Source: Pseudomonadota bacterium
Lineage (GTDB): Bacteria > Desulfobacterota > Binatia > UBA1149
Assembly: GCA_014382245.1 (NCBI GenBank)
Contig: JACNKC010000048.1
Coordinates: 2,032 to 66,031, forward strand
Reading direction: 5' to 3'
DNA: 64,000 bases
Part shown: positions 1 through 64,000 of the stretch, piece by piece
Layout of the letters: the number at the start of each line of letters is the position of its first letter
Position numbering within the stretch: position 1 is the first letter of the stretch
Program-made: the position numbers and the translations under genes
Notes under the pieces: model-generated
Databases searched by the model: none
Told to the model about the DNA's origin: nothing
The model's input: the letters and a program-made list of their open reading frames with translations, nothing else

Positions 1-557
1 TGGATGAAGATAAACCAGCAAGGGTAGCGGTAACTGTCACCGTAAACGGCCGCCGCTTGTCGGCCGAACTTGAGCCACGCACGACGCTCGCCGATTTTCT
101 GCGCGTGGACCTGGGACTCACCGGTACCCACCTGGGCTGTGAGCACGGCGTCTGCGGCGCCTGCACCGTGTTGCTCGATGGGCGCGCGGTGCGCAGCTGT
201 ATAATGCTGGCCGTGCAGGCCGCCGGCCACGAGGTGACCACTATCGAGGCGCTGGCCAACGAGGGCGAGCTGCATCCGCTGCAGCAGGCCTTTGTCGACA
301 AGCACGGTCTGCAGTGCGGCTTCTGTACGCCGGGTTTCATCATGGCCGCCGCCGAGTTGCTCGAGCGCGACCCCGACCCCACCGAGCAGGCGCTGCTCGA
401 AACACTGGGCGGCCAGGTGTGCCGTTGCACGGGTTACGAGGCCATCATCGAGTCGGTGCGCGACGCGGCTGAAAAATTACGCCAGCAAGGCGTGGGCCCG
501 CTCGAGCTTCTGGCCGCGGCCCTCGAAAAGAATGCGGCGCCCGGGGGCGGCGAGTGA
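1..557 (+). CDS. (2Fe-2S)-binding small subunit of a molybdenum hydroxylase (CoxS/xanthine dehydrogenase family), probably 5' partial
   Basis: Has CGACTV...C and QCGFCTPG...CRCTGY cysteine motifs typical of two 2Fe-2S clusters. The frame is open to the window edge (VAVTVTVNGRRL precedes the tracked TTG). Its stop overlaps the start of the large subunit gene. Confidence 0.85.
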   Translation, partial: DEDKPARVAVTVTVNGRRLSAELEPRTTLADFLRVDLGLTGTHLGCEHGVCGACTVLLDGRAVRSCIMLAVQAAGHEVTTIEALANEGELHPLQQAFVDKHGLQCGFCTPGFIMAAAELLERDPDPTEQALLETLGGQVCRCTGYEAIIESVRDAAEKLRQQGVGPLELLAAALEKNAAPGGGE

Positions 558-2965
558 GCGGTAGCATTCCCAACAGTCTCGAGGAGCTGCCGGTAAGCGA
601 GATCCGCTGGATAGGCAAGGGCGTTGAGCGCCTCGAAGACCCGTCGCTGGTGACCGGCCGCACCGAGTTCATCGACAACGTGGTGCTGCCCGGCATGCTT
701 CACTGCGCCATCCTGCGCAGCCCCTACGCCCACGCACGAATCGTTTCGATCGACAGCTCGGCGGCCGAAGAGATGGAGGGCGTGTATGCAGTGATCACCG
801 GCAGCGACGCCGCGCGCCTGACCAACCCGGCCACCACTGCACCCGAGGGCTGGGGCGGCTACTGCCTGGCCCACGAGAAGACCCGCTTCGTGGGCGAGCC
901 CGTTGTTGCGGTGGCGGCAACGAATCGCTACCTGGCCGAGGACGCCCTTGAACTCATCATCGTTGAGTACGAGGAGCTGCCGGTGGTGGCCAACGCGCAA
1001 GCCGCGCTGGCGGCCGACGCGGCGCTGTTGTTCGAGGAACACGGCAGCAACGTGATGCTCCAGCGCAAGTTTACCTGGGGCGAGGTCGACGAGGCGTTTG
1101 ACCAGGCCGACCTCGTGGTCTCAGACGACTACCGCTGGAACCGCCTGGGCGCCAATCCCATGGAGACCTTCGGCTGCGTGGTTGACTGGAACCCGGCCGA
1201 CGACATGCTCACCTGCCGGGGCTCCTTCCAGTCGCAGTCGCACATGGGACTGGCGCGTTCGCTGGTGCTCGGCCTGCCTTCGAACCAGGTGCGCATGATC
1301 AGTCACCCGCACGGCGGCAGCTTCGGTGGCAAGGGCGGGTTTCGAGGCGTGGACATCTGTGCGCTGCTTTCCAAGGCCGCCTCCGGCCGACCGGTGAAGT
1401 GGATGGAAGACCGACTGGAATACCTGCTCGCGGGTGCCGGGCAGAGCTGGGACCGGGAGTACAGGCTGCAGCTGGCACTCAAGAAGGACGGCACCGTGAC
1501 CGGCCTGCGCGTGAAGTTGCTCGACGACATGGGAGGAACCGCCGAGGCTTTCGGCGCCGTGTCGGCAGCCAAGCCGCTGGCCGCTTTCACCGGTTGTTAC
1601 GCCATACAGGCGGCCGAGTACGATCTCACGCTGGTGGCCACCAACAAGATTCCGCAGAGTCCCTACCGCGGCATGGGACCGCCGCCGCACAACTGGGTGC
1701 TCGAGCAGACCATGGACAAGGCCGCGCGCGAGCTGGGGCTGGACCCCGCCGAGATCCGCAGGCGCAACTACATTCCGGCAGACGCGTTTCCCTACACCAT
1801 AGCCAGCGGTAACGAGTACGACTCGGGCAACTACGAGGCCGCGCTGGACGAGCTGCTCAACATGGCTGACTACGAGCGGCTGTGCGCGGAGCGTGACAGC
1901 GCGCAGGCTGAGGGCCGCCTGCTGGGTCTCGGCCTGGCCAACACCATAGAACCAGGCGTGTTTGACTGGAACGCCTACGCCATCGTCGGGCTCGAGAGCA
2001 CCGGCGTGCCCGAGGGCATAACGGTGGCCATCGATGTGATGGGTCGCATAACGGCGCGGCTGGGATTCTCGCTGGAGGGGCAGGGGCAGTACACGCTCGT
2101 GGCGCAGGTGCTGGCCGACTACTTTGCCGTCACTCCGGCCGATGTGAGCATCGTGTACCAGGACTCGCTGTCGGCGCCGCCACACTTCGGGCCGGGTGGC
2201 TCACGACTGGGCGTGGCCATAACCGGCGCCGCGCTGGGAGCCGCGCGCCTGCTCGAGCGCAAGCTGGCCCGCGTTGCCGCGGTGCTGTTGCAGTGCGGCC
2301 CCGACGATGTCGAGCTCATGGACGGTTTCCTGAGGGTGCGTGCCATGCCCGAGGCCAGGATGCACTTTGCCGAGGTGGCCGGCGCCATGCTCGCGCGCAG
2401 CGACCTGCTGCCCGAAGACAGCGACCCGCAGCCACAGGCCACCTACGTGTGGACGGCTCCCGGTCGCACCCCGGCCGACGAACAGGGCCGCGCGAAGAGT
2501 TACCTCACGGCCGCCAACGCCTGCCACCTGGTGAAGGTCGAAGTCGATCGCGACACCGGCACCGTGGATATACTGGGCTACTGGTTGGTCGACGATTGCG
2601 GCACCCGGCTGAACCCGGTCACTGTTGAAGGCCAGACCATGGGCGGCATCGCACAGGGCGTGGGCGCGGCGCTGCTCGAGGAGTACGTGTACGACGAGTC
2701 TGCCCAGCCGTTAACCTCGTCGTTCATGGACTACCTGCTGCCAAGCGTCTACGAGGTTCCGCGGGTAGAAAAAAAGGCACTGACCACCCCGTCGCCGTTT
2801 ACACCCCTGGGCGCCAAGGGCTGCGGCGAGGGCGCCATGCACACCACGCCGGCGGCAATCATGTGCGCCATAAACGACGCGTTGTCGCCGCTGGGCCTGT
2901 CGGCCCGCGAGGTGCCGGCCAGTCCGCGCAGGCTGTGGAAGCTGTTACACGAGAACGCCGATTGA
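554..2965 (+). CDS. Molybdopterin-binding large subunit of the xanthine dehydrogenase/aldehyde oxidase/CoxL family
   Basis: 803 aa, translationally coupled to the 2Fe-2S subunit. Family-typical stretches are SPYAHARI, GGSFGGKG and PYRGMGPP. There is no CSFR-type CODH active-site loop. Confidence 0.85.
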   Translation: MSGSIPNSLEELPVSEIRWIGKGVERLEDPSLVTGRTEFIDNVVLPGMLHCAILRSPYAHARIVSIDSSAAEEMEGVYAVITGSDAARLTNPATTAPEGWGGYCLAHEKTRFVGEPVVAVAATNRYLAEDALELIIVEYEELPVVANAQAALAADAALLFEEHGSNVMLQRKFTWGEVDEAFDQADLVVSDDYRWNRLGANPMETFGCVVDWNPADDMLTCRGSFQSQSHMGLARSLVLGLPSNQVRMISHPHGGSFGGKGGFRGVDICALLSKAASGRPVKWMEDRLEYLLAGAGQSWDREYRLQLALKKDGTVTGLRVKLLDDMGGTAEAFGAVSAAKPLAAFTGCYAIQAAEYDLTLVATNKIPQSPYRGMGPPPHNWVLEQTMDKAARELGLDPAEIRRRNYIPADAFPYTIASGNEYDSGNYEAALDELLNMADYERLCAERDSAQAEGRLLGLGLANTIEPGVFDWNAYAIVGLESTGVPEGITVAIDVMGRITARLGFSLEGQGQYTLVAQVLADYFAVTPADVSIVYQDSLSAPPHFGPGGSRLGVAITGAALGAARLLERKLARVAAVLLQCGPDDVELMDGFLRVRAMPEARMHFAEVAGAMLARSDLLPEDSDPQPQATYVWTAPGRTPADEQGRAKSYLTAANACHLVKVEVDRDTGTVDILGYWLVDDCGTRLNPVTVEGQTMGGIAQGVGAALLEEYVYDESAQPLTSSFMDYLLPSVYEVPRVEKKALTTPSPFTPLGAKGCGEGAMHTTPAAIMCAINDALSPLGLSAREVPASPRRLWKLLHENAD

Positions 2966-2995
2966 GAGAACGCCGATTGAGAGAACGCCAGGATT
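2951..2995. repeat. 15-bp tandem repeat (GAGAACGCCGATTGA x2 plus a diverged third copy) that includes the stop codon of the preceding CDS
   Basis: Direct reading gives gagaacgccgattga gagaacgccgattga gagaacgccaggatt. Confidence 0.85.
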
Positions 2996-3018
2996 AACGA
3001 CTGAAAGGAGACGAAGTC

Positions 3019-4032
3019 ATGCCAGTAGAAAAAGACTACTTCGTGGCGCTCTCGGAGTGCCACTTCATGAACCCCGAATCGATGGAAGAGATGTCCTACT
3101 ACCCGGGCTACGAGCGCTGGTGGAAGAGTATCGACGGGGTCATGCGCGCCTGGGGTGGTGACCGCGACCTGGCGGGTGGTGACGCCATGCCCGAGCCGCG
3201 CGCGCACGCGTTGATAGAGTGGATGGACAAGGCCGAGGTCGACGTCTGTTTTGCACTGCGCGAGTCGATGATGGACGTGGCCGACTACAGCACCTGCATG
3301 TCGACCAACGCCTTCATGCTCAAGGAGATCGAACCCTACCCCGAGCGCATGTACCTCGAGTGCAACTGCGGCCCCATACTCCGGCGCGGAGTCGACAAGG
3401 CGATCTGGGAACTGGAGTACCTGTTCAACGAGCGTAACGCGCGCCTGTGCAAGGTCTACGCGCCAGAGGACGGCCCTCTCAACGACAAGCGGTTGTGGCC
3501 CTTCTACGAAAAGTGTTGCGAGCTGGGCATAGCCATCACCGTGCACACGGGTATGAGCTACGTCTGCCCGCAGCCGAGCAAGTACTCAATGCCTGTATTG
3601 CTCGATGACGTGTGCCTCGACTTTCCGGAACTCAAGGTCATCGCCTATCACATGGGCTGGCCCAACACCGAGGAACTGATCGGCCTGGCCGGCAAGCACG
3701 TCAACCTGTACCTGAGCCTGTCGGGCATTCTCGGCTGGCTGGCGCGCTCGCCCTACCGCGCCTATCACATGATAGGCACCGCGCTGCAGTGGGTCAGTGA
3801 CGAAAAGATCGTCATGGGACTGGACCTCGCGTTTGACGACATGCCGTTGGTGGTCGACTTCATTCGTAACTTCCAGATTCCCGAGCAGCTGCGCGAAGAG
3901 TGGGGTTACAAGGAGATAACCGAGCAGATGCGCGCCAACATGCTGGGGCTCAACCTCGCAAAACTGGCCGGCATAGAGCCGACCCGCCGCGTGGGTAAGG
4001 GCAAGGGCAAACCGGGGGCCCTGTCCTCCTGA
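3019..4032 (+). CDS. Amidohydrolase-2 (TIM-barrel metal-dependent hydrolase/decarboxylase) family protein
   Basis: 337 aa with an AAGGAG-like RBS (gaaaggagacgaagtcATG). HTG, YHMGWP and DLAFDD-type metal-ligand patterns fit the amidohydrolase_2 family. Confidence 0.65.
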   Translation: MPVEKDYFVALSECHFMNPESMEEMSYYPGYERWWKSIDGVMRAWGGDRDLAGGDAMPEPRAHALIEWMDKAEVDVCFALRESMMDVADYSTCMSTNAFMLKEIEPYPERMYLECNCGPILRRGVDKAIWELEYLFNERNARLCKVYAPEDGPLNDKRLWPFYEKCCELGIAITVHTGMSYVCPQPSKYSMPVLLDDVCLDFPELKVIAYHMGWPNTEELIGLAGKHVNLYLSLSGILGWLARSPYRAYHMIGTALQWVSDEKIVMGLDLAFDDMPLVVDFIRNFQIPEQLREEWGYKEITEQMRANMLGLNLAKLAGIEPTRRVGKGKGKPGALSS

Positions 4033-4054
4033 CCGGCCTTCCGGGCGAGCGGCG

Positions 4055-5215
4055 ATGAAAGACAAGGCCTGTATCGTTGGCGTGGGCGCCACCGGGTTCT
4101 GCCGCGGCGAGGGCTCGGGCAAGAGCCTGCACGGGCTGCAACTCGAGGCCGCGCTGACCGCGCTGGCCGATGCTGGCCTGCGGGCGGGGCAGGTGGACGG
4201 CATCATGCCGTTTCCCAACCTGGGTACGGCCGAGGGTTTTGCCGCCAGCCTCGGCTGCGAGAACCTTAGGTTTGCCACCACGGTCAACATGGGCGGCGCG
4301 GCGCCGGTGGCGTCGCTGGGTGTCGCGGCCGCGGCTGTGACATCGGGGCTGGCCGACTACGTGCTCATGCCCGCGGGTTGGAACGGCTACTCGGGATCGC
4401 GGGCTGGCGCCATCGTGCAGGAGATGACGGCTTCGATTCCCGGCGGGGCGATCGCCCGCGACTTCTACCTGCCGCACGGACTGGTGGCTCCCCCGCAGTG
4501 GTACGCGCTCATCGCCCGCCGCCACATGCACGAGTACGGCACCACGGCAGAGCAGCTGGGCGCGGTCGCACTGGCGATGCGCAAGCACGCGCAGCTCAAC
4601 CCGGCCGCCGTCATGCACGACAAGTCGATGACCATGGAGCAGTACCTGGCCTCGCCGATGATCACCGACCCCTACCGCTTGTTCGACTGTTGCCTGGAGA
4701 CCGACGGCGCAGCGGCCTGCGTGGTTACGACCACCGAGCGGGCGCGCGACCTCGCCCGGCCGCCCGTGTACATAAGCGGGGTGGCCTCGGCCCAGCCCTA
4801 TCCGGCCGACGAGATTACCGGCAGGGAAGATATTTTTCGCACCGGGCTCACGGTGGCCGCTCCCCGGGCCTTCGAGATGGCCGGCGTAGAACCGGCGGAC
4901 GCCGATTTTGCCCAGGTGTACGACTGCTTCACCTTCGAGGTCGTCCAGCAGCTCGAAGAAGCCGGCTTCTGCACGCGTGGCGAGGGCGGTGCTTTCGTAG
5001 AGGGCGGGCGCATAGAGCTGGGCGGCGAGCTGCCCGTCAACACCCACGGTGGCCTGTTGAGCGAGGCCCACGTGCTGGGCATGGGCCACGTTGTGGAGGC
5101 CGCGCGGCAGTTGCGCGGCGAAGCAGCCGGGCGGCAGGTGGCCGACGCCAGCCTGGGAGTGGTGACCGGCTGGGGCGATTTCGGCGACGGCTCTATTGCC
5201 GTGTTGAGGAACTGA
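4055..5215 (+). CDS. Thiolase-like protein (SCP-x / lipid-transfer-protein type)
   Basis: 386 aa with thiolase-fold C-terminal motifs (NTHGGLLSEAH, GWGD). It is followed by a DUF35 partner gene. Confidence 0.75.
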   Translation: MKDKACIVGVGATGFCRGEGSGKSLHGLQLEAALTALADAGLRAGQVDGIMPFPNLGTAEGFAASLGCENLRFATTVNMGGAAPVASLGVAAAAVTSGLADYVLMPAGWNGYSGSRAGAIVQEMTASIPGGAIARDFYLPHGLVAPPQWYALIARRHMHEYGTTAEQLGAVALAMRKHAQLNPAAVMHDKSMTMEQYLASPMITDPYRLFDCCLETDGAAACVVTTTERARDLARPPVYISGVASAQPYPADEITGREDIFRTGLTVAAPRAFEMAGVEPADADFAQVYDCFTFEVVQQLEEAGFCTRGEGGAFVEGGRIELGGELPVNTHGGLLSEAHVLGMGHVVEAARQLRGEAAGRQVADASLGVVTGWGDFGDGSIAVLRN

Positions 5216-5221
5216 CAAGCG

Positions 5222-5713
5222 ATGGCTGATTCTGGAAAGAAAAAGGCAGCGGGGCTGCCGCTGCCCTTGATGCAGGGATTGCACGGTGAGTTTTATCGGC
5301 ACTGCGCCGCGGGCCGATTGAGTTTTCAGCGCTGCTCGGACTGCGGCCGCTGGCGCCACGTGCCGCGCGAGATATGCCCGGCCTGCAGCTCGTGGAACTG
5401 GAGCTGGGAGCAGTCGAGCGGGCGCGGCACCGTGTACACTTACACCATCGCTGAGCGCCCCATGCACCCCTCCTTTGCCGAGCGTTGCCCTTACGCCGTG
5501 GCGGTGGTCGAGATGGAAGAAGGCGTGCGCGTGCTGAGCCAGGTCGTTGATTGCCCGCCCTCTGAACTCGAGATCGGCGCGGCAGTGACGGTGGACTATC
5601 TCAGCGTTGGGCCCGAGCGCACCGGCGCCAACGACCGCCAAGGCGAAGAAGCCGGTGACGCGGGAGCTAGCGATTCGGAAGGGATCGTGCTGCCCGTGTT
5701 TCGCCTGGCCTGA
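5222..5713 (+). CDS. DUF35 OB-fold / zinc-ribbon protein, partner of the thiolase-like protein
   Basis: Has a CSDCGRWRHVPREICPAC four-Cys ribbon followed by an OB-fold-like region, and is adjacent to the thiolase-like gene. Confidence 0.7.
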   Translation: MADSGKKKAAGLPLPLMQGLHGEFYRHCAAGRLSFQRCSDCGRWRHVPREICPACSSWNWSWEQSSGRGTVYTYTIAERPMHPSFAERCPYAVAVVEMEEGVRVLSQVVDCPPSELEIGAAVTVDYLSVGPERTGANDRQGEEAGDAGASDSEGIVLPVFRLA

Positions 5714-5743
5714 AGCAGCCGCGCGCTTGATCCTGCCCGCGCG

Positions 5744-8299
5744 TCAGTAAATCCTGAGGTACACCGAGCCGTAGGCCGGTACGGTAACAACCGGCAGCGT
5801 ACTGCCGGCACCCACGCTGAACGAGTCGCTGGGCGTGCGTATGGCGTTCCACAGCAGGTCACGCTTGTTTTGCCACCATGAATCGCTGAGCGCGTCAATC
5901 TGCTGGGTCAAGGTCGAAGTACAGCTGTCCTGTCCCTGCTGGGGGCCGTCGCTCGTATGCCACAGGGTAGAGGTGCTGGTGGACTGGTCTATACGGTGTA
6001 CGTCCACGCGCAGCGAAGAGGCGCAAGGCAGGTTGTCCAGCGTGATACCGACGGTGGCCTCGGTGGATTCCAGGGGCTGGCGTTCTGCCGCAGCCACCAG
6101 GCCAGCGAGCAGGGCGGTTACCTGGTCTGCGGCCAACGAGGGACAGTAAGCGGCCAGGGCCGAGTCGGGGTCCGGGTCGGAAGCGGCCGCCAGGAACTTG
6201 CACTCCAGGCATTCCTTGTAGTCAACGCAGGCGCCGCCCGTCCCCGAACCGCAACCGCAGGCGGCTACGTCGGGGGCCGTGCCGCAGCCGCAGTCGGTGG
6301 GCAGGGCGGTGGGGTCGTAGCCTGCCGCGGTGTAACTGCGCGCAAAGTGATCTTCGTGGTTGCTGTCCATCTGGCCGATGAGCAGGTGCACCACGCCCTC
6401 GGGGTCGGCGGCTGCTATCCAACCCAGGCTGCGGTCGCCCAGCACTTCCTGGTCGCTGCCGAGCAGGCGCCAGTCCATGTGCGACAGGGCCCACAGCACG
6501 CCGGCCTGTGGCTTGGGCAGGCCGTGTCTCGTGACCACGCCCATGCCGTTATCAAACATGTCGCAGGGGGCGAGGTCGCCGCGCTCAAGCAATTCGAACT
6601 GCGAATGCCTGAGGTCGGGGGGTTCGCCCATGTAGCCCGCCAGCATGTAGGCCAGGTAACCCGCGCCGCGGTGGTCGCAGCCGTTACCCGCACTGGAGCC
6701 GCCCAGCGGCGCTTGTATGCCGGGCGTCGAGGGGTCGGCGTCGTCACAAGTGGGTGTGCCCAGCGCTGTAGCCCACTCGTTGATATCGAGCACGGGCGTG
6801 TCCCATCCGACTGGTATCATGGCTCGAAGTTGGCCAATAGTGTCGGCGGCAAACAACAGGCCAGGTTCCTGGCTGTAGTAATGGGCCGACACGAAGTCGA
6901 GGCTTCCGCCGTTGGCGTCGACGGTGTTGAGCAGGGTTTCCAGTGTCGGTGGTCGCGCGGGGTCATTGAAACCCACCTGTCCGTCGATCGTAGACATCGC
7001 CGGGCCCCCGATTTTTATCTCGTCGGCCACGTCTGCGAGCAGGGGGTCGTTGGCGCGCACCAGCTCCAGCACCGCGCGCAGGTTCTCGAAGTAATCGATG
7101 AACAGCGCTTCGGTGTCCGACCCGGGAACAGACGGGTCACCGTTGAAGAGCTGGTCGGGCTCGTTGTAGATCTCGAAGCGACGCACACCCTTCAAGGCGT
7201 AGTGCTGCATCACGCAGGCCCAGTGTTGTTGCCACTCGTTCGAATAAGAGCTGGGTATGACGTAGGGCCAGAACGATTCGCCGGCCGTGCAGCTGCACTG
7301 CCCGGCTACCTCGATCATCTTGCCGTTGGCGGCGCAGTCAGCCGAACATGCCTTGGAGAAGGCCGCTGGTGTCCCCACCAGGGTGAGCAGTACGTCGTCG
7401 CCGGCCTGGGCGAAGTGGTCCACTATGAAGTCCAGCCTCGGCTGGGTATCGCCGGCCGGGTACGCGCATAGCCCGGTAACAGGATCGAGTTCAAACAGGT
7501 TCTCGGGCCAGTGCACCGGGTTGTACCACAGCCGTACCTGGCGGCCAGCTGCCTGGTTGCCGGGACCGAAGACCTCGTCGCTCAGGGTTGGTATGTCCGA
7601 CGACACCACGGTCTGCTGCTGCACGTTGAAGGCCCGCAGGCGCTGGGGAAAGACCTGGCTCGTGGCCAGGTCCAGGGTTATTTCCCTGTCGGTGCTCCCG
7701 GGTGATGCGAGCGAGACCGGCTCGCAACGGTCGGGGCATTTAACCTTGCGATCACTGTTGGTCTTGCATCCGCTGAAGGTAGCTTCAAGGCAGCGTCCCG
7801 AAGAGTCGGTCAGGCGCATGCGGAGTGGCCAGGCCAGCGGCGCGGTCAGCCCCACGAGGTCGGCACCGCGGCCCTTGACGGCCAGCGACTTGTCGCTGCT
7901 CTTGATCGAGTCTACTCCGTCGCTGCTGGAGGGGTCGTCCTTGCCACGGTACTTCCACTTGCGCACCGGGTTGCCCGAACCCTTCCAGCCCGGGGTCGAG
8001 CCTGGGCCCAGGGTGGCAGTGAGCAGCAGTCCGTCCTGGTCAAATAGCTCCACGGTGGTGTCGCCAGCGGTAGGGTCGGCGATGAGCAGGTCTACCAGGC
8101 GGTCCTTTGATTTCCACTGCAGCTTGTTTTTGTCGGGGCGGTCGGCGTCGTACTTGACCGTGAGCTTGGTGGCTTCAATGGCCTCGCACTGGGCGAGCGC
8201 GCAGACGGGGGCCACGAGCAGGGCTATCGCCAGCAGGGCGGTCGTCAAGCTTGAAAGACAGCGGGGTGGTTTCAACTCTACAGCCTGGCCCGTGGACAT
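5744..8299 (-). CDS. Large secreted Cys-rich protein with a probable clan GH-A glycoside hydrolase core
   Basis: Has an N-terminal signal peptide (LLAIALLVAPVCALA). FEIYNEPD (candidate NEP acid/base) is followed roughly 125 residues later by DINEWA (candidate nucleophile). The C-terminal third is Cys-rich (CGCGTAPDVAACGCGSG). Confidence 0.55.
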   Translation of the reverse strand: MSTGQAVELKPPRCLSSLTTALLAIALLVAPVCALAQCEAIEATKLTVKYDADRPDKNKLQWKSKDRLVDLLIADPTAGDTTVELFDQDGLLLTATLGPGSTPGWKGSGNPVRKWKYRGKDDPSSSDGVDSIKSSDKSLAVKGRGADLVGLTAPLAWPLRMRLTDSSGRCLEATFSGCKTNSDRKVKCPDRCEPVSLASPGSTDREITLDLATSQVFPQRLRAFNVQQQTVVSSDIPTLSDEVFGPGNQAAGRQVRLWYNPVHWPENLFELDPVTGLCAYPAGDTQPRLDFIVDHFAQAGDDVLLTLVGTPAAFSKACSADCAANGKMIEVAGQCSCTAGESFWPYVIPSSYSNEWQQHWACVMQHYALKGVRRFEIYNEPDQLFNGDPSVPGSDTEALFIDYFENLRAVLELVRANDPLLADVADEIKIGGPAMSTIDGQVGFNDPARPPTLETLLNTVDANGGSLDFVSAHYYSQEPGLLFAADTIGQLRAMIPVGWDTPVLDINEWATALGTPTCDDADPSTPGIQAPLGGSSAGNGCDHRGAGYLAYMLAGYMGEPPDLRHSQFELLERGDLAPCDMFDNGMGVVTRHGLPKPQAGVLWALSHMDWRLLGSDQEVLGDRSLGWIAAADPEGVVHLLIGQMDSNHEDHFARSYTAAGYDPTALPTDCGCGTAPDVAACGCGSGTGGACVDYKECLECKFLAAASDPDPDSALAAYCPSLAADQVTALLAGLVAAAERQPLESTEATVGITLDNLPCASSLRVDVHRIDQSTSTSTLWHTSDGPQQGQDSCTSTLTQQIDALSDSWWQNKRDLLWNAIRTPSDSFSVGAGSTLPVVTVPAYGSVYLRIY

Positions 8300-8607
8300 G
8301 ATTTCGAGCTTAACGGATAAATTGCAGCCATGTCCAGAGAAACTGCGTTCAGCGAGATATTATTTTAGCTTGTAGCGCGCCGCTTTCGTCAGTCGGGGAA
8401 TAGTATCCCCACCAACATGAAGCCGGCGACCAGAACCAGCATAGTATCCATCGCGTTTGCTCCTGCCCCGAACCTTCCCGCATCCTTTGTCCACCCATAG
8501 GGTGGGTATGGTCAAGGTAGTTTTTTTGTGGCTGGCTACTGCGTTACGCGGCCCGTATGGTCACCTGTAGCGATTTTTTTGGCCGCGGCCACCCGGCGAG
8601 GAGCGAA

Positions 8608-9387
8608 ATGACAGTAAAACTTCCCGACACGTTTAGCTGTGAAAGACACGGCCAGGTGGCCGTGATGACCATCAACCGTCCGGAGGCCATGAACGCCTTT
8701 ACGGCCGACATGCTGCGCGGTATGGACGCCTGCTTTGAGGATTTCAACGAGGACGATGATCTCAGGGTGGCCATTCTTACCGCGGTAGGAGACAAGGCTT
8801 TCTCCTCGGGCATGGATCTCAAGGAAGCCATCCCGATGTTGCAGTCCGGTGACGAGATGGGTTACGAGGACCACAGCAAGCGGCCGTTCTCCGACGTGTT
8901 CAAGCCCATCATTTGTGCCGTCAACGGCTTTTGCATAGCCGGCGGCATGGAGTTTCTGCAGGGTACCGATCTGCGTATCGCTGCCGAGCACGCGACCTTC
9001 GGCCTGGGTGAAGTGCGCTGGGGAATAATTCCGACCGGCGGTTCGCACATAAGGCTGCCCGTGCAGATTCCCTGGGCGGTGGCCATGGAGATGCTGCTAA
9101 CGGGCAAGCCCATAAGCGCCGCGCGTGCCTACGACATAGGGCTGGTCAACAAGGTTGTACCCGCCGACCAGCTCATGGACGAAGCCATGGAACTGGCAGA
9201 GACCATTTGTAGAAACGGTCCCCTGGCCGTGCGCACGGCGAAGGAGATAGCCGTGCGCGCGCTCAACCTGGAGCCTGGCTTCGTGATGGAAAAGGATCTC
9301 GGGCAGCGCGTGATGGACAGCGACGACGCGCGCGAAGGTCCGGCGGCCTTCGCCGAAAAGCGCGCGCCCGTATTCAAGGGACGCTGA
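8608..9387 (+). CDS. Enoyl-CoA hydratase/isomerase (crotonase) family protein
   Basis: Starts at an ATG with a GAGGAG RBS, 17 codons inside the tracked ORF. Has the FSSGMDL oxyanion-hole motif, CIAGGMEF, and a C-terminal EGPAAFAEKRAP. Confidence 0.85.
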   Translation: MTVKLPDTFSCERHGQVAVMTINRPEAMNAFTADMLRGMDACFEDFNEDDDLRVAILTAVGDKAFSSGMDLKEAIPMLQSGDEMGYEDHSKRPFSDVFKPIICAVNGFCIAGGMEFLQGTDLRIAAEHATFGLGEVRWGIIPTGGSHIRLPVQIPWAVAMEMLLTGKPISAARAYDIGLVNKVVPADQLMDEAMELAETICRNGPLAVRTAKEIAVRALNLEPGFVMEKDLGQRVMDSDDAREGPAAFAEKRAPVFKGR

Positions 9388-9421
9388 TTCGCGGCGCGCT
9401 GCCCCGCGCCGCTTCTTGTAC

Positions 9422-10690
9422 ATGTCCGGACGGATACTTCACCTGCTCTCGCAGAGGCCCCTGCTCACCGGTAGTGGCATCACCCTTGACGCCCTGGTCT
9501 CCAACGCGACCGCGGCGGGCTGGAAGCAACGCGTACTCGTGGGCGTGCCCGGCGATCGCGTTCCGGCTGGCGTCGGCGGCCTGCCGAGCGCCGACGTGGC
9601 CTGCGTGACCTTTCAAGCAGTGGATGGGCAGGCGGCCGCCGTCCCCGGCACGACCGATCTCGACTTCGCCCTGCCGGGCATGAGCGACGTGATGCCCTAC
9701 GCGAGCTCGCGCTTCAGCGAGCTCGCACCCGCGCAGCTGGCCGCTTACCGCGATGCCTGGCGTGAGGCCATACGAAAGCAGCTGGAGGATTTCAGCCCCG
9801 ACCTCGTGCACGCTCACCACGCCTGGATAGTGGCGTCGCTGGTCAAGGACGTGGCTCCCTCGTTGCCGGTGGTCATGCACGCGCACGGCACCTGTCACAG
9901 GCAGATGTCGCTCTGTCCCGGCCTTGCCGATTCCTTGCGTAGCAGCCTCGTGCGCAACGAGCGCCTGCTCGTGCTGCACCGGCAGCAGTCGGGCGAGTAC
10001 CAGCGCGCGCTGGGCTTTGCACCCGGGCGGGTGGAGGTCGTAGGCGCCGGCTACAACGATGCCCTGTTTAATCTGCAGGGGCGTGAGCCCGACCCCGGGC
10101 CGGTGTTGTTGTACGCCGGCAAACTGGCCGCGGCCAAGGGACTGCCTCAGTTGCTCGACGCGGTTGAGGTGTTGGCCGCGCGCGTGCCCGGCCTTCTGTT
10201 GCAGGTGGCCGGCGGCGGGCAGGGCCGCGAGGCCGATGCGCTGCGGCGGCGTATGAAAGAAATGTCGCCGCTGGTAAAATTTCATGGTCGGCTTGACCAG
10301 CCCGAGCTGGCCGCGCTCATGCGGCGCTCGGCTGTGTTCGTGCTGCCGTCGTTCTACGAGGGGCTGCCCCTGGTGCTGGCCGAGGCACTTGCCTGCGGCT
10401 GCCGCCTGGTCGCCACCGACCTGCCGGGCTTGCGCGAGGCCATGGCCGCAAGGCTGGGCGAGGCCCTGGCACTGCTGCCGGCCCCGGCCATGAAGGCGGT
10501 GGACACGCCGCGCGAAGACGCCCTGCCGGCCTTCGTGCGGGCGCTCACCGACACGCTGGAAGCGGGCTTGGCCGCCGGCGCTCTCAAGCCCGAAACGCTG
10601 GCCGACAGCCTGGCGGCCTTCTCCTGGAAGGCAGTGTTTGAGCGGGTGCAGTCGGCCTGGATCGAAGCGAGCGAGGCGGCCGGCCGCTAG
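9422..10690 (+). CDS. GT4-type (group 1) glycosyltransferase
   Basis: Has the C-terminal GT-B signature PSFYEGLPLVLAEALACGCRLVATD. The first ATG is at 9422. Confidence 0.8.
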   Translation: MSGRILHLLSQRPLLTGSGITLDALVSNATAAGWKQRVLVGVPGDRVPAGVGGLPSADVACVTFQAVDGQAAAVPGTTDLDFALPGMSDVMPYASSRFSELAPAQLAAYRDAWREAIRKQLEDFSPDLVHAHHAWIVASLVKDVAPSLPVVMHAHGTCHRQMSLCPGLADSLRSSLVRNERLLVLHRQQSGEYQRALGFAPGRVEVVGAGYNDALFNLQGREPDPGPVLLYAGKLAAAKGLPQLLDAVEVLAARVPGLLLQVAGGGQGREADALRRRMKEMSPLVKFHGRLDQPELAALMRRSAVFVLPSFYEGLPLVLAEALACGCRLVATDLPGLREAMAARLGEALALLPAPAMKAVDTPREDALPAFVRALTDTLEAGLAAGALKPETLADSLAAFSWKAVFERVQSAWIEASEAAGR

Positions 10691-10722
10691 GGCTGTGCAG
10701 GCTCTGCTGGAGTCCCCGTCGC

Positions 10723-11934
10723 CTACAGTACCGAGCCGTCTTTCTTGCCCTCGGCAATCTCATCCCAGTCCAGGCCCAGCTCGAGCAGCACCTGCTCGGT
10801 GTGCTCGCCGTGCTCGGGTGCGCGCGTGAGGGTGGGCGGGGTTTCGTCGAACTGTACCGGGTTGGCCACCAGGCGCACCTGCCGGCCGTTGACCTCGATC
10901 TCGGGCAGGTAGCCATTGGCCTCGGTCTGCGGGTCGGCCAGCACCTCGGGCGTGGTCTGGTAGGGTGCCCACGCGCCCTCGGCGTCGGCCAGGGCTTCGC
11001 ACCACTGGGCCAGCGTGCGCGAGGCAAAGATCGCGTCGAGCTCGGCCACGCAGGCCTCGGCGTTGTGGTAGCGCGACACCGCGTCTTTGAAACGCTCGTC
11101 GGTGATGAGGTCTTCGCGGTCCATGCGGCGGCACAGGTCGGGCCACCAGCGGTCGGCCTGCAGGTAGTTGAACATGATCCAGCGGCCGTCTTTCGTTCCG
11201 TAAGTGCCTACAACGGGGTTGGGACTGCTGCCGTGGTCAAACGACGGCATGGCGCTGCCGGTGAGATCGGCAGCCACGAGATCGGCGCCCAGCGACCACA
11301 TGGCCGTGCCCATCAGCGATACGTCGACCACCGAGGGTTCGCCGCTGCGCTCGCGCTTGAGCAGGGCCGCGGCTATGCCACCGGCTATGGTCATGGCGCC
11401 GATCGAATCGCCCAGCGCTGCGCGCGGCATCACCGGGTATTCCATCCAGTCCCGTGTTATGGCCTGGCCCACGCCGCCCCGGCTCCAGAAAGCCGTGCCG
11501 TCGTAGCCGGCCTTTTCGGCGTCTGGTCCGCGGACTCCTTGTCCGCTGCCACGCACGTAGATGATGTCGGGGTTGACCGCGCGTATGTCGGCCAGGTCAA
11601 TGGCCAGCTTGCGGCGCGCGGGGGTGAGGAAGTTGGTGAGAAACACGTCGCTGCTCTTGGCCAGGCGGTAGAGTATCTCGCGGCCGCGCTCGGTGGCGAG
11701 GTCGAGCCCGACGCTGCGCTTGCCGCGGTTGGATTGCTCCATCATGAAGTTAACGCCGCTGGTGTCGCCCGGTATCAGGCCCGAGGCTACAAGCCCGCGC
11801 TGCCCGTCACCGCTCACCGGGTGCTCGATCTTGATGACGTCCGCGCCCCAGTCGGCCAGCACGGCACCGGCGGCGGGCACGAACCACCACTGGGCTACTT
11901 CGAGCACCCGGATACCCTTGAGATGATCCTGCAT
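10723..11934 (-). CDS. Family III CoA-transferase (CaiB/BaiF type)
   Basis: Has N-terminal GIRVLEVAQWWFVPAAGAVLADWGADVIKIE and a GYD catalytic-Asp region. Confidence 0.85.
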   Translation of the reverse strand: MQDHLKGIRVLEVAQWWFVPAAGAVLADWGADVIKIEHPVSGDGQRGLVASGLIPGDTSGVNFMMEQSNRGKRSVGLDLATERGREILYRLAKSSDVFLTNFLTPARRKLAIDLADIRAVNPDIIYVRGSGQGVRGPDAEKAGYDGTAFWSRGGVGQAITRDWMEYPVMPRAALGDSIGAMTIAGGIAAALLKRERSGEPSVVDVSLMGTAMWSLGADLVAADLTGSAMPSFDHGSSPNPVVGTYGTKDGRWIMFNYLQADRWWPDLCRRMDREDLITDERFKDAVSRYHNAEACVAELDAIFASRTLAQWCEALADAEGAWAPYQTTPEVLADPQTEANGYLPEIEVNGRQVRLVANPVQFDETPPTLTRAPEHGEHTEQVLLELGLDWDEIAEGKKDGSVL

Positions 11935-11994
11935 GGGCTGGGTTTACTACTCCGCCACCCGGGGAGCAAGGCCTGCAGTTGAGGCTGGCAGGGC

Positions 11995-13425
11995 TTACTG
12001 TTTGCCGTCGTCCAGGTAGCCCAGCGCCCGCAGGGCCTCGCGCTGGCGGTCGCTGAGCGGTAGCGGGGCTTTTTCGCGCGAGCCGTCGCCGGCCTGTTCG
12101 CCGACGGTGGCCACCAGGGCCTCGCGCAGTTTGCGCGATTCGTCGAGCCGTCGCTGCATCCGATCGCGAAGCAGCAGGGCCAACGCGCCTTGTCCGCGTG
12201 CGATGTCGTGCTGCTCCAGCGGGTCGGCCGCCAGGTTGTAAAGGCTTGTCCGGCCGCCGCGGCGGTCGACGATGAGTTTCCAGGGTGGCGCGCGCAGGGC
12301 CCTGAGTGGTCGGTAACCCCAGGCGGCCACGGCGTCGAGCCTGGGGTCGGCGCCGCCGCGCGCGAGCTCCAGCAGCGAGTGGCCCTGCAACATACCCGAG
12401 GACTCAAGGCCCATGAGCTCGAGCAGGCTCGGCAGCACGTCGACCAGCCGCACCTGGGCGGTCACCCGCACGCCCTCCTTCAGCCTTCCCGCTGCGCGCA
12501 CTATCAGCGGCACGTGCAACTGGTCGTCGAACAGGGTCAGGCCGTGGCGCCGGTCGAGCGCCCCGTGCTCGCCGAAGGCTTCGCCGTGATCGGAGGTGAG
12601 CAGCACGATGGTGTTGTCGTCGAGGCCGGCCGCGGCCAGCGAATCGAGTACCCGGCCCACGGCCGAATCAACGTAGTGTATCTCGCCGTCGTAAAGTGGC
12701 AGGTCGCGTTTCACTTCGGGGTAGGGGCTGTCGTAGTCCACCGCCGCGAACAGCCGCGCGTGTTCGGCGGGGGGGGTGTAGGGCTCGTGCGGGTCGAGGT
12801 AGTGCAGGTAGAGGAAGAACGGTGAGCGGGCACTGTCGCGCTCGGCCAGCCAGGCCCGGGCCCTGTCGGTGACGTCGCGGGTGGTCGTGTCCTCCCACTC
12901 AAAGCTGCTCCAGTCGGCGCGGGCCTGCATGTCGTGGGTGAGATCGGGAAACACGCTGGCGAATTCGTCGTAGCCCTGGGCGAAGCCGAACAGCGAATCC
13001 ACCTGTATGTTGGCCACCACGGCCGCCGTGTCGTAGCCGGCCGCCGCCAGGCGCTCGGCCAGTGTCAGGGCGCCCGCGGGCAGCACGTCGCAGCCCTCGC
13101 GTGGCAGGTTGTGGCTGGCGCAGGTAAGCCCGAGGGATTCAGGCAGCAGCCCGGTCAACAGGGTTGCGGCCGATGGCCTGGTCCAGGGGGCGGGCGCGAT
13201 GGCCTGCTCAAAGAGCACGCCCTGCTCGGCCAGCGCGTCGATTGCCGGGCTGGTCGCAAGGGGGTAGCCGTAGCCCCCGAGGTGGTCGGCGCGCAGGGTG
13301 TCGACCACGATCAGCAACAGGTTCGGCTTAGCGGGTTCCGACCGCGTGCAGCCCCCGGTTGAGAGCGCGACCAGTAACAAGGCCAGGCAGCTTGTTTCAA
13401 AGAATCCAGGCCTTCTCATCCCCAA
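11995..13425 (-). CDS. Sulfatase-like alkaline-phosphatase-superfamily lipoprotein
   Basis: Has a signal with lipobox-like STGGC, a metal-binding VVDTLRADHLGGYGY motif and a later SDHGE motif. The usual C/S-x-P-x-R position reads T-R-P-S-A (see findings). Confidence 0.7.
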   Translation of the reverse strand: MGMRRPGFFETSCLALLLVALSTGGCTRSEPAKPNLLLIVVDTLRADHLGGYGYPLATSPAIDALAEQGVLFEQAIAPAPWTRPSAATLLTGLLPESLGLTCASHNLPREGCDVLPAGALTLAERLAAAGYDTAAVVANIQVDSLFGFAQGYDEFASVFPDLTHDMQARADWSSFEWEDTTTRDVTDRARAWLAERDSARSPFFLYLHYLDPHEPYTPPAEHARLFAAVDYDSPYPEVKRDLPLYDGEIHYVDSAVGRVLDSLAAAGLDDNTIVLLTSDHGEAFGEHGALDRRHGLTLFDDQLHVPLIVRAAGRLKEGVRVTAQVRLVDVLPSLLELMGLESSGMLQGHSLLELARGGADPRLDAVAAWGYRPLRALRAPPWKLIVDRRGGRTSLYNLAADPLEQHDIARGQGALALLLRDRMQRRLDESRKLREALVATVGEQAGDGSREKAPLPLSDRQREALRALGYLDDGKQ

Positions 13426-13584
13426 CAGGTGTTACCCGGCGGCGCGGTGGGAGCAAGAACGGGTTGGGCGACCCCGCAACTGGGGGGGGCTTGAACGCGA
13501 AACTAACGCGCTGGCGGGCTGGGAGGCAATTTTTACCCACATGAGGGGTGGTCTGGACAGGAGAACCCTGGTTATAGTGTCCTT

Positions 13585-14661
13585 ATGTTCTCGCAGGTCC
13601 GGGGAGGGGTCCGGGTGCGCGCCTTGTTGTGTGCCCTCGGTGTGGCGTTGTGCGTTCCTGGCGTGGCGAAGGCGCAGGTTCTGCCCTGGCCGGGGGACGC
13701 CGGCATAGAAATCGCTGCCGTGGGCGATCCTGGCGGGCTGCCGGCTGCCTACGAACCCAGCGGTGCGGTGTGGCACACTCGCCTGGACGCGTTGTTCGTT
13801 GTCAGTGACCGCGGTGACGTGAGCCGCCTTGATGCCAACGGCGGCAACGTGACCACCTGGTCGCCCGGTGGCGATCTCGAGGCCGTTACGCTGATCGATC
13901 CTGCCACTGACCTGCTTTATCTCGGCCGCGAAAATCCCGACGCCATACTCGAATTCGACTTCGTGACGGGCACGCTAACCGGCGAGCAGTGGGACCTGAC
14001 ACCGTGGATGAACGGTGCGGCCAACCAGGGACTGGAGGGCCTGACCTGGGTCGACGGCCTGTTCTACGCATCGCATCAGGGCGAGGGTAACGTGTACGTG
14101 TTCGAGCTGTCGGCTGGTGGTGTAGCCCAGTTGGTAAACCTGTTTCCGGCTCCCGGTGGCAGGACCGACATGGCGGGCATGCACTACGACGCCGACGCCC
14201 AGGTTCTTTACGGCATACACGACGGTGATAACGTTCTGGTCGAAATGGAGCGGCACGGGGCCCTGTTGCGCGAAACCTTTCTGCCCGGCAACACCCAGGA
14301 AGGCATAGCCCTGTTACCCGACTGCGCGACCGGCCTGTCGACAGTATTCCTCAGTGAGGACGCCGGCGCGGTGGTTAGCTACGAGTGGTTCCCGGTCACC
14401 TGTGTTGACCCGGCGGTGACGCTCTCGCCCTGCGGTGACGTAAACGGAGATCTGATCATCAACGTTATCGACGCGATGCTGACCGCCCAGTTCCAGGTGG
14501 GCCTGCGTGTCTGCCAGTCGATGTCGCGCTTCGATCTCTGCGACATCACTCCGGCGCCCGGCGATGGCCTGTGCAACGTGGTCGACGCCATGCGAATGGC
14601 CCAGTGCAGTGTCGGCCTGGTTTCCTGTAACTTTACCTGCGCGGTACTTGGTTGTCCCTGA
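13585..14661 (+). CDS. Secreted protein with a C-terminal dockerin-like calcium-binding repeat pair
   Basis: Has a signal peptide ending VAKA. The C-terminus carries GDVNGDLIINVIDAMLTAQ and a second degenerate copy (GDGLCNVVDAMRMAQ). The N-terminal body looks like a beta-propeller with weak resemblance to SdiA-regulated/YjiK-type domains. Confidence 0.55.
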   Translation: MFSQVRGGVRVRALLCALGVALCVPGVAKAQVLPWPGDAGIEIAAVGDPGGLPAAYEPSGAVWHTRLDALFVVSDRGDVSRLDANGGNVTTWSPGGDLEAVTLIDPATDLLYLGRENPDAILEFDFVTGTLTGEQWDLTPWMNGAANQGLEGLTWVDGLFYASHQGEGNVYVFELSAGGVAQLVNLFPAPGGRTDMAGMHYDADAQVLYGIHDGDNVLVEMERHGALLRETFLPGNTQEGIALLPDCATGLSTVFLSEDAGAVVSYEWFPVTCVDPAVTLSPCGDVNGDLIINVIDAMLTAQFQVGLRVCQSMSRFDLCDITPAPGDGLCNVVDAMRMAQCSVGLVSCNFTCAVLGCP

Positions 14662-14681
14662 ACAAACCCACCGGCAGGCCT

Positions 14682-14861
14682 CCCTACCCAGCTCCCCGGA
14701 CGGGAAGCCCTACCCAGCTCCCCGGACGGGAAGCCCTACCCAGCTCCCCGGACGGGAAGCCCTACCCAGCTCCCCGGACGGGAAGCCCTACCCAGCTCCC
14801 CGGACGGGAAGCCCTACCCAGCTCCCCGGACGGGAAGCCCTACCCAGCTCCCCGGACGGGG
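14682..14861. repeat. Perfect 26-bp tandem repeat (CCCTACCCAGCTCCCCGGACGGGAAG), about 6.9 copies, intergenic between convergent genes
   Basis: Direct reading shows units starting at 14682, 14708, 14734, 14760, 14786, 14812 and 14838. All are identical and there are no spacers. Confidence 0.95.
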
Positions 14862-14917
14862 ATACGCACCTTTTTTTTTACAGGCTCGCGCCTGTCACAA
14901 AAAAGAGAGCGCATCCC

Positions 14918-16033
14918 CTAGAACTTGACGTTGATGTCCAGCCGGGCGCGCCAGTCGTCGTCGTTCGGTGACCCAAGGGCATCGTCGGCCCGCGACACCA
15001 GCAACCAGGGATGCACGTCAACGTTGTCGAAAGCCTTGTAGTGCAATCCAACGATATGCGCGCGCAGGTTTGTCTGCACTGTCATGTCGTCCTGCGAAAC
15101 CACTGACAACACCGCGTCCTGCCCCACGACCTGCCATTGGTAGTAACCCTGCATGTCGCCGACCTCGTTCTTGCTGCCGGCCTTTACGCCCAGCGACCAA
15201 CCGTAGTCCTCGTCGGGCTCGGCCCCGGTGTTGGCTATGAATTCACCCGACATCGTGACGGGCAGGCCGTTGTGGTCGCAGCTCACCGAAAACGAGGGGT
15301 TAATGATGTCGAAGTCGGACAGGAAATCATTGCCAGCCATGTCGGTGCGATTTCCCGAGTTGTCGGCGAATACCGTCTGGTCACCGCCCGGCGTCAAGTC
15401 ACTGTAGTGATAGTAATTCAACGCAGCCTTCACGGCAGCCTGGCCGACGGTGGTCGAGGCCGACACCCCGGCGGTCACAGCGGTCACCTCGTTACCATTG
15501 CCGTTTTCATTGAGAATGTAGGTGGTTACCGCGGCCCTGACGTTGTCGAGTTTACCCAGGCTACCGGCCGAGTACACCAGCGCGATGCCCTCGGGTTGCA
15601 CGTCGCCGTCCCAAACCAGCTCGTTGTACACCGCGTAGTTTTTCAGTACGTGCGAAAACTTGCCCGCCGTGATCGAAAGGCCTTCTGCCGCGGCCGGTTT
15701 CCAGCCGATCCACGCCCGGTCGAGGGCCACGTCCCAGTCGTTGAAGCTACTGCCGAAGGTCTGGTGGCTGCTGTTGGGGTCGTCGGTGTTACCTGTTACC
15801 AGGCGGGCCCCCAGCGTTATCTCGTCATTGATCGAGTAGGTGGCGCCTATGCGAGCACGCACGCGCTCGCGGTGCCGGTCACGGCCTGTTTCCACGAAGG
15901 TGCTTTCGTGGCGCAGGCGGAAATCGCCTGACAGGTCGAGCCCGTCAACAGCGCTGATGGCCGGGATTGGCAGGGCCGAAGTGGCGCCCACGAGCAACGC
16001 GGTGAATGCAACCGTAGCAATGATCCTGTTCAT
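14918..16033 (-). CDS. Outer-membrane porin-like beta-barrel protein
   Basis: Has a signal peptide, alternating amphipathic strands rich in G/Y/D/N, and a C-terminal NVKF. It is the last gene of the Mo-enzyme operon. Confidence 0.6.
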   Translation of the reverse strand: MNRIIATVAFTALLVGATSALPIPAISAVDGLDLSGDFRLRHESTFVETGRDRHRERVRARIGATYSINDEITLGARLVTGNTDDPNSSHQTFGSSFNDWDVALDRAWIGWKPAAAEGLSITAGKFSHVLKNYAVYNELVWDGDVQPEGIALVYSAGSLGKLDNVRAAVTTYILNENGNGNEVTAVTAGVSASTTVGQAAVKAALNYYHYSDLTPGGDQTVFADNSGNRTDMAGNDFLSDFDIINPSFSVSCDHNGLPVTMSGEFIANTGAEPDEDYGWSLGVKAGSKNEVGDMQGYYQWQVVGQDAVLSVVSQDDMTVQTNLRAHIVGLHYKAFDNVDVHPWLLVSRADDALGSPNDDDWRARLDINVKF

Positions 16034-16066
16034 GGTACTCTCCTTTTTTTCAGACGGTTTCGAAGT

Positions 16067-16702
16067 TCAGCGTAGCAGCTCTATTTCAACTCCAGGGGTC
16101 TTGCCCCCGGTGACGTTCACGCTCACCGGTTCGGCCCTCATGCGTTCGTTCCATATCTCGAGTTCGTAGTCACCCGGTGGAACGTTGTCGATGGTGAACG
16201 CGCCAGCGCTATCGGTGACCGAGAAGTAGGGGTTGTCGCGTACCACGACGTAGGCCACCATCAGGGCGTGCAGTTTGCACAGCTGGGTGTAAGTGCCGGT
16301 CTCCTTGAAAGTCCAGGTTTTTGAACCACCCTGCCCCCAGCTTCCGAGGTCGTAGGACTCACCGTCGGGTGAGAACACCGTGTGCTCGGCTGCATCGCTG
16401 TTCACGAATTTGACAGTCGTACCCTTGAGCACGGGCAGTACCCTGGGTACGAACTGCATGTCTTTCTGGTCCATCACCGGTTGTTCGGTCGGTGTCTTGA
16501 AATCTCCAGCTATGGCCTTGATGGCGACGACGGTGTTTTTTACATAGCGCTCGCGCCCAACCACCTTGCCGCTGATGGTTCCGGCGGCCGCCTGTTCTGC
16601 GCCCAGCAACAGCAAAGCTGACATGCCCAGCAACAACGCGGGGCGCAATCGGTGGCCGATGGACGGGCGGGACGAGTAACGATGGGCGGAGATGTTTTTC
16701 AT
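16067..16702 (-). CDS. Periplasmic type-1 copper (cupredoxin, amicyanin-like) protein embedded in a CarboxypepD_reg-like fold
   Basis: Has a signal peptide. Candidate copper ligands are H in AAEHTV and C-K-L-H-A-L-M (C-x2-H-x2-M spacing). Flanking GTISGKVVG and FTIDNVPPGDYELEIW segments are typical of carboxypeptidase-regulatory-like domains. Its start overlaps the stop of the Mo subunit gene. Confidence 0.55.
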   Translation of the reverse strand: MKNISAHRYSSRPSIGHRLRPALLLGMSALLLLGAEQAAAGTISGKVVGRERYVKNTVVAIKAIAGDFKTPTEQPVMDQKDMQFVPRVLPVLKGTTVKFVNSDAAEHTVFSPDGESYDLGSWGQGGSKTWTFKETGTYTQLCKLHALMVAYVVVRDNPYFSVTDSAGAFTIDNVPPGDYELEIWNERMRAEPVSVNVTGGKTPGVEIELLR

Positions 16703-19380
16703 ACGGTCTGTCCTATGTCGCGTGACTTGAAGGTCATTTTCTCAAGTGATTCCTTGTATTCCGATTCGCCGATCTTGCGCAACTTGCCCGACGCGAGCTT
16801 GAAGCGGTAGTTATTGGCAATAGGGTCACACACCCGCGGCACCAGGCTGTTGGCCGCCGCCTTGGGGTCGAGAAAGTACATGAACGCAACGCCGGGCTTG
16901 GGCACCGGCATCACCACCGCTACCGCTCTTACCGAGGCGCTGGTCATTTCTATGTGGCCGTTTTCTACCAGCTTGGAGAACAGGGCGTCCTCTGTGTCAC
17001 GGGCGACGAAGCCGGACTTCTGCACGGCCACGCGGTCGCTTTCGGCCACCACGTAGTCTCCGCTTTCTATGCCGAGACGTTCAGCATCGTCAGGGTGCAG
17101 CTCGATGAAGTTCTCGGGCCAGCGCCGCGTGATGTAGGGACGACGCTCCACGTCGTCGAAACCCGACTGCCAGATCTCGTTGACACGGCCGTTGATTACC
17201 CACAGTTCGCCGTCCTTGGGCCGGATATACTCGTAGTAGTCGGCGAACAGCCACCACGGCGACTTGATGAAGTTAGCCTTGCCCGACTGCGTGTTGAAAC
17301 CATTGAGTTTCTTGTTGTGTACGGTGGGTCCCTGCGGTCCCGTGGCCGGCAACTTGAGCGTGGAATCGTGCAGGCGCTTGGTGCCCAACAACTCGCCGTC
17401 TTCCCAGCGCACCGGTCCTTGTATGCCCGTGGTGCCGTAGCTGCGCAGCAGCTCGTGGCCCTTTACGCCGTCTTTCTTGGCCTTCCAGACCAGGGGGTAG
17501 TAGTCCTTGCGACTGCCCCTCGTGTGGCGCGCCGCCTCTTCGAAGACATCGTTGGATTCTTTCCACTCAAAGTCTGCAAAACCCATTCGCTGGCCGATCT
17601 GGCCGGCTATCCACCAGTCGGGCCTGGCGTCCCCGGGTGGGTCATAAAACTTGGAGTACACGCGCAGGCGACGCTCGCCGTTGGCCCTGACCAGGTCTTC
17701 TTCTCCCCAGCCGGCCGCCGGCAGAACGATGTCGGCGATCTCGGCTCCGATGGGGTTGCGCAAGTAAATATCCTGGTTGACCACCACCGTGCCACCCGAA
17801 TCGACGCGCTTCTTGAGCGTGCGGATGATGCTGCTCTTGCGGCTGCTCGTGACCTGGTTGGGATTGCGCCGCGTGAGATCGAGGAAGGTCTCGTGCAGGG
17901 CTCCACTGGCTGTCATGCCGGCCGTCCAGGTAGTCCCTATAACGTAAGCAAAACGGACGTTGCCGTTCTCGACCCAGCGGTCGAGGTCCAGGGTCTTGCG
18001 CCTACGACCGGCGAATTTTTCGGGCGAGCGTTCGAGCGGGTAACGACCCGCCTTTACGCCGCCACGCTGGTGACCACCCATGCGGCCGATCATCTGGCCG
18101 GGGCGGTTGCCCGCGCCGCACAAGAGTCCGAGCGAAGCGTAGGACGCCGAGTTGGTGTAGTTGTTGGACCAGTAGTTGCCCTTTTCGAGCACCAGCATGG
18201 TCCTGGGCCGGTTGCCGTTTTTGCGCGGGCGCGCCATGAGTTCGGCGGCCCTGTGGATATCGTCGGCGTCAAGCCCGCAAGTCCGGGCCGCGAAATCGAG
18301 CTTGGATTCATCTATCGAGAGAATCCACTCCTTGAAGCCAGCGTAGTCTTTCGCTTCGAACTTGCCCCAGGTGGTACGCCACTGCCACGGAGTGTTGCGC
18401 GTACCCTGGCCGAAACCTGACTCGATCTCCCATTTGTTAGACGTGTACTTCTTTATCCAGTCTGAATCTTCCCAGCCGTTTTCAATAATGATACGTGCAA
18501 GCGCGAGATGCAGCACGGTGTCGGTGCCCGGCGTGATCCACAGGTGCAGGCCGCCGGTTTCCTCGGCGAAGGTGCAGCCGGCCGTCTTGCGCGGGTTGAT
18601 CATTATGATCTTGGCCCGGTGACCCGACACGCCCTTCATGATCCAGTGATTGAAAAGAACGGTCTTGGTCTCGAAGGGATCGGTTCCCGAGATGACCAGG
18701 GTTTCGGCCAGCGAGTAGTCCTCGTAGCTGGGACCGAAGTTGTCGATGCCCACGTCGCGGAAGCCAGGCGTGGACGAGGTGACCGAGGGGTTGTCGTGCC
18801 ACGCGAAGGCCGGCGTGCGGATGCCCACGAGCGCGAGCTTGGTGAGCGCGTAGGTGTTCTCGAAGTAGTGGTAGGAGAACATCTTCTGTGCCCAGGAGTG
18901 CACGCCGTACTTGTCGATGACGTACTTGGAAACCTCGGCAAAAACGTCGAGGGCCGTGTCCCATGACACCTCCCTGAGCTCGCCGTCGATGCGAATCATG
19001 GGGTGCTTCAGCCGGTCGCGCGTGGGCGTCTCGGGGTTGTAGCATTTCTGGGCTATGCAGCCGCCGCGAATGCTGTGGTTGCCGTTAACGTTGACAACGG
19101 TCGCGTCCTGGTCCGGCGCCACTATCACGTTGTGGGGCTTGCCTTCGTGGCTGACCACGTTGTGCATGTTGGGGGTGAGCCACCCGCCTTTCTCAAGCTC
19201 GACCGGGTAGTCCAGGCCCAGGGCGTTTTCGTCGGCGCGCGGGCCGCCCTCCTTGCCCACAGGCCAGCGATAGACCTTGTAGCCACAAGCGACAATGCAG
19301 TAATCGCAAGCGGTGGTTATGACGTCGGCGTCTTTTGGCGGAAGCGGTACCCGGTCGGTTGCCCTGTTCTTGTCTGACAT
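16699..19380 (-). CDS. Mo-bisPGD large subunit of the arsenite oxidase AioA / iodate reductase IdrA clade
   Basis: 893 aa with no signal peptide. The N-terminal CDYCIVACGYKVYRWP...ENALGLD has the C-x2-C-x3-C 3Fe-4S pattern of AioA-type enzymes. It also has RMGGHQRG, NGERRLRVYSKFYDPPG and INGRVNEIWQS, recalled as AioA-like blocks. Confidence 0.85.
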   Translation of the reverse strand: MSDKNRATDRVPLPPKDADVITTACDYCIVACGYKVYRWPVGKEGGPRADENALGLDYPVELEKGGWLTPNMHNVVSHEGKPHNVIVAPDQDATVVNVNGNHSIRGGCIAQKCYNPETPTRDRLKHPMIRIDGELREVSWDTALDVFAEVSKYVIDKYGVHSWAQKMFSYHYFENTYALTKLALVGIRTPAFAWHDNPSVTSSTPGFRDVGIDNFGPSYEDYSLAETLVISGTDPFETKTVLFNHWIMKGVSGHRAKIIMINPRKTAGCTFAEETGGLHLWITPGTDTVLHLALARIIIENGWEDSDWIKKYTSNKWEIESGFGQGTRNTPWQWRTTWGKFEAKDYAGFKEWILSIDESKLDFAARTCGLDADDIHRAAELMARPRKNGNRPRTMLVLEKGNYWSNNYTNSASYASLGLLCGAGNRPGQMIGRMGGHQRGGVKAGRYPLERSPEKFAGRRRKTLDLDRWVENGNVRFAYVIGTTWTAGMTASGALHETFLDLTRRNPNQVTSSRKSSIIRTLKKRVDSGGTVVVNQDIYLRNPIGAEIADIVLPAAGWGEEDLVRANGERRLRVYSKFYDPPGDARPDWWIAGQIGQRMGFADFEWKESNDVFEEAARHTRGSRKDYYPLVWKAKKDGVKGHELLRSYGTTGIQGPVRWEDGELLGTKRLHDSTLKLPATGPQGPTVHNKKLNGFNTQSGKANFIKSPWWLFADYYEYIRPKDGELWVINGRVNEIWQSGFDDVERRPYITRRWPENFIELHPDDAERLGIESGDYVVAESDRVAVQKSGFVARDTEDALFSKLVENGHIEMTSASVRAVAVVMPVPKPGVAFMYFLDPKAAANSLVPRVCDPIANNYRFKLASGKLRKIGESEYKESLEKMTFKSRDIGQTV

Positions 19381-19408
19381 GACTTTCCTCTCTTTACTCG
19401 CCTGTTGA

Positions 19409-19993
19409 TCAGGAGTTAGCGCTGCGGCCGTACACCAGGCCCTGCAGCCCGGTCGCGTAGATGTCGTTTCCGTCGGTTTCGAGCACTACCTGCACCAGGC
19501 TCTGGGTGGCGTGACCCGATACGATCATGCCGTGACGGGTGAGGTCGAAGGTACTCAGGTGGGTGGGGCAGGGCCCCATGACCTTGCTGTCGCTCTTGTA
19601 CGAGGAGGCCAGTATTCCTCCCATGTGCGTGCACAGGGTCGAGAAAGCCACCACGTCGCCGTCCTTGCCAACACCTCCGCCGGCCTTCTCGCCGAGCTTG
19701 ATGAGCAGGTGGTTTGAGTAGGTCGCGTTGTCGTCCGGGTAGCGGAAGGGTATCGGTTTGTTGGTCACCAGTTCGTCGAGACCGGCTATGCGCTTGCGCG
19801 GGTACGGGGTACGCGTGGCTGCCACGGCACGGGTAGCACCGCCCCAGGGCGAGGTGACCAGGAGGGTGACGGTGATGGCACCGGCTCCCTCGAGGAAGCG
19901 GCGGCGTGAGATACGGCAGGGCGATTGGCCGGGGTCTGTTTCTAACCTGGCTTCGTGTTCGTCGACTTCGGGCTTCTGTATTACATCACTCAT
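19409..19993 (-). CDS. Tat-exported Rieske [2Fe-2S] small subunit (AioB/IdrB-like)
   Basis: Has a twin-arginine motif (SRRRFLEGAG) and Rieske boxes CTHMGG and CPTH. It lies immediately upstream of the Mo subunit gene. Confidence 0.8.
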   Translation of the reverse strand: MSDVIQKPEVDEHEARLETDPGQSPCRISRRRFLEGAGAITVTLLVTSPWGGATRAVAATRTPYPRKRIAGLDELVTNKPIPFRYPDDNATYSNHLLIKLGEKAGGGVGKDGDVVAFSTLCTHMGGILASSYKSDSKVMGPCPTHLSTFDLTRHGMIVSGHATQSLVQVVLETDGNDIYATGLQGLVYGRSANS

Positions 19994-21210
19994 TCGAAAA
20001 CTCCGTACCTGGGTAGTTCGGGGGGCTCCATGGTCAATTCCTCGCCGGTGAGCGATTCGAGAAAGGCGATGAGATCCTGTTTTTCGTCGTCGGCCAGCCC
20101 GAGGGGTCTTAGCACCGGCGTCTTGGTGGCCGTGCCTGTCAATAGTTTCGCGTGGTCGTCGCCGCCGCCCTGGTCGTAGAAGTCGATGACTTCCTCGAGC
20201 GTGAAAAACACGCCGTTGTGCATGTAGGGGGGCGTAAAGACCAGGTAGCGAAGCGTCGGCACCCTGAACTTGGCGATGTCGTGCTCCTGCTTGGTGCGGT
20301 AGTAGAGTCCCAGGTCTATCTTGGTGCGGCGGTATAGGTCTTCGCTCACTCCCTTGGCGAACTGCTCGAAGCGGAAGGTAATCTGCTTGAGCGGATCATC
20401 GTCGAAGACATCGTTCGGTGGCACCCCGAGGTTGTAGTACTTCTCGTTGCTGAACAGTGCGCCGTCGTGGCACTCTATGCAGCGAGCCTTGCCCTCGAAA
20501 AGTTCCTTGCCGCGCAACTCGGCTGGCCCCAGCGCGTTCTTGTCTCCGAGCATGTAGAGATCAAATGGCGTGTCTCGCTGTACGAGGGTGCGCTCGAAGG
20601 CCGCGATAGCCTTCCAGGCGTCGGGTAGCTCAGGACGCGCGTTACCGAAGACCTTCTTGAACCGCTTGTTGTACTCGGGGATTTGTCGCAGGCGTTCTTC
20701 CATCACGTCGCGCTCACCGTTTCCGGCCACGCCGCCGCGGGCGGCAGAAGGGGCCTGGGATTCGAGACTTTTTGCCGAGCCGGCCCAGAACAGCTTGCGG
20801 TAGTAAGCCGAGTTGATGATGGACTGGCAATTGCGCCAGTGGCTGGTCCCCGGGTAGCCCCGGCAGACCTCGGCACCGTCCTGCCAGCCTATGGCCGGGT
20901 CGTGGCAGGTTGCGCACGACAGGCTCACGTCGCCCGAGAGCCTGGGATCAAAGAACAGCAGCTTGCCCAGCTCTACCTTGGCAGCCGTGATCGGGTTATC
21001 GGCGGGAACCGGCGGCGGGCCGAGCGCCGCAAGGGGAGTGACGGCGCCCGGGCCCCCGTCGGTCGCCGGGCCGGTAGCGGCATCGGCAGCCACGGGGAGA
21101 AGAACCAGTCCCACCGCCGGTAGGATGGACAACAGGCCGGTAAGAATTGCTGGGCCTGCACTTGCTCGTATTTTCATGGCCAGGGAGCTCCTTGTTCTGT
21201 CGCGGCTCAT
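19990..21210 (-). CDS. Dihaem cytochrome c peroxidase (CCP/MauG family), copy 2
   Basis: Has a signal peptide and two haem motifs, CATCH and CIECH. Its stop overlaps the Rieske gene start. Confidence 0.85.
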   Translation of the reverse strand: MSRDRTRSSLAMKIRASAGPAILTGLLSILPAVGLVLLPVAADAATGPATDGGPGAVTPLAALGPPPVPADNPITAAKVELGKLLFFDPRLSGDVSLSCATCHDPAIGWQDGAEVCRGYPGTSHWRNCQSIINSAYYRKLFWAGSAKSLESQAPSAARGGVAGNGERDVMEERLRQIPEYNKRFKKVFGNARPELPDAWKAIAAFERTLVQRDTPFDLYMLGDKNALGPAELRGKELFEGKARCIECHDGALFSNEKYYNLGVPPNDVFDDDPLKQITFRFEQFAKGVSEDLYRRTKIDLGLYYRTKQEHDIAKFRVPTLRYLVFTPPYMHNGVFFTLEEVIDFYDQGGGDDHAKLLTGTATKTPVLRPLGLADDEKQDLIAFLESLTGEELTMEPPELPRYGVFE

Positions 21211-22328
21211 CAGTTGGGTACCGAGCGCCAGTCGGCTATGGCCTCGTAGGGTGGCAGGTCTATTTCACCTACCTCTATGGCGTCGCCCGACAGCGCTTCG
21301 AGGAAGGCGAGCAGGTCGGTCTTTTCGGCTGCGTTGAGATCGAGCGGCTTGAGCAAGGGGTCCCGGCCCTCGGCCGTACCGCCGCCGGCGTTGTAGAAAT
21401 CTATGACCTCCACCAGCGTGGCGATGGTGCCGTTGTGCATGTAGGGAGCGGTCCTGGACACTTCACGCAGGGTGGGAGTCACGAACTTGCCGCGGTCTTC
21501 TTCCTGCTTGCTGACGGTGAAGAAGCCAGGGTCTTCGCGGATAATCTCGAAGCCGGGCACGCCCATGAACTTGGCGAAGGATCTCAGGGTGAGATGCCTC
21601 AGCGGATCCCTGGTGATCTCGGGGTTTCCGGCCACGCCGGTGCGATGGGGCTGGTAGTCGCTCAGCATCGGCCCTTCGTGGCACTGTATGCAGCCCCCCT
21701 TGCCTTCGAACAATTGCTGCCCGCGGGTGGCCGAAGCAGACATGTTTCCCTCGTCGAAGGGCACGTTGCGCGACACGAGGGTTTTCTCGTAGGCCGAGAT
21801 GGCCTTCAGCGTCGCCCCGAAAGACGGCTCGGCGTTCATCGCCGACCTGAAGCGCTTGACGTACCCGGGTACCTGCTTGAGTCGTTCGAGCATGACGCGG
21901 CCGTCCATGTTCTGAAAATGCGACTCGGTGATCGAGTCACGCACCTGCGTCGGCATGTCCTTGCCCGTCAGGCGGCCGTCCCAGTAAAAATAGCGCGCGT
22001 GCGCCGCGTTGAGCACTGACTTCGTGTTGCGAAAGTACAGCGTGCCCGGGTAGGCGATGCCCAGCTGCTGGCCGTCGGTCCAGCCGGCCTCGGGGCGGTG
22101 GCAGGACCCGCAGGCCAGGACCGCGTCGCCCGAAAGACGCTGGTCGAAGAACAGGAGCTTACCCAGCTCGGCCAGTTCTGCCGAAGGGGCCTCGATGGCG
22201 GGCAGGGGACCGAGTGCCCGGGGTTGCGTTGTTGCTGCCGTGGCCCGATCCGCGGTGACCGCAAAACTCAAAACCAAACCGGCAAAGGCGATTCTAAGAA
22301 GACTACTGGGTCTTGTGGACATGCTCAC
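21210..22328 (-). CDS. Dihaem cytochrome c peroxidase (CCP/MauG family), copy 1
   Basis: Has a signal peptide and two haem motifs, CGSCH and CIQCH. There is a 1-nt stop/start overlap with the next peroxidase gene. Confidence 0.85.
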   Translation of the reverse strand: MSMSTRPSSLLRIAFAGLVLSFAVTADRATAATTQPRALGPLPAIEAPSAELAELGKLLFFDQRLSGDAVLACGSCHRPEAGWTDGQQLGIAYPGTLYFRNTKSVLNAAHARYFYWDGRLTGKDMPTQVRDSITESHFQNMDGRVMLERLKQVPGYVKRFRSAMNAEPSFGATLKAISAYEKTLVSRNVPFDEGNMSASATRGQQLFEGKGGCIQCHEGPMLSDYQPHRTGVAGNPEITRDPLRHLTLRSFAKFMGVPGFEIIREDPGFFTVSKQEEDRGKFVTPTLREVSRTAPYMHNGTIATLVEVIDFYNAGGGTAEGRDPLLKPLDLNAAEKTDLLAFLEALSGDAIEVGEIDLPPYEAIADWRSVPN

Positions 22329-22386
22329 TCCTTGGGGCTTTGACCGCTGCGGGTACTGTTGGTCAGCCGCTGGCCTGCAGGCTGTA

Positions 22387-22403
22387 AAGCAAGATACTTG
22401 CCG
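22387..22403 (-). promoter_or_regulatory. Candidate sigma54 (-24/-12) promoter upstream of the peroxidase/Mo-enzyme operon
   Basis: The minus strand reads cGGCAA-GTATC-TTGCt against the consensus TGGCAC-N5-TTGCW, with two mismatches. It lies about 60-75 nt upstream of the first CDS. Confidence 0.35.
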
Positions 22404-22657
22404 AATGCTGCCGCACGGCGCTGTAACCCTGAAGCTATGCTCGTTGCGAACATAAGGTTTTCTACCGCTGAAAACGGGTAGGTATTACAGGGACTTTTGT
22501 TGCTCGTCCTGCTCCCTGGAGTGGCCAGGTCGTCGAAACGCTCTTCTGGAGGGCCACCCGGCTGGTGTTCCCAAGCTCGGAATTTTTCCACCCGTGAGAA
22601 AATCCAGCGGACCGGTTTCCGGTGTCAGGGAAGAAATCGCCGGGGAGTGTGGCTGGA

Positions 22658-24745
22658 TCAGGGTTGTTGCCAGGAACGTATGAAGGAGACCAGGTCGAGT
22701 ATCTCGCCCGGTTTCAGCCACACCCCGGCGCCGGCTCCTTCGCCGAAGGCCGGCATGGGGGTGCCCGCGCGGCCACGGGCTATGGTGGCCAGCAGGAAAC
22801 CGTCGTCGGCTGCCTGCAGGAATTCAGGGTTGTTGATGGCCGGCGCGTACTCCGCATCGCCTCCACGCTTGCCTTTGCCTTTTTCGCCGTGGCAGGGGGC
22901 GCAGTAGCGTAACCAACTTGCCTTTCCGGCGGTCACGGCTTTCGCCGAGTCGTCGACCATGGGGCGGTGAATTCTCCAGGATTCGGGCTGTTCCCACTGA
23001 CGTATCCAGGCCACAAGGTCGGCTATGTCGCGGTCGGGCGTGTCGTTGTTGGATCCGACGGCGCTCATGATCTCGGCCAACGGCTGCATGGCTGTCCCGG
23101 CGCGGCCCGTCTCTATGGTCGCGGCCAACAGGGCGTCCGAAGCGTTGCGCAGCAACGATACGTTGTTGAGCTGGGAGCCCCGCGGGCTGCCCTGTCCCTG
23201 GCTGCCGTGGCAATCGGCGCAGAGTTTTTCGTAGAGCACACGGCCGCGTGTTTGGTCACCGGGTGCTGCTCGGGGAAGGGGAAGCCGCGACGGCGACTGT
23301 TGCCAGTCCCTTAGAAAGGCGAGCAGGTCGTTGAGCTGAGCGGCTTCAAGATCGCGGTGCGAAGGCATCGCTGTGCCCGGTCGACCGGAGACGATGGTCC
23401 GGGCGAGGAAGGTATCGTCGACAAGGGCCAGCAGGCCACTGGATCCGATAGCGTTGCCTATGCCTCCCTCGCCGTCCCAGCCGTGGCAGCCCATGCAGCG
23501 CGCCTCGTAGATCATCTCACCGTTGCCGGCGTTGCCCGCGCTTGAATCTGCGACGCCGGGATCCGGTCCCGTCGGTTCCCAGGAGCGCAGGTGTGCCACT
23601 ATGCGATCGATCTCGTCGCGTGCCAGGTTGCCGTGCCCGGCCCCCCAACGGGGCATTCCCGTGCCACTGCGCCCTTTCTCTATTATGAATCGATAGAAAT
23701 CGTCGCCCGCCACGGCCAGCGCCGACGGCAGGTTGAGTGTTGGGGTGTTGATCGCGTCCACGCGCCCGCCCAGCCCGTTGTCGCCGTGGCAGGCCGAGCA
23801 GAAGCCCTGGTAGAGCGTGGCGCCGTCGGCCCGGCTCGTGGCGGGGCCACGTCCGGCGGGGGCCCAGGAGTACTCGGCCGGCCCCGAGCGGCCCAGCGAC
23901 ATCATGTAGGCCGTGAGCGCCCGCGCCTCCGCTTCGCTCACGGTGGCCGGCATCACGCTGCCAGGTGATACCGAGGCCGGGTCGAGGAAGTGTCGGCTCA
24001 GCCAGCCCTCTACGTTTCGCGGGGCGTTGGAACCGATGGTAGAAAAATCAAAATCGTGGATCACGCTGTCGCCCACGTCGCTCAGGTCGGGGCCGCGCCT
24101 TCCGCCCCTGCCGTCTATGGCGTGGCAGCCCATGCAGCCCTGCTCGTTGAACAGCTGGCGTCCGCGCGAGAGCAACAGCGCGTTCTCGTTGCTGCCACGA
24201 TCGGCCCGCGTCATCAGCCCGGCGTCGCCGTGCAGGTCGGGTTCGAGGTGGCAGCGGCTGCACCTCGCTCGCAGGTGCTCGGTCGCCAGCATGGGCCGCT
24301 CCCAGTGAGCCACGCGGCCGTGTGCGTCGTCGGTTTCAGTGGCACGGCCCTGGCCCTGGTGGCAGACGGTGCAGCCGAACTTTTCTGGTGGGTGAAACTC
24401 CACGTGGCGGCCCGGGTGGGCGGCGAAGGGCCGGGGTTGGTCGGCCATGCGCGGGTCTTCGAGGCCCGCGTGGCAGGTTATGCAGCGGTCGGCTACGTCC
24501 AGCCGTGGTAGGTAGTTCTGCTGTATCTCCACGCGAAAGCCTGCCGCCGCCTGCTTGCCCGCGTCGTCGGTGGCCATCTCGTTGAGCAACAGGGCGTAGC
24601 GACTGCGCAGTCGGTACCAGTCGGCGAAGCGGTTTTCCTGGAGCGCGGCCACTACCAGCGTGGCGATGGTGGCGAGGCTGGTGACGAGCAGCGCCACCTT
24701 CATGCGTCGGTCGCTGCGGCGGGTCCTTGGGTCGAGCTCAGCCAT
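22658..24745 (-). CDS. Membrane-anchored octahaem c-type cytochrome
   Basis: Has one N-terminal TM helix and eight CxxCH motifs (CITCH, CTVCH, CSRCH, CMGCH, CSACH, CMGCH, CADCH, CAPCH). The last five sit in class-I-like modules with G(T/S)xMP Met-ligand motifs. Confidence 0.85.
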   Translation of the reverse strand: MAELDPRTRRSDRRMKVALLVTSLATIATLVVAALQENRFADWYRLRSRYALLLNEMATDDAGKQAAAGFRVEIQQNYLPRLDVADRCITCHAGLEDPRMADQPRPFAAHPGRHVEFHPPEKFGCTVCHQGQGRATETDDAHGRVAHWERPMLATEHLRARCSRCHLEPDLHGDAGLMTRADRGSNENALLLSRGRQLFNEQGCMGCHAIDGRGGRRGPDLSDVGDSVIHDFDFSTIGSNAPRNVEGWLSRHFLDPASVSPGSVMPATVSEAEARALTAYMMSLGRSGPAEYSWAPAGRGPATSRADGATLYQGFCSACHGDNGLGGRVDAINTPTLNLPSALAVAGDDFYRFIIEKGRSGTGMPRWGAGHGNLARDEIDRIVAHLRSWEPTGPDPGVADSSAGNAGNGEMIYEARCMGCHGWDGEGGIGNAIGSSGLLALVDDTFLARTIVSGRPGTAMPSHRDLEAAQLNDLLAFLRDWQQSPSRLPLPRAAPGDQTRGRVLYEKLCADCHGSQGQGSPRGSQLNNVSLLRNASDALLAATIETGRAGTAMQPLAEIMSAVGSNNDTPDRDIADLVAWIRQWEQPESWRIHRPMVDDSAKAVTAGKASWLRYCAPCHGEKGKGKRGGDAEYAPAINNPEFLQAADDGFLLATIARGRAGTPMPAFGEGAGAGVWLKPGEILDLVSFIRSWQQP

Positions 24746-24749
24746 ATAG

Positions 24750-26312
24750 TCAGTGCACCGGCCAGTGGGAGCGGCTCCAGTAAAAATCCCAGTTTGGACC
24801 GCGCAACTCCATGCCGACGTAGGTCATCACGACGAAGCCGGCCACGAAGCAGGTAAACAGGGCGATGGCGCCCAGTCGTGTTGAGCCGGTGTTGCGCAGT
24901 ATGACCAGCGACCAGGCGGCGTAGCCCAGCGTGAGCAGCGAGCCGGGGTTGACGAAGATGATGACGATCTGAGGTATGCCGGGGAACCAGTTGCGCAGCC
25001 AGCCGAAGTTAACCGGTATGGCCACCCAGGCCACGGCCAGCAGCACCGCGAAGGCGAGGCTCTGCAGGGCGATCTTGCGCCCGGCACGCCCGCTCATGTA
25101 GACCCCGGCCGGTTCTGCTTCGCGGTCCAGGTAGGGAATCAACGCCAGGCCGACCATGGCGACAGCGGGTATTACCAGTCCTCCCATGAAGGCCGAGTAC
25201 GAGACCATTTCCTGCAGGCCGAGGAAGTACCACGGCGCCTTGGCCGGGTTCTCGGGTACGTTGGGGTTGGCGATTTCCTTGAGCGGAGCGTCGTACAGCA
25301 CTCCCAGTACCAGGCAGGCCAGCGTACAGAGCATGAACACGACCAGCTCGCCCCTGAGCAGGTAGGGCCAGGTGGCGACGGTGTCGCCCGGCTCGTTGTC
25401 GGTGGCCGCCGAGCGGTCGCGTACAACCGCCATCAGCGACCAGGTCTTGTCGTTTTCGCCACCCGGTGGCGGCACGAGGTCGGGTGCCTGCCCGACAGCC
25501 CCGCTGGTCTGCTCGGCTTGCGGTCGGCCCAGGCCTCCGTCCTTGCGTATGCGCCAGAAGTGAACAGAGGCCAGCATTACCAGGACGATGGGCAGCAGCA
25601 TTACGTGCAGCAGGTAGAAACGCGTGAGCGCGTCCTGCCCGACTTCACCGGCACCGAGTAACAGCTCTTTCTGTAAGCCGCCCGGGTCGAACCATTGGGT
25701 AATTCCCAGCGCATCGGTCAACTCTCTTGGCGAGGAGGCTATGTTGGCGCCTATGGTGATCGCCCAGTAGGCCAACTGGTCCCAGGGCAGGAGGTAGCCG
25801 GTGAACGACAGCGCCAGGGTGACGACGAATAGAGCCATGCCCAGTAACCAGTTGAACTCGCGCGGGGCCTTGTAGCTGGCGGTGTAGAACACCCTGCACA
25901 TGTGCAGCATGACCACGATGACCATCAGGTGCGCGCCCCAGCGGTGGACGTTGCGTATCAGCCGGCCCGAGGGAACCACGTAGTGGATGTCCTTCATGCT
26001 GTTGTAGGCCAGCTCGGTTGACGGGGTGTAGTAGACCATCAGCAGGATGCCGGTGACCAGCAGTATGATGAAGAACGAAAGCGCGGCGATGCCCAGGCCG
26101 AAGGTCGCCGTCAATCCCAGCGTGCGAACGTGCACGCGGGTGGGGTGCAGGTGCAGGAACAGGCTTGAGAACACTGCCTGCGACCTGCCGCGTTCGGAGC
26201 GCGGACGGCCGTGGCGGAAAATCGAGTAGCTGAGCGTGTCGGGGAGACGGCGCAGGTTGGCTAGGAAAGCAGCCAGGCCACGCTTCTGGTCGAACCGTTT
26301 CATACCCGCCAC
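24750..26312 (-). CDS. Fused cytochrome b (b6-like N-part plus subunit-IV-like C-part with extra helices)
   Basis: Has conserved His pairs (RNVHRWGAHLMV, HVMLLP...SVHFW). The Qo-motif region reads KAPWYFLGLQE. Confidence 0.85.
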   Translation of the reverse strand: MAGMKRFDQKRGLAAFLANLRRLPDTLSYSIFRHGRPRSERGRSQAVFSSLFLHLHPTRVHVRTLGLTATFGLGIAALSFFIILLVTGILLMVYYTPSTELAYNSMKDIHYVVPSGRLIRNVHRWGAHLMVIVVMLHMCRVFYTASYKAPREFNWLLGMALFVVTLALSFTGYLLPWDQLAYWAITIGANIASSPRELTDALGITQWFDPGGLQKELLLGAGEVGQDALTRFYLLHVMLLPIVLVMLASVHFWRIRKDGGLGRPQAEQTSGAVGQAPDLVPPPGGENDKTWSLMAVVRDRSAATDNEPGDTVATWPYLLRGELVVFMLCTLACLVLGVLYDAPLKEIANPNVPENPAKAPWYFLGLQEMVSYSAFMGGLVIPAVAMVGLALIPYLDREAEPAGVYMSGRAGRKIALQSLAFAVLLAVAWVAIPVNFGWLRNWFPGIPQIVIIFVNPGSLLTLGYAAWSLVILRNTGSTRLGAIALFTCFVAGFVVMTYVGMELRGPNWDFYWSRSHWPVH

Positions 26313-26316
26313 TGCT

Positions 26317-26784
26317 TCAGGCCCTGAACCAGGTGCCCGCGGGCACTTCGCGGCCGGAGTCGACCGTGAGTCGTCCGTCGATGCTGCGGCTGACCTCGAG
26401 CCAGCGCAGCCCGCGCGGCGCCGGTCCGGCTACCACCGAGCCGTCCTTGGCAAAAGAAGAGCCGTGGCAAGGGCAGGCGAACCCCGTTTCGCTGCGATCG
26501 ACGATGCAGCCGAGGTGGGTGCACACCATGGATATGGCCGCGAAACCTTCCCGGCGTGACACCAGCAGGACGTTCTTGTCGGGAACAACCTGCATGCTGC
26601 CCACCGGGTAGTCCCGGCTGCGGCCGATCCTGAACCTGCGCGATGTTTCGGGCAACACGCGGGGGTTGGGCAGGCGTACCATGCCCGCCAAGGAGCCGAG
26701 CACGGCCAGTGCCGCGGTCCACCAGCCGGCAAGGCCGAGGAAGTCCCTGCGGGCAATGGGTTCGGGTTCAAGTCGTCCCGCCAC
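26317..26784 (-). CDS. Rieske iron-sulfur protein of the bc-type complex
   Basis: Has RRDFLGLAG, a TM anchor, and CTHLGC...CPCHGS. Confidence 0.85.
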   Translation of the reverse strand: MAGRLEPEPIARRDFLGLAGWWTAALAVLGSLAGMVRLPNPRVLPETSRRFRIGRSRDYPVGSMQVVPDKNVLLVSRREGFAAISMVCTHLGCIVDRSETGFACPCHGSSFAKDGSVVAGPAPRGLRWLEVSRSIDGRLTVDSGREVPAGTWFRA

Positions 26785-28696
26785 TTGTTTCCTCCTGCCG
26801 CGGAGCAGGTTCTACCTGCACCGGTTCTCGCTTGAACACGTAGCGTTCCATGGTTATCGCGCCTTCGGGGCAGCGCTGGGCGCAGAGCGCGCAGCGTATG
26901 CAGGCGCTTTCGTCCTTGATCAGTGCCGAGGCTTCGGTTGCGGGTAGCTGGCCCAGGCGATCGTGGACGGTGGCGGTGAGGCCTGCGTTGCCCTGGAGCC
27001 TTTCTATGCCGACGATGCGCAGGCAGTCCGACGGGCATACGTCTACGCACCCACCGCAGAGGATGCACGTGCTGCCGTTGAAAATTGTGTTGACACCGCA
27101 GTCGAGGCAGCGCGAGGCTTCGCGGCGTGCCTGCGCGTGGTCGAAACCCAGGTCCACTTCGGCAGACTGCGACAGGCTGCGTTGCCCGGCGGTGACCACT
27201 GGCGGGTCGCAGCGGCTTATTGATTCGTAGCCCTGCTCACGTTGATAGTCGGCCAGCACGATGTGCAGTTCGGTGTCGTGAACGCCGAGCTCGCGACCCG
27301 AGATGTCATGGTAGATAGAGCGCGCAGTTCGCTTGCCCGACGCTACGGCGTCGATGAGCAGGCGGGGGCCGTAGGCCAGGTCGCCGGCTACGTAGATGCC
27401 CTGCGTTCTGCTGCGGCCGCTGTCGGCGTCGCAGGGCAGCAGGCCGCGCTCATCGAGTTCTATGCCGTCGCGTTCGGGATCAATGAACGACAAGTCCACG
27501 GCCTGCCCGGCGGCGACGATGACAGTGTCGCAGGCTATGGTAACGGTGTCCGCGGCGTCGAAACTGGGAGAGAAACGGCCCTCGGAGTCGAAGCAGCTCG
27601 TGCAGCGCAGCATGGTGATGGCCGTTATGAACCCTTGCTCGTCCCGGTGTATCTCGCCCGGACCCAGTCCGTTGTGGCGCACGATTCCTTCCTCGGCTCC
27701 CTCTATGATTTCGACATCGTCGGCGGGCATTTCTTCCAGCGACTCGAGTGAGCACAGGTGGATCTCGGAGAAACGCTGCTGTCTCAGCGCGGTACGCGCG
27801 GCGTCGAGGCTGGTCTGCCTGACCACGGTGCGGCCCACGTCGTAGGCTACGTTACCGCCGCCTATGACAACGATGCGGTGGCCCAGCCGGGTCGTGTTGC
27901 CGAGCGCGACATCGCGCAGGAACTCAACGCCGCCGAGCACGCCTGGCCCTTTTGAACCCGGAAAATCCAGCATGCGGGAGCGCTTGGCTCCCACCGAAAG
28001 CAGCACCGCGTCGTGGCGCTGCCTGAGCTCGGCTACGCTCACGTCGCTGCCCACGCGGCAGCCGGTCATGGCGCGCACGCCCAGTTCTTCTATGACGGCT
28101 ACCTCGGCGCGGATGAGGTCGCGCGGCAGTCGGTACTCGGGTATTCCCAGCGCGAGCATGCCGGCGAGTACGGGTTCGCTTTCGTACACGGTTACCTCGA
28201 AGCCCAGCAGCGCCAGGTCGTGAGCGGCAGCGAGACCCGCTGGACCGCCCCCGACTATCCCCACCGACTTGCCGGTGACTGGTGTGACCTCGCCGCGCGA
28301 GATCGAGCGCAGCAGCGGCAGGAGTTCTTCGCGGCCCTCGCAGTCGTGCTCGCTGTTGCGGGCGGCGCTGCTGCGCAGGAAGTCAACCAGGTCGCCACCG
28401 TAGGAGTGATGGGTGAGAAAACTGTCGCAGGCAAAGCGCTTGAGCGCCCGGATGGCCACCGGCTTGTCAATCTCGCCGCGGCGGCAGGCTTTCTCGCAGG
28501 GAGCGCCGCAGACCCGTCCACAGATCGAGGCCAAGGGGTTGGGGCCGCGGGCTATGAGGTAGGCCTGTTCCAGCTCGCCGCTTGCTATGGCCCGCACGTA
28601 GCCGCGCGCGTCGGTGCCCACCGGGCAGGCGGACTGGCACTTCACCTGTTCTTTCCAGTACCCGTTGAGGGGTACTCTTGTGTTGATTGCTTGCAC
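26768..28696 (-). CDS. GltD/SudA-like NAD(P)-binding FAD flavoprotein with N-terminal Fe-S region and C-terminal 2x[4Fe-4S] ferredoxin domain
   Basis: Has CQSACPVGTD...CGRVCGAPCEKAC, GIVGGGPAGLAAAHDLALLGFEVTVYE...GIPEYRLP, and C-terminal CILCGGCVDVCP and CIRCALCAQRCP. The start is set at an in-frame GTG (28696) because a sigma54 box lies inside the tracked TTG extension, so the start is uncertain. Its stop overlaps the Rieske gene start by 17 nt. Confidence 0.75.
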   Translation of the reverse strand: MQAINTRVPLNGYWKEQVKCQSACPVGTDARGYVRAIASGELEQAYLIARGPNPLASICGRVCGAPCEKACRRGEIDKPVAIRALKRFACDSFLTHHSYGGDLVDFLRSSAARNSEHDCEGREELLPLLRSISRGEVTPVTGKSVGIVGGGPAGLAAAHDLALLGFEVTVYESEPVLAGMLALGIPEYRLPRDLIRAEVAVIEELGVRAMTGCRVGSDVSVAELRQRHDAVLLSVGAKRSRMLDFPGSKGPGVLGGVEFLRDVALGNTTRLGHRIVVIGGGNVAYDVGRTVVRQTSLDAARTALRQQRFSEIHLCSLESLEEMPADDVEIIEGAEEGIVRHNGLGPGEIHRDEQGFITAITMLRCTSCFDSEGRFSPSFDAADTVTIACDTVIVAAGQAVDLSFIDPERDGIELDERGLLPCDADSGRSRTQGIYVAGDLAYGPRLLIDAVASGKRTARSIYHDISGRELGVHDTELHIVLADYQREQGYESISRCDPPVVTAGQRSLSQSAEVDLGFDHAQARREASRCLDCGVNTIFNGSTCILCGGCVDVCPSDCLRIVGIERLQGNAGLTATVHDRLGQLPATEASALIKDESACIRCALCAQRCPEGAITMERYVFKREPVQVEPAPRQEETSGGTT

Positions 28697-28769
28697 TTTG
28701 CGCCGCGAGACCGCATGCCGCGCGCCGCGGTCGACCGGCGGCCGATCGCGGGGGCGACAGGCGGTGGCA

Positions 28770-28784
28770 GCAAGCCCTGTGCCA
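28770..28784 (-). promoter_or_regulatory. Consensus sigma54 (-24/-12) promoter upstream of the Rieske/cyt b operon
   Basis: The minus strand reads TGGCAC-AGGGC-TTGC-T, an exact match to TGGCAC-N5-TTGCW. It lies about 75 nt upstream of the GTG at 28696. Confidence 0.5.
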
Positions 28785-28975
28785 CAGGGCGCAGCCGGGT
28801 CCGGCCCCAGCGATAGCAAACAGAATGGGGCTTTGCACGCATAGGAAAGGCAGGCAAACAGCGGTCGGATTCCGCCTTGTGCCAAGCAAACGGTTTTGTA
28901 TTCCCAGTATTGAGAAAATGAAACGTGGCCGGCTGGAGCCAGGCTCCGCCCCCGGCCAACTCGCTGGCAAGCTCC

Positions 28976-30676
28976 CTACTTGCGCAGGCGGGCCCAGGCG
29001 TCGCGCAGGGTGACCGTGCGGTTGAACACCGGCAGGTCTGCCGTGGAGTCGGGGTCGAGGCAGAAGTAGCCCTTGCGCTCGAACTGGCAGGTCACTCCGG
29101 CCTTGAGGTCGGCGGCCGCTGGTTCCAATCGGCTTTGGCTGAGTTCCAGCAGCGAGTCGGGGTTGATGGCGTCGCCAATCTTGTTGCCGTCTTTGCCGCT
29201 GGCAGCGACCTGGGCCAGCGGGTTTTCGGCCGTGAACAGCCGGTCGTACAGGCGCACGCGGGCAGGCACCGACTGCTCGGCCGATACCCAGTGCAGGGTG
29301 GCCTTCACCTTGCGGCCATCGGGCGAGTCGCCGCCCCTGGTAGCCGGGTCGTAGCTGCACAGCAACTCGATGACCTCGCCCTCGTCGTTCTTGACGACCT
29401 CGTTGCAAGTAACAAAGTAGGCGTAGCGAAGGCGTACTTCGCGGCCGGGCGAGAGGCGAAAAAACTTGCGCGGCGGGTCTTCCATGAAGTCCTCGCGTTC
29501 GACGTAGAGGCTGCCGCTGAAGGGCAGCTCGCGCGTTCCGGCCGACTCGTCCTCGGGATTGTTGATGGCCGTGAGTTGCTCGACCTTACCCTCGGGCCAG
29601 TTGGTGATAGTGAGCTTCAAGGGGTCGAGCACGCCCATCAGTCGAGTAGCGCTGCTGTTGAGCTCCTGCCGCAGCTCGTGCTCGAGTTGCTCGTACTGCA
29701 CCGTGTTGTCGCTGCGGGTCACGCCAACGCCGAGGCAGAAGTTCCGTATGGCCGCCGGCGGGTAGCCGCGCCTGCGCATGCCCGAGAGCGTGGGCATGCG
29801 TGGGTCGTCCCAGCCCGACACCTTGCCCTCTTCTACCAGGCCGCGCAGCACGCGCTTGCTCATCACGGTGTGGGTCAGGTTGAGGCGCGCAAACTCGATC
29901 TGTTGCGGGTGACACTCGCTGTCAAGAGCGTCGAGCACCCAGTCGTACAGCGCCTTGTTATCGGCAAATTCAAGCGTGCACAGCGAGTGGGTGATGCCTT
30001 CAAAGGAGTCGCTCAGGCAGTGGGCGAGGTCGTACATGGGGTACACGCACCAGTCGTCGCCGGTGCGGTGGTGGCTGGCGCGCTGTATTCGGTAGAGCAC
30101 CGGGTCGCGCATGACGATGCGCGGGCTGGCCATGTCGATGCGTGCCCGGAGAGTGTGGCTGCCTGCTTCGAATTCGCCTGCGCGCATGCGTCGGAAAAGA
30201 TCGAGGCTTTCCTCGGCCGAGCGCTCGCGCCAGGGGCTGTCGCTGCCCGGACGGGTCAGCGTGCCGCGCTGCTCTCTTACCTGCTCGGCAGACAGCTCGC
30301 ATACGTAGGCTCGGCCTCGGCGCACGAGCTCCTCGGCGCAGTCATACAGGCGCTGGTAGTAGTCCGACGCAAAGTACAGGTGTTGGCCCCAGTCGAAGCC
30401 CAGCCAGGCTATGTCGGCCTTGATGGAATCAACGTACTCCGTGTCCTCGGCGCTCGGGTTTGTGTCGTCGAACCTGAGGTGGCAACGGCCACCGAACTCG
30501 CCGGCCAGGCCAAAATTGAGGCAGATGGATTTCGCGTGGCCGATGTGGAGATAGCCGTTTGGTTCGGGCGGAAAACGCGTGACGATCTCGTCGTGCCTGC
30601 CTTCGGCGAGCTCCTTGTCTATGAGCTTGCGGACAAAGTCGCGCGGCTTATCGGCCTTGTCTTCGCTGCTACCCAT
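28976..30676 (-). CDS. glnS: Glutaminyl-tRNA synthetase
   Basis: Has the class I HIGH motif (PEPNGYLHIGHAKS), VMSKR (KMSKS-like) and GlnRS-typical length and blocks. Confidence 0.92.
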   Translation of the reverse strand: MGSSEDKADKPRDFVRKLIDKELAEGRHDEIVTRFPPEPNGYLHIGHAKSICLNFGLAGEFGGRCHLRFDDTNPSAEDTEYVDSIKADIAWLGFDWGQHLYFASDYYQRLYDCAEELVRRGRAYVCELSAEQVREQRGTLTRPGSDSPWRERSAEESLDLFRRMRAGEFEAGSHTLRARIDMASPRIVMRDPVLYRIQRASHHRTGDDWCVYPMYDLAHCLSDSFEGITHSLCTLEFADNKALYDWVLDALDSECHPQQIEFARLNLTHTVMSKRVLRGLVEEGKVSGWDDPRMPTLSGMRRRGYPPAAIRNFCLGVGVTRSDNTVQYEQLEHELRQELNSSATRLMGVLDPLKLTITNWPEGKVEQLTAINNPEDESAGTRELPFSGSLYVEREDFMEDPPRKFFRLSPGREVRLRYAYFVTCNEVVKNDEGEVIELLCSYDPATRGGDSPDGRKVKATLHWVSAEQSVPARVRLYDRLFTAENPLAQVAASGKDGNKIGDAINPDSLLELSQSRLEPAAADLKAGVTCQFERKGYFCLDPDSTADLPVFNRTVTLRDAWARLRK

Positions 30677-30763
30677 CGGCCCATTAAAGGGGGATACGGG
30701 CCTATTAGCAAAAAAGTAAGGGGGAGGTCTTTGAGCCTCGCTGCCTTTGCGCCCGGCGCTCGC

Positions 30764-33496
30764 CTATCCCGCTTGGAGAGCGGCGAGGATCCTGTGGGCG
30801 TGCTGTTCGTAGTAGACAGCACCGCAGGCATGAAAGCGGCCCGCGGCCAGCTCCAGTAGTTCGGTCGCCGAACGCGTACGCCCGGTTTTGATTTTCAACT
30901 CGGCCAGGGCCACGGCAGCGTGGGACGCCACGAGCGGCGCGCGCATGCTCAAGGCTGACTCCAGTGCGCGTTGCAGGTAGCCCTCGGCCGCTTCGAAGTC
31001 GCCGGTCGTTGTTGCCAGCTGTCCCAGCCTGAGCGTCACCGGCCCGGTGTAGTCTACGCCCACCCCCGTGCAGACGTGGCTGTCGGCCCAGGGCTCCAGG
31101 ATGGTGGCGATCCTGCGGGCTCCATCGACGTCTTCGAGCGCCGTGGCGAGGTCGGCCAGCGCCGCTATGGTAGCCAGCCATACCATGTCTACGGGCAAGT
31201 CATTCATCCCGTCCATCAGCTCGTGGTAGTAGGGTTCGGCTTCGGCGGTGCGGTCGAGTTCGACGAGCAACAAGGCCAGGCTCGACTTGACGGGAACCAG
31301 CTCGGGCCTGTTTGCCAGGATATCGCGCAGTGGTTGTTCGAGTTCGGCTTGTTGCCCCCGGCAGCGCCAGATGCCGAACACGTGCACCTGGTACTTGAGC
31401 GTGGCTGTCGAGGCATCCACCTTGAGGCCGTAGTCCAGCTCGGACTCGGCCCAGCGCAGGGCCTGCTCGAGGTCACCGTCGAGCATCGCGCGCAGGGACC
31501 GGGCACTGTCGGCACGCCAGCGAGCCCATGGCTGACCGGTCCTTCGCGCCAGCTCCTCGATGCTTTCCATCTCGGCTTCGGCTTTTTCGCGGGAGCCCAT
31601 TTCCAACAAGGTGCCGGCGCGGGCCGTGCGGCCAACTACTTCCATCATCCAGTCTTTTCTCCGCGCCGCGAGAAGGATGAGCCGCTCAGAGGTGTCCAGT
31701 CGCGCGGAGGAGTCGGCCGGACCCCACAACACCCACAGTCTCGAAGCCAGTGCCTGTATGAGCACATCGGTGTTTCCCAGTGCCTCGGCTTCGGCCACAG
31801 CGCTTTCGCTCAGCTTCCCGGCTTCGGGGTCGCTGGCGGCACCCAGCATCATGGCCAATCGCGATATCAACATAACCCTGATCTTTGACGAGCCTTGGTC
31901 GAGCGCTTCGAGTGCTTCGCGCAGCATGGCAAGGGCCTTCGGGTTGCCACCCGAGGGTGCTTGCCAGGAGGCGGTGTAGCCGTAGCCCAGGGACGCGCGG
32001 GCGAGCGAGAGGGTGTCGCCGTTATCGCGTGCGGCGGCCGCCGCCTCGACAAAAAGCGCGTCGGCCTTTTTCGATTCGCCCATGAGGCGATAGCATTCGG
32101 CCTGGGCCAGTCCGTATAAAAGGTTGGCCCGATCGTCGGCGTCGATGGCAGACTGCAGATAGGCTACCGCGTTTTCGTAGGCAGTCGATGCCATGGCTTC
32201 GCGCGCCGCCTGCTCCAGGCTCCACACGAGCTTGTCTCGGTCAGCCAGGCTACCGCTATCCTGGAACTGGCCCGCGATTGCGGCAGCGCTTACCGGCTCG
32301 CCGGCGGTAGCGCGCTCGTACAGGGTGGTCGCCACGGCCAGGTGTAACTTGCGGCGGATCTCCTTGTCTATGTCGTCGTAGAATGCGTCGCGCATTATCG
32401 CGTGGGAAAAACTCCAGCCCGGCAAGCCCTCTTCGTCGGGCACGACAAGTTCGGCCTCGTTGGCCTTGGCGATAGCCTCGGCCACCACTGCGGGGGCGTC
32501 GCTGCCCTTCAGCAGCCCCGAGGCCTTGCAGACCGAGGCCAGCATCTCGCGGTTAAACCCCTGGCCAATTACAGCGGCTGTCCCGAGTATCTTGCGATGC
32601 AGTTCGCTGCTCCCTCCCATGCGCGACACGAGTACGCGCCGCAGGCTCACCGGGGTCTTGAGGTCCAGGGAGGCCAGGCGATCAACCCTCTGCGCCTGCC
32701 CCGATCCGGGCTTGAGCAGTTCGGTAATATAAAGGGGATTGCCGCCGGTGTAGCGGTCGATCAGCTCCACCTGGGCCGGCCCGGCGTGCCGCCCGGTCAG
32801 CGATGAGACCAGCAAACCGATTTCCTGCTTGCCCAGCCCCTGCAGCTTGAGATCTACTATCGGGTCGGGGAGGACGGCCCTCCATGGACTACCCTCGGCA
32901 CGCTCCCTGCCCACCAACAGCACCATGAGTTGTCCTGGAAGCCGAGCGCGTAGCAGATGGCGCAGCAGGTATCCCGACGCGGGGTCGGCTCCCTGGGCGT
33001 CGTCGATGACCATGAGCAGCGGGGAGTGTCGCAGCAGGTCGGTGAGAAGGGAGGTCACGGCTTCGAACAGGGCCACGCGGGCGTCGGTCGTGGTGGAGGG
33101 GGTAGAGCGGGAGGGGGAGCCATTGGCCGATCCGCCTACCCAGCCAGGGGCGATGCGTTCGATCAGCGAGTCGGGCCCGCGGTGTTTCGCGGCCAGGTCA
33201 TCGAGCCCGGGCGGGAGCGAAGAAAGCAGGCGACTCCATATGAGAAAAGGCGGCCCGTTCTGACCTGCCCAGCAGCAGGCGCGCCAGACCATTGCGCCGC
33301 GGTCGTTGGCGCCGTCGGCAAAGCGCGCCGCGAGCGAGGTCTTGCCCATGCCCGCGGGGCCGACCAGGTAGCCTACGCCGGCGCCGTTATTATTGGCCAG
33401 GGCTTCGTCGAGTTGCGACAGCTCCCTGCTGCGGCCCACGAAGGTCGTGCCGGCGCCAGCCGGAGCGGCCGGCGATTGTTTGCGATTGTCGGCCAT
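30764..33496 (-). CDS. STAND-type ATPase (AAA_16-like P-loop) with long TPR/helical-repeat C-terminus
   Basis: Has FVGRSRELSQLDEAL...GPAGMGKTSLA (Walker A), LLMVIDDAQ (Walker B) and a C-terminal repeat-rich helical region. No recognisable HTH or effector domain was seen. Confidence 0.6.
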   Translation of the reverse strand: MADNRKQSPAAPAGAGTTFVGRSRELSQLDEALANNNGAGVGYLVGPAGMGKTSLAARFADGANDRGAMVWRACCWAGQNGPPFLIWSRLLSSLPPGLDDLAAKHRGPDSLIERIAPGWVGGSANGSPSRSTPSTTTDARVALFEAVTSLLTDLLRHSPLLMVIDDAQGADPASGYLLRHLLRARLPGQLMVLLVGRERAEGSPWRAVLPDPIVDLKLQGLGKQEIGLLVSSLTGRHAGPAQVELIDRYTGGNPLYITELLKPGSGQAQRVDRLASLDLKTPVSLRRVLVSRMGGSSELHRKILGTAAVIGQGFNREMLASVCKASGLLKGSDAPAVVAEAIAKANEAELVVPDEEGLPGWSFSHAIMRDAFYDDIDKEIRRKLHLAVATTLYERATAGEPVSAAAIAGQFQDSGSLADRDKLVWSLEQAAREAMASTAYENAVAYLQSAIDADDRANLLYGLAQAECYRLMGESKKADALFVEAAAAARDNGDTLSLARASLGYGYTASWQAPSGGNPKALAMLREALEALDQGSSKIRVMLISRLAMMLGAASDPEAGKLSESAVAEAEALGNTDVLIQALASRLWVLWGPADSSARLDTSERLILLAARRKDWMMEVVGRTARAGTLLEMGSREKAEAEMESIEELARRTGQPWARWRADSARSLRAMLDGDLEQALRWAESELDYGLKVDASTATLKYQVHVFGIWRCRGQQAELEQPLRDILANRPELVPVKSSLALLLVELDRTAEAEPYYHELMDGMNDLPVDMVWLATIAALADLATALEDVDGARRIATILEPWADSHVCTGVGVDYTGPVTLRLGQLATTTGDFEAAEGYLQRALESALSMRAPLVASHAAVALAELKIKTGRTRSATELLELAAGRFHACGAVYYEQHAHRILAALQAG

Positions 33497-33576
33497 TGGT
33501 CAGAGCTCTTCGTCCGGTTGTAGCGCCGAGGCAGGGCTGTTGGTAGTAACCACCATCGCTGGCAAGGATCTGGTGC

Positions 33577-33990
33577 TCACTGTCCCGCGATCAGTTGCAC
33601 CGACACGCGGCGCAGTTGCCTCGGGCCGTCCAGCTCCACCAGCATCAGTGCCTGCCAGGTGCCGAGCAGCAGCTCGCCGTCTACGACCGGCACGGTTTCG
33701 GACGGGCCCAGCATCGAGGCGAGGATGTGAGACTGGGCATTGTTGTCTACGCGGTCGTGCAACCAGTTGTCGTGTTCGGCCACGGCCGTGTCGAGTGCGC
33801 GCAACAGGTCGACGCCGATGTTGGGGTCGTCGTTTTCGTTGATGATGACGGCCGCCGTGGCGCCCAGCACCATCACGTGGCACAGCCCGTTGGTTACCCC
33901 GCTGTCGCGCACTGCCTCCCGCACCGCGCCAGTCAGGTCCAGGCATTCTTTGTGGGCGTTTGTAGAGACGCTGAGTAGGACCGCGGGCAT
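33577..33990 (-). CDS. YjbQ/UPF0047 family protein (secondary thiamine-phosphate synthase-like)
   Basis: Has family blocks TAAVIINENDDP, DNNAQSHILASMLG and LGTWQALMLVELDGPR. The start is moved to the ATG at 33990, because the tracked N-terminal extension is only the antisense of a neighbouring repeat. Confidence 0.8.
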   Translation of the reverse strand: MPAVLLSVSTNAHKECLDLTGAVREAVRDSGVTNGLCHVMVLGATAAVIINENDDPNIGVDLLRALDTAVAEHDNWLHDRVDNNAQSHILASMLGPSETVPVVDGELLLGTWQALMLVELDGPRQLRRVSVQLIAGQ

Positions 33991-34069
33991 GGGCCGACAG
34001 TTTGCGCCGGTTGGCGGCCGGTTCCAAGCGGGCGCCCGGCCGCGCGGCTGAAAAAGAAACGGGGGGGGG

Positions 34070-35068
34070 TCAGCCGATGGGAGGAAAGCCACCCGGGAAT
34101 GGGCCACCGGGCACCTGGCCACCGGGCACCTGGCCACCGGGCACCTGGCCACCGGGCACCTGGCCACCGCCACCGGGTGAAGGTCCGACAGGCGGCGCAG
34201 GGGGCACTGCAGGCACGGTGGTCGTGGTGACAGGCACCGTGGTCGTGGTTACTGGCACCGTGGTCGTGGTGACAGGCACGGTGGTCGTGGTTACATTATC
34301 GTCATAGCCGTCGTCGTCGCAGTCCTCATCTTCGTCGAGGATACCGTCGTCATCGTCGTCCGCGTCGTCCTCGTCTGGTACGCCGTCACCGTCATCGTCT
34401 TCGTCCACATGGTCGGGGCTGCCGTCGTTGTCGGTGTCCTCGCTGCGTACCTTGCGGGCCAGCAGTTCGCAGCCGTCGCTCTCGAGCTTGATTTCGACGT
34501 GTTCGCCGCCGTTGTGGGCTACCCGCCACGCCAGCTCTTCGCAGCTGTCGGCGCCCTTGAAGCGCGTGGCCGAAGTCAACACTACCTCTATGCACAGCAC
34601 CCGCAGAAAACCGTCGGTACTTGCCACCGGGCACTGAATTGACTCCACCGGCCCCGAAAGGCTGGCGTCGAGTTCGTCTGTCGGGTCGAGGTCGTACCCA
34701 TCGACGTACCCATCGTCGTCGCTGTCCGGGTTCGTGGGGTCGCTGCCCAGCTCGACTTCCTCACCGTCTTCCAGCCCGTCATCGTCGCTGTCCGGGTCAA
34801 GAGGATCGCAACCCAACTCCAGTTCGTCGCCGTCGTCGAGGCCATCGTCATCGCTGTCCTTGTTCTTCGGGTCTGTGCCGAGCTCCTTCTTTTCGAGGCA
34901 GTTACTGAGTCCGTCCTGGTCGCGATCGTAGCGCCCTTTTCGTTCGGTCAGCTCCTGTTGCTCCTCGCAGCTCGCCGATGCGGGCAGGGCTGTGATCGGG
35001 GCCAGCAGCAGGGCTACGGTGGCTGCGAAGGTGGCGAGAATAGCGTTAATATTTTGTCGATACGTCAT
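34070..35068 (-). CDS. Secreted acidic calcium-binding-repeat protein (thrombospondin type 3-like D-x-D-x-D-G repeats) with a repetitive C-terminus
   Basis: The ATG at 35068 is preceded by an AAGGAG RBS, and the signal peptide ends PASA. Has repeated DSDDDGLxDGxE motifs and a C-terminal (TTTTVPV)x4 and (GQVPG)x4. Confidence 0.65.
   Translation of the reverse strand: MTYRQNINAILATFAATVALLLAPITALPASASCEEQQELTERKGRYDRDQDGLSNCLEKKELGTDPKNKDSDDDGLDDGDELELGCDPLDPDSDDDGLEDGEEVELGSDPTNPDSDDDGYVDGYDLDPTDELDASLSGPVESIQCPVASTDGFLRVLCIEVVLTSATRFKGADSCEELAWRVAHNGGEHVEIKLESDGCELLARKVRSEDTDNDGSPDHVDEDDDGDGVPDEDDADDDDDGILDEDEDCDDDGYDDNVTTTTVPVTTTTVPVTTTTVPVTTTTVPAVPPAPPVGPSPGGGGQVPGGQVPGGQVPGGQVPGGPFPGGFPPIG
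34102..34295. repeat. In-frame coding tandem repeats: 15-bp unit x4 (34102-34161) and 21-bp unit x4 (34212-34295)
   Basis: Direct reading shows ggccaccgggcacct x4 and ggcac(c)gtggtcgtggt(g/t)ac(a/t) x4. Confidence 0.9.
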
Positions 35069-35253
35069 GGTGTTTACTCCTTTTTCTGCGCCCCCCGGGG
35101 GCCAGGTCGCTGTTGTCGCGGCAAAACAACCGAACTGCAGAGGCGGGGGCGGGCTGGGGAGGTTGAATGCAAGCGGTGTGCCGATATGGGCAGCACGCGG
35201 GGAAAGGGCGGAGAGCATCCGTCCTTGAGGACTGGTTACACGCCTGGTGCCGG

Positions 35254-36888
35254 TCAGCCCTGTAGCTCGCCGGTGGCTACGCGCAGAGCCCAGCGGTAGT
35301 CGGGCTTGCCGCTGGGCGCCCGCTCCACGGTCTCCACCAGGTGAAGTTCGCGCGGCAGCTTGTAGCCGGCGATGCGGCTGCGACAATGTTCCTGCAGCGA
35401 CTCGAGGGTGAGCTCGCGATTTTTGCGGGCTTGCACGACCGCGGCCACGCGGTTGCCCCAGCGCTCATCGGGTACGCCGACCACCACGCAGTCAAAAGCG
35501 TCGGGGTGCGACTTGACCGCCGCCTCGACTTCCTCGGGGTAGATCTTTTCGCCACCCGAGTTGATCGACACCGAGCCTCTACCGAGCAGCGTGATGGTCC
35601 CGTCTTCTTCGAGCGTGGCCCAGTCGCCGGGCATCGAGTAACGCCGGCCGTCGGCACCGGTTATGAAGGTTTCGGCCGACTTGGCCGGGTCCTTGTAATA
35701 CTCGAGCGGAATGTCGCCGCTGCGCGCTACCTTGCCTACCTCTCCCGAACCGGCCACGACCGGCTCGAGAGTTTCGGGGTTGAGCACGGTCGCGTCGCGG
35801 CCGGCCTGTACGGTGGGGCCGCCGCCCTTCATGGCGGTATTGCCCTTGGTGATCATGGCCATTCCGTTGTTGCCTGATTCGGACGAGCCGATGCTGTCTA
35901 TGATTATGAGGCCAGGAAAGCGTTCGAAGAACGCGTCCTTCACCGTGGGCGAAAATACCGCGGCGGTGCTCACCAGCACGAACAGCGAGGAGCTGTCGTG
36001 GCGGGCGACCTCGGGCTGCTCGAGAGCTTCGACCAGCGGGCGGCCCATGGCGTCGCCGGTGATCATGATGGTGTCCACCTTCTGCTCGGCCACCAGTCGC
36101 CAGACCTCGGCCGGGTCGAAGCGTGCCATAAGCACCACCTTGCGGCCCAGGAAGGACCCCCCCATGACCGACCACTGCGTGGCCCCGTGCATGAGCGGCG
36201 CGATGGGCAGTTGCACCGAGCGGCCGGCGTCGGCCTGGGCGCGCTTGACCATGTCGCCCGGGTGGGTCGCCCGCACGCCGGTCTGCGGGTCGTTGCCGCC
36301 GCCCAGTGCGAAGAACACGTCCTCGTGCCGCCACACCACGCCCTTGGGCATTCCCGTGGTGCCGCCGGTGTAAAGAATATAGTGATCGTCGGCCGACCTC
36401 GGGCCGAAGTCGCGTTCGGGCGAACCGCTGAGCATGGCTGCTTCGTAGTCCACCGGGGGAGGCGACAGCAGCCCGGTGTCGGCGTCGGAGCCGTCGTCCA
36501 CAACAACCGTGAATCGCAGGTCGGGCAGCGAGTCGATCACGGCCGCCACCCGGGGCGTAAACTCGCGCGCGAAGACAAGCCCTACGAGGTCGGCGTTCTC
36601 GAACAGGTAGGCCAGTTCGTCTTCGACGTAGCGGTAGTTGATGTTGATCCATACCGCGCGGACCTTGAACACTGCCCACAGGGTTTCGACCCACTCCAGC
36701 GAGTTGTAGGCGTATATGCCCACGTGGTCGCCCGGCTGCACGCCCTGCTCGATGAGGAAGTGCGCCAGGCGGTTGGCGCGCTGTTCCATCTCGGCGTAGC
36801 TGCAACTGCGGCCGTCTACCTGCAGGTAGTCGCTGTCGCCGAAGTGGTCGACGGTGTTCTCAAAAAGATCGGCCAGGTTGAATTCCAC
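35254..36888 (-). CDS. Acyl-CoA synthetase (AMP-dependent synthetase/ligase)
   Basis: Has the YTGGTTGMPKGV AMP-binding motif and a C-terminal SGKPDYR-type motif. Confidence 0.85.
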   Translation of the reverse strand: MEFNLADLFENTVDHFGDSDYLQVDGRSCSYAEMEQRANRLAHFLIEQGVQPGDHVGIYAYNSLEWVETLWAVFKVRAVWININYRYVEDELAYLFENADLVGLVFAREFTPRVAAVIDSLPDLRFTVVVDDGSDADTGLLSPPPVDYEAAMLSGSPERDFGPRSADDHYILYTGGTTGMPKGVVWRHEDVFFALGGGNDPQTGVRATHPGDMVKRAQADAGRSVQLPIAPLMHGATQWSVMGGSFLGRKVVLMARFDPAEVWRLVAEQKVDTIMITGDAMGRPLVEALEQPEVARHDSSSLFVLVSTAAVFSPTVKDAFFERFPGLIIIDSIGSSESGNNGMAMITKGNTAMKGGGPTVQAGRDATVLNPETLEPVVAGSGEVGKVARSGDIPLEYYKDPAKSAETFITGADGRRYSMPGDWATLEEDGTITLLGRGSVSINSGGEKIYPEEVEAAVKSHPDAFDCVVVGVPDERWGNRVAAVVQARKNRELTLESLQEHCRSRIAGYKLPRELHLVETVERAPSGKPDYRWALRVATGELQG

Positions 36889-36918
36889 GGCTCGTGCTCC
36901 CCCGGCGCTCGGCGCCGA

Positions 36919-39351
36919 TCAGTAGATTACCTTTTCTTCGACCAGGCGGGCGTACTCGGCCTCGTCCATGCCCAGGGTGTCGACAAACACGCGGTGGTTG
37001 TCCTGCCCCATTGCCGGACCCGGCTTGACTACTACCCGGCTGCTGCCCATTTTTACATAACTGCCGTAAATCGTTTCGTTGAAGCCCAGCGGATGGGTGA
37101 CCTCGATGAAGGTATCGCGTGCTTTCCAGTGTGGGTCGGTGAGCAGGTCGCCCACGTTGAGCACCGGCGTGGCGGCTACTCCAACCGCCTGCAGGCGCTC
37201 AACGAGCTCGCGGTCGCCGCAGCCGGCCGTCCACGCACCCAGCTGCTCGTGCAGCCTGTCTAGATCTTCCAAGCGACCCGCGCTGCTCTCGTAGCGTTCT
37301 TCGGCGGCCCAGTCGGGGTCGCCCATGGCCCCGGTGAGTGCGCGCCACTCGAGGTCGTTGCTCACGGCGATGGCTATCCAGCGGTCTTCGCCGGCGCAGG
37401 GGAACACCCCGTGCGGCGCGGCTGCAGCCGTAGGGTGGCGGTTGCCCAGCGGGCCGGCCACGCGGCCGTTGAGTTCAAAGTCCATGTAAGCGGGGCCCAC
37501 CAACTGCATGGCGGCTTCCTGCTGCGAGTAGTCAACGTGCTGTCCTTCGCCGCTGCTGCGTCGCCAGGCGAGCGCGGCCAGTATGGCGTAGGCACCCAGT
37601 ATGCCGTTCATGGGGTCGCAGAAGGCGTTCTCCATGGGCACCGGCGGACCATCGGCGTATCCGTTGAGACTGTCCAGGCCGGTGAGGCTCGACAGGCTCA
37701 TGCCGTAGGTGCGCACGTCCTTGAGCGGGCCGTACTGCCCGGCGGCGGGCATCGAGAACAGGATCACGTCTTCGCGCACGCGCTTGAGTTCGTCGTAACC
37801 CAGCCCGAGGCGTTGCATGACGCCGGGGCCGAAGTTTTCGATCACCACGTCGCAGCTGGCCACCAGCTCGCGCGCCAGCTCCAGTCCACGCTCCTGCTTG
37901 AGGTCGAGTGTAACGCTGCCGTTGCCGGCCCAGCAGGCGTGGTTCGAAAGACTGCGATCGGGGCTGGCTTCGCCATCGGCAAAAGGAGGCAGCGTGCGAG
38001 TGAGGTCAACGCGGGTGCGCGACTCGACCTTTATGACATCAGCACCCAGGAAGGCCAGGGTCTGCCCGGTCACCGGCCCCGCCCACACCCAGCCGAAATT
38101 GGCCACGCGCAGCCCTTCGAGCGGCAGGCGTCCGCTGTCCGTGGGAGTCGCGGCGTCCGGAGCCGAGGCATCCGGAGTCGCGGCACGGGGAGCGGCGGCT
38201 GCGAGGATTTCGTCGTGGTGCTCACCGAGCAGCGGCGCCGCGGTCACGGCGCCACCGGGGCAGGCCGGCAGCTTGAAGGGTGCCCCCAGCGTGGTTACGC
38301 GTCCGAGCTCGGCGTGTTCGAGTTCGACCATGAAGCCGCGCTCGCGCAGGTGCTCGTGGCGGGCCGCTTCGGCCACCGTGAACACGGCCGTAACCGGCGC
38401 GCCCACGGCCTGGCAGCGGTCCATCAACTCGAACTTGCCCTGCTGGATGGTCCACTCTTCGAGCATGGAGTAGATGAGGTCGGAGTTCTGCGCCCTGGTG
38501 AACATGTCCTGGAAAATTTCGAGCTGCGCCCAGTCGGGGTTGCCCATGACCTCGACCAGCCCGTTCCACTGCGCGGCCTCCAGCGCTAGCACCCAGGCGT
38601 GACCGTCCTTGCAGGGCATGATCGTGGCGGGCGCGGCCAGCGACATGCCCACGCCGGTTCTCGAGTCGAAGACGCCGTCCTGTGCCAGCGCGCCTATGTT
38701 CTGGCCGCCGGTGAAGGTGGCCGCGATCGCCTCGGCCGAAGACACGTCGAGCTGCTGTCCACTACCCACCTTGTCGCGTCCCAGGGTGGCGGCCAGTCCC
38801 CAGGCCGCGCCCGTAATGGCCCCGTAGAAGTCGGCGGCAAAGGTTCCGATCTCGAGCGGGGCCTGGTCAGGCTTTCCACAGTAACGACTGCCCGCGCCCG
38901 TCATGTGCCAGGCGTTAAGATCGACGGCCTTCCACTCGGCGGCCGGCCCGGTCTGCCCCAGCGGGGTGATCGAGACCACGACCAGTTGCGGGTTTACGGC
39001 CGCGAGGGCGGCGTAGTCGATGCCGAGCTCGCGTTTCTTCGCGGGCGACTGGTTCTCGACGAGCATGTCGGCCGTGCGCAACAGGTCGAAGAAGAGTTCG
39101 AGACCTTCGCCGCTGTCGAGGTCGAGCACGACGCTGCGCTTGTTGCTGTTCAGAAAAAAGAACAACCCGCTTTTCTCGGGGTGGGCTTCGTCACCCGGAA
39201 AAGGCCCCAGCGCACGGGCCGGGTCGCCACCCGGGGGCTCCACCTTGACGACGTCGGCGCCGTAGTCGGCCAGCAGCTTGGCGCAGAAGGGTGCAGAGAC
39301 GCCTTCGCCAAGCTCGATTACGCGAATTTCCGAAAGGGCTTCCTTGCTCAT
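36919..39351 (-). CDS. Tandem fusion of two family III CoA-transferase (CaiB/BaiF) domains
   Basis: Has two N-terminal-type signatures, IRVIELGEGVSAPFCAKLLADYGADVVKVE and LRVANFGWVWAGPVTGQTLAFLGADVIKVE, about 430 aa apart. The start is set at the ATG at 39351. Confidence 0.8.
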   Translation of the reverse strand: MSKEALSEIRVIELGEGVSAPFCAKLLADYGADVVKVEPPGGDPARALGPFPGDEAHPEKSGLFFFLNSNKRSVVLDLDSGEGLELFFDLLRTADMLVENQSPAKKRELGIDYAALAAVNPQLVVVSITPLGQTGPAAEWKAVDLNAWHMTGAGSRYCGKPDQAPLEIGTFAADFYGAITGAAWGLAATLGRDKVGSGQQLDVSSAEAIAATFTGGQNIGALAQDGVFDSRTGVGMSLAAPATIMPCKDGHAWVLALEAAQWNGLVEVMGNPDWAQLEIFQDMFTRAQNSDLIYSMLEEWTIQQGKFELMDRCQAVGAPVTAVFTVAEAARHEHLRERGFMVELEHAELGRVTTLGAPFKLPACPGGAVTAAPLLGEHHDEILAAAAPRAATPDASAPDAATPTDSGRLPLEGLRVANFGWVWAGPVTGQTLAFLGADVIKVESRTRVDLTRTLPPFADGEASPDRSLSNHACWAGNGSVTLDLKQERGLELARELVASCDVVIENFGPGVMQRLGLGYDELKRVREDVILFSMPAAGQYGPLKDVRTYGMSLSSLTGLDSLNGYADGPPVPMENAFCDPMNGILGAYAILAALAWRRSSGEGQHVDYSQQEAAMQLVGPAYMDFELNGRVAGPLGNRHPTAAAAPHGVFPCAGEDRWIAIAVSNDLEWRALTGAMGDPDWAAEERYESSAGRLEDLDRLHEQLGAWTAGCGDRELVERLQAVGVAATPVLNVGDLLTDPHWKARDTFIEVTHPLGFNETIYGSYVKMGSSRVVVKPGPAMGQDNHRVFVDTLGMDEAEYARLVEEKVIY

Positions 39352-39425
39352 CGTGAATTGGACATCGGCGCCCGGCGGGCACCGTGAGCCGCGAATATAG
39401 GGGGTATACAGCATGCTGTCCAGCA

Positions 39426-39445
39426 GAATAGAACTTGTTCTATTC
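39426..39445. promoter_or_regulatory. Palindromic operator candidate (GAATAGAAC-TT-GTTCTATTC) in a divergent promoter region
   Basis: Has 9-bp perfect inverted arms. The core TAGAACTTGTTCTA fits TnnAACnnGTTnnA. Confidence 0.5.
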
Positions 39446-39514
39446 CAGTTACCCGGCTAGGTTCCCCGGTGTCGGGGCGTCCGTTCGCGACCCCGCGGGA
39501 GTGAGCTTTCAGAC

Positions 39515-40618
39515 ATGCCAAAGAACCCCCTGCACACGAAATTATGCGATATGCTCGAGATCGAGTTTCCGGTGATGGCCTTCACCCACTGCAAGGACGT
39601 GGTGGTGGCGGTTGTCAACGCGGGTGGTTTTGCCTGCCTGGGCGAGGCCATGCATCCGCCCGACCGCATCAGCCAGGACATCAACTGGATACGCGAGCGC
39701 GTGGGCGGCAAGCCCTTCGGCGTTGACCTCGTACTGCCGTCGTCGGCGCCGCCGGCGGGTACCGTGGACAAGCTGCACGAGGGCATTCCGGACGACTACT
39801 GGGCCTACGCCCGCAGCATTCTTGATAAGTACGACGTTCCCCCACCCAAGGCCGAGCAGGACCTGCACACCTGGGGCGGGCTCAACCAGGAGATCGCCCG
39901 CGAACAGATGGACGTGGTGCTGGAAGAAAAAGCACCTGTGTTCTGCTCGGGGCTGGGAAGCCCGCACTTCATGGTCGAGGCGGCGCACGAGCGTGGCATG
40001 AAGGTGATGGGGCTGGTGGGTAAGAAACGCCAGGCCGTGCGCGAGCTCGAGGCCGGTGTCGACGCGATCATCGCCCAGGGCTACGACGCCGCCGGCCACA
40101 CCGGGCCCATAGGCACCTTCTCGGTGGTTCCCGAGGTTGTGTCGGTGGCAGGCGACACGCCGGTGGTCGCTGCGGGTGGAATATCCACTGGTCAGCACCT
40201 GGCCGCTGCACTCTGCCTGGGCGCCGCCGGTGTGTGGACCGGGTCGATGTGGCTGTGCTCGCGCGAGTCGGACACCGACATGGTCATGAAAGAAAAACTC
40301 CTGGCCGCCGACGCCGACAGCACGGTTTACTCCAGCAGCATTTCGGGATTCTCGATGCGCGTGACGCGTTGCCCCTGGACCGACGAATGGGCCAAGGCCG
40401 ACGCGCTCAAGCCGCTGCACTCTCCCTACCAGATGCTGCTCAGCTCGGAGTACATACAGGGTGCCAACGACCACCGCCGCGGCGATCTCATGACCGAGGC
40501 AGCCGGCCAGGGCATAGGCTTCGTGACCGAGATGAAGCCGGCGCGGCAGATGATGTTCGACATGGTCGAAGAGGCGCTCGAAACCTTTGAGAACCTCACA
40601 GGCGTGATGCCCGGGTAA
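39515..40618 (+). CDS. Nitronate monooxygenase / NMO-family FMN oxidoreductase
   Basis: Has IIAQGYDAAGHTG and VVAAGGISTG blocks typical of the 2-nitropropane dioxygenase-like family. Confidence 0.8.
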   Translation: MPKNPLHTKLCDMLEIEFPVMAFTHCKDVVVAVVNAGGFACLGEAMHPPDRISQDINWIRERVGGKPFGVDLVLPSSAPPAGTVDKLHEGIPDDYWAYARSILDKYDVPPPKAEQDLHTWGGLNQEIAREQMDVVLEEKAPVFCSGLGSPHFMVEAAHERGMKVMGLVGKKRQAVRELEAGVDAIIAQGYDAAGHTGPIGTFSVVPEVVSVAGDTPVVAAGGISTGQHLAAALCLGAAGVWTGSMWLCSRESDTDMVMKEKLLAADADSTVYSSSISGFSMRVTRCPWTDEWAKADALKPLHSPYQMLLSSEYIQGANDHRRGDLMTEAAGQGIGFVTEMKPARQMMFDMVEEALETFENLTGVMPG

Positions 40619-40737
40619 GCGTGGCCGGTCCGAGCAACGAGATCCCCGGCCGCCGGGGCCTGGAACCATCGGCCGTCGACCGACGCGCCGAGTGCGAGGG
40701 CGGCGGGCCACTGCCGGGCACGCGCTGGGCGGCGCGC

Positions 40738-40974
40738 ATGGAGTTCACCGGTCGCCTGACGGGCGAGTACGTGGACCACGGTGACCCGCCGTGGCGCTGG
40801 TACCTGATGGTCGATCTTGAGAAGAAGCCCGACCAGTGGGAGTGGAAAAGCGCGTGGTGCGAGTCGTCGAGCCTCTACTACGACGACGACAGCGGACCGC
40901 CGGGCGCCCTGTCGGGCAGCGCGCCCGGCAGGGCGCCATCGCCCGGTGCAGAAACTTCAGAGGGCAAGGATTAG
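40738..40974 (+). CDS. Small hypothetical protein (78 aa)
   Basis: Begins at an internal ATG of a 117-aa tracked ORF. It has a host-like GC3-rich codon pattern, no recognisable family, and fills the gap between the NMO and etfB genes. Confidence 0.3.
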   Translation: MEFTGRLTGEYVDHGDPPWRWYLMVDLEKKPDQWEWKSAWCESSSLYYDDDSGPPGALSGSAPGRAPSPGAETSEGKD

Positions 40975-40978
40975 CGAC

Positions 40979-41794
40979 ATGAGAGTTGTAGTGTGTGCAA
41001 GGGAGGTGCTCGACCCCGACGCGGTGAGCAACTACGTGCTCGAGGGCAAGCTCGAGATCGGCGAGGACGGACGCAGCGTGGTCAACGCGAGCATCCCCCG
41101 TCTCATGAACGCTTACGACGAGCAGGCACTCGAAGCGGCGCTGCGACTCAAGGACAACGACGAGTCGGTGACGGTAGACGTCGTGAGCCTCGGTAGCGAT
41201 TCGGCCGACATACTCAAGCACGCCGCCGCCATGGGCGCCGACGGCATCTTTCATCTCGCTGCCGATCCCGCCGGTCTCGATTGCTCGGCCATAGGCCGAC
41301 TGCTCGGCGCGTGGGTGGGCAGCAGCGGCGGGGCCCAGCTGGTTCTCTGTGGTCGCCAGGCCTCCGACGATGACCAGGGCGTGGTTCCGGCCGTGTTGGC
41401 CGAGGCGCTGTCGTTACCGCTGGTGACCATAGCCCGCGACGTGGCCGTGGCCGGCGACGGCTGGAGGGTGATACGCGCGACCCCCGACGGCGACGAGACC
41501 GTGCAGGTGGACTGCAGCGCGGTGGTCACCATATCCAACGAACTCGGGGACCCGCGGTACCCCACGATGTCGAACAAGATGAAGGCACGCCGGCGCACGG
41601 CCGAAACCGTGGAGCCCTCTTCGCTGGGACTGTCGGCCGATGAGCTGGCCCCCCGTGTCGTGATGACCAGCACTTCGGTGCCCGAGCTGCACGGCCAGTG
41701 CGAGTTCATAGAGGGCGGCAGTGTCGACGAGCAGGCCGCGGCCCTGGTCGCGCGCCTGCGCCAGGACGAGGCCATCGCCGGGGGGAGCGCCTGA
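40979..41794 (+). CDS. etfB: Electron transfer flavoprotein beta subunit
   Basis: Has the MRVVVCAREVLDPD start and an EtfB-like layout. Its stop overlaps the etfA ATG (ATGA). Confidence 0.8.
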   Translation: MRVVVCAREVLDPDAVSNYVLEGKLEIGEDGRSVVNASIPRLMNAYDEQALEAALRLKDNDESVTVDVVSLGSDSADILKHAAAMGADGIFHLAADPAGLDCSAIGRLLGAWVGSSGGAQLVLCGRQASDDDQGVVPAVLAEALSLPLVTIARDVAVAGDGWRVIRATPDGDETVQVDCSAVVTISNELGDPRYPTMSNKMKARRRTAETVEPSSLGLSADELAPRVVMTSTSVPELHGQCEFIEGGSVDEQAAALVARLRQDEAIAGGSA

Positions 41795-42771
41795 TGGCTT
41801 CGCGCGACGTAGTGCTGTTGAGCATCGACAGCGGCCGCGACGGGCTGCCGTCAAACGCGTTGCGACTCGCCGCCATGGGTCGGCGACTGGCCGACCAACG
41901 CGGTGGACAACTGCGCTGGCTGGTGCTGGGAGATCTTCCAACGCAACTGGCGACGCTGGCGGGCAGCTACGGTGTCACCGCTGTTGACCACGCCGACGAT
42001 GACTCGCTCGGTGGCTGGGCCGGCGACGCGCAGGTGAACGCGGCGGCCAGCTATCTTGGCGACCGCCAGGGCGCGCTGCTGATCGCGGCCCAGACCTTTG
42101 ACTCGCGCTGTATCGTGCCGCGCATCGCCGCGCGCCTGGGCTGCGGCGTTGTGATGAACGTGGTCGACCTCGACTCCGACGACGACGGCCTCTCGCTTAC
42201 GGCTGCTGCTTATGGCGGTGACACGCGCTCGGGCTATCGTTTTGAAGGCGACGCCACCGCGGTGGTGGCGCTGGGCGACAACGTTGTCGACGCCGGTCCG
42301 GCCGGCTCGCAAGGAGAGGCACCGCTGGAGACCGTTTCGCTTGATTGTGGCGAGCCCGAGAGGGTGAGCGTGGTCGAGCGCGCGGTCACCGAGGGTCCGC
42401 GTCTCGAAGACGCCGAGGTCATAGTGGCCGGAGGTCGTGGGCTGCAGGACGCCGCCAACCTGGGGCTGGTAGAAGAGCTGGCCACCGCCCTGGGCGGCGT
42501 GGTGGGCGCGTCGAGGCCCATAGTAGACGACGGTTGGATAGACCGTTCGCAGCAGGTGGGGCTTACAGGAAGCATCACCAGGCCGCGCCTTTACATAGCC
42601 GCCGGTATTTCGGGCGCCAGCCAGCACATGGTCGGCTGCACTTCGGCCAAGACCCTGGTGGCCATCAACATAGACCCCGACGCGGCGGTGTTTCGCCAGT
42701 GCCGCTACGGGCTGGTGGGCGATTGCCTCGAGTTGTTGCCTGCCATTACCCGCGCGATCAAAGAAAGCTGA
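41794..42771 (+). CDS. etfA: Electron transfer flavoprotein alpha subunit
   Basis: Has the C-terminal FAD signature PRLYIAAGISGASQHMVGCTSAKTLVAINIDPDAAVF. Confidence 0.85.
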   Translation: MASRDVVLLSIDSGRDGLPSNALRLAAMGRRLADQRGGQLRWLVLGDLPTQLATLAGSYGVTAVDHADDDSLGGWAGDAQVNAAASYLGDRQGALLIAAQTFDSRCIVPRIAARLGCGVVMNVVDLDSDDDGLSLTAAAYGGDTRSGYRFEGDATAVVALGDNVVDAGPAGSQGEAPLETVSLDCGEPERVSVVERAVTEGPRLEDAEVIVAGGRGLQDAANLGLVEELATALGGVVGASRPIVDDGWIDRSQQVGLTGSITRPRLYIAAGISGASQHMVGCTSAKTLVAINIDPDAAVFRQCRYGLVGDCLELLPAITRAIKES

Positions 42772-42790
42772 ACCCCGGGAGGATTGACCA

Positions 42791-43228
42791 TTGCCCCAAG
42801 CTACTCCAGTCGTAGAAGGATTGTTCACCGACACGGCCAACGGCCCGCGGCTTACCGGCTCGCGCTGCGCGGGCTGCGACATGCCCTACCTGCCCGTCTC
42901 GGCGCTGTGTCACAACCCCGACTGCGACGCTCCCGACCTGCAGCCGGCCGAGTTCGGTCCCTGGGGAGTCATCTGGAGTCTCGCGCGGCAGGACTACCCG
43001 CCGCCCGCGCCGGTCAAGTTCGATGAACCGTACCAGGCTTACGCCATGGCGGTGGTCGATCTCGACGACGGCCTGCGCGTGCTCGGCCGCGTGGCCACCG
43101 ACGATCCCGAGTCGGTGGACGTGGGCCAGAGGGTAGAGTTGATCATAGACACGCTGGCCCACGATGAGGACGGCAAGGAACTCAGTACCTGGAAATTCAG
43201 GGTGGTAGAGCAGGGGGCGGGCGCTTGA
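42791..43228 (+). CDS. DUF35 OB-fold / zinc-ribbon protein
   Basis: Has a CAGCDMPYLPVSALCHNPDC ribbon. Its stop overlaps the next thiolase-like gene. Confidence 0.7.
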   Translation: MPQATPVVEGLFTDTANGPRLTGSRCAGCDMPYLPVSALCHNPDCDAPDLQPAEFGPWGVIWSLARQDYPPPAPVKFDEPYQAYAMAVVDLDDGLRVLGRVATDDPESVDVGQRVELIIDTLAHDEDGKELSTWKFRVVEQGAGA

Positions 43229-44412
43229 GAGACGTAGCGGTAATCGGCCTCGGGATGCACCCCTGGGGTAAGTTCAAGGACAAGTCAGTCGGGGATCTCT
43301 GCCGGGTGGCGGTAGACCAGGCGCTGGCCGACGCGGGCGTGGCGTGGCGTGAGATCGAGGGCGTGGCTGCGGCCAGCTCGCGATTTTCAGGTGGCCGCGG
43401 CTGGGGCCTGAACGGCAATGACGTGGTCGATGATCTCGGCAACACCGGCGTGCCGGTCTACAACCTGTCGGCGGGCTGCGCCGCTGGCGGCAACGCGTTC
43501 AACGTGGGTTGGTCGATGGTTGCCAGCGGCATACACGACGTGATGCTGGTGGTGGGTGGCGAAAAAATGCCCAAGGGCTTTATACAGACTTCGGGCGTGG
43601 AGGAGGTCACCGACCCCGAGTACCTGCGCCAGGTCTGCGTGGGAATGCCGGGCCCGGCTTTCTGGGGCGCCATGTGTCGGCGCCGCATGGCCAAGCACGG
43701 CACCACCGAGGAGCAGTTGGCCAGGATAGCCGTCAAGGCCCACGCCAACTCGGTTCACAACAAGTGGGCGCGCTTTCGCAAGGAGTTCACCCTCGAGCAG
43801 GTGCTGGGCTCGGCCATGGTGAGTTACCCGCTGCGACTGTTCGAAATCTGCCCGGTGAGCGACGGCGCGGCTGCCGTGGTGATCTGCTCGGCCGACATCG
43901 CCCGCGCCAACAGCCGGCGCCCGGTGTGGGTGGCGGGCAGCGCGGTGGCGACCGCCCGCTTCGACGACGGCATTCCGCGAGGCCTGGCCGGCCCGGTGCC
44001 GGCGCACGGCGAGGCCTACCACAGCGAAGCCGCGCTGGCGGTAGAAAAAGCCATGGCCATGGCAGGTGTGAACCCCCCCGAGGTGGATTTCATGGAGCTG
44101 CAGGACAACACGGTCTTCTACGAGCTCAGTTTTCCCGAGGAGTGGGGCTTCTGTAAACCCGGCGAGGCCGAGGGATTGATGGAGGCTGGCGAGACCACCC
44201 CCACCGGCAGCATGCCGATCAATCCCAGTGGTGGCTTCCAGAGTTTTGGCGAGGCCACCACTGCCCAGGGTATATGGCAGGTCTGCGAGTTGGTGACCCA
44301 GTTGCGCGGGGATGGCGGTGGCCGCCAGGTGCCGGGGGCCGGGGTGGGGCTTGCCCAGGCGCTCGGACTGGGTGGCAATGGCAGCGCCGTGGTGATGAGA
44401 AGCGAGCTGTAA
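43225..44412 (+). CDS. Thiolase-like protein (SCP-x / Ltp type)
   Basis: 395 aa with CAAGGNAF active-site-Cys context and NPSGG...GEATTAQG near the C-terminus. Confidence 0.8.
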   Translation: MRDVAVIGLGMHPWGKFKDKSVGDLCRVAVDQALADAGVAWREIEGVAAASSRFSGGRGWGLNGNDVVDDLGNTGVPVYNLSAGCAAGGNAFNVGWSMVASGIHDVMLVVGGEKMPKGFIQTSGVEEVTDPEYLRQVCVGMPGPAFWGAMCRRRMAKHGTTEEQLARIAVKAHANSVHNKWARFRKEFTLEQVLGSAMVSYPLRLFEICPVSDGAAAVVICSADIARANSRRPVWVAGSAVATARFDDGIPRGLAGPVPAHGEAYHSEAALAVEKAMAMAGVNPPEVDFMELQDNTVFYELSFPEEWGFCKPGEAEGLMEAGETTPTGSMPINPSGGFQSFGEATTAQGIWQVCELVTQLRGDGGGRQVPGAGVGLAQALGLGGNGSAVVMRSEL

Positions 44413-44447
44413 CAGGCCCCTATGACTGCCGCCGGGAGAACAGGATA

Positions 44448-46196
44448 GTGACAGGACAGGCAACAGCAGCAAGTGGAAACTGGGATCACGAAGTCGACCT
44501 GCTCGTGGTGGGCAGCGGCGCCGGGGCGATGGTGGCGGCGATGGCCGCCCACGACGGTGGCGCGAGCACGCTGATCATCGAGAAGACCGACGAGTATGGC
44601 GGCAACTCGGCCATGTCGGGCGGTGCCATGTGGATTCCCTGCAACTCGATGATGAAGAAAGAAGGTGTGGCCGACTCGCGTGACGAGGCGCTGGCCTACC
44701 TCGAAGCCATTACCGGCGGCGTGGTGGCGCGTGAAAAACTCGAGACCTATGTCGACCGTGCGCCCGAGATGCTCGACTGGCTGCACGACAACACCCACCT
44801 GCGCATGGAGTGCATGCTGACCTACCCCGACTACTACGCCGACGCGCCTGGCGGCAAGTCGGGTGGCCGTGCGCTGGAGCCCGAGCACTTTGATGCCCGC
44901 CGGTTGGGCGACGACTTCTACCTCCTGCGCGAACCGGCGCTGCAGGAGCTGGTGTTCGGGCGCATGTCGATGACGGCCACGGAGGCCCACCACATCCTGG
45001 CCCGTCACAAGGGCTGGATAAGCATGACCATGAAAATGATGGGGCGTTACTACGCTGACCTGAAAGGCCGGTTGCGCGGTAAGCGCGACCGCTGCCTGTC
45101 GCTGGGCAACGCGTTGGTGGCGCCGCTCAGGCTGTCACTGCTCGACCGCGAGCTTGATCTCTGGCTGAACACGGCGATGACCGAGCTGCTGGTCGAAGAC
45201 GGCCGCGTGGTGGGTGTGTTGGCCGAGCGCGAAGGTAAGGCGCTGCGGCTGCGCGGCAGGCAGGGCGTGCTGCTGGCCGCCGGTGGTTTTGAACGCAACC
45301 AGGAAATGCGCGATCGTTTTCTACCCTCGCCAAGCAAGGTGGAGTGGACCACTGGCAGTCCCGGCAGCACGGGCGACGCCATAGCCCTGGGAGAGAAAGA
45401 AGGCGCGGCGCTCGACCTCATGGAGCACGCGTGGTGGGGGCCGTGCACGGCCGTGCCCGGCGAGTGGAACGCGCGCATGCTGGTCATCGAAAAGGGCCTG
45501 CCGCACACCATCATGGTCAACCGCGCGGGCGCCCGTTTTGTGAACGAGGCGTCGCCCTATCTCGATATTGTCAATGCCATGTACGAGCAACAGCGCAGCG
45601 GCAACGACTGCGTGCCCGCGTTCATGGTCTTCGACTCGCAGTACCGCTCCAAGTATCCCTGCGGGCCTTTCCTGCAGTCATCGCAGCAGCCCGATTGGCG
45701 ATTGCCCAGGCAGTTGCGCGACGGCTACCTCTACAAGGCCGACACGGTCGAGGGGTTGGCCGAGCAGGCCGGCGTTGACCCGGCGGGCCTGGCATCTACG
45801 GTGTCGGCGTTTAACGACAACGCCAGGCGCGGCGTCGACCCCGACTTCAATCGCGGCGACGGACTGTTCGACAAGTTTTACGGCGACGAAAAGGTAAGCC
45901 CCAACCCCTGCCTGGGTGCCCTGGACAAGGCACCGTTCTACGCCATACGCGCCGAGGCTGGCGAGCTGGGCACCAAGGGTGGACTGGCCACCGACATCCA
46001 CGCGCGCGTACTGCGCGAGGACGGGTCACCGATAGACGGGCTGTTCGCGGTGGGCAACAACTCGGCTTCTGTCATGGGCACGAGCTACCCCGGGGCGGGT
46101 GCCACTATTGGCCCGGCCTGTACTTTTGGCTGGCTGGTGGGCAGGGATGCCGCCCAGCGAGCCACCCAGCGCGCGGCCCAGGGCGAGGCCGCCTGA
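44448..46196 (+). CDS. FAD-dependent oxidoreductase of the 3-ketosteroid-delta1-dehydrogenase / fumarate reductase flavoprotein family
   Basis: Has the dinucleotide fold DLLVVGSGAGAMVAA...IIEK and a C-terminal GELGTKGGLATD. The start is set at the in-frame GTG (44448) after a GGGAGAA RBS, downstream of the thiolase stop. Confidence 0.75.
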   Translation: MTGQATAASGNWDHEVDLLVVGSGAGAMVAAMAAHDGGASTLIIEKTDEYGGNSAMSGGAMWIPCNSMMKKEGVADSRDEALAYLEAITGGVVAREKLETYVDRAPEMLDWLHDNTHLRMECMLTYPDYYADAPGGKSGGRALEPEHFDARRLGDDFYLLREPALQELVFGRMSMTATEAHHILARHKGWISMTMKMMGRYYADLKGRLRGKRDRCLSLGNALVAPLRLSLLDRELDLWLNTAMTELLVEDGRVVGVLAEREGKALRLRGRQGVLLAAGGFERNQEMRDRFLPSPSKVEWTTGSPGSTGDAIALGEKEGAALDLMEHAWWGPCTAVPGEWNARMLVIEKGLPHTIMVNRAGARFVNEASPYLDIVNAMYEQQRSGNDCVPAFMVFDSQYRSKYPCGPFLQSSQQPDWRLPRQLRDGYLYKADTVEGLAEQAGVDPAGLASTVSAFNDNARRGVDPDFNRGDGLFDKFYGDEKVSPNPCLGALDKAPFYAIRAEAGELGTKGGLATDIHARVLREDGSPIDGLFAVGNNSASVMGTSYPGAGATIGPACTFGWLVGRDAAQRATQRAAQGEAA

Positions 46197-46252
46197 CACG
46201 GCGACCGGCGCCCCACCTGCTCGTGGGCTGAACAACTGGAGAATAATTGAAT

Positions 46253-47323
46253 ATGGGATTTCGCGTGGAAACGGGCTTGCTCAACCCCGACAAGGACCAG
46301 TACGCCGGTGACGGTGGTTCAATGATGAACCTGGCTTTCATAGCCTCCGAAGCGGCTCGGCTGGAATCGCTGGGCTTTGATTCGATAGCCGTACCCGAGG
46401 CGGGGCACGACCCGTTTCTCGCGCTGGTGGTGGCGGCCGAACACACCGAGCGCGTGGAGTTGGCCACCAACGTAGCCATTTCCTTTCCCAGGTCGCCGAT
46501 GGTGACCGCGCAGATGGCCTGGGACCTGCAACAGTACTCCGACGGTCGCTTCGTGCTCGGCCTTGGCACGCAGGTCAAGGGGCACAACAAGTTTCGTTAC
46601 GCCACCGCCTGGGACAGTCCGCCGGGCCCGCGCATGCGCGAGTACCTCGAGTGCCTGCGCGCGATCTACAACGCCTTTGCCGGGGCCGATGGTCCCACGA
46701 CCTTTGAAGGTGAGCACTACACCTTCACCATGCTGCCGCCGTTCTTCAATCCCGGCCCCATCGACCACGCGTTGCCCGGGCTCACTATCGCCGCGGTCAA
46801 TCCTTACATGTGCCGCCTGGCGGGCGAGTTGTGCGACGGCGTGCGCCTGCACCCCATAGGTACGTTTTCATACCAGCAGGAGGTCGTGCAGCCGCTGCTC
46901 GAAAAGGGCGCGGCCAGGGCCGGTCGCCCGGCCGACCAGGTCAACCGCATAGGCGCGCCCTTCGTGGCCGTTGGTCGCAACGACGAAGAGATCGCCTCGG
47001 CCCGCGAGGCGCTCAAGCAGGCCATATCCTTCTACGCGTCCACGCGCACCTACCACGGCGTACTCGATCACCACGGCTGGCAGGACGCCGGCGCCGAGCT
47101 GCACCGCTTGTCCAAGCAGGGTGGCTGGAAAGAAATGCCGGCTGTCATCAGCGACGACATGCTCGACCAGTGGGCCATCACCACCAGCTGGGACGACTTC
47201 GCCGTCAACATGACCGAGCGTTGCCGCGGAGTGTACGACACGGTGCTGGTGGATTTTCCGCCGCAGCTGTCGCGCGACGAAGACCACGTGCGCGAAATAG
47301 TCGCGGCCCTCAAGTCCCCCTGA
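46253..47323 (+). CDS. Luciferase-like (LLM) oxidoreductase, F420-dependent-type subgroup
   Basis: Has the LGLGTQVKGHN block and is a close paralogue of 57153..58232 (shared SFPRxPMVxAQxAWDLQ, PGPRMREYLxCLRAI). Confidence 0.75.
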   Translation: MGFRVETGLLNPDKDQYAGDGGSMMNLAFIASEAARLESLGFDSIAVPEAGHDPFLALVVAAEHTERVELATNVAISFPRSPMVTAQMAWDLQQYSDGRFVLGLGTQVKGHNKFRYATAWDSPPGPRMREYLECLRAIYNAFAGADGPTTFEGEHYTFTMLPPFFNPGPIDHALPGLTIAAVNPYMCRLAGELCDGVRLHPIGTFSYQQEVVQPLLEKGAARAGRPADQVNRIGAPFVAVGRNDEEIASAREALKQAISFYASTRTYHGVLDHHGWQDAGAELHRLSKQGGWKEMPAVISDDMLDQWAITTSWDDFAVNMTERCRGVYDTVLVDFPPQLSRDEDHVREIVAALKSP

Positions 47324-47390
47324 AGGGGAAGACGTACCTTTTCTCGGTTTCAGACGTGGTCTGGAAGGTGGAAAAGGTGGCAGGTCAGCC
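47322..47390 (+). promoter_or_regulatory. Conserved intergenic hairpin element, copy A (possible cis-regulatory RNA or REP-like repeat)
   Basis: A 21-nt block GAAGGGGAAGACGTACCTTTT is identical to copy B. The outer stem pairs ACCTTTTC (47336-47343) with GAAAAGGT (47371-47378). The inner stem pairs TTTCAGAC with GTCTGGAA (47348-47366). The strand assignment is tentative. Confidence 0.4.
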
Positions 47391-47432
47391 GCCGCAGCCG
47401 CAGTAAAGGAAGCAGCACGGGAGGAATAAGTA

Positions 47433-49157
47433 ATGTCAGCGAATACAGAAACGGGGCAGCTAAGCGGTGGCGAGTTGATCGCAAGGTGCCTTGCCGCCGA
47501 GGGTATCGAGCTGCTGTTCGGCTTGCCCTGCCCGGAAATTGAGCCTCTGCTTGTGTCACTTGACGACAACGGCATCCGGTTTTTCCCCGTACGCCACGAG
47601 GCTGCCGCCGTGCACATGGCCGAGGGTGTGTACAAGACCACCGGTCGCGTGGCCGCTGTGATCGGCAACCCGGGTCCCGGTTCTGCCAACCTTGTGCCCG
47701 GGGTCGTGACGGCAATGCACGAGGGCGTCCCGGTACTGGTGATGACCGCCCAGCACAGGCTGGGGCTTGTCTACCCGTCTACGCCGGCGACCTTCCAGGG
47801 CCAGGACCAGCTCGACCTGTTTCGCTCAACGGTGAAGTGGGGAGGGCCGGTGTTCGAGTGGTCTCGCATTCCCGAGGTCATGAGAATGGCCTTCCGTCAC
47901 ATGCTATCCGGGCGCCCGGGGCCCGTGCACCTGGAGTTACCGGCGCCCATTATAGCTGCCACCGGGGATGCGGCCTCGGCACCGGTCTGGCCGCCAGGCC
48001 GATCGCGAGCGCCGCTTTCCTGCGCGCCGGCCAGGCAAGTAGACGCTGTCACTGCCCTGCTGGCCGGCGCTTCCCGGCCCATGATCGTCTCGGGCGCGGG
48101 GGTTGACCGAGCGGGTGCGGCCGCCCGCCTGCTGGAACTGGTCGAGCTGCTCAACTGCCCGGTAATAACAACCACGTCGGGGCGAGCCACGTTTCCGTTC
48201 GATCACCCGAACGTTCGCGGTGGCTACGGCGAGGACGGTGACCGCGCCCGCCGCGAGGCCGACGTCGTGCTGGTGCTGGGCTCGCGCATGGGCAACGTCG
48301 ACCTTCCCTTCGACAAGTACTGGGGCCCGGCCGGCGCGTGCACCTTGGTGCAGGTGGACGTCGAGGCTGCCAACATCGGCGTTTCCCGTCCGGTTGACCT
48401 TGCCGTGGTGAGCGACGTGAGTTCGTTCCTCGACCTGCTGCTGACCGCCCTGCGCGAGCGCGGGGTGAACCGGCGCGGCGCGCAAGAGATGGACGGGCTG
48501 GCCCGGGAGTCATCTGCTTACTGGCAGGCCATGCTGGCGGACACCGTCGCGTGGAAAGGCGAGGGCATTCACCCGGCACACGCGTTGGCGATCGTCGGCG
48601 AAGTTTTCGGCGACGAACCCGTCTACCAGGTCGATGGCGGCATGACCTCCTTGTGGGCCGGCTGGTTCCTGCCCGCCACCCGGCCGCGTTCCTATCACGG
48701 CATAACAGAGCTGGGAATGCTGGGCACCGGTGTACCGGCGGCCGTGGGTGCGCGACTGGCCGACCCGGACCGCGAGGTTTTGTGCTTGACCGGCGACGGT
48801 GCCGCGGGTTTCAACTTCATGGAGTTGCAGTCCGCGGCCCGCGAGGGGGTCGATATCACGGTCGTCGTTTTTGCCGAGGGGTCATGGACCATGGAGGAAC
48901 CGAGCGAGCTGGCGGCATACGGCCGCACCTTCGGTACCGAGATGGGAGAGGTGCGCTGGGACCGCGTGGCCGAAGGCCTGGGTGCGTACGGCGAGTACGT
49001 GGACAGGCTCGACGAACTGGCGGCTGCTTTGACCCGGGCCCGGGAGCATCGCGGTCCGGCGGTGGTTTGCTTGCGAACCAGCGTGGAGGCAAACCGCGCG
49101 GTGCCCGGCGAAATGTTCCAGCGTTTCTTCGAGGTCTACTGGGGCCCGATGGCCTGA
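47433..49157 (+). CDS. Thiamine diphosphate-dependent enzyme (acetolactate synthase large-subunit-like family)
   Basis: Has an N-terminal PYR domain (GIELLFGLP...VRHEAAAVHMAEG) and the ThDP motif GDGAAGFNFMELQ...N. Confidence 0.85.
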   Translation: MSANTETGQLSGGELIARCLAAEGIELLFGLPCPEIEPLLVSLDDNGIRFFPVRHEAAAVHMAEGVYKTTGRVAAVIGNPGPGSANLVPGVVTAMHEGVPVLVMTAQHRLGLVYPSTPATFQGQDQLDLFRSTVKWGGPVFEWSRIPEVMRMAFRHMLSGRPGPVHLELPAPIIAATGDAASAPVWPPGRSRAPLSCAPARQVDAVTALLAGASRPMIVSGAGVDRAGAAARLLELVELLNCPVITTTSGRATFPFDHPNVRGGYGEDGDRARREADVVLVLGSRMGNVDLPFDKYWGPAGACTLVQVDVEAANIGVSRPVDLAVVSDVSSFLDLLLTALRERGVNRRGAQEMDGLARESSAYWQAMLADTVAWKGEGIHPAHALAIVGEVFGDEPVYQVDGGMTSLWAGWFLPATRPRSYHGITELGMLGTGVPAAVGARLADPDREVLCLTGDGAAGFNFMELQSAAREGVDITVVVFAEGSWTMEEPSELAAYGRTFGTEMGEVRWDRVAEGLGAYGEYVDRLDELAAALTRAREHRGPAVVCLRTSVEANRAVPGEMFQRFFEVYWGPMA

Positions 49158-49161
49158 GATA

Positions 49162-51054
49162 CTACGAGCCTGAGTGGTCGTTGGTCGGTGGTGACTGCCG
49201 CGGAGGTTCCTGAGAGGCGGCAGTGGCCGCGCTGGCCTGCGGGGCCGATCTGCCGCGGCGCTTGCGCTCGTGCGGGTCGAGCCAGCGCTTGCGCAGGCGT
49301 ACCGAGGTAGGCGTTACCTCAACGAGCTCGTCGTCGGCCACGTAGCTCATGGCCTGCTCGACGGTCATGCGCGTGGGCGGCGTGAGTTGTATGGCGTCGT
49401 CTTTGCCCGAGGCGCGCATGTTGGTCAGCTGCTTGCCCTTGAGCGGGTTTACGTCGAGGTCGCTGCCCTTGTTGTGCTCGCCGATTATCATTCCGCGGTA
49501 CACTTTCTCGCCCGGGCCGATGAACAGTGGGCCGCGTTCCTCGAGGTTCCAGAGCGCGTAGGCAACCGATTGCCCCTGCTCCATTGACACCAGGGTGCCA
49601 CAACGGCGCCCGGGCATATCGCCGGCCACCGGCTCCCAGTCGTGGAAGAGGCGGTGCATGACGCCGGTGCCGCGGGTGTCGGTCAAAAATTCGCCGTGGT
49701 AACCGATCAGCCCGCGCGATGGCACGTGGAACACGACCCTGGTCTTACCGCCACCCGAGCTCTGCATTTCGACCATGCGTCCGCGGCGCTGGGCCATTTT
49801 TTCGACGACCACGCCGGTAAAGTTATCGTCTACGTCAACCACCGCTTCTTCTACCGGTTCGCAGAGCACTCCCGTGTCGGGGTCCTCGCGGTAGAGAACG
49901 CGCGGCCGGCCTAGCGAAAGCTCGTAGCCCTCGCGGCGCATGATTTCCACGAGCACGCCCAGTTGCAGCTCGCCGCGGCCGGCTACTTCGAACACGGTCT
50001 TGTCGTCGGTGTCGGACACCCGCAAGGCCACGTTGCCCTCGGCCTCGCGCCACAGGCGCTCGCGTATAGCCCGGCTGGTCACCTTGTCGCCTTCCTTGCC
50101 GGCCAGCGGCGAGTCGTTGATGGCAAAGGACATGGCCAGCGTGGGTGGGTCAACGGGTTGGGCGGGCAGTGCCTGGCAGACGTCGGGTTCACAGATGGTG
50201 TCGGCCACCGTCGCGTCCTCGAGTCCGGCGATAGCCACGATGTCGCCCGCGGTGGCGCTGTCGAGCGAAGTGCGTTGCAGGCCGTCAAACGAAAGCACCT
50301 TGGTTATGCGCCCGGTCTCGACCATGCCCCCGTCGAGCGAGAGCACCTTAACCGCCATGTTTGACCGTACCGTGCCCGACTCCACGCGCCCGGTGAGTAT
50401 GCGCCCGAGCCACGGGTCGTACTCCAGGGTGGTGGCGAGCATGCGGAACGCGCCTGTATCGTCCAGGCGCGGCGCGGGCGTGTGGTCGACTATGAGTTCA
50501 AACAGCGGGCTCATGTCCACGCGCTCGTCGGCGAGGTCGTGGACGGCCCACCCCTGCTTGGCCGAAGCGTAGACGACGGGAAAATCGAGCTGGTCGTCGG
50601 TGGCCTCGAGGGCGGCAAAAAGATCGAAGATCTCGTTGAGCACTTCTTCGGCTCGCTGGTCGGGGCGGTCCACCTTGTTGATTACGACCAGCGGTTTCAG
50701 CCCCAGCCTGAGTGCCTTGCCCACCACGAAACGGGTCTGTGGCATGGGGCCCTCGGCAGCGTCCACGAGCACGCACACGCCGTCGACCATGCTCAGTATG
50801 CGTTCCACCTCGCCACCGAAGTCGGCGTGGCCCGGCGTGTCAACGATGTTTATGCGGGTGTCCTTCCAGGTTACCGACGTGCACTTGGCCAGTATGGTGA
50901 TGCCGCGTTCGCGCTCGAGGTCGTTGCTGTCCATGGCGCGGTCGACCAGCTCCTGGTGGTCGCCGAGCGCGCCGCCCTGCTGCAACAGCCGGTCCACGAG
51001 CGTGGTCTTGCCATGGTCGACGTGGGCGATGATGGCCGTGTTTCTTACGTTCAT
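49162..51054 (-). CDS. typA: Translational GTPase TypA/BipA
   Basis: Has RNTAIIAHVDHGKTTLVD, DTPGHADFGGEVER and NKVDR GTPase motifs. The start is set at the ATG at 51054. It has a basic/Pro-rich C-terminal tail. Confidence 0.92.
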   Translation of the reverse strand: MNVRNTAIIAHVDHGKTTLVDRLLQQGGALGDHQELVDRAMDSNDLERERGITILAKCTSVTWKDTRINIVDTPGHADFGGEVERILSMVDGVCVLVDAAEGPMPQTRFVVGKALRLGLKPLVVINKVDRPDQRAEEVLNEIFDLFAALEATDDQLDFPVVYASAKQGWAVHDLADERVDMSPLFELIVDHTPAPRLDDTGAFRMLATTLEYDPWLGRILTGRVESGTVRSNMAVKVLSLDGGMVETGRITKVLSFDGLQRTSLDSATAGDIVAIAGLEDATVADTICEPDVCQALPAQPVDPPTLAMSFAINDSPLAGKEGDKVTSRAIRERLWREAEGNVALRVSDTDDKTVFEVAGRGELQLGVLVEIMRREGYELSLGRPRVLYREDPDTGVLCEPVEEAVVDVDDNFTGVVVEKMAQRRGRMVEMQSSGGGKTRVVFHVPSRGLIGYHGEFLTDTRGTGVMHRLFHDWEPVAGDMPGRRCGTLVSMEQGQSVAYALWNLEERGPLFIGPGEKVYRGMIIGEHNKGSDLDVNPLKGKQLTNMRASGKDDAIQLTPPTRMTVEQAMSYVADDELVEVTPTSVRLRKRWLDPHERKRRGRSAPQASAATAASQEPPRQSPPTNDHSGS

Positions 51055-51077
51055 GGTCAAGGGTGGGCGCGATGCGC

Positions 51078-51848
51078 TCAGGTGGAGGACAGCTCCTGCA
51101 TCCGATGGTACCACGGCCCGGCCAGCGCATGGTTCTCCACGAGGTCGAAGCCGCGCAGGCCCTGGGTCGAGCGCAGTATGCCGTAGTTGGCAAAGTCGCC
51201 ACCGTTGGGCTGCGCGCCACCGAGAAAGCCGGGAGTGAACGCGGCCGACAACTTGTCGAGCTGGGCGGTGAGGTTTTCTTCGGGCGGCAGGTCAAACAGT
51301 TTCGCCCGGCTGCGGCCTATCATGCGCATGACGATGGCGCCCAGCCACTTGGCCTTGAGCGCCTGCCAGCGTGAGAACTGCTCCACGCTGGTCACGTATT
51401 TCATCGCTGCAACGCTCGAGCGCAGGCTGCCGTAGACCACCGGCACGATGGACTTGGCCATCACCTCGTCGCTGAACGCCATCCAGCGGTCCTGCTCGGC
51501 GTCGGCGCCTTCGCGTGCAAAACGGGCCGGGCCGCCCAGTTGTTCGTCGACGTAGTGCAGTATCTGGTTCGAGTCGTTGACCTGGGTGCCGTTGGCGTCC
51601 ACGAACACTGGCACCGCCTTCCAGTTGGCCCACTTGATCTCGGCCTTGGTCATGGGGTCGACCTCCACCGGGCTGTAGTCCACGCCCTTCCAGTTGAGGA
51701 GGCTGCGCACCTTCCAGCAGAAGGGGCAGGTCTGGAAACCGTAGAGCGTGGGCTTGTTGTCTACCGCCCTTTCCTGGACGCGGGTTTCCTGCACCCCGGC
51801 GCTGGCGGCGCTATCGTTGGCTGGTTGATCGGTGTTGGCGGCGGCCAT
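51078..51848 (-). CDS. Glutaredoxin-like/GST-fold protein (Grx2 or PGES2-like)
   Basis: Has LYGFQTCPFCWKVR (a CPFC redox motif) followed by a GST-C-like helical part. The ATG at 51848 is preceded by an AAGGAGA RBS. Confidence 0.65.
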   Translation of the reverse strand: MAAANTDQPANDSAASAGVQETRVQERAVDNKPTLYGFQTCPFCWKVRSLLNWKGVDYSPVEVDPMTKAEIKWANWKAVPVFVDANGTQVNDSNQILHYVDEQLGGPARFAREGADAEQDRWMAFSDEVMAKSIVPVVYGSLRSSVAAMKYVTSVEQFSRWQALKAKWLGAIVMRMIGRSRAKLFDLPPEENLTAQLDKLSAAFTPGFLGGAQPNGGDFANYGILRSTQGLRGFDLVENHALAGPWYHRMQELSST

Positions 51849-51924
51849 GCGTGGGTCTCCTTGTCGCGCCCGTGCGCTGACAATCCCGCCACGCTGGCAC
51901 GGAAAATCTCCCCACTCAAGGGGT

Positions 51925-53037
51925 TCAGTCGGCGCGCAGCACCGCGGCAAGCGATGACAGGGCCGTAACCCGGCGCGGTTGCCTGGCCTGGTGGCGGTCG
52001 TGGCCGCCGGTCAGGTAGGCGAACGACAGCCCCGAGTCGGGGTCGGCCCAGGCCACCTGCCCTCCGGCACCGCCGTGGCCGAAGGCGCGCGCAGAAACCG
52101 TGCGCCCGAAGCCTCGCAAGTGGGGGTCGGTTTCGCCTGCCCGCACCAGGCCCAGCGTGCGGCAAGCGGGCACGCCCGTGCTTAGACCTTTCATGTTCTG
52201 GCGCACGTTGGCGCGCGCATCTTCGAGTACGGCCGGGTCCCAGGCGCCGGCCGGGTCGTGCAGCAGGGCCTGGTAAAACATCGCCAGGTCGGTGGCCCGG
52301 GCAAAGCCACCCGCGCCGGGAACGCCCAGCTCGCGGATATCGGGCAGGTTGAAGGCCTGCACCATTTCCTCGGTCACTTCGCTTTCCGGTAGTTCGCGCA
52401 TCCCGAACGCAGCCTCGAGCTCGTCGGCGTTGGCCGCTTCGCCCACCGGTGCCACCGGGGCCAGGTTGGCTTGCGCGTCATGGGCGATCCCGAGCAAGCG
52501 CGGCAAGCCGCAGGGCGAAGTCACGCGCTGCTCCACGAGGTCGCGAAAGTCGCTTCCGCTCACGCGTTCGAGTACCTCGGCCAGTACCCAGTGAGCCGAG
52601 GTAGCGTGGTAGTCGAAGGCCGAACCCGGTTGCCACTCAAGGCGCCAGCGCGCGAAGTTCTCGAGCCGTCCCTCGCGCGTGCTCCAGAGGGGCGGGCCCA
52701 TGGCTGCGCTGGGAAACCCCGAGGTGTGCAGCATGACCTGCTCCAGGGTTACCTCGTCTTTGCCGTTGCTGCCGAACTCGGGGATCCACTCGACCACCGG
52801 CCTGCCAACGTCGAGCAGCCCGTCGCCCATCAGCGCCCAGGCGGCGGCCGCGAGCAGTGGCTTGCTGGACGAAAAAATACAGAAGCGCGTGTCGTCGTCG
52901 GCGTCGCCAAGCGTCAGAGATTCTACGATCTCGCCCTCGTAGCCCACGGCCAGCTGGCAGGACGGCAGCAGGCCCTGGTCGATTTCGCGCCGCGCCCGCT
53001 CGACGAGCGCCGCCAGTTTCTGATTGTCCAAACTCAT
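51925..53037 (-). CDS. Serine hydrolase of the beta-lactamase (class C/esterase) family
   Basis: Has the S-x-x-K motif (FSSSKP) and a C-terminal HGGAGG box. The start is set at the ATG at 53037. Confidence 0.75.
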   Translation of the reverse strand: MSLDNQKLAALVERARREIDQGLLPSCQLAVGYEGEIVESLTLGDADDDTRFCIFSSSKPLLAAAAWALMGDGLLDVGRPVVEWIPEFGSNGKDEVTLEQVMLHTSGFPSAAMGPPLWSTREGRLENFARWRLEWQPGSAFDYHATSAHWVLAEVLERVSGSDFRDLVEQRVTSPCGLPRLLGIAHDAQANLAPVAPVGEAANADELEAAFGMRELPESEVTEEMVQAFNLPDIRELGVPGAGGFARATDLAMFYQALLHDPAGAWDPAVLEDARANVRQNMKGLSTGVPACRTLGLVRAGETDPHLRGFGRTVSARAFGHGGAGGQVAWADPDSGLSFAYLTGGHDRHQARQPRRVTALSSLAAVLRAD

Positions 53038-53046
53038 CTTGTTGCG

Positions 53047-53115
53047 GAAGGGGAAGACGTACCTTTTGCAGGTTTGAGACGTAGTCTCAAAGGCCGAAAA
53101 GGTAGCAGGTCTGGC
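53047..53115 (+). promoter_or_regulatory. Conserved intergenic hairpin element, copy B
   Basis: Has the same 21-nt 5' block as copy A. The inner stem pairs TTTGAGAC with GTCTCAAA (53073-53091) and carries a compensatory C-G to G-C swap relative to copy A. It lies between divergent genes, just upstream of the 53132 operon. Confidence 0.4.
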
Positions 53116-53131
53116 CGTTGCCCGCGGGGGC

Positions 53132-54649
53132 GTGTATTCTCTCGCGACCGTCATGGACGCCGCCCCCGAGATAGAATCTTCCCCGGACGCCGGGCCCTCG
53201 CAGTTGCCAGCGAACGGGCTCGTGGCATTCGTCAAGCGCGACTGCCCTACCTGCGAGCTCGTCGGGCCGGTGCTGGCCGAGCTGGCCGCCGCCGCAAAAA
53301 CATCTGCCAGCCCACTCACGGTTTACAGCCAGGACGATCCGTCGTTTCCCGAGGGCCTGCACCCGCGCGACGACCGCGAGCTGGCGGCCTCCTGGCGCAA
53401 CAAGATCGAAACCGTGCCCACGCTGCTGCGCCTGGACGACGGCCGTGAAACCGGCCGCGTGGTGGGCTGGCATCGCGCAGAGTGGCAAGAGCTTACGGGC
53501 GTTACGCGGCTTGGCGAGGCCCTGCCCGATAGCCGACCCGGTTGCGGCTCGCTGTCGGTCGATCCCGCGCGCGAGTCGCAACTCAGGGCGCGTTTTGAAA
53601 GCGGCCGCCTGTCGGCACGACGAGTTCAACTCGCCGAACTCGAAGACGAGTTCGAGCTGGCCCACGAGCGCGGTTGGAGCGACGGCCTTCCCGTCGTGCC
53701 GCCCACCGAGCGACGCGTGCTCGACATGCTCGAGGGTACTGAACGCGACCCCGCCGAGATCGTGGCCACGGTGCCGCCTGACCTCGTTGACTGCACGGTA
53801 GAAAAAGTAGCCATCAACGCTGTCATGGCAGGCTGCCGACCCGAGTACCTGCCGGTAGTGCTGGCCGCCGTTGAAGCCGTGTGCAGCGACGAGTTCAACA
53901 TGCACGGCGTGCTGGCCACGACCATGGGCGTTGGCCCTGTCTTGATCGTCAACGGCCCGCTGCGCCGCCGCATAAACATGAACTCCGGCGTCAACGTGCT
54001 CGGCCAGGGCAACCGCGCCAACGCGACCATCGGCCGCGCCCTGCAACTGGTCATCCGCAACGTGGGCGGCGGCCGCCCCGACGGGGTAGACCGCGCGACC
54101 TACGGCAACCCCGGCAAGCTGGGGCTGTGTTTTGCCGAGGGTGAAGAAGACTCGCCGTGGCAGTCGCTGGCCGTTGACCGTGGCTTCGACCCCTCGGCGA
54201 ACACCGTCACCGTGTTTACCGGCGAGGCGCCGCGCACGGTGGTCGACCAGCTGTCGCGCGAACCCGGGTCGCTGGCGCGCTCGCTGGCCGCCGGCCTCAT
54301 GGGCGTGCTACATCCCAAGCTGGGTTTCTTCATGGACGCCATGCTGGTCATCGGCCCTGAGCACGCGCGCGTGTTTGCCGACGCGGGTTGGGGCAAGCAG
54401 CAACTCATCGACCGCCTGCACGAGCTCACCACCGTGCCGGCCAGCGAAATGAGCCGCGGCACGGGTGGCATTGAAGAGGGCCTGCCGCTGCCCGCCGAAA
54501 TGGCCGACCAGCCCGTGGGTAAGTTCGTGCCGGGTGCGCTGCACCTGGTTTTTGCCGGCGGCGGCGCGGGGCTTTTCTCGGTCGTCATCGGCGGCTGGCT
54601 CAACGGCGACGCGGGCAGCCGCATGACCACGAGGGAGATAGGCAGATGA
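53132..54649 (+). CDS. Thioredoxin-fold (CPTC) N-terminal domain fused to a large conserved domain of unknown function
   Basis: Has VAFVKRDCPTCELVGPVL, followed by about 380 aa with no family I can name. An alternative start is the ATG at 53153. Its stop overlaps the next ATG (ATGA). Confidence 0.55.
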   Translation: MYSLATVMDAAPEIESSPDAGPSQLPANGLVAFVKRDCPTCELVGPVLAELAAAAKTSASPLTVYSQDDPSFPEGLHPRDDRELAASWRNKIETVPTLLRLDDGRETGRVVGWHRAEWQELTGVTRLGEALPDSRPGCGSLSVDPARESQLRARFESGRLSARRVQLAELEDEFELAHERGWSDGLPVVPPTERRVLDMLEGTERDPAEIVATVPPDLVDCTVEKVAINAVMAGCRPEYLPVVLAAVEAVCSDEFNMHGVLATTMGVGPVLIVNGPLRRRINMNSGVNVLGQGNRANATIGRALQLVIRNVGGGRPDGVDRATYGNPGKLGLCFAEGEEDSPWQSLAVDRGFDPSANTVTVFTGEAPRTVVDQLSREPGSLARSLAAGLMGVLHPKLGFFMDAMLVIGPEHARVFADAGWGKQQLIDRLHELTTVPASEMSRGTGGIEEGLPLPAEMADQPVGKFVPGALHLVFAGGGAGLFSVVIGGWLNGDAGSRMTTREIGR

Positions 54650-55179
54650 ACGAAGAACAAACGGCCACGCGAACCATACTCGACCCGGGTAACGAGCGCG
54701 TCCCGGGGCAGCGACCGGCCGCGCCCAGGCTCGGTGGCATCGAGGGCCGAACGGTCGGCCTGCTCGATATTTCCAAGCCCCGCGGCGACGTCTTTCTCAA
54801 CACCCTCGAGGCGCTGCTAACGGAGCGCGGCGCGCGCGTGCTGCGCTACGCCAAGCCCACCTTCACCAAGCCCGCGCCGGTGGACCTGAGGCAGAAGATC
54901 GCCGTGGAGTGCGAGGCCGTCGTGGAGGCCCTGGCCGATTGAGGCAGCTGCACGACGTGCAGTGTGCACGACATCGCAGATCTTGAATCACGCGGCATCC
55001 CGGGCGTATACGTGGCCACGGTGGAGTTTGAGCAGGCCGGTCATGGGCAGGCCGCGGCGCTGGGCGCGACCGAGGCCGGCGTGTTCGTGGCCCACCCGGT
55101 ACAGGATCGCAGCGACGAAGAAATGAAAGAGATGGCCAGGCTCGCAGTCGATGGCCTGATGGGGAGAATAACAGGATGA
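54646..55179 (+). CDS. Putative selenoprotein with an in-frame UGA (54940-54942) in a U-G-S-C motif
   Basis: The tracked ORFs 54646..54942 and 54964..55179 are in the same frame and separated only by a TGA. Read-through gives ...VVEALAD-U-GSCTTCSVHDIADLESRGIPGVYV.... Hairpins follow the TGA, and both ends are translationally coupled to neighbouring genes. Confidence 0.6.
54947..54970 (+). other. Candidate bacterial SECIS hairpin(s) downstream of the in-frame UGA
   Basis: GCTGCAC-GAC-GTGCAGT spans 54947-54963. An alternative hairpin, CGTGCA-GTG-TGCACG, spans 54956-54970 with a G-containing apical loop about 20 nt after the UGA. Confidence 0.35.
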
Positions 55180-56204
55180 CACAAACAGCGCCTTACACGT
55201 TGATTGACCCGCTTCTCGGTGACTCGGAGGCCGCCGAGCTGCTCGAGCTGTTCGAGCGTTTTGGCAGCTACGGCATGTACTCAGAGGAAGGCCTGAACGA
55301 GGGCATAGGCGAGGGCCTGCCGCAGCGGTTCGACGCGGCGTTCAACTTCGTCAACACCGGCGGACGTTTTGGCCGCCACGAGGAGCTCGAGGTACTCGTG
55401 GCGCGCACCAACTACTTTCGCGAAACCTACTGCTACGGCGACGAGGTGGCGGCACCCGGCATAGAAATAATGCGCGATCATCCCGCGCTCATCGAGGCCG
55501 CGCGCAAACTGTACGGCCACGACGTGATCGTGCCGGCCATAGTGTACGCCAACGTACTCGTGCCGGGGCAGGAGCTTGCCGTGCACACCGACGTGCCCGA
55601 GTTCCGCGGCGCCAACCGCAAGACCAACCCCGAGTGGCTGCTGGTGGTGATGCACCACAGCGGCTTGTTCGAACAGTGGCGCATGCCTATCGCCACCGCC
55701 GTGGCCTGGTTCCAGCGCGCCGAGGGCGGTGAGTTCGCGTTCTACCCCCGCGGCGCCGGGGGCGGCCCGAGCACGGTGCCGGCCTCGTTCAACACCGCGG
55801 TGGTCATAGACACCGACTCGGTGTTTCACGGCGTGGACCGCGTGCGCCAGACCACGGTCGAAATGCCCCTGCTCAAGCCGGGCATGCGCATGGTGAGCGA
55901 TGGCCCTGGTACGCAACGCTGGCGCGTTAAGACCGAAGACGGTGAGCTGGCGGCGTGGGACTTCGACGAGATCAGGCTGTCGATTTCCTGGAAGGCTTAC
56001 TGCTTTGCCGACCAGGCCGAGCGGCAGGCCTGGGTCGACGGCAGCGACGACATCGATCTCGATACAATACTCGACACGCTGCTCGACGATCTGCGCGGTC
56101 GCGGCCGCCTTAAAGGAGACCGCCCCGGGTCGAACCAGGACCTGGCCGAAATGCTGGTGGACGAGTACATAAAGTTTCCGCCCGCTGAGCAGGTGGCGGC
56201 CTGA
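55176..56204 (+). CDS. Hypothetical protein, possible non-haem Fe(II) oxygenase fold
   Basis: Has H-x-D (AVHTDVPEF) and a distal His (VFHGVDRV). No family was recognised with confidence. Its ATG overlaps the upstream stop. Confidence 0.45.
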   Translation: MTQTAPYTLIDPLLGDSEAAELLELFERFGSYGMYSEEGLNEGIGEGLPQRFDAAFNFVNTGGRFGRHEELEVLVARTNYFRETYCYGDEVAAPGIEIMRDHPALIEAARKLYGHDVIVPAIVYANVLVPGQELAVHTDVPEFRGANRKTNPEWLLVVMHHSGLFEQWRMPIATAVAWFQRAEGGEFAFYPRGAGGGPSTVPASFNTAVVIDTDSVFHGVDRVRQTTVEMPLLKPGMRMVSDGPGTQRWRVKTEDGELAAWDFDEIRLSISWKAYCFADQAERQAWVDGSDDIDLDTILDTLLDDLRGRGRLKGDRPGSNQDLAEMLVDEYIKFPPAEQVAA

Positions 56205-56229
56205 GCTAACCTGCGAGGAGTGTCCCGAT

Positions 56230-57132
56230 ATGCCTGAACTCGAAGTAAGACACCTTCCCGCCGACTCGGCGCCCGAAGACATAGCCGCCCGCCTGGCCGA
56301 AGACGGCGCGGTGGTCATAGACAAGCTCGTCGATGACGCCAGCATGGACCGCCTGGCCGATGAACTGGCGCCGGCAATGAAGGCCTCGCGTACCGGCCCC
56401 GACGAGTTCTCGGGTCACAGCACCCGCCGCACGGGAGCGCTGATAGCCCATTCCCAGGCCGCGCGTGAGCTGGTCATGAACGAGAAAATCCTGGCCACCG
56501 TGGGCAAGGTGCTGGGCCACGCAACCAATTTCCAGTTGCACCTGACGCAGATCATCGCCATCGGTCCGGGTGGCGAGGCGCAGCCGGTACACCGCGACCA
56601 GTGGGCCTTCGACTTTTTTCCTTTCCCCGACGGTTACGAAGTGCAGTGCAATACCATCTGGGCGATGACCGATTTCACCGAAAAAAACGGCGCTACCCGG
56701 GTCGTGCCGGGTAGTCACCGTGCCGGTGACGGCCGTCGTTACGAACTCGAGGACACCGTGCCGGCCACCATGCAACGCGGCTCGGTGCTGCTGTACACCG
56801 GCAGCGTCTACCACGGCGGTGGCAACAACAAGTCCGACGCCACGCGCTGCGGGGTCAACATAACTTACAACCTGGCGTGGCTCAGGCAGGAAGAGAACCA
56901 GTACCTGTCGGTGCCAACGGAAATAGCCCGCGAGCTGCCCGACGACCTGCTGAGGGTGATGGGCTACGCGCGCGGTGCCTACGCGCTGGGTTACGTGGGC
57001 AACCTGGAAGACCCTCTCAAGGCGCTGCGCGGCGAACACGCCACGGTCGAAAGCACCGGCCTGGGCACCTACGAGCAGGCCATCGAGCGAGCCGAGAAAA
57101 TGCGCGCCGAGCCCTTGGGCAAGAGCGACTGA
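56230..57132 (+). CDS. Phytanoyl-CoA dioxygenase (PhyH) family Fe(II)/2-oxoglutarate oxygenase
   Basis: Has the HRDQW (H-x-D), TRVVPGSHR and YHGGGNN pattern typical of PhyH proteins. Confidence 0.8.
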   Translation: MPELEVRHLPADSAPEDIAARLAEDGAVVIDKLVDDASMDRLADELAPAMKASRTGPDEFSGHSTRRTGALIAHSQAARELVMNEKILATVGKVLGHATNFQLHLTQIIAIGPGGEAQPVHRDQWAFDFFPFPDGYEVQCNTIWAMTDFTEKNGATRVVPGSHRAGDGRRYELEDTVPATMQRGSVLLYTGSVYHGGGNNKSDATRCGVNITYNLAWLRQEENQYLSVPTEIARELPDDLLRVMGYARGAYALGYVGNLEDPLKALRGEHATVESTGLGTYEQAIERAEKMRAEPLGKSD

Positions 57133-57152
57133 GCGGGCGGCCGGGCCTGCCT

Positions 57153-58232
57153 ATGAAAGTCGGAATCGCTGTAATCGAGGGCTACAGCTTCACCGATCAT
57201 CCGGTTGAGCTGGGCACCGCGGGACTGGCCGAGGCCGCCGCCAGGGCCGAGCAGCTTGGCTTCGACGTTCTCATCTCGCCCGAGACCGCCGGCCACGATC
57301 CGTTCTTTCCGCTGGTGCTGGCCGCCGAGCACACCAGCCGCATTGAGTTGGCCACCGGTGTCGCGGTTTCGTTTCCGCGCGCGCCCATGGTGGTGGCCCA
57401 GTCGGCCTGGGACCTGCAGCGTTTTTCGGGAGGGCGCTTTACTCTCGGACTGGGCACGCAGGTGAAGGGCCACAACGAGCGGCGCTACGGCGTGCCCTGG
57501 ACCGGCGCGCCCGGCCCGCGCATGCGCGAGTACCTCGACTGCCTGCGTGCAATTTTTTACACCTTTCAGCACCCCGATGACCCGCGTTACTTCGAGGGCG
57601 AGCATTATCGTTTTACCCTGGCCGCCGAGGTGTTCATGGCCGCGCCACTCGAGCACCCGCGTATCCCCTTGCAGATAGCGGCGGTCAACCGCTACATGCT
57701 CGGCCTGGCCGGCGAAGTCTGTGACTCGGTGTTCGTGCATCCCTGTTGCACGCCGCGCTACCTGCGCGAAGTCGTGCTGCCCACGGTGGCCGAAGGCGCG
57801 CAACGTGTCGGTCGTAGCGCAGGCGAAGTGGCGGTGGTGGGCGCGCCCATCGTGGTGACGGCCGACAACGAAGAGGACATGGCCCGCGAGCGCGTGCTGC
57901 TCAAGCGGCGCGTGGCGTTCTACGGCTCAACGCGCTCCTACCACCGCGTGTTCGAAGTCGAGGGAGTACTCGATCTCGCCGAGCAACTGCACGAGATGTC
58001 GCGTGAGAAACGCTGGCGCGAAATGGAAGAGCTTGTGCCCGACGACGTGGCCGATCTCTTCGGCTGCATATCGCCGCCCGACGCCGGCGCCGACGACCTC
58101 GCCGAGCAGCTCAGGGCGAGCTGGGGCGGCCTGCTCGACGTGCTCAACCTGCCCAGCGACTTCCCCCTGGCCGGCGCCAGGGCCGAGCAGCGCGCAGCTG
58201 ATCTCCTCGCGGCCCTGCACGCGGCGGGCTGA
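57153..58232 (+). CDS. LLM oxidoreductase, F420-dependent-type subgroup (paralogue of 46253..47323)
   Basis: The start is set at the ATG at 57153. It shares long blocks with the other copy (LGLGTQVKGHNERRYG, PGPRMREYLDCLRAI). Confidence 0.75.
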   Translation: MKVGIAVIEGYSFTDHPVELGTAGLAEAAARAEQLGFDVLISPETAGHDPFFPLVLAAEHTSRIELATGVAVSFPRAPMVVAQSAWDLQRFSGGRFTLGLGTQVKGHNERRYGVPWTGAPGPRMREYLDCLRAIFYTFQHPDDPRYFEGEHYRFTLAAEVFMAAPLEHPRIPLQIAAVNRYMLGLAGEVCDSVFVHPCCTPRYLREVVLPTVAEGAQRVGRSAGEVAVVGAPIVVTADNEEDMARERVLLKRRVAFYGSTRSYHRVFEVEGVLDLAEQLHEMSREKRWREMEELVPDDVADLFGCISPPDAGADDLAEQLRASWGGLLDVLNLPSDFPLAGARAEQRAADLLAALHAAG

Positions 58233-58289
58233 GGGCGGGCCTGGTGGCAGACTGGCGTTCACCCGGACTCCTTGCTACTAGAACGCTAC

Positions 58290-58303
58290 TAGAACACGTT
58301 CTA
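58290..58303. promoter_or_regulatory. Palindromic operator candidate TAGAACACGTTCTA upstream of the crotonase gene
   Basis: Fits TnnAACnnGTTnnA exactly. It is preceded by a direct copy of CTACTAGAAC (58275-58284) and lies about 40 nt upstream of the GTG start at 58341. Confidence 0.5.
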
Positions 58304-58340
58304 CCCGTCGGTCGGCAGGGCAAACAGGGGGAGCAAAGCG

Positions 58341-59171
58341 GTGGCAGACGACAGCTATAAGTACCAGGCCCAGGGCGGTGTCGGCGTCATCACGCTCAAC
58401 CGGCCGAAAAAACTCAACCCCATCGACTGGGATCTGAGCGAAGCCCTTTGCGGGCTGTTCCGCCGACTGCGCGAGGACGACGACATCCGCGCCATCGTTC
58501 TCACCGGCGCCGGCCGCGGTTTTTCGGCAGGCGGCGACGCCGAGTGGCTCAGCGGCAAGGCCGAGCGCGTTATACCCGGCATCTCACCGCGCGAGCGCGA
58601 GCAGGACATGCCGCGCTACCAGCGCAAGACCCCGGTGGGCCCTATAGGCGAGGTGATTCGCTGGATTTTTGATGTCGACAAGCCGGTTATCGCGGCCCTG
58701 CACGGGCCGGTGATGGGCGCCGGCCTGGCCTTCGCACTGGCCTGCGACCGTCGCTTTGCCGATCCCAGCACCCAGATGTGTGCTGCCATGGTGCGGCTTG
58801 GTTTTGCCCCCGACTGCGGCGTGTCGTGGCTGCTGCCGCGCGTGACCAGCCTGTCGACTTCGCTGCGCATGGTAACCACGGGCGACATCCTGCTCGCCGA
58901 CGAGTGCAAGGCCGAGGGTTTGATAGACGAACTGGTAGAGGAGGGCGGCGCACTTGAAGCCGCCACCGCCTACGCGGCGAGATACGCCCAGGCACCGGCC
59001 GTGGGCGTTGAGCTGGCCCGCCGTTTTGTGCACCGCTCGCTGACCGCGCGCCTCGACGAGATGATAGAGTACGAGGCCGCGCACGCGGTGTTGTCGGCGC
59101 ATACGCACGACGCACCGGAGGGCACTTCGGCTTTTGTTGAAAAACGCAAGCCGGGCTTCAAGGGACACTGA
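58341..59171 (+). CDS. Enoyl-CoA hydratase/isomerase family protein
   Basis: Has GFSAGGD, VMGAGLAFALACD and a C-terminal EGTSAFVEKRKP. Confidence 0.85.
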   Translation: MADDSYKYQAQGGVGVITLNRPKKLNPIDWDLSEALCGLFRRLREDDDIRAIVLTGAGRGFSAGGDAEWLSGKAERVIPGISPREREQDMPRYQRKTPVGPIGEVIRWIFDVDKPVIAALHGPVMGAGLAFALACDRRFADPSTQMCAAMVRLGFAPDCGVSWLLPRVTSLSTSLRMVTTGDILLADECKAEGLIDELVEEGGALEAATAYAARYAQAPAVGVELARRFVHRSLTARLDEMIEYEAAHAVLSAHTHDAPEGTSAFVEKRKPGFKGH

Positions 59172-59192
59172 CGTAAAGGAGAACAAACGACT

Positions 59193-59501
59193 ATGGCTGA
59201 ACTCAAGGCTGGGACCCGCTTGCAGAGCGCGGTCTGTGACAGCGAGGTAATGGTGATCTCGGCACCGGCGGGTGACGCCGACCTTGCTTGTGGTGGCTCG
59301 TCAATGATCGCGATGGACGCCGACAAGTCGGGCGGCGCTCCCGACGCGGCGCAGTCCGACGGCACGCAGCTGGGCAAGCGCTACGTCAACGAGGCCGGCG
59401 ACCTGGAGCTGCTCTGCACCAAGCCGGGCGCGGGTTCGTTGTCGTTGGCCGCCGAGACCCTGGTGCTTAAAGAAGCCAAGCCGCTGCCGAGCTCTGACTG
59501 A
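59193..59501 (+). CDS. Small conserved hypothetical protein
   Basis: 102 aa with an AAGGAGA RBS and host-like codon usage. The LGKRY...LLCTKPG...AKPLPSSD pattern is recalled from small ORFs next to acyl-CoA ligases. Confidence 0.5.
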   Translation: MAELKAGTRLQSAVCDSEVMVISAPAGDADLACGGSSMIAMDADKSGGAPDAAQSDGTQLGKRYVNEAGDLELLCTKPGAGSLSLAAETLVLKEAKPLPSSD

Positions 59502-59537
59502 AGGCGGCCGCGTTTCGCGCGGCGGGACTGTATCAAG

Positions 59538-61055
59538 ATGAACATCACTATGCTGCTGGAGATGGCCTCGTCGGGTTTTGCCGACCGCGTGGCGGTGCAG
59601 GAGGGCGACCGTGCGTTGACCTACGGGCAGTTGTTCGCGGCTGCCGGTTCGGCTGCGCGCTGCTTGCGCGAAAGCGGCGCTGAGCACCTGGCGTTGCTCG
59701 ACAGCAGCAGCCCGGCAGTGGCGGTGGCCCTGTTCGCATCGGCATGGGCGGGCGTGCCCTACGTGCCCCTTAACTATCGCCTTACGGGAGACGAGCTCGA
59801 CTCCCTGCTCGAGCGCGTTACGCCCACCATGCTCGTGACCGACGCCGAGCGCGCGGCCGATCTTGCCGGGCGCGAAGGCATCACGGCGATCAGCAGCGCC
59901 GACTTTCTCGAGCAGTCGGCCTCGGGCGAGCCCTTGGCCGAGCCCTGGGCAATGGACGGCGACGACATCGCCATTCTTCTTTTTACCAGCGGCACCACCG
60001 GCGCTCCCAAGGCCGCCGTGCTCAGGCATCGCCATCTTGTCAGTTACATTTTCAGCTCGGTTGAGTTCGGCGGCGCGGCCGACAGCGACGCCGCGCTGGT
60101 GAGCGTGCCGCCCTACCACGTAGCCGGGGTGGCCTCGCTGCTGAGCTCGGTCTACTCGGCGCGGCGGGTCGTGCAGCTGCCCGCCTTTTCGGCCGCCGAG
60201 TGGCTGCGGCTGGCCCGCGAGCAGCAGGTGACCAACGCTTTCGTGGTACCGACGATGTTGTCGCGCATCGTCGAGGAGCTCGAGAACAACGGCGCCAGCG
60301 ACCCAGGCCTGCCCGCGCTGGCCGCGTTGAGTTACGGCGGCGGCAAGATGCCCCTGGCGGTCATAGAAAAGGCCATGCGGTTTTTCCCTGGCACTGGTTT
60401 CACCAACGCCTATGGTCTGACCGAAACCAGTTCGACGATTACCCTGCTCGATCCCGACGACCATCGCAGTGCCTCGGCGAGCGACGACGCGGCCGTGAAA
60501 CGACGCCTGGTGTCGGTGGGCCGCCCGCTTCCCGGTGTCGAGTTGCAGGTGCGCAACGACGAAGGCGCGACCCTGGGCGCCAACGAGTCGGGCGAGATCT
60601 ACGTGCGCGGCGAGCAGGTGTCGGGCGAGTACCTGGGCCTCGGCACGCGGGTGGAGGGAGACGGTTGGTTTCCTACCCGCGACGGCGGATCCATTGATGA
60701 AGAAGGTTATCTTTTCATAGAGGGGCGGGTTGACGACGTCATCGTGCGCGGCGGCGAGAACATGTCGCCCGGCGAGATAGAGGACGTGCTGCTCGAGCAC
60801 CCCTCGGTGGCCGACGTGGCCGTGGTCGGCGTGCCCAGCGTCGAGTGGGGCGAGGCCGTGGCCGCCATGGTGGTGGCGCGCGGCGAACACCCGGAAGTCG
60901 CCGACCTGCAGGCGCTGGTCAAGCAACGCCTGCGCTCGTCGCGCGTGCCCGGCCGCATAGAATTCATCAACGAGCTTCCCTACAACGAAACCGGCAAGCT
61001 GCTGCGCCGTCGTGTACGCGAGTTGCTGGCCGACAGCGCCGGGGTCGCTGAGTAG
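59538..61055 (+). CDS. Acyl-CoA synthetase (AMP-dependent synthetase/ligase)
   Basis: Has FTSGTTGAPKA, YGLTETS and GWFPTRDGG motifs and a C-terminal GKLLRR. Confidence 0.85.
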   Translation: MNITMLLEMASSGFADRVAVQEGDRALTYGQLFAAAGSAARCLRESGAEHLALLDSSSPAVAVALFASAWAGVPYVPLNYRLTGDELDSLLERVTPTMLVTDAERAADLAGREGITAISSADFLEQSASGEPLAEPWAMDGDDIAILLFTSGTTGAPKAAVLRHRHLVSYIFSSVEFGGAADSDAALVSVPPYHVAGVASLLSSVYSARRVVQLPAFSAAEWLRLAREQQVTNAFVVPTMLSRIVEELENNGASDPGLPALAALSYGGGKMPLAVIEKAMRFFPGTGFTNAYGLTETSSTITLLDPDDHRSASASDDAAVKRRLVSVGRPLPGVELQVRNDEGATLGANESGEIYVRGEQVSGEYLGLGTRVEGDGWFPTRDGGSIDEEGYLFIEGRVDDVIVRGGENMSPGEIEDVLLEHPSVADVAVVGVPSVEWGEAVAAMVVARGEHPEVADLQALVKQRLRSSRVPGRIEFINELPYNETGKLLRRRVRELLADSAGVAE

Positions 61056-61058
61056 CCG

Positions 61059-62072
61059 ATGCTGACCGCTGCCGAGGCGCTCGCGTGCCTGGCCGCACCC
61101 TCGTGGGCCGAGGATTGGTCGCCGCTCAACGGCAGCAGCCCGCTGGTCATTGACCTTGCAACGGCCGACCCGGCCTTGCCCTTGCCGCCTGCCGTTGCGC
61201 GCGCGTTGCGAGAGCTCGCCTGCGCGTCGGTTGCTTTCTGCCCGACCGTCCAGGCCGCCGACTCAGCGCTGGCACGGGCCGCGGATCTCGTGGTCATTGA
61301 CAGCGAGTCGCTGGCCACCGTAGAGGAGGCGGTTGCCCGCAACCCCATCGCTTCGTTGGTGCTCGTGCAGTCGTTGCGCGCCGAGGGCCACTCATTGCAC
61401 GAGGCACTGGTCGCGGAGTCGCTGGCCTATTCCACCCTGCAGGCCGGTCCCGAGTTTGCGCGCTGGCTCGCGCAGGCCGGCGAGGCTGCGCGTGGCAAGC
61501 CCACCGACGAGGGTGACATCACGGCGGCGGTCGAGGCGACGCGAGAGGGAGAGTTGCTCAGGCTTGAGCTCAATCGCCCGCAGCGCCACAACGCGTTCTC
61601 TACTGCCCTGCGCGACGCCCTGGCCGAGGCCCTGGCGGTGGTGGTGGCCGACGATTCTATAGGCCGCGTTGAGCTGCGCGGTCGTGGCCCGTGTTTTTCG
61701 AGCGGCGGTGACCTGGCCGAGTTCGGCACGCTGGATGATCCGGCAACTGCCCACGCGGTGCGAAGCACGCGCAACGTGGGCAGGTTGATGGCGGCTTGCG
61801 GCGACCGGGTGACAGCCTTCGTGCACGGTCACAACCTGGGCGCGGGTCTAGAGCTGCCGGCCTTTGCCGGCCGCGTGGTGGCCCGCGCCGACACGAGCTT
61901 CGCGTTACCCGAACTCCAGATGGGCCTGCTGCCGGGGGCCGGCGGCACAGCGAGCCTGCCCGCGCGCATAGGCCGACAGCGCACGGCCTGGCTGGCCTTG
62001 AGCGGGGTGACGATTACTGCCCAAACGGCACTGGACTGGGGATTGGTGGACGAAATATGCAACTGGGATTGA
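61059..62072 (+). CDS. Atypical crotonase-fold protein (degenerate half-domain followed by a truncated crotonase core)
   Basis: Residues about 160-337 carry NAFS...CFSSGGDL...GAGLELPAFA. The N-terminal 150 aa resemble only the distal part of a crotonase (ESLAYSTLQAGPEFARWL). Confidence 0.6.
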   Translation: MLTAAEALACLAAPSWAEDWSPLNGSSPLVIDLATADPALPLPPAVARALRELACASVAFCPTVQAADSALARAADLVVIDSESLATVEEAVARNPIASLVLVQSLRAEGHSLHEALVAESLAYSTLQAGPEFARWLAQAGEAARGKPTDEGDITAAVEATREGELLRLELNRPQRHNAFSTALRDALAEALAVVVADDSIGRVELRGRGPCFSSGGDLAEFGTLDDPATAHAVRSTRNVGRLMAACGDRVTAFVHGHNLGAGLELPAFAGRVVARADTSFALPELQMGLLPGAGGTASLPARIGRQRTAWLALSGVTITAQTALDWGLVDEICNWD

Positions 62073-62977
62073 ACCTTCCGATCATGGTGCCGGGCCTCGA
62101 CCGCGACCGCTTGCTCGACTGGGCCCGCCGCATTGACGCCGGGCCGTTCAGCAGTATAGCCGCGGGTGAGCGCATATTTTTTCCCAACCCGGAGATCATG
62201 ATTGCCCTGACCGCGGCCGCGGCCGTCACCGAGCGGGTTGCCTTGCAGAGCTCGGTGGTGGTGTTGCCCATGCACGCCGAGTTGCACGTGGCCAAGCAGG
62301 TAGCCACGCTCGACATGTTGTCAGAAGGTCGCGTGGTACTGGGCGTGGGCGTGGGTGGTCGCCCAGAGGACTACCGCGCGTTCGGCCGTCCCTACGATCG
62401 GCGGCGCCTGCGTCGCATGCAGGAGCAGGTGGCCGTCATGCGGGCGGCGTGGCGCGGCGAGGAGACAGTGGAAGCCCTGCGGCCGATCGAACCGCGCTGC
62501 GTGCAGGAAGGCGGGCCGCCGGTGCTCGTGGGCGCCATCGATCCGCGCTCGATTGAACGCGCTGCCGCGTGGGCCGATGGCATATCGGGCTTCAGTTTCG
62601 GACCTTCGAGCGAAGAAACGGAGCTTGCCTGGAACACCGCGCGCGAGGCCTGGAAGGCCGCCGGTCGCGACAGCGCACCGCGCCTGGTCACGTCCTTCTG
62701 GTACGCGCTGGGGGCGGGCGCCCGCGACCAGCTCGACCAGGTGTTGCGTCGCTACCTGGCCTTCATGGGCCCTGAAATGGTGGACGCCATCGTGCCCATG
62801 GTGTTGATCGACTCGGCCGACAAGCTACGCGACGCCGTGCGGCGCATGGAAGACCTCGGGACCGACGAAGTGTTGCTGGTGCCCAGTACCACCGACCCCG
62901 ACGATGTTGATCGCGTGGCAGACATCCTGGGCGGCATGGTAGAGGCAGGCCCGGCGGCGCAGCCCGACAAGAGCTGA
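62057..62977 (+). CDS. Luciferase-like (LLM) flavin/F420-dependent oxidoreductase
   Basis: The start is set at the ATG at 62057, overlapping the previous gene by 16 nt. It has the LLM-typical block LSEGRVVLGVGVGGRPEDY. Confidence 0.7.
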   Translation: MQLGLNLPIMVPGLDRDRLLDWARRIDAGPFSSIAAGERIFFPNPEIMIALTAAAAVTERVALQSSVVVLPMHAELHVAKQVATLDMLSEGRVVLGVGVGGRPEDYRAFGRPYDRRRLRRMQEQVAVMRAAWRGEETVEALRPIEPRCVQEGGPPVLVGAIDPRSIERAAAWADGISGFSFGPSSEETELAWNTAREAWKAAGRDSAPRLVTSFWYALGAGARDQLDQVLRRYLAFMGPEMVDAIVPMVLIDSADKLRDAVRRMEDLGTDEVLLVPSTTDPDDVDRVADILGGMVEAGPAAQPDKS

Positions 62978-62982
62978 CAACA

Positions 62983-63423
62983 ATGGAGGATACGCAGATG
63001 GCAGAAGAACACCCGGCGCGTGCGGCGTCGCAACGCTCGATGAAACTGGTGCAGGAAAAACCCGAGGGCGCGCGCGAACAGTGGATTGCCTTGTTTGCAG
63101 ACGACGGTTGGATCGAAGACCCGGTCGGTGTTTCGCCACTCGACCCCGAGGGCAAGGGGCACCACGGGCCCGAGGGTATAGGCGCGTTCTGGGACGCGAC
63201 CATCGCCACCACCGGCATAAACTTTGAACTGGTCGATTCGTTTTCCTGTGGCAACGAGGTCGCCAACATCGGCCGCATTCACACCACCCAGCCCGACGGC
63301 AGCACGGCACTGTGCGAAGGCGTGTTCGTCTACCGCGTCAACGACGATGGTAAGCTGCAGTGCCTGCGGGCTTTCTGGGAGTTCGACCGCATGATGGCTA
63401 CCTTTGCGAGCCCGCCTGGATGA
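62983..63423 (+). CDS. NTF2-like (SnoaL / ketosteroid isomerase-like) protein
   Basis: 146 aa. The WIALFADDGWIEDPVG...GPEGIGAFWD pattern is typical of KSI/SnoaL-fold proteins. Confidence 0.6.
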   Translation: MEDTQMAEEHPARAASQRSMKLVQEKPEGAREQWIALFADDGWIEDPVGVSPLDPEGKGHHGPEGIGAFWDATIATTGINFELVDSFSCGNEVANIGRIHTTQPDGSTALCEGVFVYRVNDDGKLQCLRAFWEFDRMMATFASPPG

Positions 63424-63441
63424 TCGTTCCCGCCCGGGTGA

Positions 63442-64000
63442 TCAATTCCGCGCGAAGCTGACGCGGCCGCGGGTAACGGTAGTACGCACCATCGAACTCG
63501 ACAGCTCGTCGCGGGCTCGTGACCACTTGCGGTCGAGCACGACGAGGTCGGCCGGTTCTCCGGCCGCCAGCCGTCGCGGCGGCCCACCCGGGTTATGTGG
63601 CCAGCCGGTAAAAAGCTCCAGGGCCTGCTCGGGCGTAAGGCTCTCGTCGATGCCGAGGCCGCGGCCTCCGGACGTCTGCCTGTCGACCGCCGCCTGCATG
63701 GCCAGCCAGGGATCGGCGTCGCCGAAGGGCGCGTCGGTGCCCGCGCCCAGCCTGACGCCGCCATCCACGAAGCCCCGGCAGCGGTAGAGCAGGGGATGGT
63801 CGCTGCGTTCGACCTCGCGCAGGTAGGCGTCGCCGCGGCTGCGCACGAAGCCCGGCTGGGTGACCACCGCAAGGCCGAGTCCGCGCGCCAGTTGTACCGC
63901 TTCGTCGGGGCAGACCGATGCGTGTTCGAGGCGATCGCCTGGCACGGCGCCCGCCTGTTCGAAAGCCGCGAGCGCCAGGAACAACTCCACGCGGGTCACG
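63442..64000 (-). CDS. Amidohydrolase-3 (YtcJ-like metal-dependent hydrolase), C-terminal part, with its start outside the window
   Basis: Has LEHASV, GAGTDAPFGDADPW and GEPADLVVLD blocks. The ORF is open at the window edge. Confidence 0.7.
   Translation of the reverse strand, partial: VTRVELFLALAAFEQAGAVPGDRLEHASVCPDEAVQLARGLGLAVVTQPGFVRSRGDAYLREVERSDHPLLYRCRGFVDGGVRLGAGTDAPFGDADPWLAMQAAVDRQTSGGRGLGIDESLTPEQALELFTGWPHNPGGPPRRLAAGEPADLVVLDRKWSRARDELSSSMVRTTVTRGRVSFARN

Follow-up and report, generated by a model that had tools for sequence, protein, structure and literature searches.

Two adjacent genes lie on the forward strand of the window (the whole 64-kb stretch of DNA that was analysed): a gene encoding a thioredoxin-like protein, referred to below as the partner, and a smaller gene of the UGSC family that is interrupted by an in-frame TGA. 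The features of the locus, by position, are:

53153–54649, forward strand: partner gene, 498 aa, a thioredoxin-like domain (CPTC) followed by a C-terminal domain of ~330 aa.
54631–54637, forward strand: Shine–Dalgarno-like GAGGGAG, read from the sequence, ending 8 nt 5' of the UGSC ATG.
54646–55179, forward strand: probable UGSC-family selenoprotein gene, 177 codons with selenocysteine (Sec) as codon 99, plus the terminal TGA.
54940–54942, forward strand: in-frame UGA, predicted to be read as Sec.
54944–54967, forward strand: hairpin A, a competing structure, 54944–54953 paired with 54957–54967, loop GAC.
54954–54972, forward strand: hairpin B, SECIS-like, stem 54954–54961/54965–54972, loop GUG at 54962–54964.
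55177–55179, forward strand: true stop TGA of the UGSC gene, overlapping the ATG of the next gene (55176).

Translation of 54646–55179 on the forward strand gave 177 sense codons and one internal stop, the TGA at 54940–54942. The product around it reads EALAD, the stop, then GSCTTCSVHDIADLESRG, and the motif in the window protein is U99-G-S-C102-T-T-C105-S-V-H108-D. One frame contains both the ORF 54646..54942 (98 aa, ATG start) and the ORF 54964..55179 (71 aa, GTG start), and the claim of the preliminary description that only this TGA separates them was confirmed by translation. Its further observations on gene layout could likewise be read in the sequence: the UGSC ATG overlaps the TGA of the upstream gene as ATGA at 54646–54649, the stop ending at 55179 overlaps the next ATG, and the downstream GTG has no ribosome-binding site, the 14 nt 5' of GTG 54964 (GCACGACGTGCAGT) being without a Shine–Dalgarno-like run. 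In the public gene calls, the gene appears on every contig as two "hypothetical protein" pieces of 98 aa and 71 aa, and a 498-aa gene is called at the partner position on identical contigs. A scan of the window for further TGA-split frames with high GC3 returned spurious candidates only (65% GC sequence).

Ten contigs, assembled independently from several samples, carry the same split gene; one of them has a coverage of ~490x. If a TGC or TGT had been turned into TGA by faulty sequencing or assembly, the real protein would be a Cys form, and TGT, TGG or CGA does occur at this column in single short, low-coverage contigs of close relatives. However, TGA is found in the window, in the 10 independent assemblies and in 80 species genomes. 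The TGT and TGG variants moreover keep the Sec-type hairpin (see below) unchanged, which suggests that they derive from Sec forms, or are errors in them, and not the reverse. We regard the chance of such an error as negligible.

For family assignment, the joined 177-aa protein, with C in place of U, was used as the query for family profiles. It matched NF041046 (NCBIfam, UGSC family (seleno)protein) with 145.7 bits, over the cut-off of 125, with residues 33–172 on profile positions 1–143 of 147. It also matched PF24696 (Pfam) with 136.7 bits against a cut-off of 25, with residues 10–173 on positions 1–168 of 172. The family named in the preliminary description exists, and the window gene, which passes both cut-offs, belongs to it. 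PF24696 was matched separately by each ORF half; both halves are required for these single-domain family models, which counts against two separate genes. In other genomes, tblastn matches cross both halves in one frame, and the nearest species-level genomes show 59–69% identity to the window protein.

The family appears in the selenoproteome literature (PMC2398784, PMC1976440, PMC13188914), where the "UGSC-containing protein" of Zhang and Gladyshev is the same family (PMC1976440, PMC2398784) and its function is called unknown (PMC1976440, PMC13188914). The window gene is a member of this already-described family with a mis-annotation of a routine kind, and not a new kind of element: standard gene callers are known to split genes at a Sec UGA. 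For annotation, the 98-aa and 71-aa fragments are to be merged into one UGSC-family selenoprotein of 177 residues.

The preliminary description had raised the question of whether homologues span both halves and carry Sec or Cys at the TGA column, and the homologues answer it in the affirmative, with both halves spanned, TGA almost throughout and rare Cys or Ser forms. With search patterns that left this column out, TGA was found there in 91/91 sequences, namely the window, 10 near-identical contigs and 80/80 of the best-matching species genomes, which span Myxococcota, Acidimicrobiia, Dormiibacterota, Pseudomonadales and others. Past the TGA, the frame stays open for 73–89 codons in the 80 loci and ends in TGA, TAG or TAA, and the C-terminal half has a median identity of 57% (80/80 loci). 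Directly after the TGA, Gly+1 is encoded by 4 codons, Ser+2 by 6 (AGY and UCN) and Cys+3 by 2, while the amino acids are invariant in 81/81 sequences. A fixed TGA, an open frame and synonymous change with fixed amino acids mean that, at the level of the family, the UGA is translated.

Database proteins reflect the same column. Among the best 120 homologues, 111 end exactly before it. A search for family representatives was made with a profile of the N-terminal half only, because most alignment rows were truncated forms; 83 of 150 representatives end exactly before the Sec column and 3 read on, two with Cys (P0286, P0295) and one with Ser (P0323). Cys forms are single uninterrupted ORFs.

These data bear on the simplest alternative, in which the TGA is a genuine stop and the locus holds either a pseudogene or two small genes, the second starting from GTG 54964. 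The gene calls on every contig agree with it, the GTG (Val+8) is kept in 78/81 sequences, and Sec machinery was not found locally (window and 10-kb flanks). Against this, the seven codons from TGA to GTG (G-S-C-T-S/T-C-S) encode conserved amino acids, and three of these codons show synonymous variation, with Ser switching between AGY and UCN. Conserved but synonymously varying codons before the GTG indicate translation of this segment, and there is no start codon between the TGA and those codons. The GTG also lacks a Shine–Dalgarno sequence, and the protein is predicted to form one continuous flavodoxin-like domain, with the Cys forms uninterrupted. A pseudogene would not retain the TGA and an open downstream frame in 80/80 species. 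The locus holds one gene, and termination at this TGA is extremely unlikely.

Two alternative hairpins after the TGA had been noted in the preliminary description. Both can be formed in the window, but only the one at 54954–54972, hairpin B, is conserved. Hairpin B pairs nt 15–22 with nt 26–33, counted from the U of UGA, with 11 nt from UGA to the stem and 19 nt from UGA to the loop. In the window, its stem counts 6 contiguous bp, or 8 positions if the A·A mismatch at 54955/54971 is included. Across 81 sequences, 96.6% of cells are paired. Pair 18–30 is G-C in 68, A-U in 7 and G-U in 6 of the sequences, with no mismatches, the A-U change occurring in low-GC Acidimicrobiia lineages and possibly reflecting few independent events, partly driven by composition.

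The codons that form hairpin B are nearly frozen. Mean synonymous entropy at codons +4 to +10 is 0.145, vs 0.713 at 49 other conserved codons (Mann–Whitney p = 1.6e-4). Cys+6 is UGC in 81/81 sequences, and Ser+7 is AGU in 81/81, even in high-GC genomes, whereas AGC is the preferred codon at Ser+2 close by. L099, a true Cys form, encodes these two residues by UGU and UCG and has Thr in place of Val, and its hairpin energy is −1.9 kcal/mol; this control for hairpin loss is a single lineage. The hairpin is under constraint at the RNA level. Frozen synonymous sites, the compensatory change from G-C to A-U and loss in the Cys form support the earlier claim of a SECIS-type stem–loop 3' of the UGA. 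Close homologues with Cys, Trp or Arg at the Sec column were considered as relaxed controls but set aside as uninformative; two of them, L097 (TGT) and L098 (TGG), keep an identical hairpin and resemble one-nucleotide variants.

The published bSECIS model (PMC13188914) specifies an apical loop of 3–9 nt in which G stands at position 1 or 2 and has G or U after it, an upper stem of 4–16 bp, a UGA-to-loop distance of 16–37 nt, and an energy of −7.5 kcal/mol or lower. Hairpin B has this geometry, with a 3-nt GUG loop and a spacing of 19 nt. Its energy is −7.4 kcal/mol in the window and −10.9 kcal/mol for the consensus, and 61/81 homologues are at −7.5 kcal/mol or lower. We infer, by analogy, that hairpin B is a SECIS-like element, with binding of SelB predicted.

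In the window, hairpin B is not the minimum-energy fold, whether the RNA is free or its 5' nucleotides are occluded. The minimum-energy fold of the free RNA is hairpin A, at −12.7 kcal/mol (nt 4–40) or −15.8 kcal/mol for a 60-nt fold containing it. The core of hairpin A is formed by nt 9–14/18–23 after the U of UGA, extendable to 5–14/18–28, and it excludes hairpin B. No pair of hairpin A is changed on both sides, and the 7 sequences in which its C14·A18 is broken are exactly those in which hairpin B compensates. Hairpin A was rejected as the SECIS for this lack of covariation, for its breakage where B compensates, and for a loop 11 nt from the UGA, outside the range of 16–37. Hairpin A is the more stable of the two in the window, yet it is unlikely to be the functional one. 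Folding of the window sequence alone was no better than that of shuffled sequence (54940–55010, z = +1.09; 54940–54990, z = −0.01).

The frozen nucleotides 54952–54972 could serve another purpose, such as a regulatory hairpin, a protein-binding site or an extreme codon preference. Rfam contains no model for the element, neither the window at gathering thresholds nor 54800–55200 up to E = 10 having given a relevant match. In addition, the sequence is retained in the closely related TGT and TGG variants. These points are outweighed by the position, the 11-nt spacer, the 3-nt G-U loop and the stem of 6–8 bp, which fit the published bSECIS model. Codon preference would not account for an invariant AGU in high-GC genomes when Ser+2 nearby favours AGC. 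In the true Cys form, the constraint is gone along with the UGA, which counts against a purpose other than that of a SECIS. We consider such a purpose highly unlikely.

Genes for the Sec machinery were sought in the window and in 10 kb beyond each end, using Pfam tables and tblastn with actinobacterial SelA, SelB and SelD. Neither selA, selB, selD nor tRNA-Sec was found in this region; these searches gave only a cross-hit to BipA, and ARAGORN reported no tRNA in the window or flanks. Among the 80 species loci, selD, selA, selB and tRNA-Sec adjoin the UGSC module in 7. In some Acidimicrobiia the sel genes lie directly beside the module.

The UGA might accordingly be read through without Sec, by a near-cognate Trp or Cys tRNA or under an altered code, the Sec machinery having been lost. 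This would agree with the absence of sel genes and tRNA-Sec from the window and its 10-kb flanks, and with a window hairpin that is among the weaker versions. However, TGA is the main ordinary stop here, ending 47 of the 60 genes called in the window and 10-kb flanks. The UGSC gene and the gene directly upstream of it likewise end in TGA, so the code is not reassigned. The hairpin and the frozen codons are exactly as in relatives in which the module adjoins selD-selA-selB-tRNA-Sec, whereas real replacement of Sec is accompanied by a TGC codon and a decayed hairpin. Readthrough without Sec is therefore very unlikely. The machinery being absent from the window and 10-kb flanks, Sec decoding in this organism is inferred from its relatives, and by that analogy the inserted residue is expected to be Sec here too. 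Overall, we put the probability that 54646–55179 is one Sec-encoding UGSC gene at about 0.88.

The partner lies directly 5' of UGSC on the same strand in 77/80 species loci, with a median identity of 59%, and the ATGA overlap between the two genes is present in 25 loci. At least 8000 partner homologues exist, the best 120 at 63–70% identity. The N-terminal region of the partner gave weak thioredoxin-like hits only, and its C-terminal ~330 aa had no match in Pfam, NCBIfam or PDB. Some proteins carry this C-terminal domain in fusion with UGSC. One of them, P0373, aligns with the partner at 40% identity (E = 1e-53). A UGSC/Unknown_1 fusion is the subject of supplementary Figure S1A of the GOS survey. 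The link with a thioredoxin-fold neighbour drawn in the preliminary description is supported by this adjacency and these fusions.

Several other candidates around the module were rejected. Apparent partner–UGSC fusions taken from long open frames in L026, L068, L076 and L087 proved to be high-GC artefacts, the frames being without a partner match. A third conserved gene was also considered, but the downstream DNA glycosylase and glycosyltransferases in Acidimicrobiia represent lineage synteny only. A TrxB-like reductase gene stands beside the module in the L099/L100 lineage only, which has the Cys form.

The likeliest role for UGSC is that of a redox-active subunit, forming a selenenylsulfide, in a conserved module of two genes. 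From adjacency, fusions and motifs, it might function in a redox relay with the partner, a proposal to which we give an even chance. A broader reading, for which we would offer slightly less than even odds, is that UGSC and the partner, with its widespread and highly conserved C-terminal domain, constitute an uncharacterised two-component selenoenzyme with a flavodoxin-like Sec subunit. Many aerobic bacteria of aquatic habitats may have this enzyme as a principal client of their Sec machinery. This tentative reading draws on the sel genes adjoining the module, the TrxB-like gene in the Cys lineage and the fusions. If it is true, the window holds one intact example of a system of uncharacterised chemistry.

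The fold of UGSC was assessed on an AlphaFold2 model of a Cys-form homologue, 57% identical to the window protein. The model (pLDDT 90.3) is built of five alternating beta-alpha units, and its best PDB matches in Foldseek were flavodoxin, lumazine synthase, DpaB and the corrinoid domain MttC (TM 0.38–0.49). No thioredoxin-fold match was among the top Foldseek matches of this homologue model, and the beta-alpha-beta-alpha-beta-beta-alpha arrangement with a mixed sheet that defines the thioredoxin fold is absent from it. A PDB sequence search with the UGSC profile gave nothing relevant. In the model, the protein forms one continuous predicted domain with Sec in the middle, and the motif U-x-x-C-x-x-C-x-x-H starts in the loop after strand 3 and extends into the next helix. 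UGSC has been placed among Trx-like-fold proteins (PMC2398784, PMC13188914); the model predicts instead a flavodoxin-like alpha/beta domain.

Taken with the gene layout, these observations suggest the following scheme. Translation would start at ATG 54646 and would be coupled to that of the upstream gene, because the ATG overlaps the upstream stop. At UGA 54940–54942, Sec would be inserted in place of termination, and translation would then run on to TGA 55177–55179. The signal for recoding would be the coding-sequence hairpin at 54954–54972, which has a GUG loop and lies 11 nt 3' of the UGA. If it acts as bacterial SECIS elements elsewhere do, it would bring in SelB·GTP·Sec-tRNA(Sec). In the finished protein, the thioredoxin-like CPTC domain of the partner may reduce, or relay to, the U-x-x-C centre of UGSC.

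The comparative results concern the UGSC family in general and not the window in particular. Possible guides for experiments are the near-invariant, cross-phylum SECIS hairpin and the obligate partner gene with its uncharacterised domain, which is sometimes fused. The position of the module beside sel genes in some lineages and the predicted flavodoxin-like fold may serve as further guides.

Comparison with known systems places UGSC near several of them. Its U-x-x-C motif is common to GrdB/GrdF selenoprotein B (GOS table), and there is weak local similarity to GrdB/GrdF (PrdB relatives) across the Sec region, UGSC residues 86–134 aligning with profile positions ~334–381. The scores are far below the family cut-offs: 18.7 bits for NF040794 (E = 5.5e-4, cut-off 800) and 16.8 bits for TIGR01917 (E = 2.4e-3, cut-off 602.2). 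A Pfam search taken as far as E = 10 did not return GRDB, the UGSC locus has no grd or prd genes near it, and GrdB/GrdF proteins have ~430 aa vs 177 aa in UGSC. Thioredoxin-fold UxxC/CxxC oxidoreductases resemble UGSC in the place of the U-x-x-C, which opens a helix that follows immediately on a beta strand. UGSC is genetically coupled to a thioredoxin-domain protein, yet its own model is flavodoxin-like.

Hairpin B, for its part, resembles bacterial SECIS elements of the E. coli fdhF type and the bSECISearch consensus in lying in the coding sequence directly 3' of the UGA. It also resembles them in its small apical loop with G then U, its upper stem of 6–8 bp and its 19 nt to the loop. The minimal E. 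coli fdhF element has an 11-nt spacer, the same as hairpin B. Most bacterial SECIS elements are reported to differ from one another, but hairpin B is nearly the same in sequence from phylum to phylum.

Within the UGSC family itself, nothing essential sets the window copy apart. Over both curated cut-offs, it carries TGA at the Sec column of the family and has the typical size of ~175 aa. It differs in having Thr at +5 where Ser is commoner in the family, which leads to the A·A mismatch in the conserved hairpin, as in 20/81 homologues. The predominance of Sec agrees with the GOS survey, in which 255 Sec forms of UGSC and 21 Cys forms were counted, likewise mostly Sec with few Cys.

Translation of window positions 54646-55179 (+) yields a single frame of 177 sense codons, with the TGA at 54940-54942 as its sole internal stop; the product flanking this stop is ...KIAVECEAVVEALAD*GSCTTCSVHDIADLESRG... 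The elements of the locus are as follows:

54631-54637, + strand: GAGGGAG, 5' of the UGSC ATG.
54646, + strand: start ATG of UGSC, overlapping the TGA of the upstream gene as ATGA.
54646..54942, + strand: N-terminal ORF, 98 aa, ATG start.
54964..55179, + strand: C-terminal ORF, 71 aa, GTG start, in the same frame as the 54646 ORF.
55177-55179, + strand: terminal TGA of UGSC, overlapping the ATG of the next gene.

The preliminary description had taken the two ORFs as one selenoprotein gene split by the TGA. Translation and the ORF list confirm that they share a frame interrupted by this codon only, and the sequence bears out the overlaps at both ends and the lack of a Shine-Dalgarno-like sequence 5' of the GTG at 54964. 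When the 177-aa product was queried with C substituted for the internal stop, it matched NCBIfam NF041046, 'UGSC family (seleno)protein' (145.7 bits, cut-off 125; profile positions 1-143 of 147), and Pfam PF24696, 'UGSC' (136.7 bits, cut-off 25; profile positions 1-168 of 172). Both scores exceed the curated cut-offs, and the family named in the preliminary description is the right one. Because the matches span nearly the whole of each profile, both ORFs are required by one single-domain model. The preliminary interpretation is supported, and we consider it highly probable (a little under 0.9) that 54646-55179 is one Sec-encoding UGSC gene. It belongs to a known family, described since 2007-2008, with curated NCBIfam and Pfam models named for the motif. 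Hyphomonas neptunium and marine metagenomes gave the first record of the 'UGSC-containing protein', a selenoprotein of unknown function (PMC1976440), and a 2026 review lists the family with NF041046 and describes the functions of such proteins as largely uncharacterised (PMC13188914). The split annotation reflects the way in which gene callers usually fail on selenoprotein genes. The window locus is not unusual, and the useful points concern the UGSC family as a whole.

Among the 120 best protein homologues in the database search, 111 are ~97-103 aa long and end exactly at ...ALAD; five read past the column, with C, C, W, W and R there. Of 150 cluster representatives retrieved with a profile of the UGSC N-half, 83 terminate right at the residue before the column and three continue (two Cys, one Ser). 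Homologues ending at the Sec column are the signature of a Sec gene in protein databases. At the DNA level, with each species represented by one genome, relatives turned up in at least 596 genomes. The 80 best loci, from Myxococcota, Acidimicrobiia, Dormiibacterota, one Pseudomonadales genome and others, all have TGA at the Sec column, which is not a selection artefact, because the search patterns left that column out. In these loci together with the window (81 sequences), the residues after the TGA are invariant and their codons are not: Gly+1 uses four codons, Ser+2 six, including both AGY and UCN, and Cys+3 two (UGC 61, UGU 20). Since no start codon separates the TGA from codons +1 to +3, translation of these codons requires read-through of the TGA. 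Each of the 81 sequences keeps the frame 3' of the TGA open for 73-89 codons, and all three stop codons are used at its end. The C-terminal half is present in 80/80 loci (median identity 57%). Homologues therefore span both halves, and the preliminary expectation of Sec or Cys at this column agrees with TGA at every locus and Cys in rare protein homologues.

A sequencing or assembly error would also split the gene; this is excluded by the same split gene on ten independently assembled contigs from several samples. Reassignment of TGA is likewise excluded, as 47 of the 60 genes called in the window and its 10-kb flanks end normally in TGA, among them UGSC and the gene just before it.

Two close homologues, each from a single short metagenome contig, carry TGT (Cys; L097:947-1486) and TGG (Trp; L098:333-848) at the Sec column and match the Sec-type hairpin at every nucleotide. 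They resemble single-base variants or read errors of Sec forms, and protein databases may therefore overstate the number of 'Cys forms'. Two other database entries, P0012 (177 aa) and P0304 (651 aa), were rejected as real full-length or fused variants: they are frameshifted translations, in which family-matching stretches alternate with out-of-frame Arg- and Pro-rich stretches.

The preliminary description had noted two alternative hairpins after the TGA and the need of bacterial Sec insertion for a SECIS stem-loop just 3' of the UGA. Folding confirmed two mutually exclusive hairpins, A and B. Single-sequence folding of the post-UGA RNA of the window was uninformative (z about 0), and no Rfam model matching the element was found. 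The hairpins were compared in 81 distinct aligned sequences of 69 nt each from the UGA (position 1 = U of UGA):

Hairpin A, + strand: nt 9-14 paired with 18-23; no pair changed on both sides.
Hairpin B, + strand, window 54954-54972: nt 15-22 paired with 26-33; 96.6% of cells paired across the 81 sequences.

Pair 18-30 of hairpin B shows no mismatch: 68 sequences have G-C, 7 A-U and 6 G-U (Fisher p = 5e-7 for covariation, phylogeny ignored). The seven A-U sequences are all low-GC Acidimicrobiia and therefore represent few independent events. In exactly these seven, hairpin A is broken (C14·A18), and it was rejected as the SECIS.

Synonymous sites are stronger evidence than covariation, because the frozen sites are restricted to hairpin B. 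Inside it, Cys+6 is UGC in 81/81 sequences (outside, Cys+3 is UGC in 61 and UGU in 20), Ser+7 is AGU in 81/81 (outside, Ser+2 uses six codons, AGC being the commonest), Asp+10 is GAC in 80/81 (outside, Asp+13 is GAU in 46 and GAC in 28), and Val+8, for which no outside codon was compared, is GUG in 78/78. Over a 103-codon gap-free stretch, normalised synonymous entropy averaged 0.145 for codons +4 to +10 versus 0.713 for 49 other conserved codons, the lowest of which was 0.38 (Mann-Whitney p = 1.6e-4). The sole variable codon within the frozen stretch, His+9 (CAC/CAU), supplies the 3' side of the covarying pair 18-30.

The bSECIS model allows a UGA-to-loop spacing of 16-37 nt and asks for a folding energy of -7.5 kcal/mol or lower (PMC13188914). 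Hairpin B, with a 6-8 base-pair stem, a UGA-to-loop distance of 19 nt and a 3-nt loop, GUG (G first, then U), fits this geometry. In the window, Thr at +5, where Ser is commoner, creates an A·A stem mismatch, as in 20 of the 81 sequences, and hairpin B alone folds at -7.4 kcal/mol, narrowly missing the limit. The minimum-energy fold in the window is an extended hairpin A (60-nt fold, -15.8 versus -14.9 with hairpin B enforced). When nt 1-12 are treated as ribosome-covered, 73 of 81 homologues, the window not among them, fold best as hairpin B. Covariation, frozen codons and bSECIS geometry support hairpin B as the probable SECIS; hairpin A probably does not play that part.

A true Cys form (TGC) is represented by the database protein P0295 and contigs L099 and L100, and was found on many contigs. 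In L099 and L100, the C-T-S-C-S residues are encoded with UGU and UCG, with Thr in place of Val, and the hairpin is lost (-1.9 kcal/mol versus -10.9 for the Sec consensus; one lineage). The locus is arranged as follows:

L099:476-3555 and L100:475-3555: GntR regulator, TrxB-like reductase, partner, UGSC-Cys.

The TrxB-like pyridine-nucleotide disulfide reductase bears CATC and the partner there CETC. No such reductase was seen close to the module in the window or the 80 other loci.

The window contains no tRNA. No SelA, SelB or SelD domain was present in the Pfam tables of contigs 98-100% identical to the window, which span it and 10 kb past each end, and tblastn with SelA, SelB and SelD gave a BipA cross-hit only. 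Seven of the 80 species loci, all from Acidimicrobiia, read selD, selA, selB, tRNA-Sec, partner, UGSC, with the complete sel set directly upstream of the module and divergently oriented:

L017:360-4492 and L085:407-4526.
L028, L032, L041, L048 and L087: about 340-4504.

Protein-model scores were 395-407 bits for selA, 274-320 bits for selB and 326 bits for selD, and tblastn confirmed the sel genes at all seven loci. The tRNA-Sec matched Rfam RF01852 at 61-66 bits in six loci, the seventh coming from ARAGORN. A 96-nt 'tRNA-Phe (aaa)' called by ARAGORN at L028:4409-4504 and L041:4409-4504 is wrong, being tRNA-Sec by Rfam (RF01852, 63.3 bits). Given this adjacency, the partner-UGSC module may be one of the chief clients of Sec insertion in the seven genomes.

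The partner, encoded in the window by the upstream 498-aa gene (53153-54649, +), lies immediately 5' of UGSC on the same strand in 77/80 loci (median identity 59%). Its stop overlaps the UGSC start as ATGA in 25 loci, and the gap is <90 nt in the others; the conserved unit is these two genes. Partner homologues number at least 8000 in the database; the best 120 share 63-70% identity, come from several phyla and are named at most 'thioredoxin family protein'. The N-terminus is thioredoxin-like with an invariant CPTC. The C-terminal domain (~330 aa, residues about 170-498), with four further invariant Cys, at positions 131, 214, 228 and 244, had no match in Pfam, NCBIfam or PDB, and its predicted model is reasonably confident (pLDDT 82.5). 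The representatives search also returned proteins that carry this C-terminal domain and UGSC on a single chain:

P0373, 659 aa: partner residues 168-422 (40% identity, E = 1e-53), then the UGSC N-half, ending ...ALAD.
P0341 (332 aa) and P0383 (299 aa): resemble P0373 and end ...ALAD before the presumed UGA.

All three have long linkers of low complexity and may come from eukaryotes (algae); they probably correspond to the 'UGSC/Unknown_1' fusion named in PMC2398784.

Genes 3' of UGSC in the window are not conserved at the 80 other loci and are therefore probably unrelated to UGSC function:

55176-57132, + strand: translationally coupled genes for a 342-aa protein (weak 2OG-Fe(II) oxygenase match) and a PhyH-family dioxygenase.

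Elsewhere in the window, a respiratory-type gene cluster at 14888-24745 (-) encodes an arsenite-oxidase-like 893-aa molybdopterin protein with a Rieske_3 domain (16699-19380), a Rieske protein, two CCP/MauG-type di-haem peroxidases, a porin and a 695-aa multi-haem cytochrome c (22658-24745, -); a cytochrome b/Rieske pair at 24750-26784 adjoins it. About 1.3 kb at 13459-14779, containing a 358-aa ORF (13585-14661) with a faint 'SdiA-regulated' Pfam match, is present in the window and contig L094. As 38 nt replace it in the 99.3%-identical contig L093, the difference is a strain-level insertion or deletion.

A fold model built on a 57%-identical Cys-form homologue (pLDDT 90.3, pTM 0.85) has five beta-alpha units, with the Sec position in the loop that follows strand 3, and C+3, C+6 and H+9 on the next helix. 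In the PDB it matches generic flavodoxin-like folds (TM 0.38-0.49) and no thioredoxins; the model does not support the 'likely Trx-like fold' ascribed to UGSC in the literature and predicts a flavodoxin-like one. We propose that UGSC would be a SECIS-dependent selenoprotein, whose U-x-x-C centre would cycle through a selenenylsulfide and exchange electrons with the CPTC domain of the partner. The UGA recoding part of this mechanism is well supported; adjacency, fusions and motifs point to the putative redox relay. As UGSC proteins are abundant, several family-level points may be of use to specialists: the near-invariant SECIS across phyla, the obligate partner with its uncharacterised domain, the sel-gene adjacency and the predicted flavodoxin-like fold.

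Among known selenoproteins, UGSC shows weak local similarity to the GrdB/GrdF models near the Sec site (E = 5.5e-4 and 2.4e-3, 17-19 bits), with scores far under the cut-offs of those families. The minimal SECIS element of E. coli fdhF has an 11-nt spacer, equal to the 11 nt from the UGA to the stem of hairpin B.

What the first reader, a model, noticed from the sequence alone, without database searches (positions are those of the whole stretch)
53132..58232. Coupled operon of a thioredoxin-fold fusion protein, the Sec protein, an HxD..H protein, a PhyH dioxygenase and an LLM oxidoreductase: an uncharacterised redox/oxygenation module
Seen in sequence: five plus-strand genes are linked by ATGA overlaps or gaps of 20-25 nt. 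The 505-aa first product has a CPTC thioredoxin-like head and a roughly 380-aa body with no family I can name (blocks such as GWSDGLPVVPPTE, INAVMAGC and NMHGVLATTMGVGP). It is followed by the U-G-S-C protein, a 342-aa protein with a possible 2-His-1-carboxylate pattern, a PhyH-family oxygenase and an F420-type LLM. Inference: a thiol/selenol relay combined with two oxygenase-type enzymes suggests a dedicated substrate-modifying or detoxifying pathway rather than general redox homeostasis. I know of no characterised system with this composition.
Basis: inference. Interest (0 to 1): 0.65.

Follow-up and report, generated by a model that had tools for sequence, protein, structure and literature searches.

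The report
Conserved thioredoxin-fusion plus UGSC selenoprotein pair
The five genes are real and tightly packed, but only the first two belong together across bacteria: a thioredoxin-headed protein with an unnamed 350-residue domain and the UGSC selenoprotein, a major aquatic selenoprotein family whose function is still unknown.

Summary
All five plus-strand genes exist as described, in a marine Candidatus Binatia genome. The proposed five-gene redox/oxygenation module fails its own refutation test. In 82 related loci, the UGSC selenoprotein gene (g2) follows the 505-aa gene (g1) in 79; two of the other three contigs end right after g1. The 342-aa gene, PhyH and LLM genes (g3-g5) accompany the pair only in near-identical relatives, where the array runs on into CoA-thioester genes.

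The real unit is g1+g2. g1 has a thioredoxin head (CPTC), an invariant linker cysteine, and a body ("X") with no Pfam, NCBIfam or solved-structure relative. X forms a large superfamily. It occurs alone, duplicated, or fused to redoxin or to UGSC in both orders, and four of five distant members checked carry UGSC fused or nearby (the fifth contig ends just past the gene). The Sec codon is TGA in all 80 copies, followed by a hairpin conserved at synonymous sites. The motif U-G-S-C-T-T-C is UxxCxxC, as in glycine-reductase selenoprotein B, and is weakly similar to it. Twelve loci place the pair beside selA/selB/selD.

Best reading: an autonomous two-protein selenol/thiol reductase with an unknown substrate.

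The parts
53153..54649 (+). g1: thioredoxin-head / X-body fusion protein. It is 498 aa from ATG 53153; the mechanical ORF starts at GTG 53132 and gives 505 aa.
   Evidence: ORF. More than 8000 homologues at 55-71% identity, none with a Pfam domain over the body. AF2 model has mean pLDDT 85.
53213..53506 (+). Thioredoxin-fold head (about residues 28-125), with the CPTC active-site motif at 53243-53254 and the cis-Pro loop VPT.
   Evidence: Foldseek matches to thioredoxins have probability 1.0 and target TM-scores of 0.5-0.72. The profile hits PDB thioredoxins at E 4.5e-4. C38 and C41 are present in 79 of 79 orthologues.
53543..53545 (+). Codon of Cys138, in the invariant linker motif RPGCGS between the head and the body.
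   Evidence: Present in 79 of 79 orthologues. The redoxin-fused relative P0184 has an equivalent FGCAS. This segment is confident only when the head is in the model.
53639..54646 (+). X body (about residues 170-505): an unnamed alpha/beta domain with the motifs GWSDGLPVVPPT, EKVAINAVMAGC, NMHGVLATT, RANATIGRA, CFAExEExSPW, GPEH and AGGGAG.
   Evidence: 5458 representative clusters in the exhaustive search. No Pfam, NCBIfam or PDB match for 29 diverse members. Body-only AF2 model has pLDDT 80 and pTM 0.79. The best Foldseek PDB hits have TM-scores of 0.28 or less.
54646..55179 (+). g2: UGSC-family selenoprotein, 177 aa including Sec99. It overlaps g1 and g3 by ATGA.
   Evidence: PF24696 at 1.1e-39; NF041046 at 145.7 bits against a cutoff of 125. 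It lies immediately downstream of g1 in 79 of 82 loci.
54940..54942 (+). In-frame UGA read as selenocysteine, in the motif D-U-G-S-C-T-T-C (UxxCxxC).
   Evidence: TGA at this position in all 80 sequences examined. The reading frame continues with a conserved C-terminal half.
54954..54972 (+). SECIS-like hairpin starting 12 nt after the UGA (its first base is the 15th counted from the U). The 8-position stem with a GUG loop has one A-A mismatch in this window.
   Evidence: 95.7% of cells are paired across 38 distinct sequences, with one compensatory G-C to A-U change. All synonymous third positions inside the helix are invariant or nearly so. The folding energy of the window copy alone is not exceptional (z +0.34).
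55176..56204 (+). g3: conserved hypothetical protein of 342 aa with an invariant H137-x-D139...H218 pattern. It is a probable Fe(II)/2OG-oxygenase-like protein and is not part of the conserved pair.
   Evidence: It is not syntenic with the pair outside close relatives.
56230..57132 (+). g4: PhyH-family dioxygenase. It is not part of the conserved pair.
   Evidence: PF05721 at 3.2e-30. No orthologue near the pair in 82 loci.
57153..58232 (+). g5: F420-dependent LLM-class oxidoreductase (TIGR03617 family). It is not part of the conserved pair.
   Evidence: 324.7 bits against a cutoff of 278. Start codon checked. Only scattered paralogues occur in other loci.
58341..62072 (+). Continuation of the same plus-strand array: enoyl-CoA hydratase (58341-59171), a 102-aa ORF (59193-59501), AMP-binding acyl-CoA synthetase (59538-61055) and a second enoyl-CoA hydratase (61059-62072). 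g3-g5 most plausibly belong with these genes.
   Evidence: ORFs. Pfam results. The same order with Pfam labels is seen in the close relatives L083/L084.

Best explanation
The conserved functional unit is the gene pair g1+g2, not the five genes.

Shown:
- g2 is a UGSC-family selenoprotein whose UGA is recoded with the help of a conserved downstream hairpin.
- g1 is its near-obligate partner. It joins a thioredoxin-fold head (CPTC), an invariant linker cysteine (Cys138) and a roughly 340-residue catalytic-type domain (X) of a large, unnamed superfamily.

Inferred:
- The two proteins form a complex that works as a selenol/thiol-dependent reductase.
- Substrate is bound and activated on X.
- Sec99 of UGSC acts as the nucleophile or redox centre and is resolved by Cys102 (and Cys105) into a selenenylsulfide.
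- The selenenylsulfide is re-reduced through Cys138 and the CPTC head, which draws on the cell's thioredoxin reductase or another thiol reductant.
- The logic resembles the substrate-specific selenoprotein B subunits of glycine, sarcosine, betaine and D-proline reductases, which share the UxxC(xxC) Sec motif. In glycine reductase, thioredoxin is the electron donor.
- The substrate is unknown.

g3-g5 are neighbours acquired in one narrow Binatia lineage. They belong with the downstream CoA-thioester oxidation genes.
For: Pairing:
- g2 lies directly after g1 in 79 of 82 loci from Binatia, Myxococcota, Acidimicrobiia and others. Two of the three exceptions are contigs that end 17-45 nt after g1.
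- No other neighbour is shared by more than 31 of 83 loci.
- Three of five distant X proteins without a thioredoxin head sit next to or near UGSC, in either gene order: L087, L090 and L091/L092. A fourth, P0214, is itself a UGSC-X fusion. The fifth contig (L089) ends just past the gene.
- Natural fusions exist in both orders: UGSC-X (P0214, P0248) and X-UGSC (P0230). A Redoxin-X fusion also exists (P0184).

Selenocysteine:
- TGA occupies the Sec position in 80 of 80 copies.
- The downstream hairpin is conserved at synonymous sites and shows one compensatory change.
- Database entries are mostly truncated at the UGA, and true Cys forms are rare.

Relay:
- C38, C41 and C138 are each present in 79 of 79 orthologues.
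- The head is a thioredoxin fold.

GrdB likeness:
- Of 14 diverse UGSC proteins, 7 hit GrdB TIGR01917 (best E 1.4e-4), 6 hit GrdF, 2 hit TIGR01918, 1 hits GrdH and 1 hits PrdB. No other non-UGSC family was hit by more than one member.
- For the window's own protein, the aligned region is the Sec motif: UGSC residues 86-134 against GrdB 334-381.
- GrdB carries UxxCxxC and thioredoxin reduces the glycine reductase system (PMC13188914, read).

Expression and context:
- Metatranscriptome contigs identical to the window span the g1/g2 junction.
- In 12 of about 83 loci the pair lies beside selA-selB, with selD also nearby in 8 of them. L093 has selA-selB-selD-g1-UGSC as one array. This fits the pair being a principal client of the Sec machinery.
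Against: - No biochemical data exist for any member. Reviews up to 2026 list the UGSC protein as of unknown function.
- The similarity to GrdB is local (about 45 residues) and far below family cut-offs (16.8 bits against 602).
- X shows no similarity to the GrdE/PrdA pyruvoyl partners.
- No cysteine in X is universal. Cys235 is invariant in 29 diverse standalone X proteins but is Ala in 10 of 79 thioredoxin-fused orthologues. Cys251 is invariant only in the fused group.
- The third Cys of UxxCxxC is absent in some distant UGSC proteins.
- The direction of electron flow and physical complex formation are inferred, not shown.
- In this lineage g3 overlaps g2 by ATGA, so co-translation with g3 cannot be excluded.
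Confidence: 0.6

Rival explanations
1. All five genes form one dedicated pathway in which the thiol/selenol relay (g1, g2) serves the two oxygenase-type enzymes (g3, g4) and the F420 LLM (g5) in modifying or detoxifying a single substrate.
For: ATGA overlaps and 20-25 nt gaps link the five genes. No terminator-like or promoter-like site falls at any of the gene junctions. The same order is kept in relatives whose g3 is 85% identical.
Against: - g3, g4 and g5 are absent from the neighbourhood of the pair in all other loci.
- Two other Binatia-like genomes have unrelated genes after UGSC.
- The g3 homologue of one of them lies more than 3 Mb away.
- The array does not stop at g5. It runs on into enoyl-CoA hydratase, AMP-ligase, a second enoyl-CoA hydratase, LLM and SnoaL genes.
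- Metatranscriptome contigs cover g1/g2 and g5 onward but not g3/g4. This is weak evidence.
Confidence: 0.06
2. The pair works in selenium metabolism itself, for example selenium trafficking, salvage or delivery of reduced selenium to selenophosphate synthetase, rather than on an external substrate.
For: The pair lies beside selA-selB in 12 of about 83 loci, with selD also nearby in 8. One locus has a selA-selB-selD-g1-UGSC array. Weak Foldseek similarity exists between part of X and the N-domains of PurM-like proteins, including SelD and HypE (E 0.07-0.4).
Against: Selenoprotein genes often sit next to sel genes simply because they are the main client (own knowledge). About 85% of loci, including this window, have no sel gene nearby. 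The Foldseek probabilities are low (0.2-0.4) and the TM-scores are about 0.15. A trafficking protein that itself requires Sec would be circular.
Confidence: 0.12
3. The pair is a general antioxidant or protein-repair system, such as a peroxidase or a disulfide or sulfoxide reductase. UGSC would be the catalytic selenol, the thioredoxin head would recycle it, and X would be a scaffold or specificity domain, by analogy with thioredoxin-fused methionine sulfoxide reductases.
For: - Neighbours are housekeeping-type and vary between lineages.
- Conservation is very high, at 55-70% identity across phyla.
- X is fused to redoxin/AhpC-type domains in relatives.
- The family is very abundant in oxic surface waters (PMC2398784).
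Against: A 340-residue domain with many invariant polar residues (D184, T264, R295, R302, E336) looks like an enzyme, not a scaffold. No similarity to peroxiredoxin, GPx or Msr catalytic domains was found in X or UGSC.
Confidence: 0.2

Closest known systems
UGSC family (seleno)protein (Pfam PF24696, NCBIfam NF041046), the 'UGSC-containing protein' of the marine selenoproteome surveys
   Same: g2 scores above both curated cut-offs. It has the in-frame UGA in the D-U-G-S-C motif and a downstream hairpin. [quoted passage not shown]
   Different: Nothing about g2 differs from the family; it is an ordinary member. The family itself has no known function. Its near-obligate partner gene (g1/X) is not named in any library or in any paper that I could read. 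A 'UGSC/Unknown_1' fusion was mentioned in 2008 and may be the same domain, but the figure is an image and could not be checked.
Substrate-specific selenoprotein B subunits of glycine, sarcosine, betaine and D-proline reductases (GrdB, GrdF, GrdH, PrdB; PF07355)
   Same: Both have Sec in a UxxC(xxC) motif at the same aligned position, and the local sequence similarity recurs across the UGSC family. Both work with a second, larger subunit encoded next door. In glycine reductase, thioredoxin is the reductant (PMC13188914).
   Different: - UGSC is about 175 aa, against 240-436 aa.
- Scores are far below family thresholds.
- The partner X is unrelated in sequence to the pyruvoyl proproteins GrdE/PrdA.
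- No GrdA, GrdC or GrdD was seen in the flanks examined.
- Judged from the MAG names and sample sources, the hosts are mostly aerobic aquatic or soil lineages rather than amino-acid-fermenting anaerobes.
Thioredoxin-fused redox enzymes (for example Trx-MsrA-MsrB of Neisseria PilB; own knowledge)
   Same: An N-terminal thioredoxin-fold domain with a CxxC motif is fused to the enzyme it is presumed to recycle. In relatives the same body occurs unfused, or fused to a different thiol-redox domain.
   Different: The catalytic body is an unrelated, unnamed fold, and a separate selenoprotein subunit is always present.

Membership tests
UGSC family (PF24696 / NF041046) | HMM score above the curated cut-off | tested here: met
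   Pfam 136.7 bits against a cutoff of 25; NCBIfam 145.7 bits against a cutoff of 125.
UGSC family (PF24696 / NF041046) | In-frame UGA (or Cys) in the U-G-S-C motif | tested here: met
   TGA at 54940-54942 reads D-U-G-S-C. TGA occupies this position in 80 of 80 homologous loci.
UGSC family (PF24696 / NF041046) | Bacterial SECIS-type hairpin shortly after the UGA | tested here: met
   The helix spans columns 15-22 and 26-33 with a GUG loop. It is 95.7% paired in 38 distinct sequences, has one compensatory change, and its synonymous sites are nearly invariant. The window copy alone has an unremarkable folding energy.
Selenoprotein B of glycine/sarcosine/betaine/D-proline reductases (PF07355; TIGR01917, TIGR01918, TIGR04483) | HMM score above the family cut-off | tested here: not met
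   16.8-18.7 bits against cut-offs of 602-800. There is no Pfam GRDB hit even at E up to 10.
Selenoprotein B of glycine/sarcosine/betaine/D-proline reductases | Sec in a UxxCxxC motif | tested here: met
   The motif is U99-G-S-C102-T-T-C105. The local alignment places it on GrdB positions 334-381. The hit recurs in 7 of 14 diverse UGSC proteins.
Selenoprotein B of glycine/sarcosine/betaine/D-proline reductases | Partner pyruvoyl proprotein of the GrdE/PrdA family (PF09338) encoded alongside | tested here: not met
   The partner is X. It shows no Pfam or NCBIfam hit of any kind in 29 diverse members at E up to 0.1.
Selenoprotein B of glycine/sarcosine/betaine/D-proline reductases | Self-cleavage of the partner to a pyruvoyl group; reductive C-N cleavage activity | not testable with these tools
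   This needs protein chemistry.
Thioredoxin fold (head of g1) | Thioredoxin fold with CxxC at the helix N-terminus and a cis-Pro loop | tested here: met
   Foldseek probability 1.0 to many thioredoxins, with target TM-scores up to 0.72. CPTC and VPT are invariant. Sequence HMM scores stay below the thioredoxin family cut-offs (17.7 bits against 96.8).
   Only g1+g2 are conserved together, in 79 of 82 loci. g3-g5 accompany them only in relatives whose g3 is 85% identical.
PhyH dioxygenase (g4) and TIGR03617 F420-dependent LLM (g5) | HMM score above the curated cut-off | tested here: met
   PF05721 at 106.5 bits against a cutoff of 22; TIGR03617 at 324.7 bits against a cutoff of 278.
Fe(II)/2-oxoglutarate oxygenase (g3) | HxD...H facial triad and a family HMM match | tested here: inconclusive
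   H137, D139 and H218 are invariant in 23 homologues. PF13640 scores only 19 bits against a cutoff of 27.

The most novel reading that the evidence does not exclude
X is a previously unrecognised catalytic fold. Together with the GrdB-like UGSC subunit it would form a new class of selenocysteine-dependent reductase, using selenium as a nucleophile on a small-molecule substrate and recycled by a built-in thioredoxin. That would explain why one of the most abundant selenoprotein families of aquatic bacteria exists, and why Sec machinery is kept in lineages such as Ilumatobacteraceae and Binatia.
Probability: 0.35. Interest if true: 0.8.

Novelty: new variant of a known kind. Interest (0 to 1): 0.55.

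Why it matters
The UGSC protein has been listed since 2007-2008 as a major aquatic selenoprotein of unknown function. In the Global Ocean Sampling data there were 255 Sec forms against 21 Cys forms.

This work shows that UGSC almost never occurs alone. It is coupled, by gene adjacency or by fusion, to one large unnamed domain. That domain is often equipped with its own thioredoxin-type recycling module and is sometimes placed inside the sel operon. The Sec motif matches that of glycine-reductase selenoprotein B.

Together these points turn an orphan selenoprotein into a defined two-component enzyme candidate that can be expressed, assayed and deleted. They also correct routine annotation. Gene callers split UGSC into two ORFs, label g1 only as a 'thioredoxin family protein', and leave a domain with more than 5000 sequence clusters without a family.

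Tried and rejected
1. Naming the g1 body by sequence. Pfam, NCBIfam and PDB searches gave nothing recurrent. This held for single sequences, for the 40-sequence profile and for 29 diverse X proteins. The only PDB hits were a short AGGxG-type segment of HisF (E 0.003) and, for the full protein, thioredoxins.

2. Naming the body by fold.
   - The full-length AF2 model matched only thioredoxins.
   - The body-only model gave marginal, non-global matches. The best was the class I fumarate hydratase alpha domain (E 9e-4, TM 0.23-0.28, rmsd about 15 A). The others were Toblerone-fold cyclic amide hydrolases and PurM-like N-domains.
   - There was nothing in BFVD. I treat the fold as unassigned.

3. 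An Fe-S cluster site like that of class I fumarate hydratase. Rejected as unsupported, because no set of three cysteines is conserved across the X superfamily.

4. Cys235 (NAVMAGC) as a universal catalytic cysteine. Rejected, because it is Ala in 10 of 79 orthologues.

5. X as a GrdE/PrdA-type pyruvoyl proenzyme, or an ArgJ-like self-cleaving protein (suggested by the ATT motif). There is no sequence or fold support, so this remains an untested idea.

6. Conserved neighbours beyond the pair. Flavin reductase, a metallo-beta-lactamase-fold protein, an alpha/beta hydrolase, MutY and SufB recur only within Acidimicrobiia, in 31 or fewer of 83 loci. This is lineage synteny.

7. Checking that the 2008 'Unknown_1' fusion domain is X. 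The figure panel is an image, and the stored sequence file (which was cut when stored) does not contain the X motifs.

8. Thermodynamic significance of the SECIS hairpin in the window copy. It is not significant (z +0.34). The case rests on conservation across loci.

9. Rfam and tRNA scans of the window found nothing.

Full report
**Observation**

The window belongs to a marine Candidatus Binatia bacterium. A public MAG contig (L003) is 97% identical over g1. The stretch is held by marine, hydrothermal-vent and subsurface metagenomes.

The five plus-strand ORFs are present as described:
- g1 runs 53132-54649. Public gene models start at ATG 53153.
- g2 runs 54646-55179, with an in-frame TGA at 54940-54942.
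- g3 runs 55176-56204.
- g4 runs 56230-57132.
- g5 runs 57153-58232 (start checked).

The g1/g2 and g2/g3 junctions are ATGA overlaps. The other two gaps are 25 and 20 nt.

The family assignments hold:
- g2 is a UGSC-family selenoprotein (PF24696 at 1.1e-39; NF041046 at 145.7 bits, cutoff 125).
- g4 is a PhyH dioxygenase.
- g5 is a TIGR03617 F420-dependent LLM.
- g3 has only a sub-threshold 2OG-oxygenase match, but H137, D139 and H218 are invariant in its family.
- The g1 head is a thioredoxin fold with CPTC.
- The g1 body matches nothing in Pfam, NCBIfam or PDB sequences.

**Is it one module?**

No. I fetched 80 loci that encode a g1 relative from species-representative genomes, plus two from metagenome assemblies. 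They come from Binatia, Myxococcota/'Deltaproteobacteria' and many Acidimicrobiia, especially Ilumatobacteraceae. I then searched all of them with the five products and the flanking genes.
- g2 lies immediately downstream of g1 in 79 of 82 loci. Of the three exceptions, two contigs end 17 and 45 nt after g1, and one (L028) has 1 kb of downstream sequence without the motif.
- g3 and g4 are found next to the pair in none of them.
- LLM paralogues appear only at scattered distances and on either strand.
- An unsupervised clustering of all ORFs within about 7 kb of the pair confirms this. The only near-universal real families are g1 (83 of 83 loci) and UGSC. UGSC is recovered in 69 loci only because a 90-aa length filter was applied to its N-terminal half. 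The next most frequent real neighbours reach at most 31 of 83 loci and reflect synteny inside Acidimicrobiia: flavin reductase, a metallo-beta-lactamase-fold protein, an alpha/beta hydrolase, MutY, MaoC and SufB.

g3 belongs to its own large family of hypothetical proteins.
- In relatives whose g3 is 85% identical, the window's whole arrangement is kept. It extends well past g5: enoyl-CoA hydratase, a 102-aa ORF, acyl-CoA synthetase, a second enoyl-CoA hydratase, a second LLM and SnoaL.
- In more distant genomes the g3 homologue is elsewhere. One example is on the same 8.1-Mb contig as a g1/g2 pair but more than 3 Mb away.

So the five genes are a lineage-specific juxtaposition. The conserved pair sits upstream of a longer oxygenase and CoA-thioester cluster. 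There is no promoter-like or terminator-like site at any of the gene junctions, so they may still be co-transcribed here. Metatranscriptome contigs identical to the window span the g1/g2 junction and cover g5 onward but not g3/g4. This is only weak evidence.

**The pair: g2**

g2 is a typical UGSC protein.
- The Sec codon is TGA in all 80 copies examined, within the nearly invariant motif (V/I)EALAD-U-GSC(T/V/A)(S/T)CS(V/L)HD.
- Starting 12 nt after the UGA there is an 8-position helix with a GUG loop.
- It is paired in 95.7% of cells across 38 distinct sequences. It shows one compensatory G-C to A-U change made by two synonymous substitutions.
- Every synonymous third-codon position inside the helix is invariant or nearly so, while those just upstream vary freely.
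- This is the expected signature of a bacterial SECIS. The window copy alone has an unremarkable folding energy.
- Public protein sets mostly hold the N-terminal 98 residues, cut at the UGA. A few true Cys forms exist.

**The pair: g1**

g1 has more than 8000 detectable homologues at 55-71% identity. Sources label them 'thioredoxin family protein' or 'hypothetical'.
- AF2 gives a confident model: pLDDT 85 for the full protein, and pLDDT 80 with pTM 0.79 for the body alone.
- The head matches thioredoxins.
- The body has no convincing structural relative. The best PDB hit is the class I fumarate hydratase alpha domain, at E 9e-4 but TM 0.23-0.28. There is nothing in BFVD.

Conservation among 79 orthologues:
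- C38, C41 (CPTC), C138 (linker RPGCGS), C251, H258 and H411 are each present in 79 of 79.
- C333 is present in 78 of 79.
- C235 is present in 69 of 79 and is Ala in the other ten.

**The X superfamily**

An exhaustive profile-free search with the body alone finds 5458 representative clusters. They include:
- standalone X proteins of about 350 aa;
- tandem duplications of about 710 aa;
- a Redoxin/AhpC-X fusion;
- fusions with UGSC in both orders.

Neighbourhoods of five distant members were read:
- A standalone X lies directly after a Sec-UGSC gene in L087.
- A Cys-UGSC gene is flanked by X genes in L090.
- A Sec-UGSC to X operon, with a further X paralogue nearby, is seen in L091/L092.
- P0214 is itself a UGSC-X fusion.
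- The contig of the Redoxin-X fusion P0184 (L089) ends just past the gene and is uninformative.

Across 29 diverse X proteins the invariant residues are D184, P191, C235, T264, G275, N297, G301-R302-A303, G351 and G476 in g1 numbering. A further six invariant-column residues were not mapped onto g1. R295, E336 and P342-W343 are nearly invariant. This pattern suggests an enzyme active site rather than a scaffold. No Pfam, NCBIfam or PDB family recurs even at E 0.1.

**What it works like**

The window's motif U-G-S-C-T-T-C is UxxCxxC, the motif of glycine reductase selenoprotein B (PMC13188914).
- The NCBIfam models for GrdF and GrdB align to UGSC residues 86-134, exactly over the Sec motif.
- Among 14 diverse UGSC proteins, 7 hit GrdB (best E 1.4e-4), 6 hit GrdF, 2 hit the generic selenoprotein-B model, 1 hits GrdH and 1 hits PrdB. 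No other non-UGSC family was hit by more than one member.
- The scores are far below membership thresholds. I therefore read this as distant, local homology of the Sec-bearing element, not membership.

In the Grd and Prd enzymes, the Sec subunit works with a second subunit that holds the substrate. In glycine reductase the oxidised selenium/sulfur centre is re-reduced by thioredoxin. The g1/g2 pair has the same three ingredients: a Sec subunit, a larger partner and a thioredoxin. However, the partner is unrelated and the thioredoxin is built in.

My best-supported mechanism has four steps:
1. Substrate binds on X.
2. Sec99 attacks the substrate or is oxidised.
3. Cys102 (and Cys105) resolve the product to a selenenylsulfide.
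4. Cys138 and CPTC return the electrons.

The pairing, the Sec recoding and the conservation are shown. Complex formation, electron flow and chemistry are inferred. The substrate is unknown.

**Rivals**

- Selenium metabolism. In 12 of about 83 loci the pair lies beside selA-selB, with selD also nearby in 8 of them. One locus has a selA-selB-selD-g1-UGSC array. This most simply means the pair is the main client of the Sec machinery in those genomes, but it keeps a selenium-metabolism role alive.
- Antioxidant or repair role. The variable housekeeping neighbourhoods and the redoxin fusions fit this reading.
- The five-gene pathway. It fails the synteny test.

**Comparison with the literature**

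Surveys from 2007 to 2026 list the UGSC-containing protein as a prominent aquatic selenoprotein of unknown function. The 2008 ocean survey mentions a fusion of UGSC with a conserved 'Unknown_1' domain. This is probably X, but the figure could not be read. I found no description of the near-obligate X partner, its thioredoxin or redoxin fusions, its superfamily or the link to sel operons.

**Verdict**

- The true feature is an ordinary member of a very widespread but uncharacterised two-gene selenoprotein system.
- It is best described as a new variant of selenoprotein-B-type, thioredoxin-recycled reductases.

Noticed in passing
L093:1-5543; also L010, L027, L036, L037, L041, L050, L068, L075 (upstream of the pair) and L024, L072 (downstream): The Sec machinery genes selA-selB lie directly beside the g1/UGSC pair in 12 of about 83 loci, with selD also nearby in 8 of them. 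In L093 the five genes selA, selB, selD, g1 and UGSC form one tightly packed plus-strand array.
   Followed up: partly
window 58341-62072, continuing beyond; L084:5024-10102: The plus-strand array does not end at g5. It continues with enoyl-CoA hydratase, a conserved 102-aa ORF with no Pfam match (59193-59501), an AMP-binding acyl-CoA synthetase and a second enoyl-CoA hydratase. In the close relative it also includes a second LLM and a SnoaL-like protein. This looks like a CoA-thioester oxidation cluster, to which g3-g5 probably belong.
   Followed up: partly
window 55176-56204: g3 represents a large family of conserved hypothetical proteins (more than 2600 homologues) with no Pfam domain. H137-x-D139 and H218 are invariant, which suggests an unrecognised Fe(II)/2OG-oxygenase-like family. 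Its neighbours differ between genomes.
   Followed up: partly
L001:9455-9976, L083:7471-8004, L087:1029-1577, L091:8291-8827 and most database entries: Public gene calls split the UGSC selenoprotein at its UGA into two ORFs of about 98 and about 71-76 aa. Fusion proteins are likewise truncated (P0230) or begun (P0248) at the Sec codon.
   Followed up: yes
L090:5675-5932: A locus with a Cys-form UGSC and X genes that lack a thioredoxin head carries an 85-aa ORF with a CPDC motif between UGSC and a tandem-X gene. It may stand in for the missing thioredoxin head. It has no Pfam match.
   Followed up: partly
L010, L035, L065, L066, L077 (record titles): Several aquatic MAG contigs that carry the Acidimicrobiia-type pair are titled 'Bifidobacterium breve' or 'Bifidobacterium sp.' in their records. 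Given their gene content and similarity to the Ilumatobacteraceae loci, these look like taxonomic mislabels.
   Followed up: no
L001:11235-12772 and L002:13484-15027: In two other Binatia-like genomes, a different PhyH paralogue with a TetR regulator and a DUF2855 gene lies 2-4 kb downstream of the pair on the opposite strand. It is not an orthologue of g4 (no tblastn hit at 1e-5). The recurrence is probably chance in PhyH-rich genomes.
   Followed up: no
window 14001-22000: G+C falls to 0.595-0.625, against about 0.65-0.69 in the rest of the window. This could be an island or a differently composed gene set. I did not examine it.
   Followed up: no
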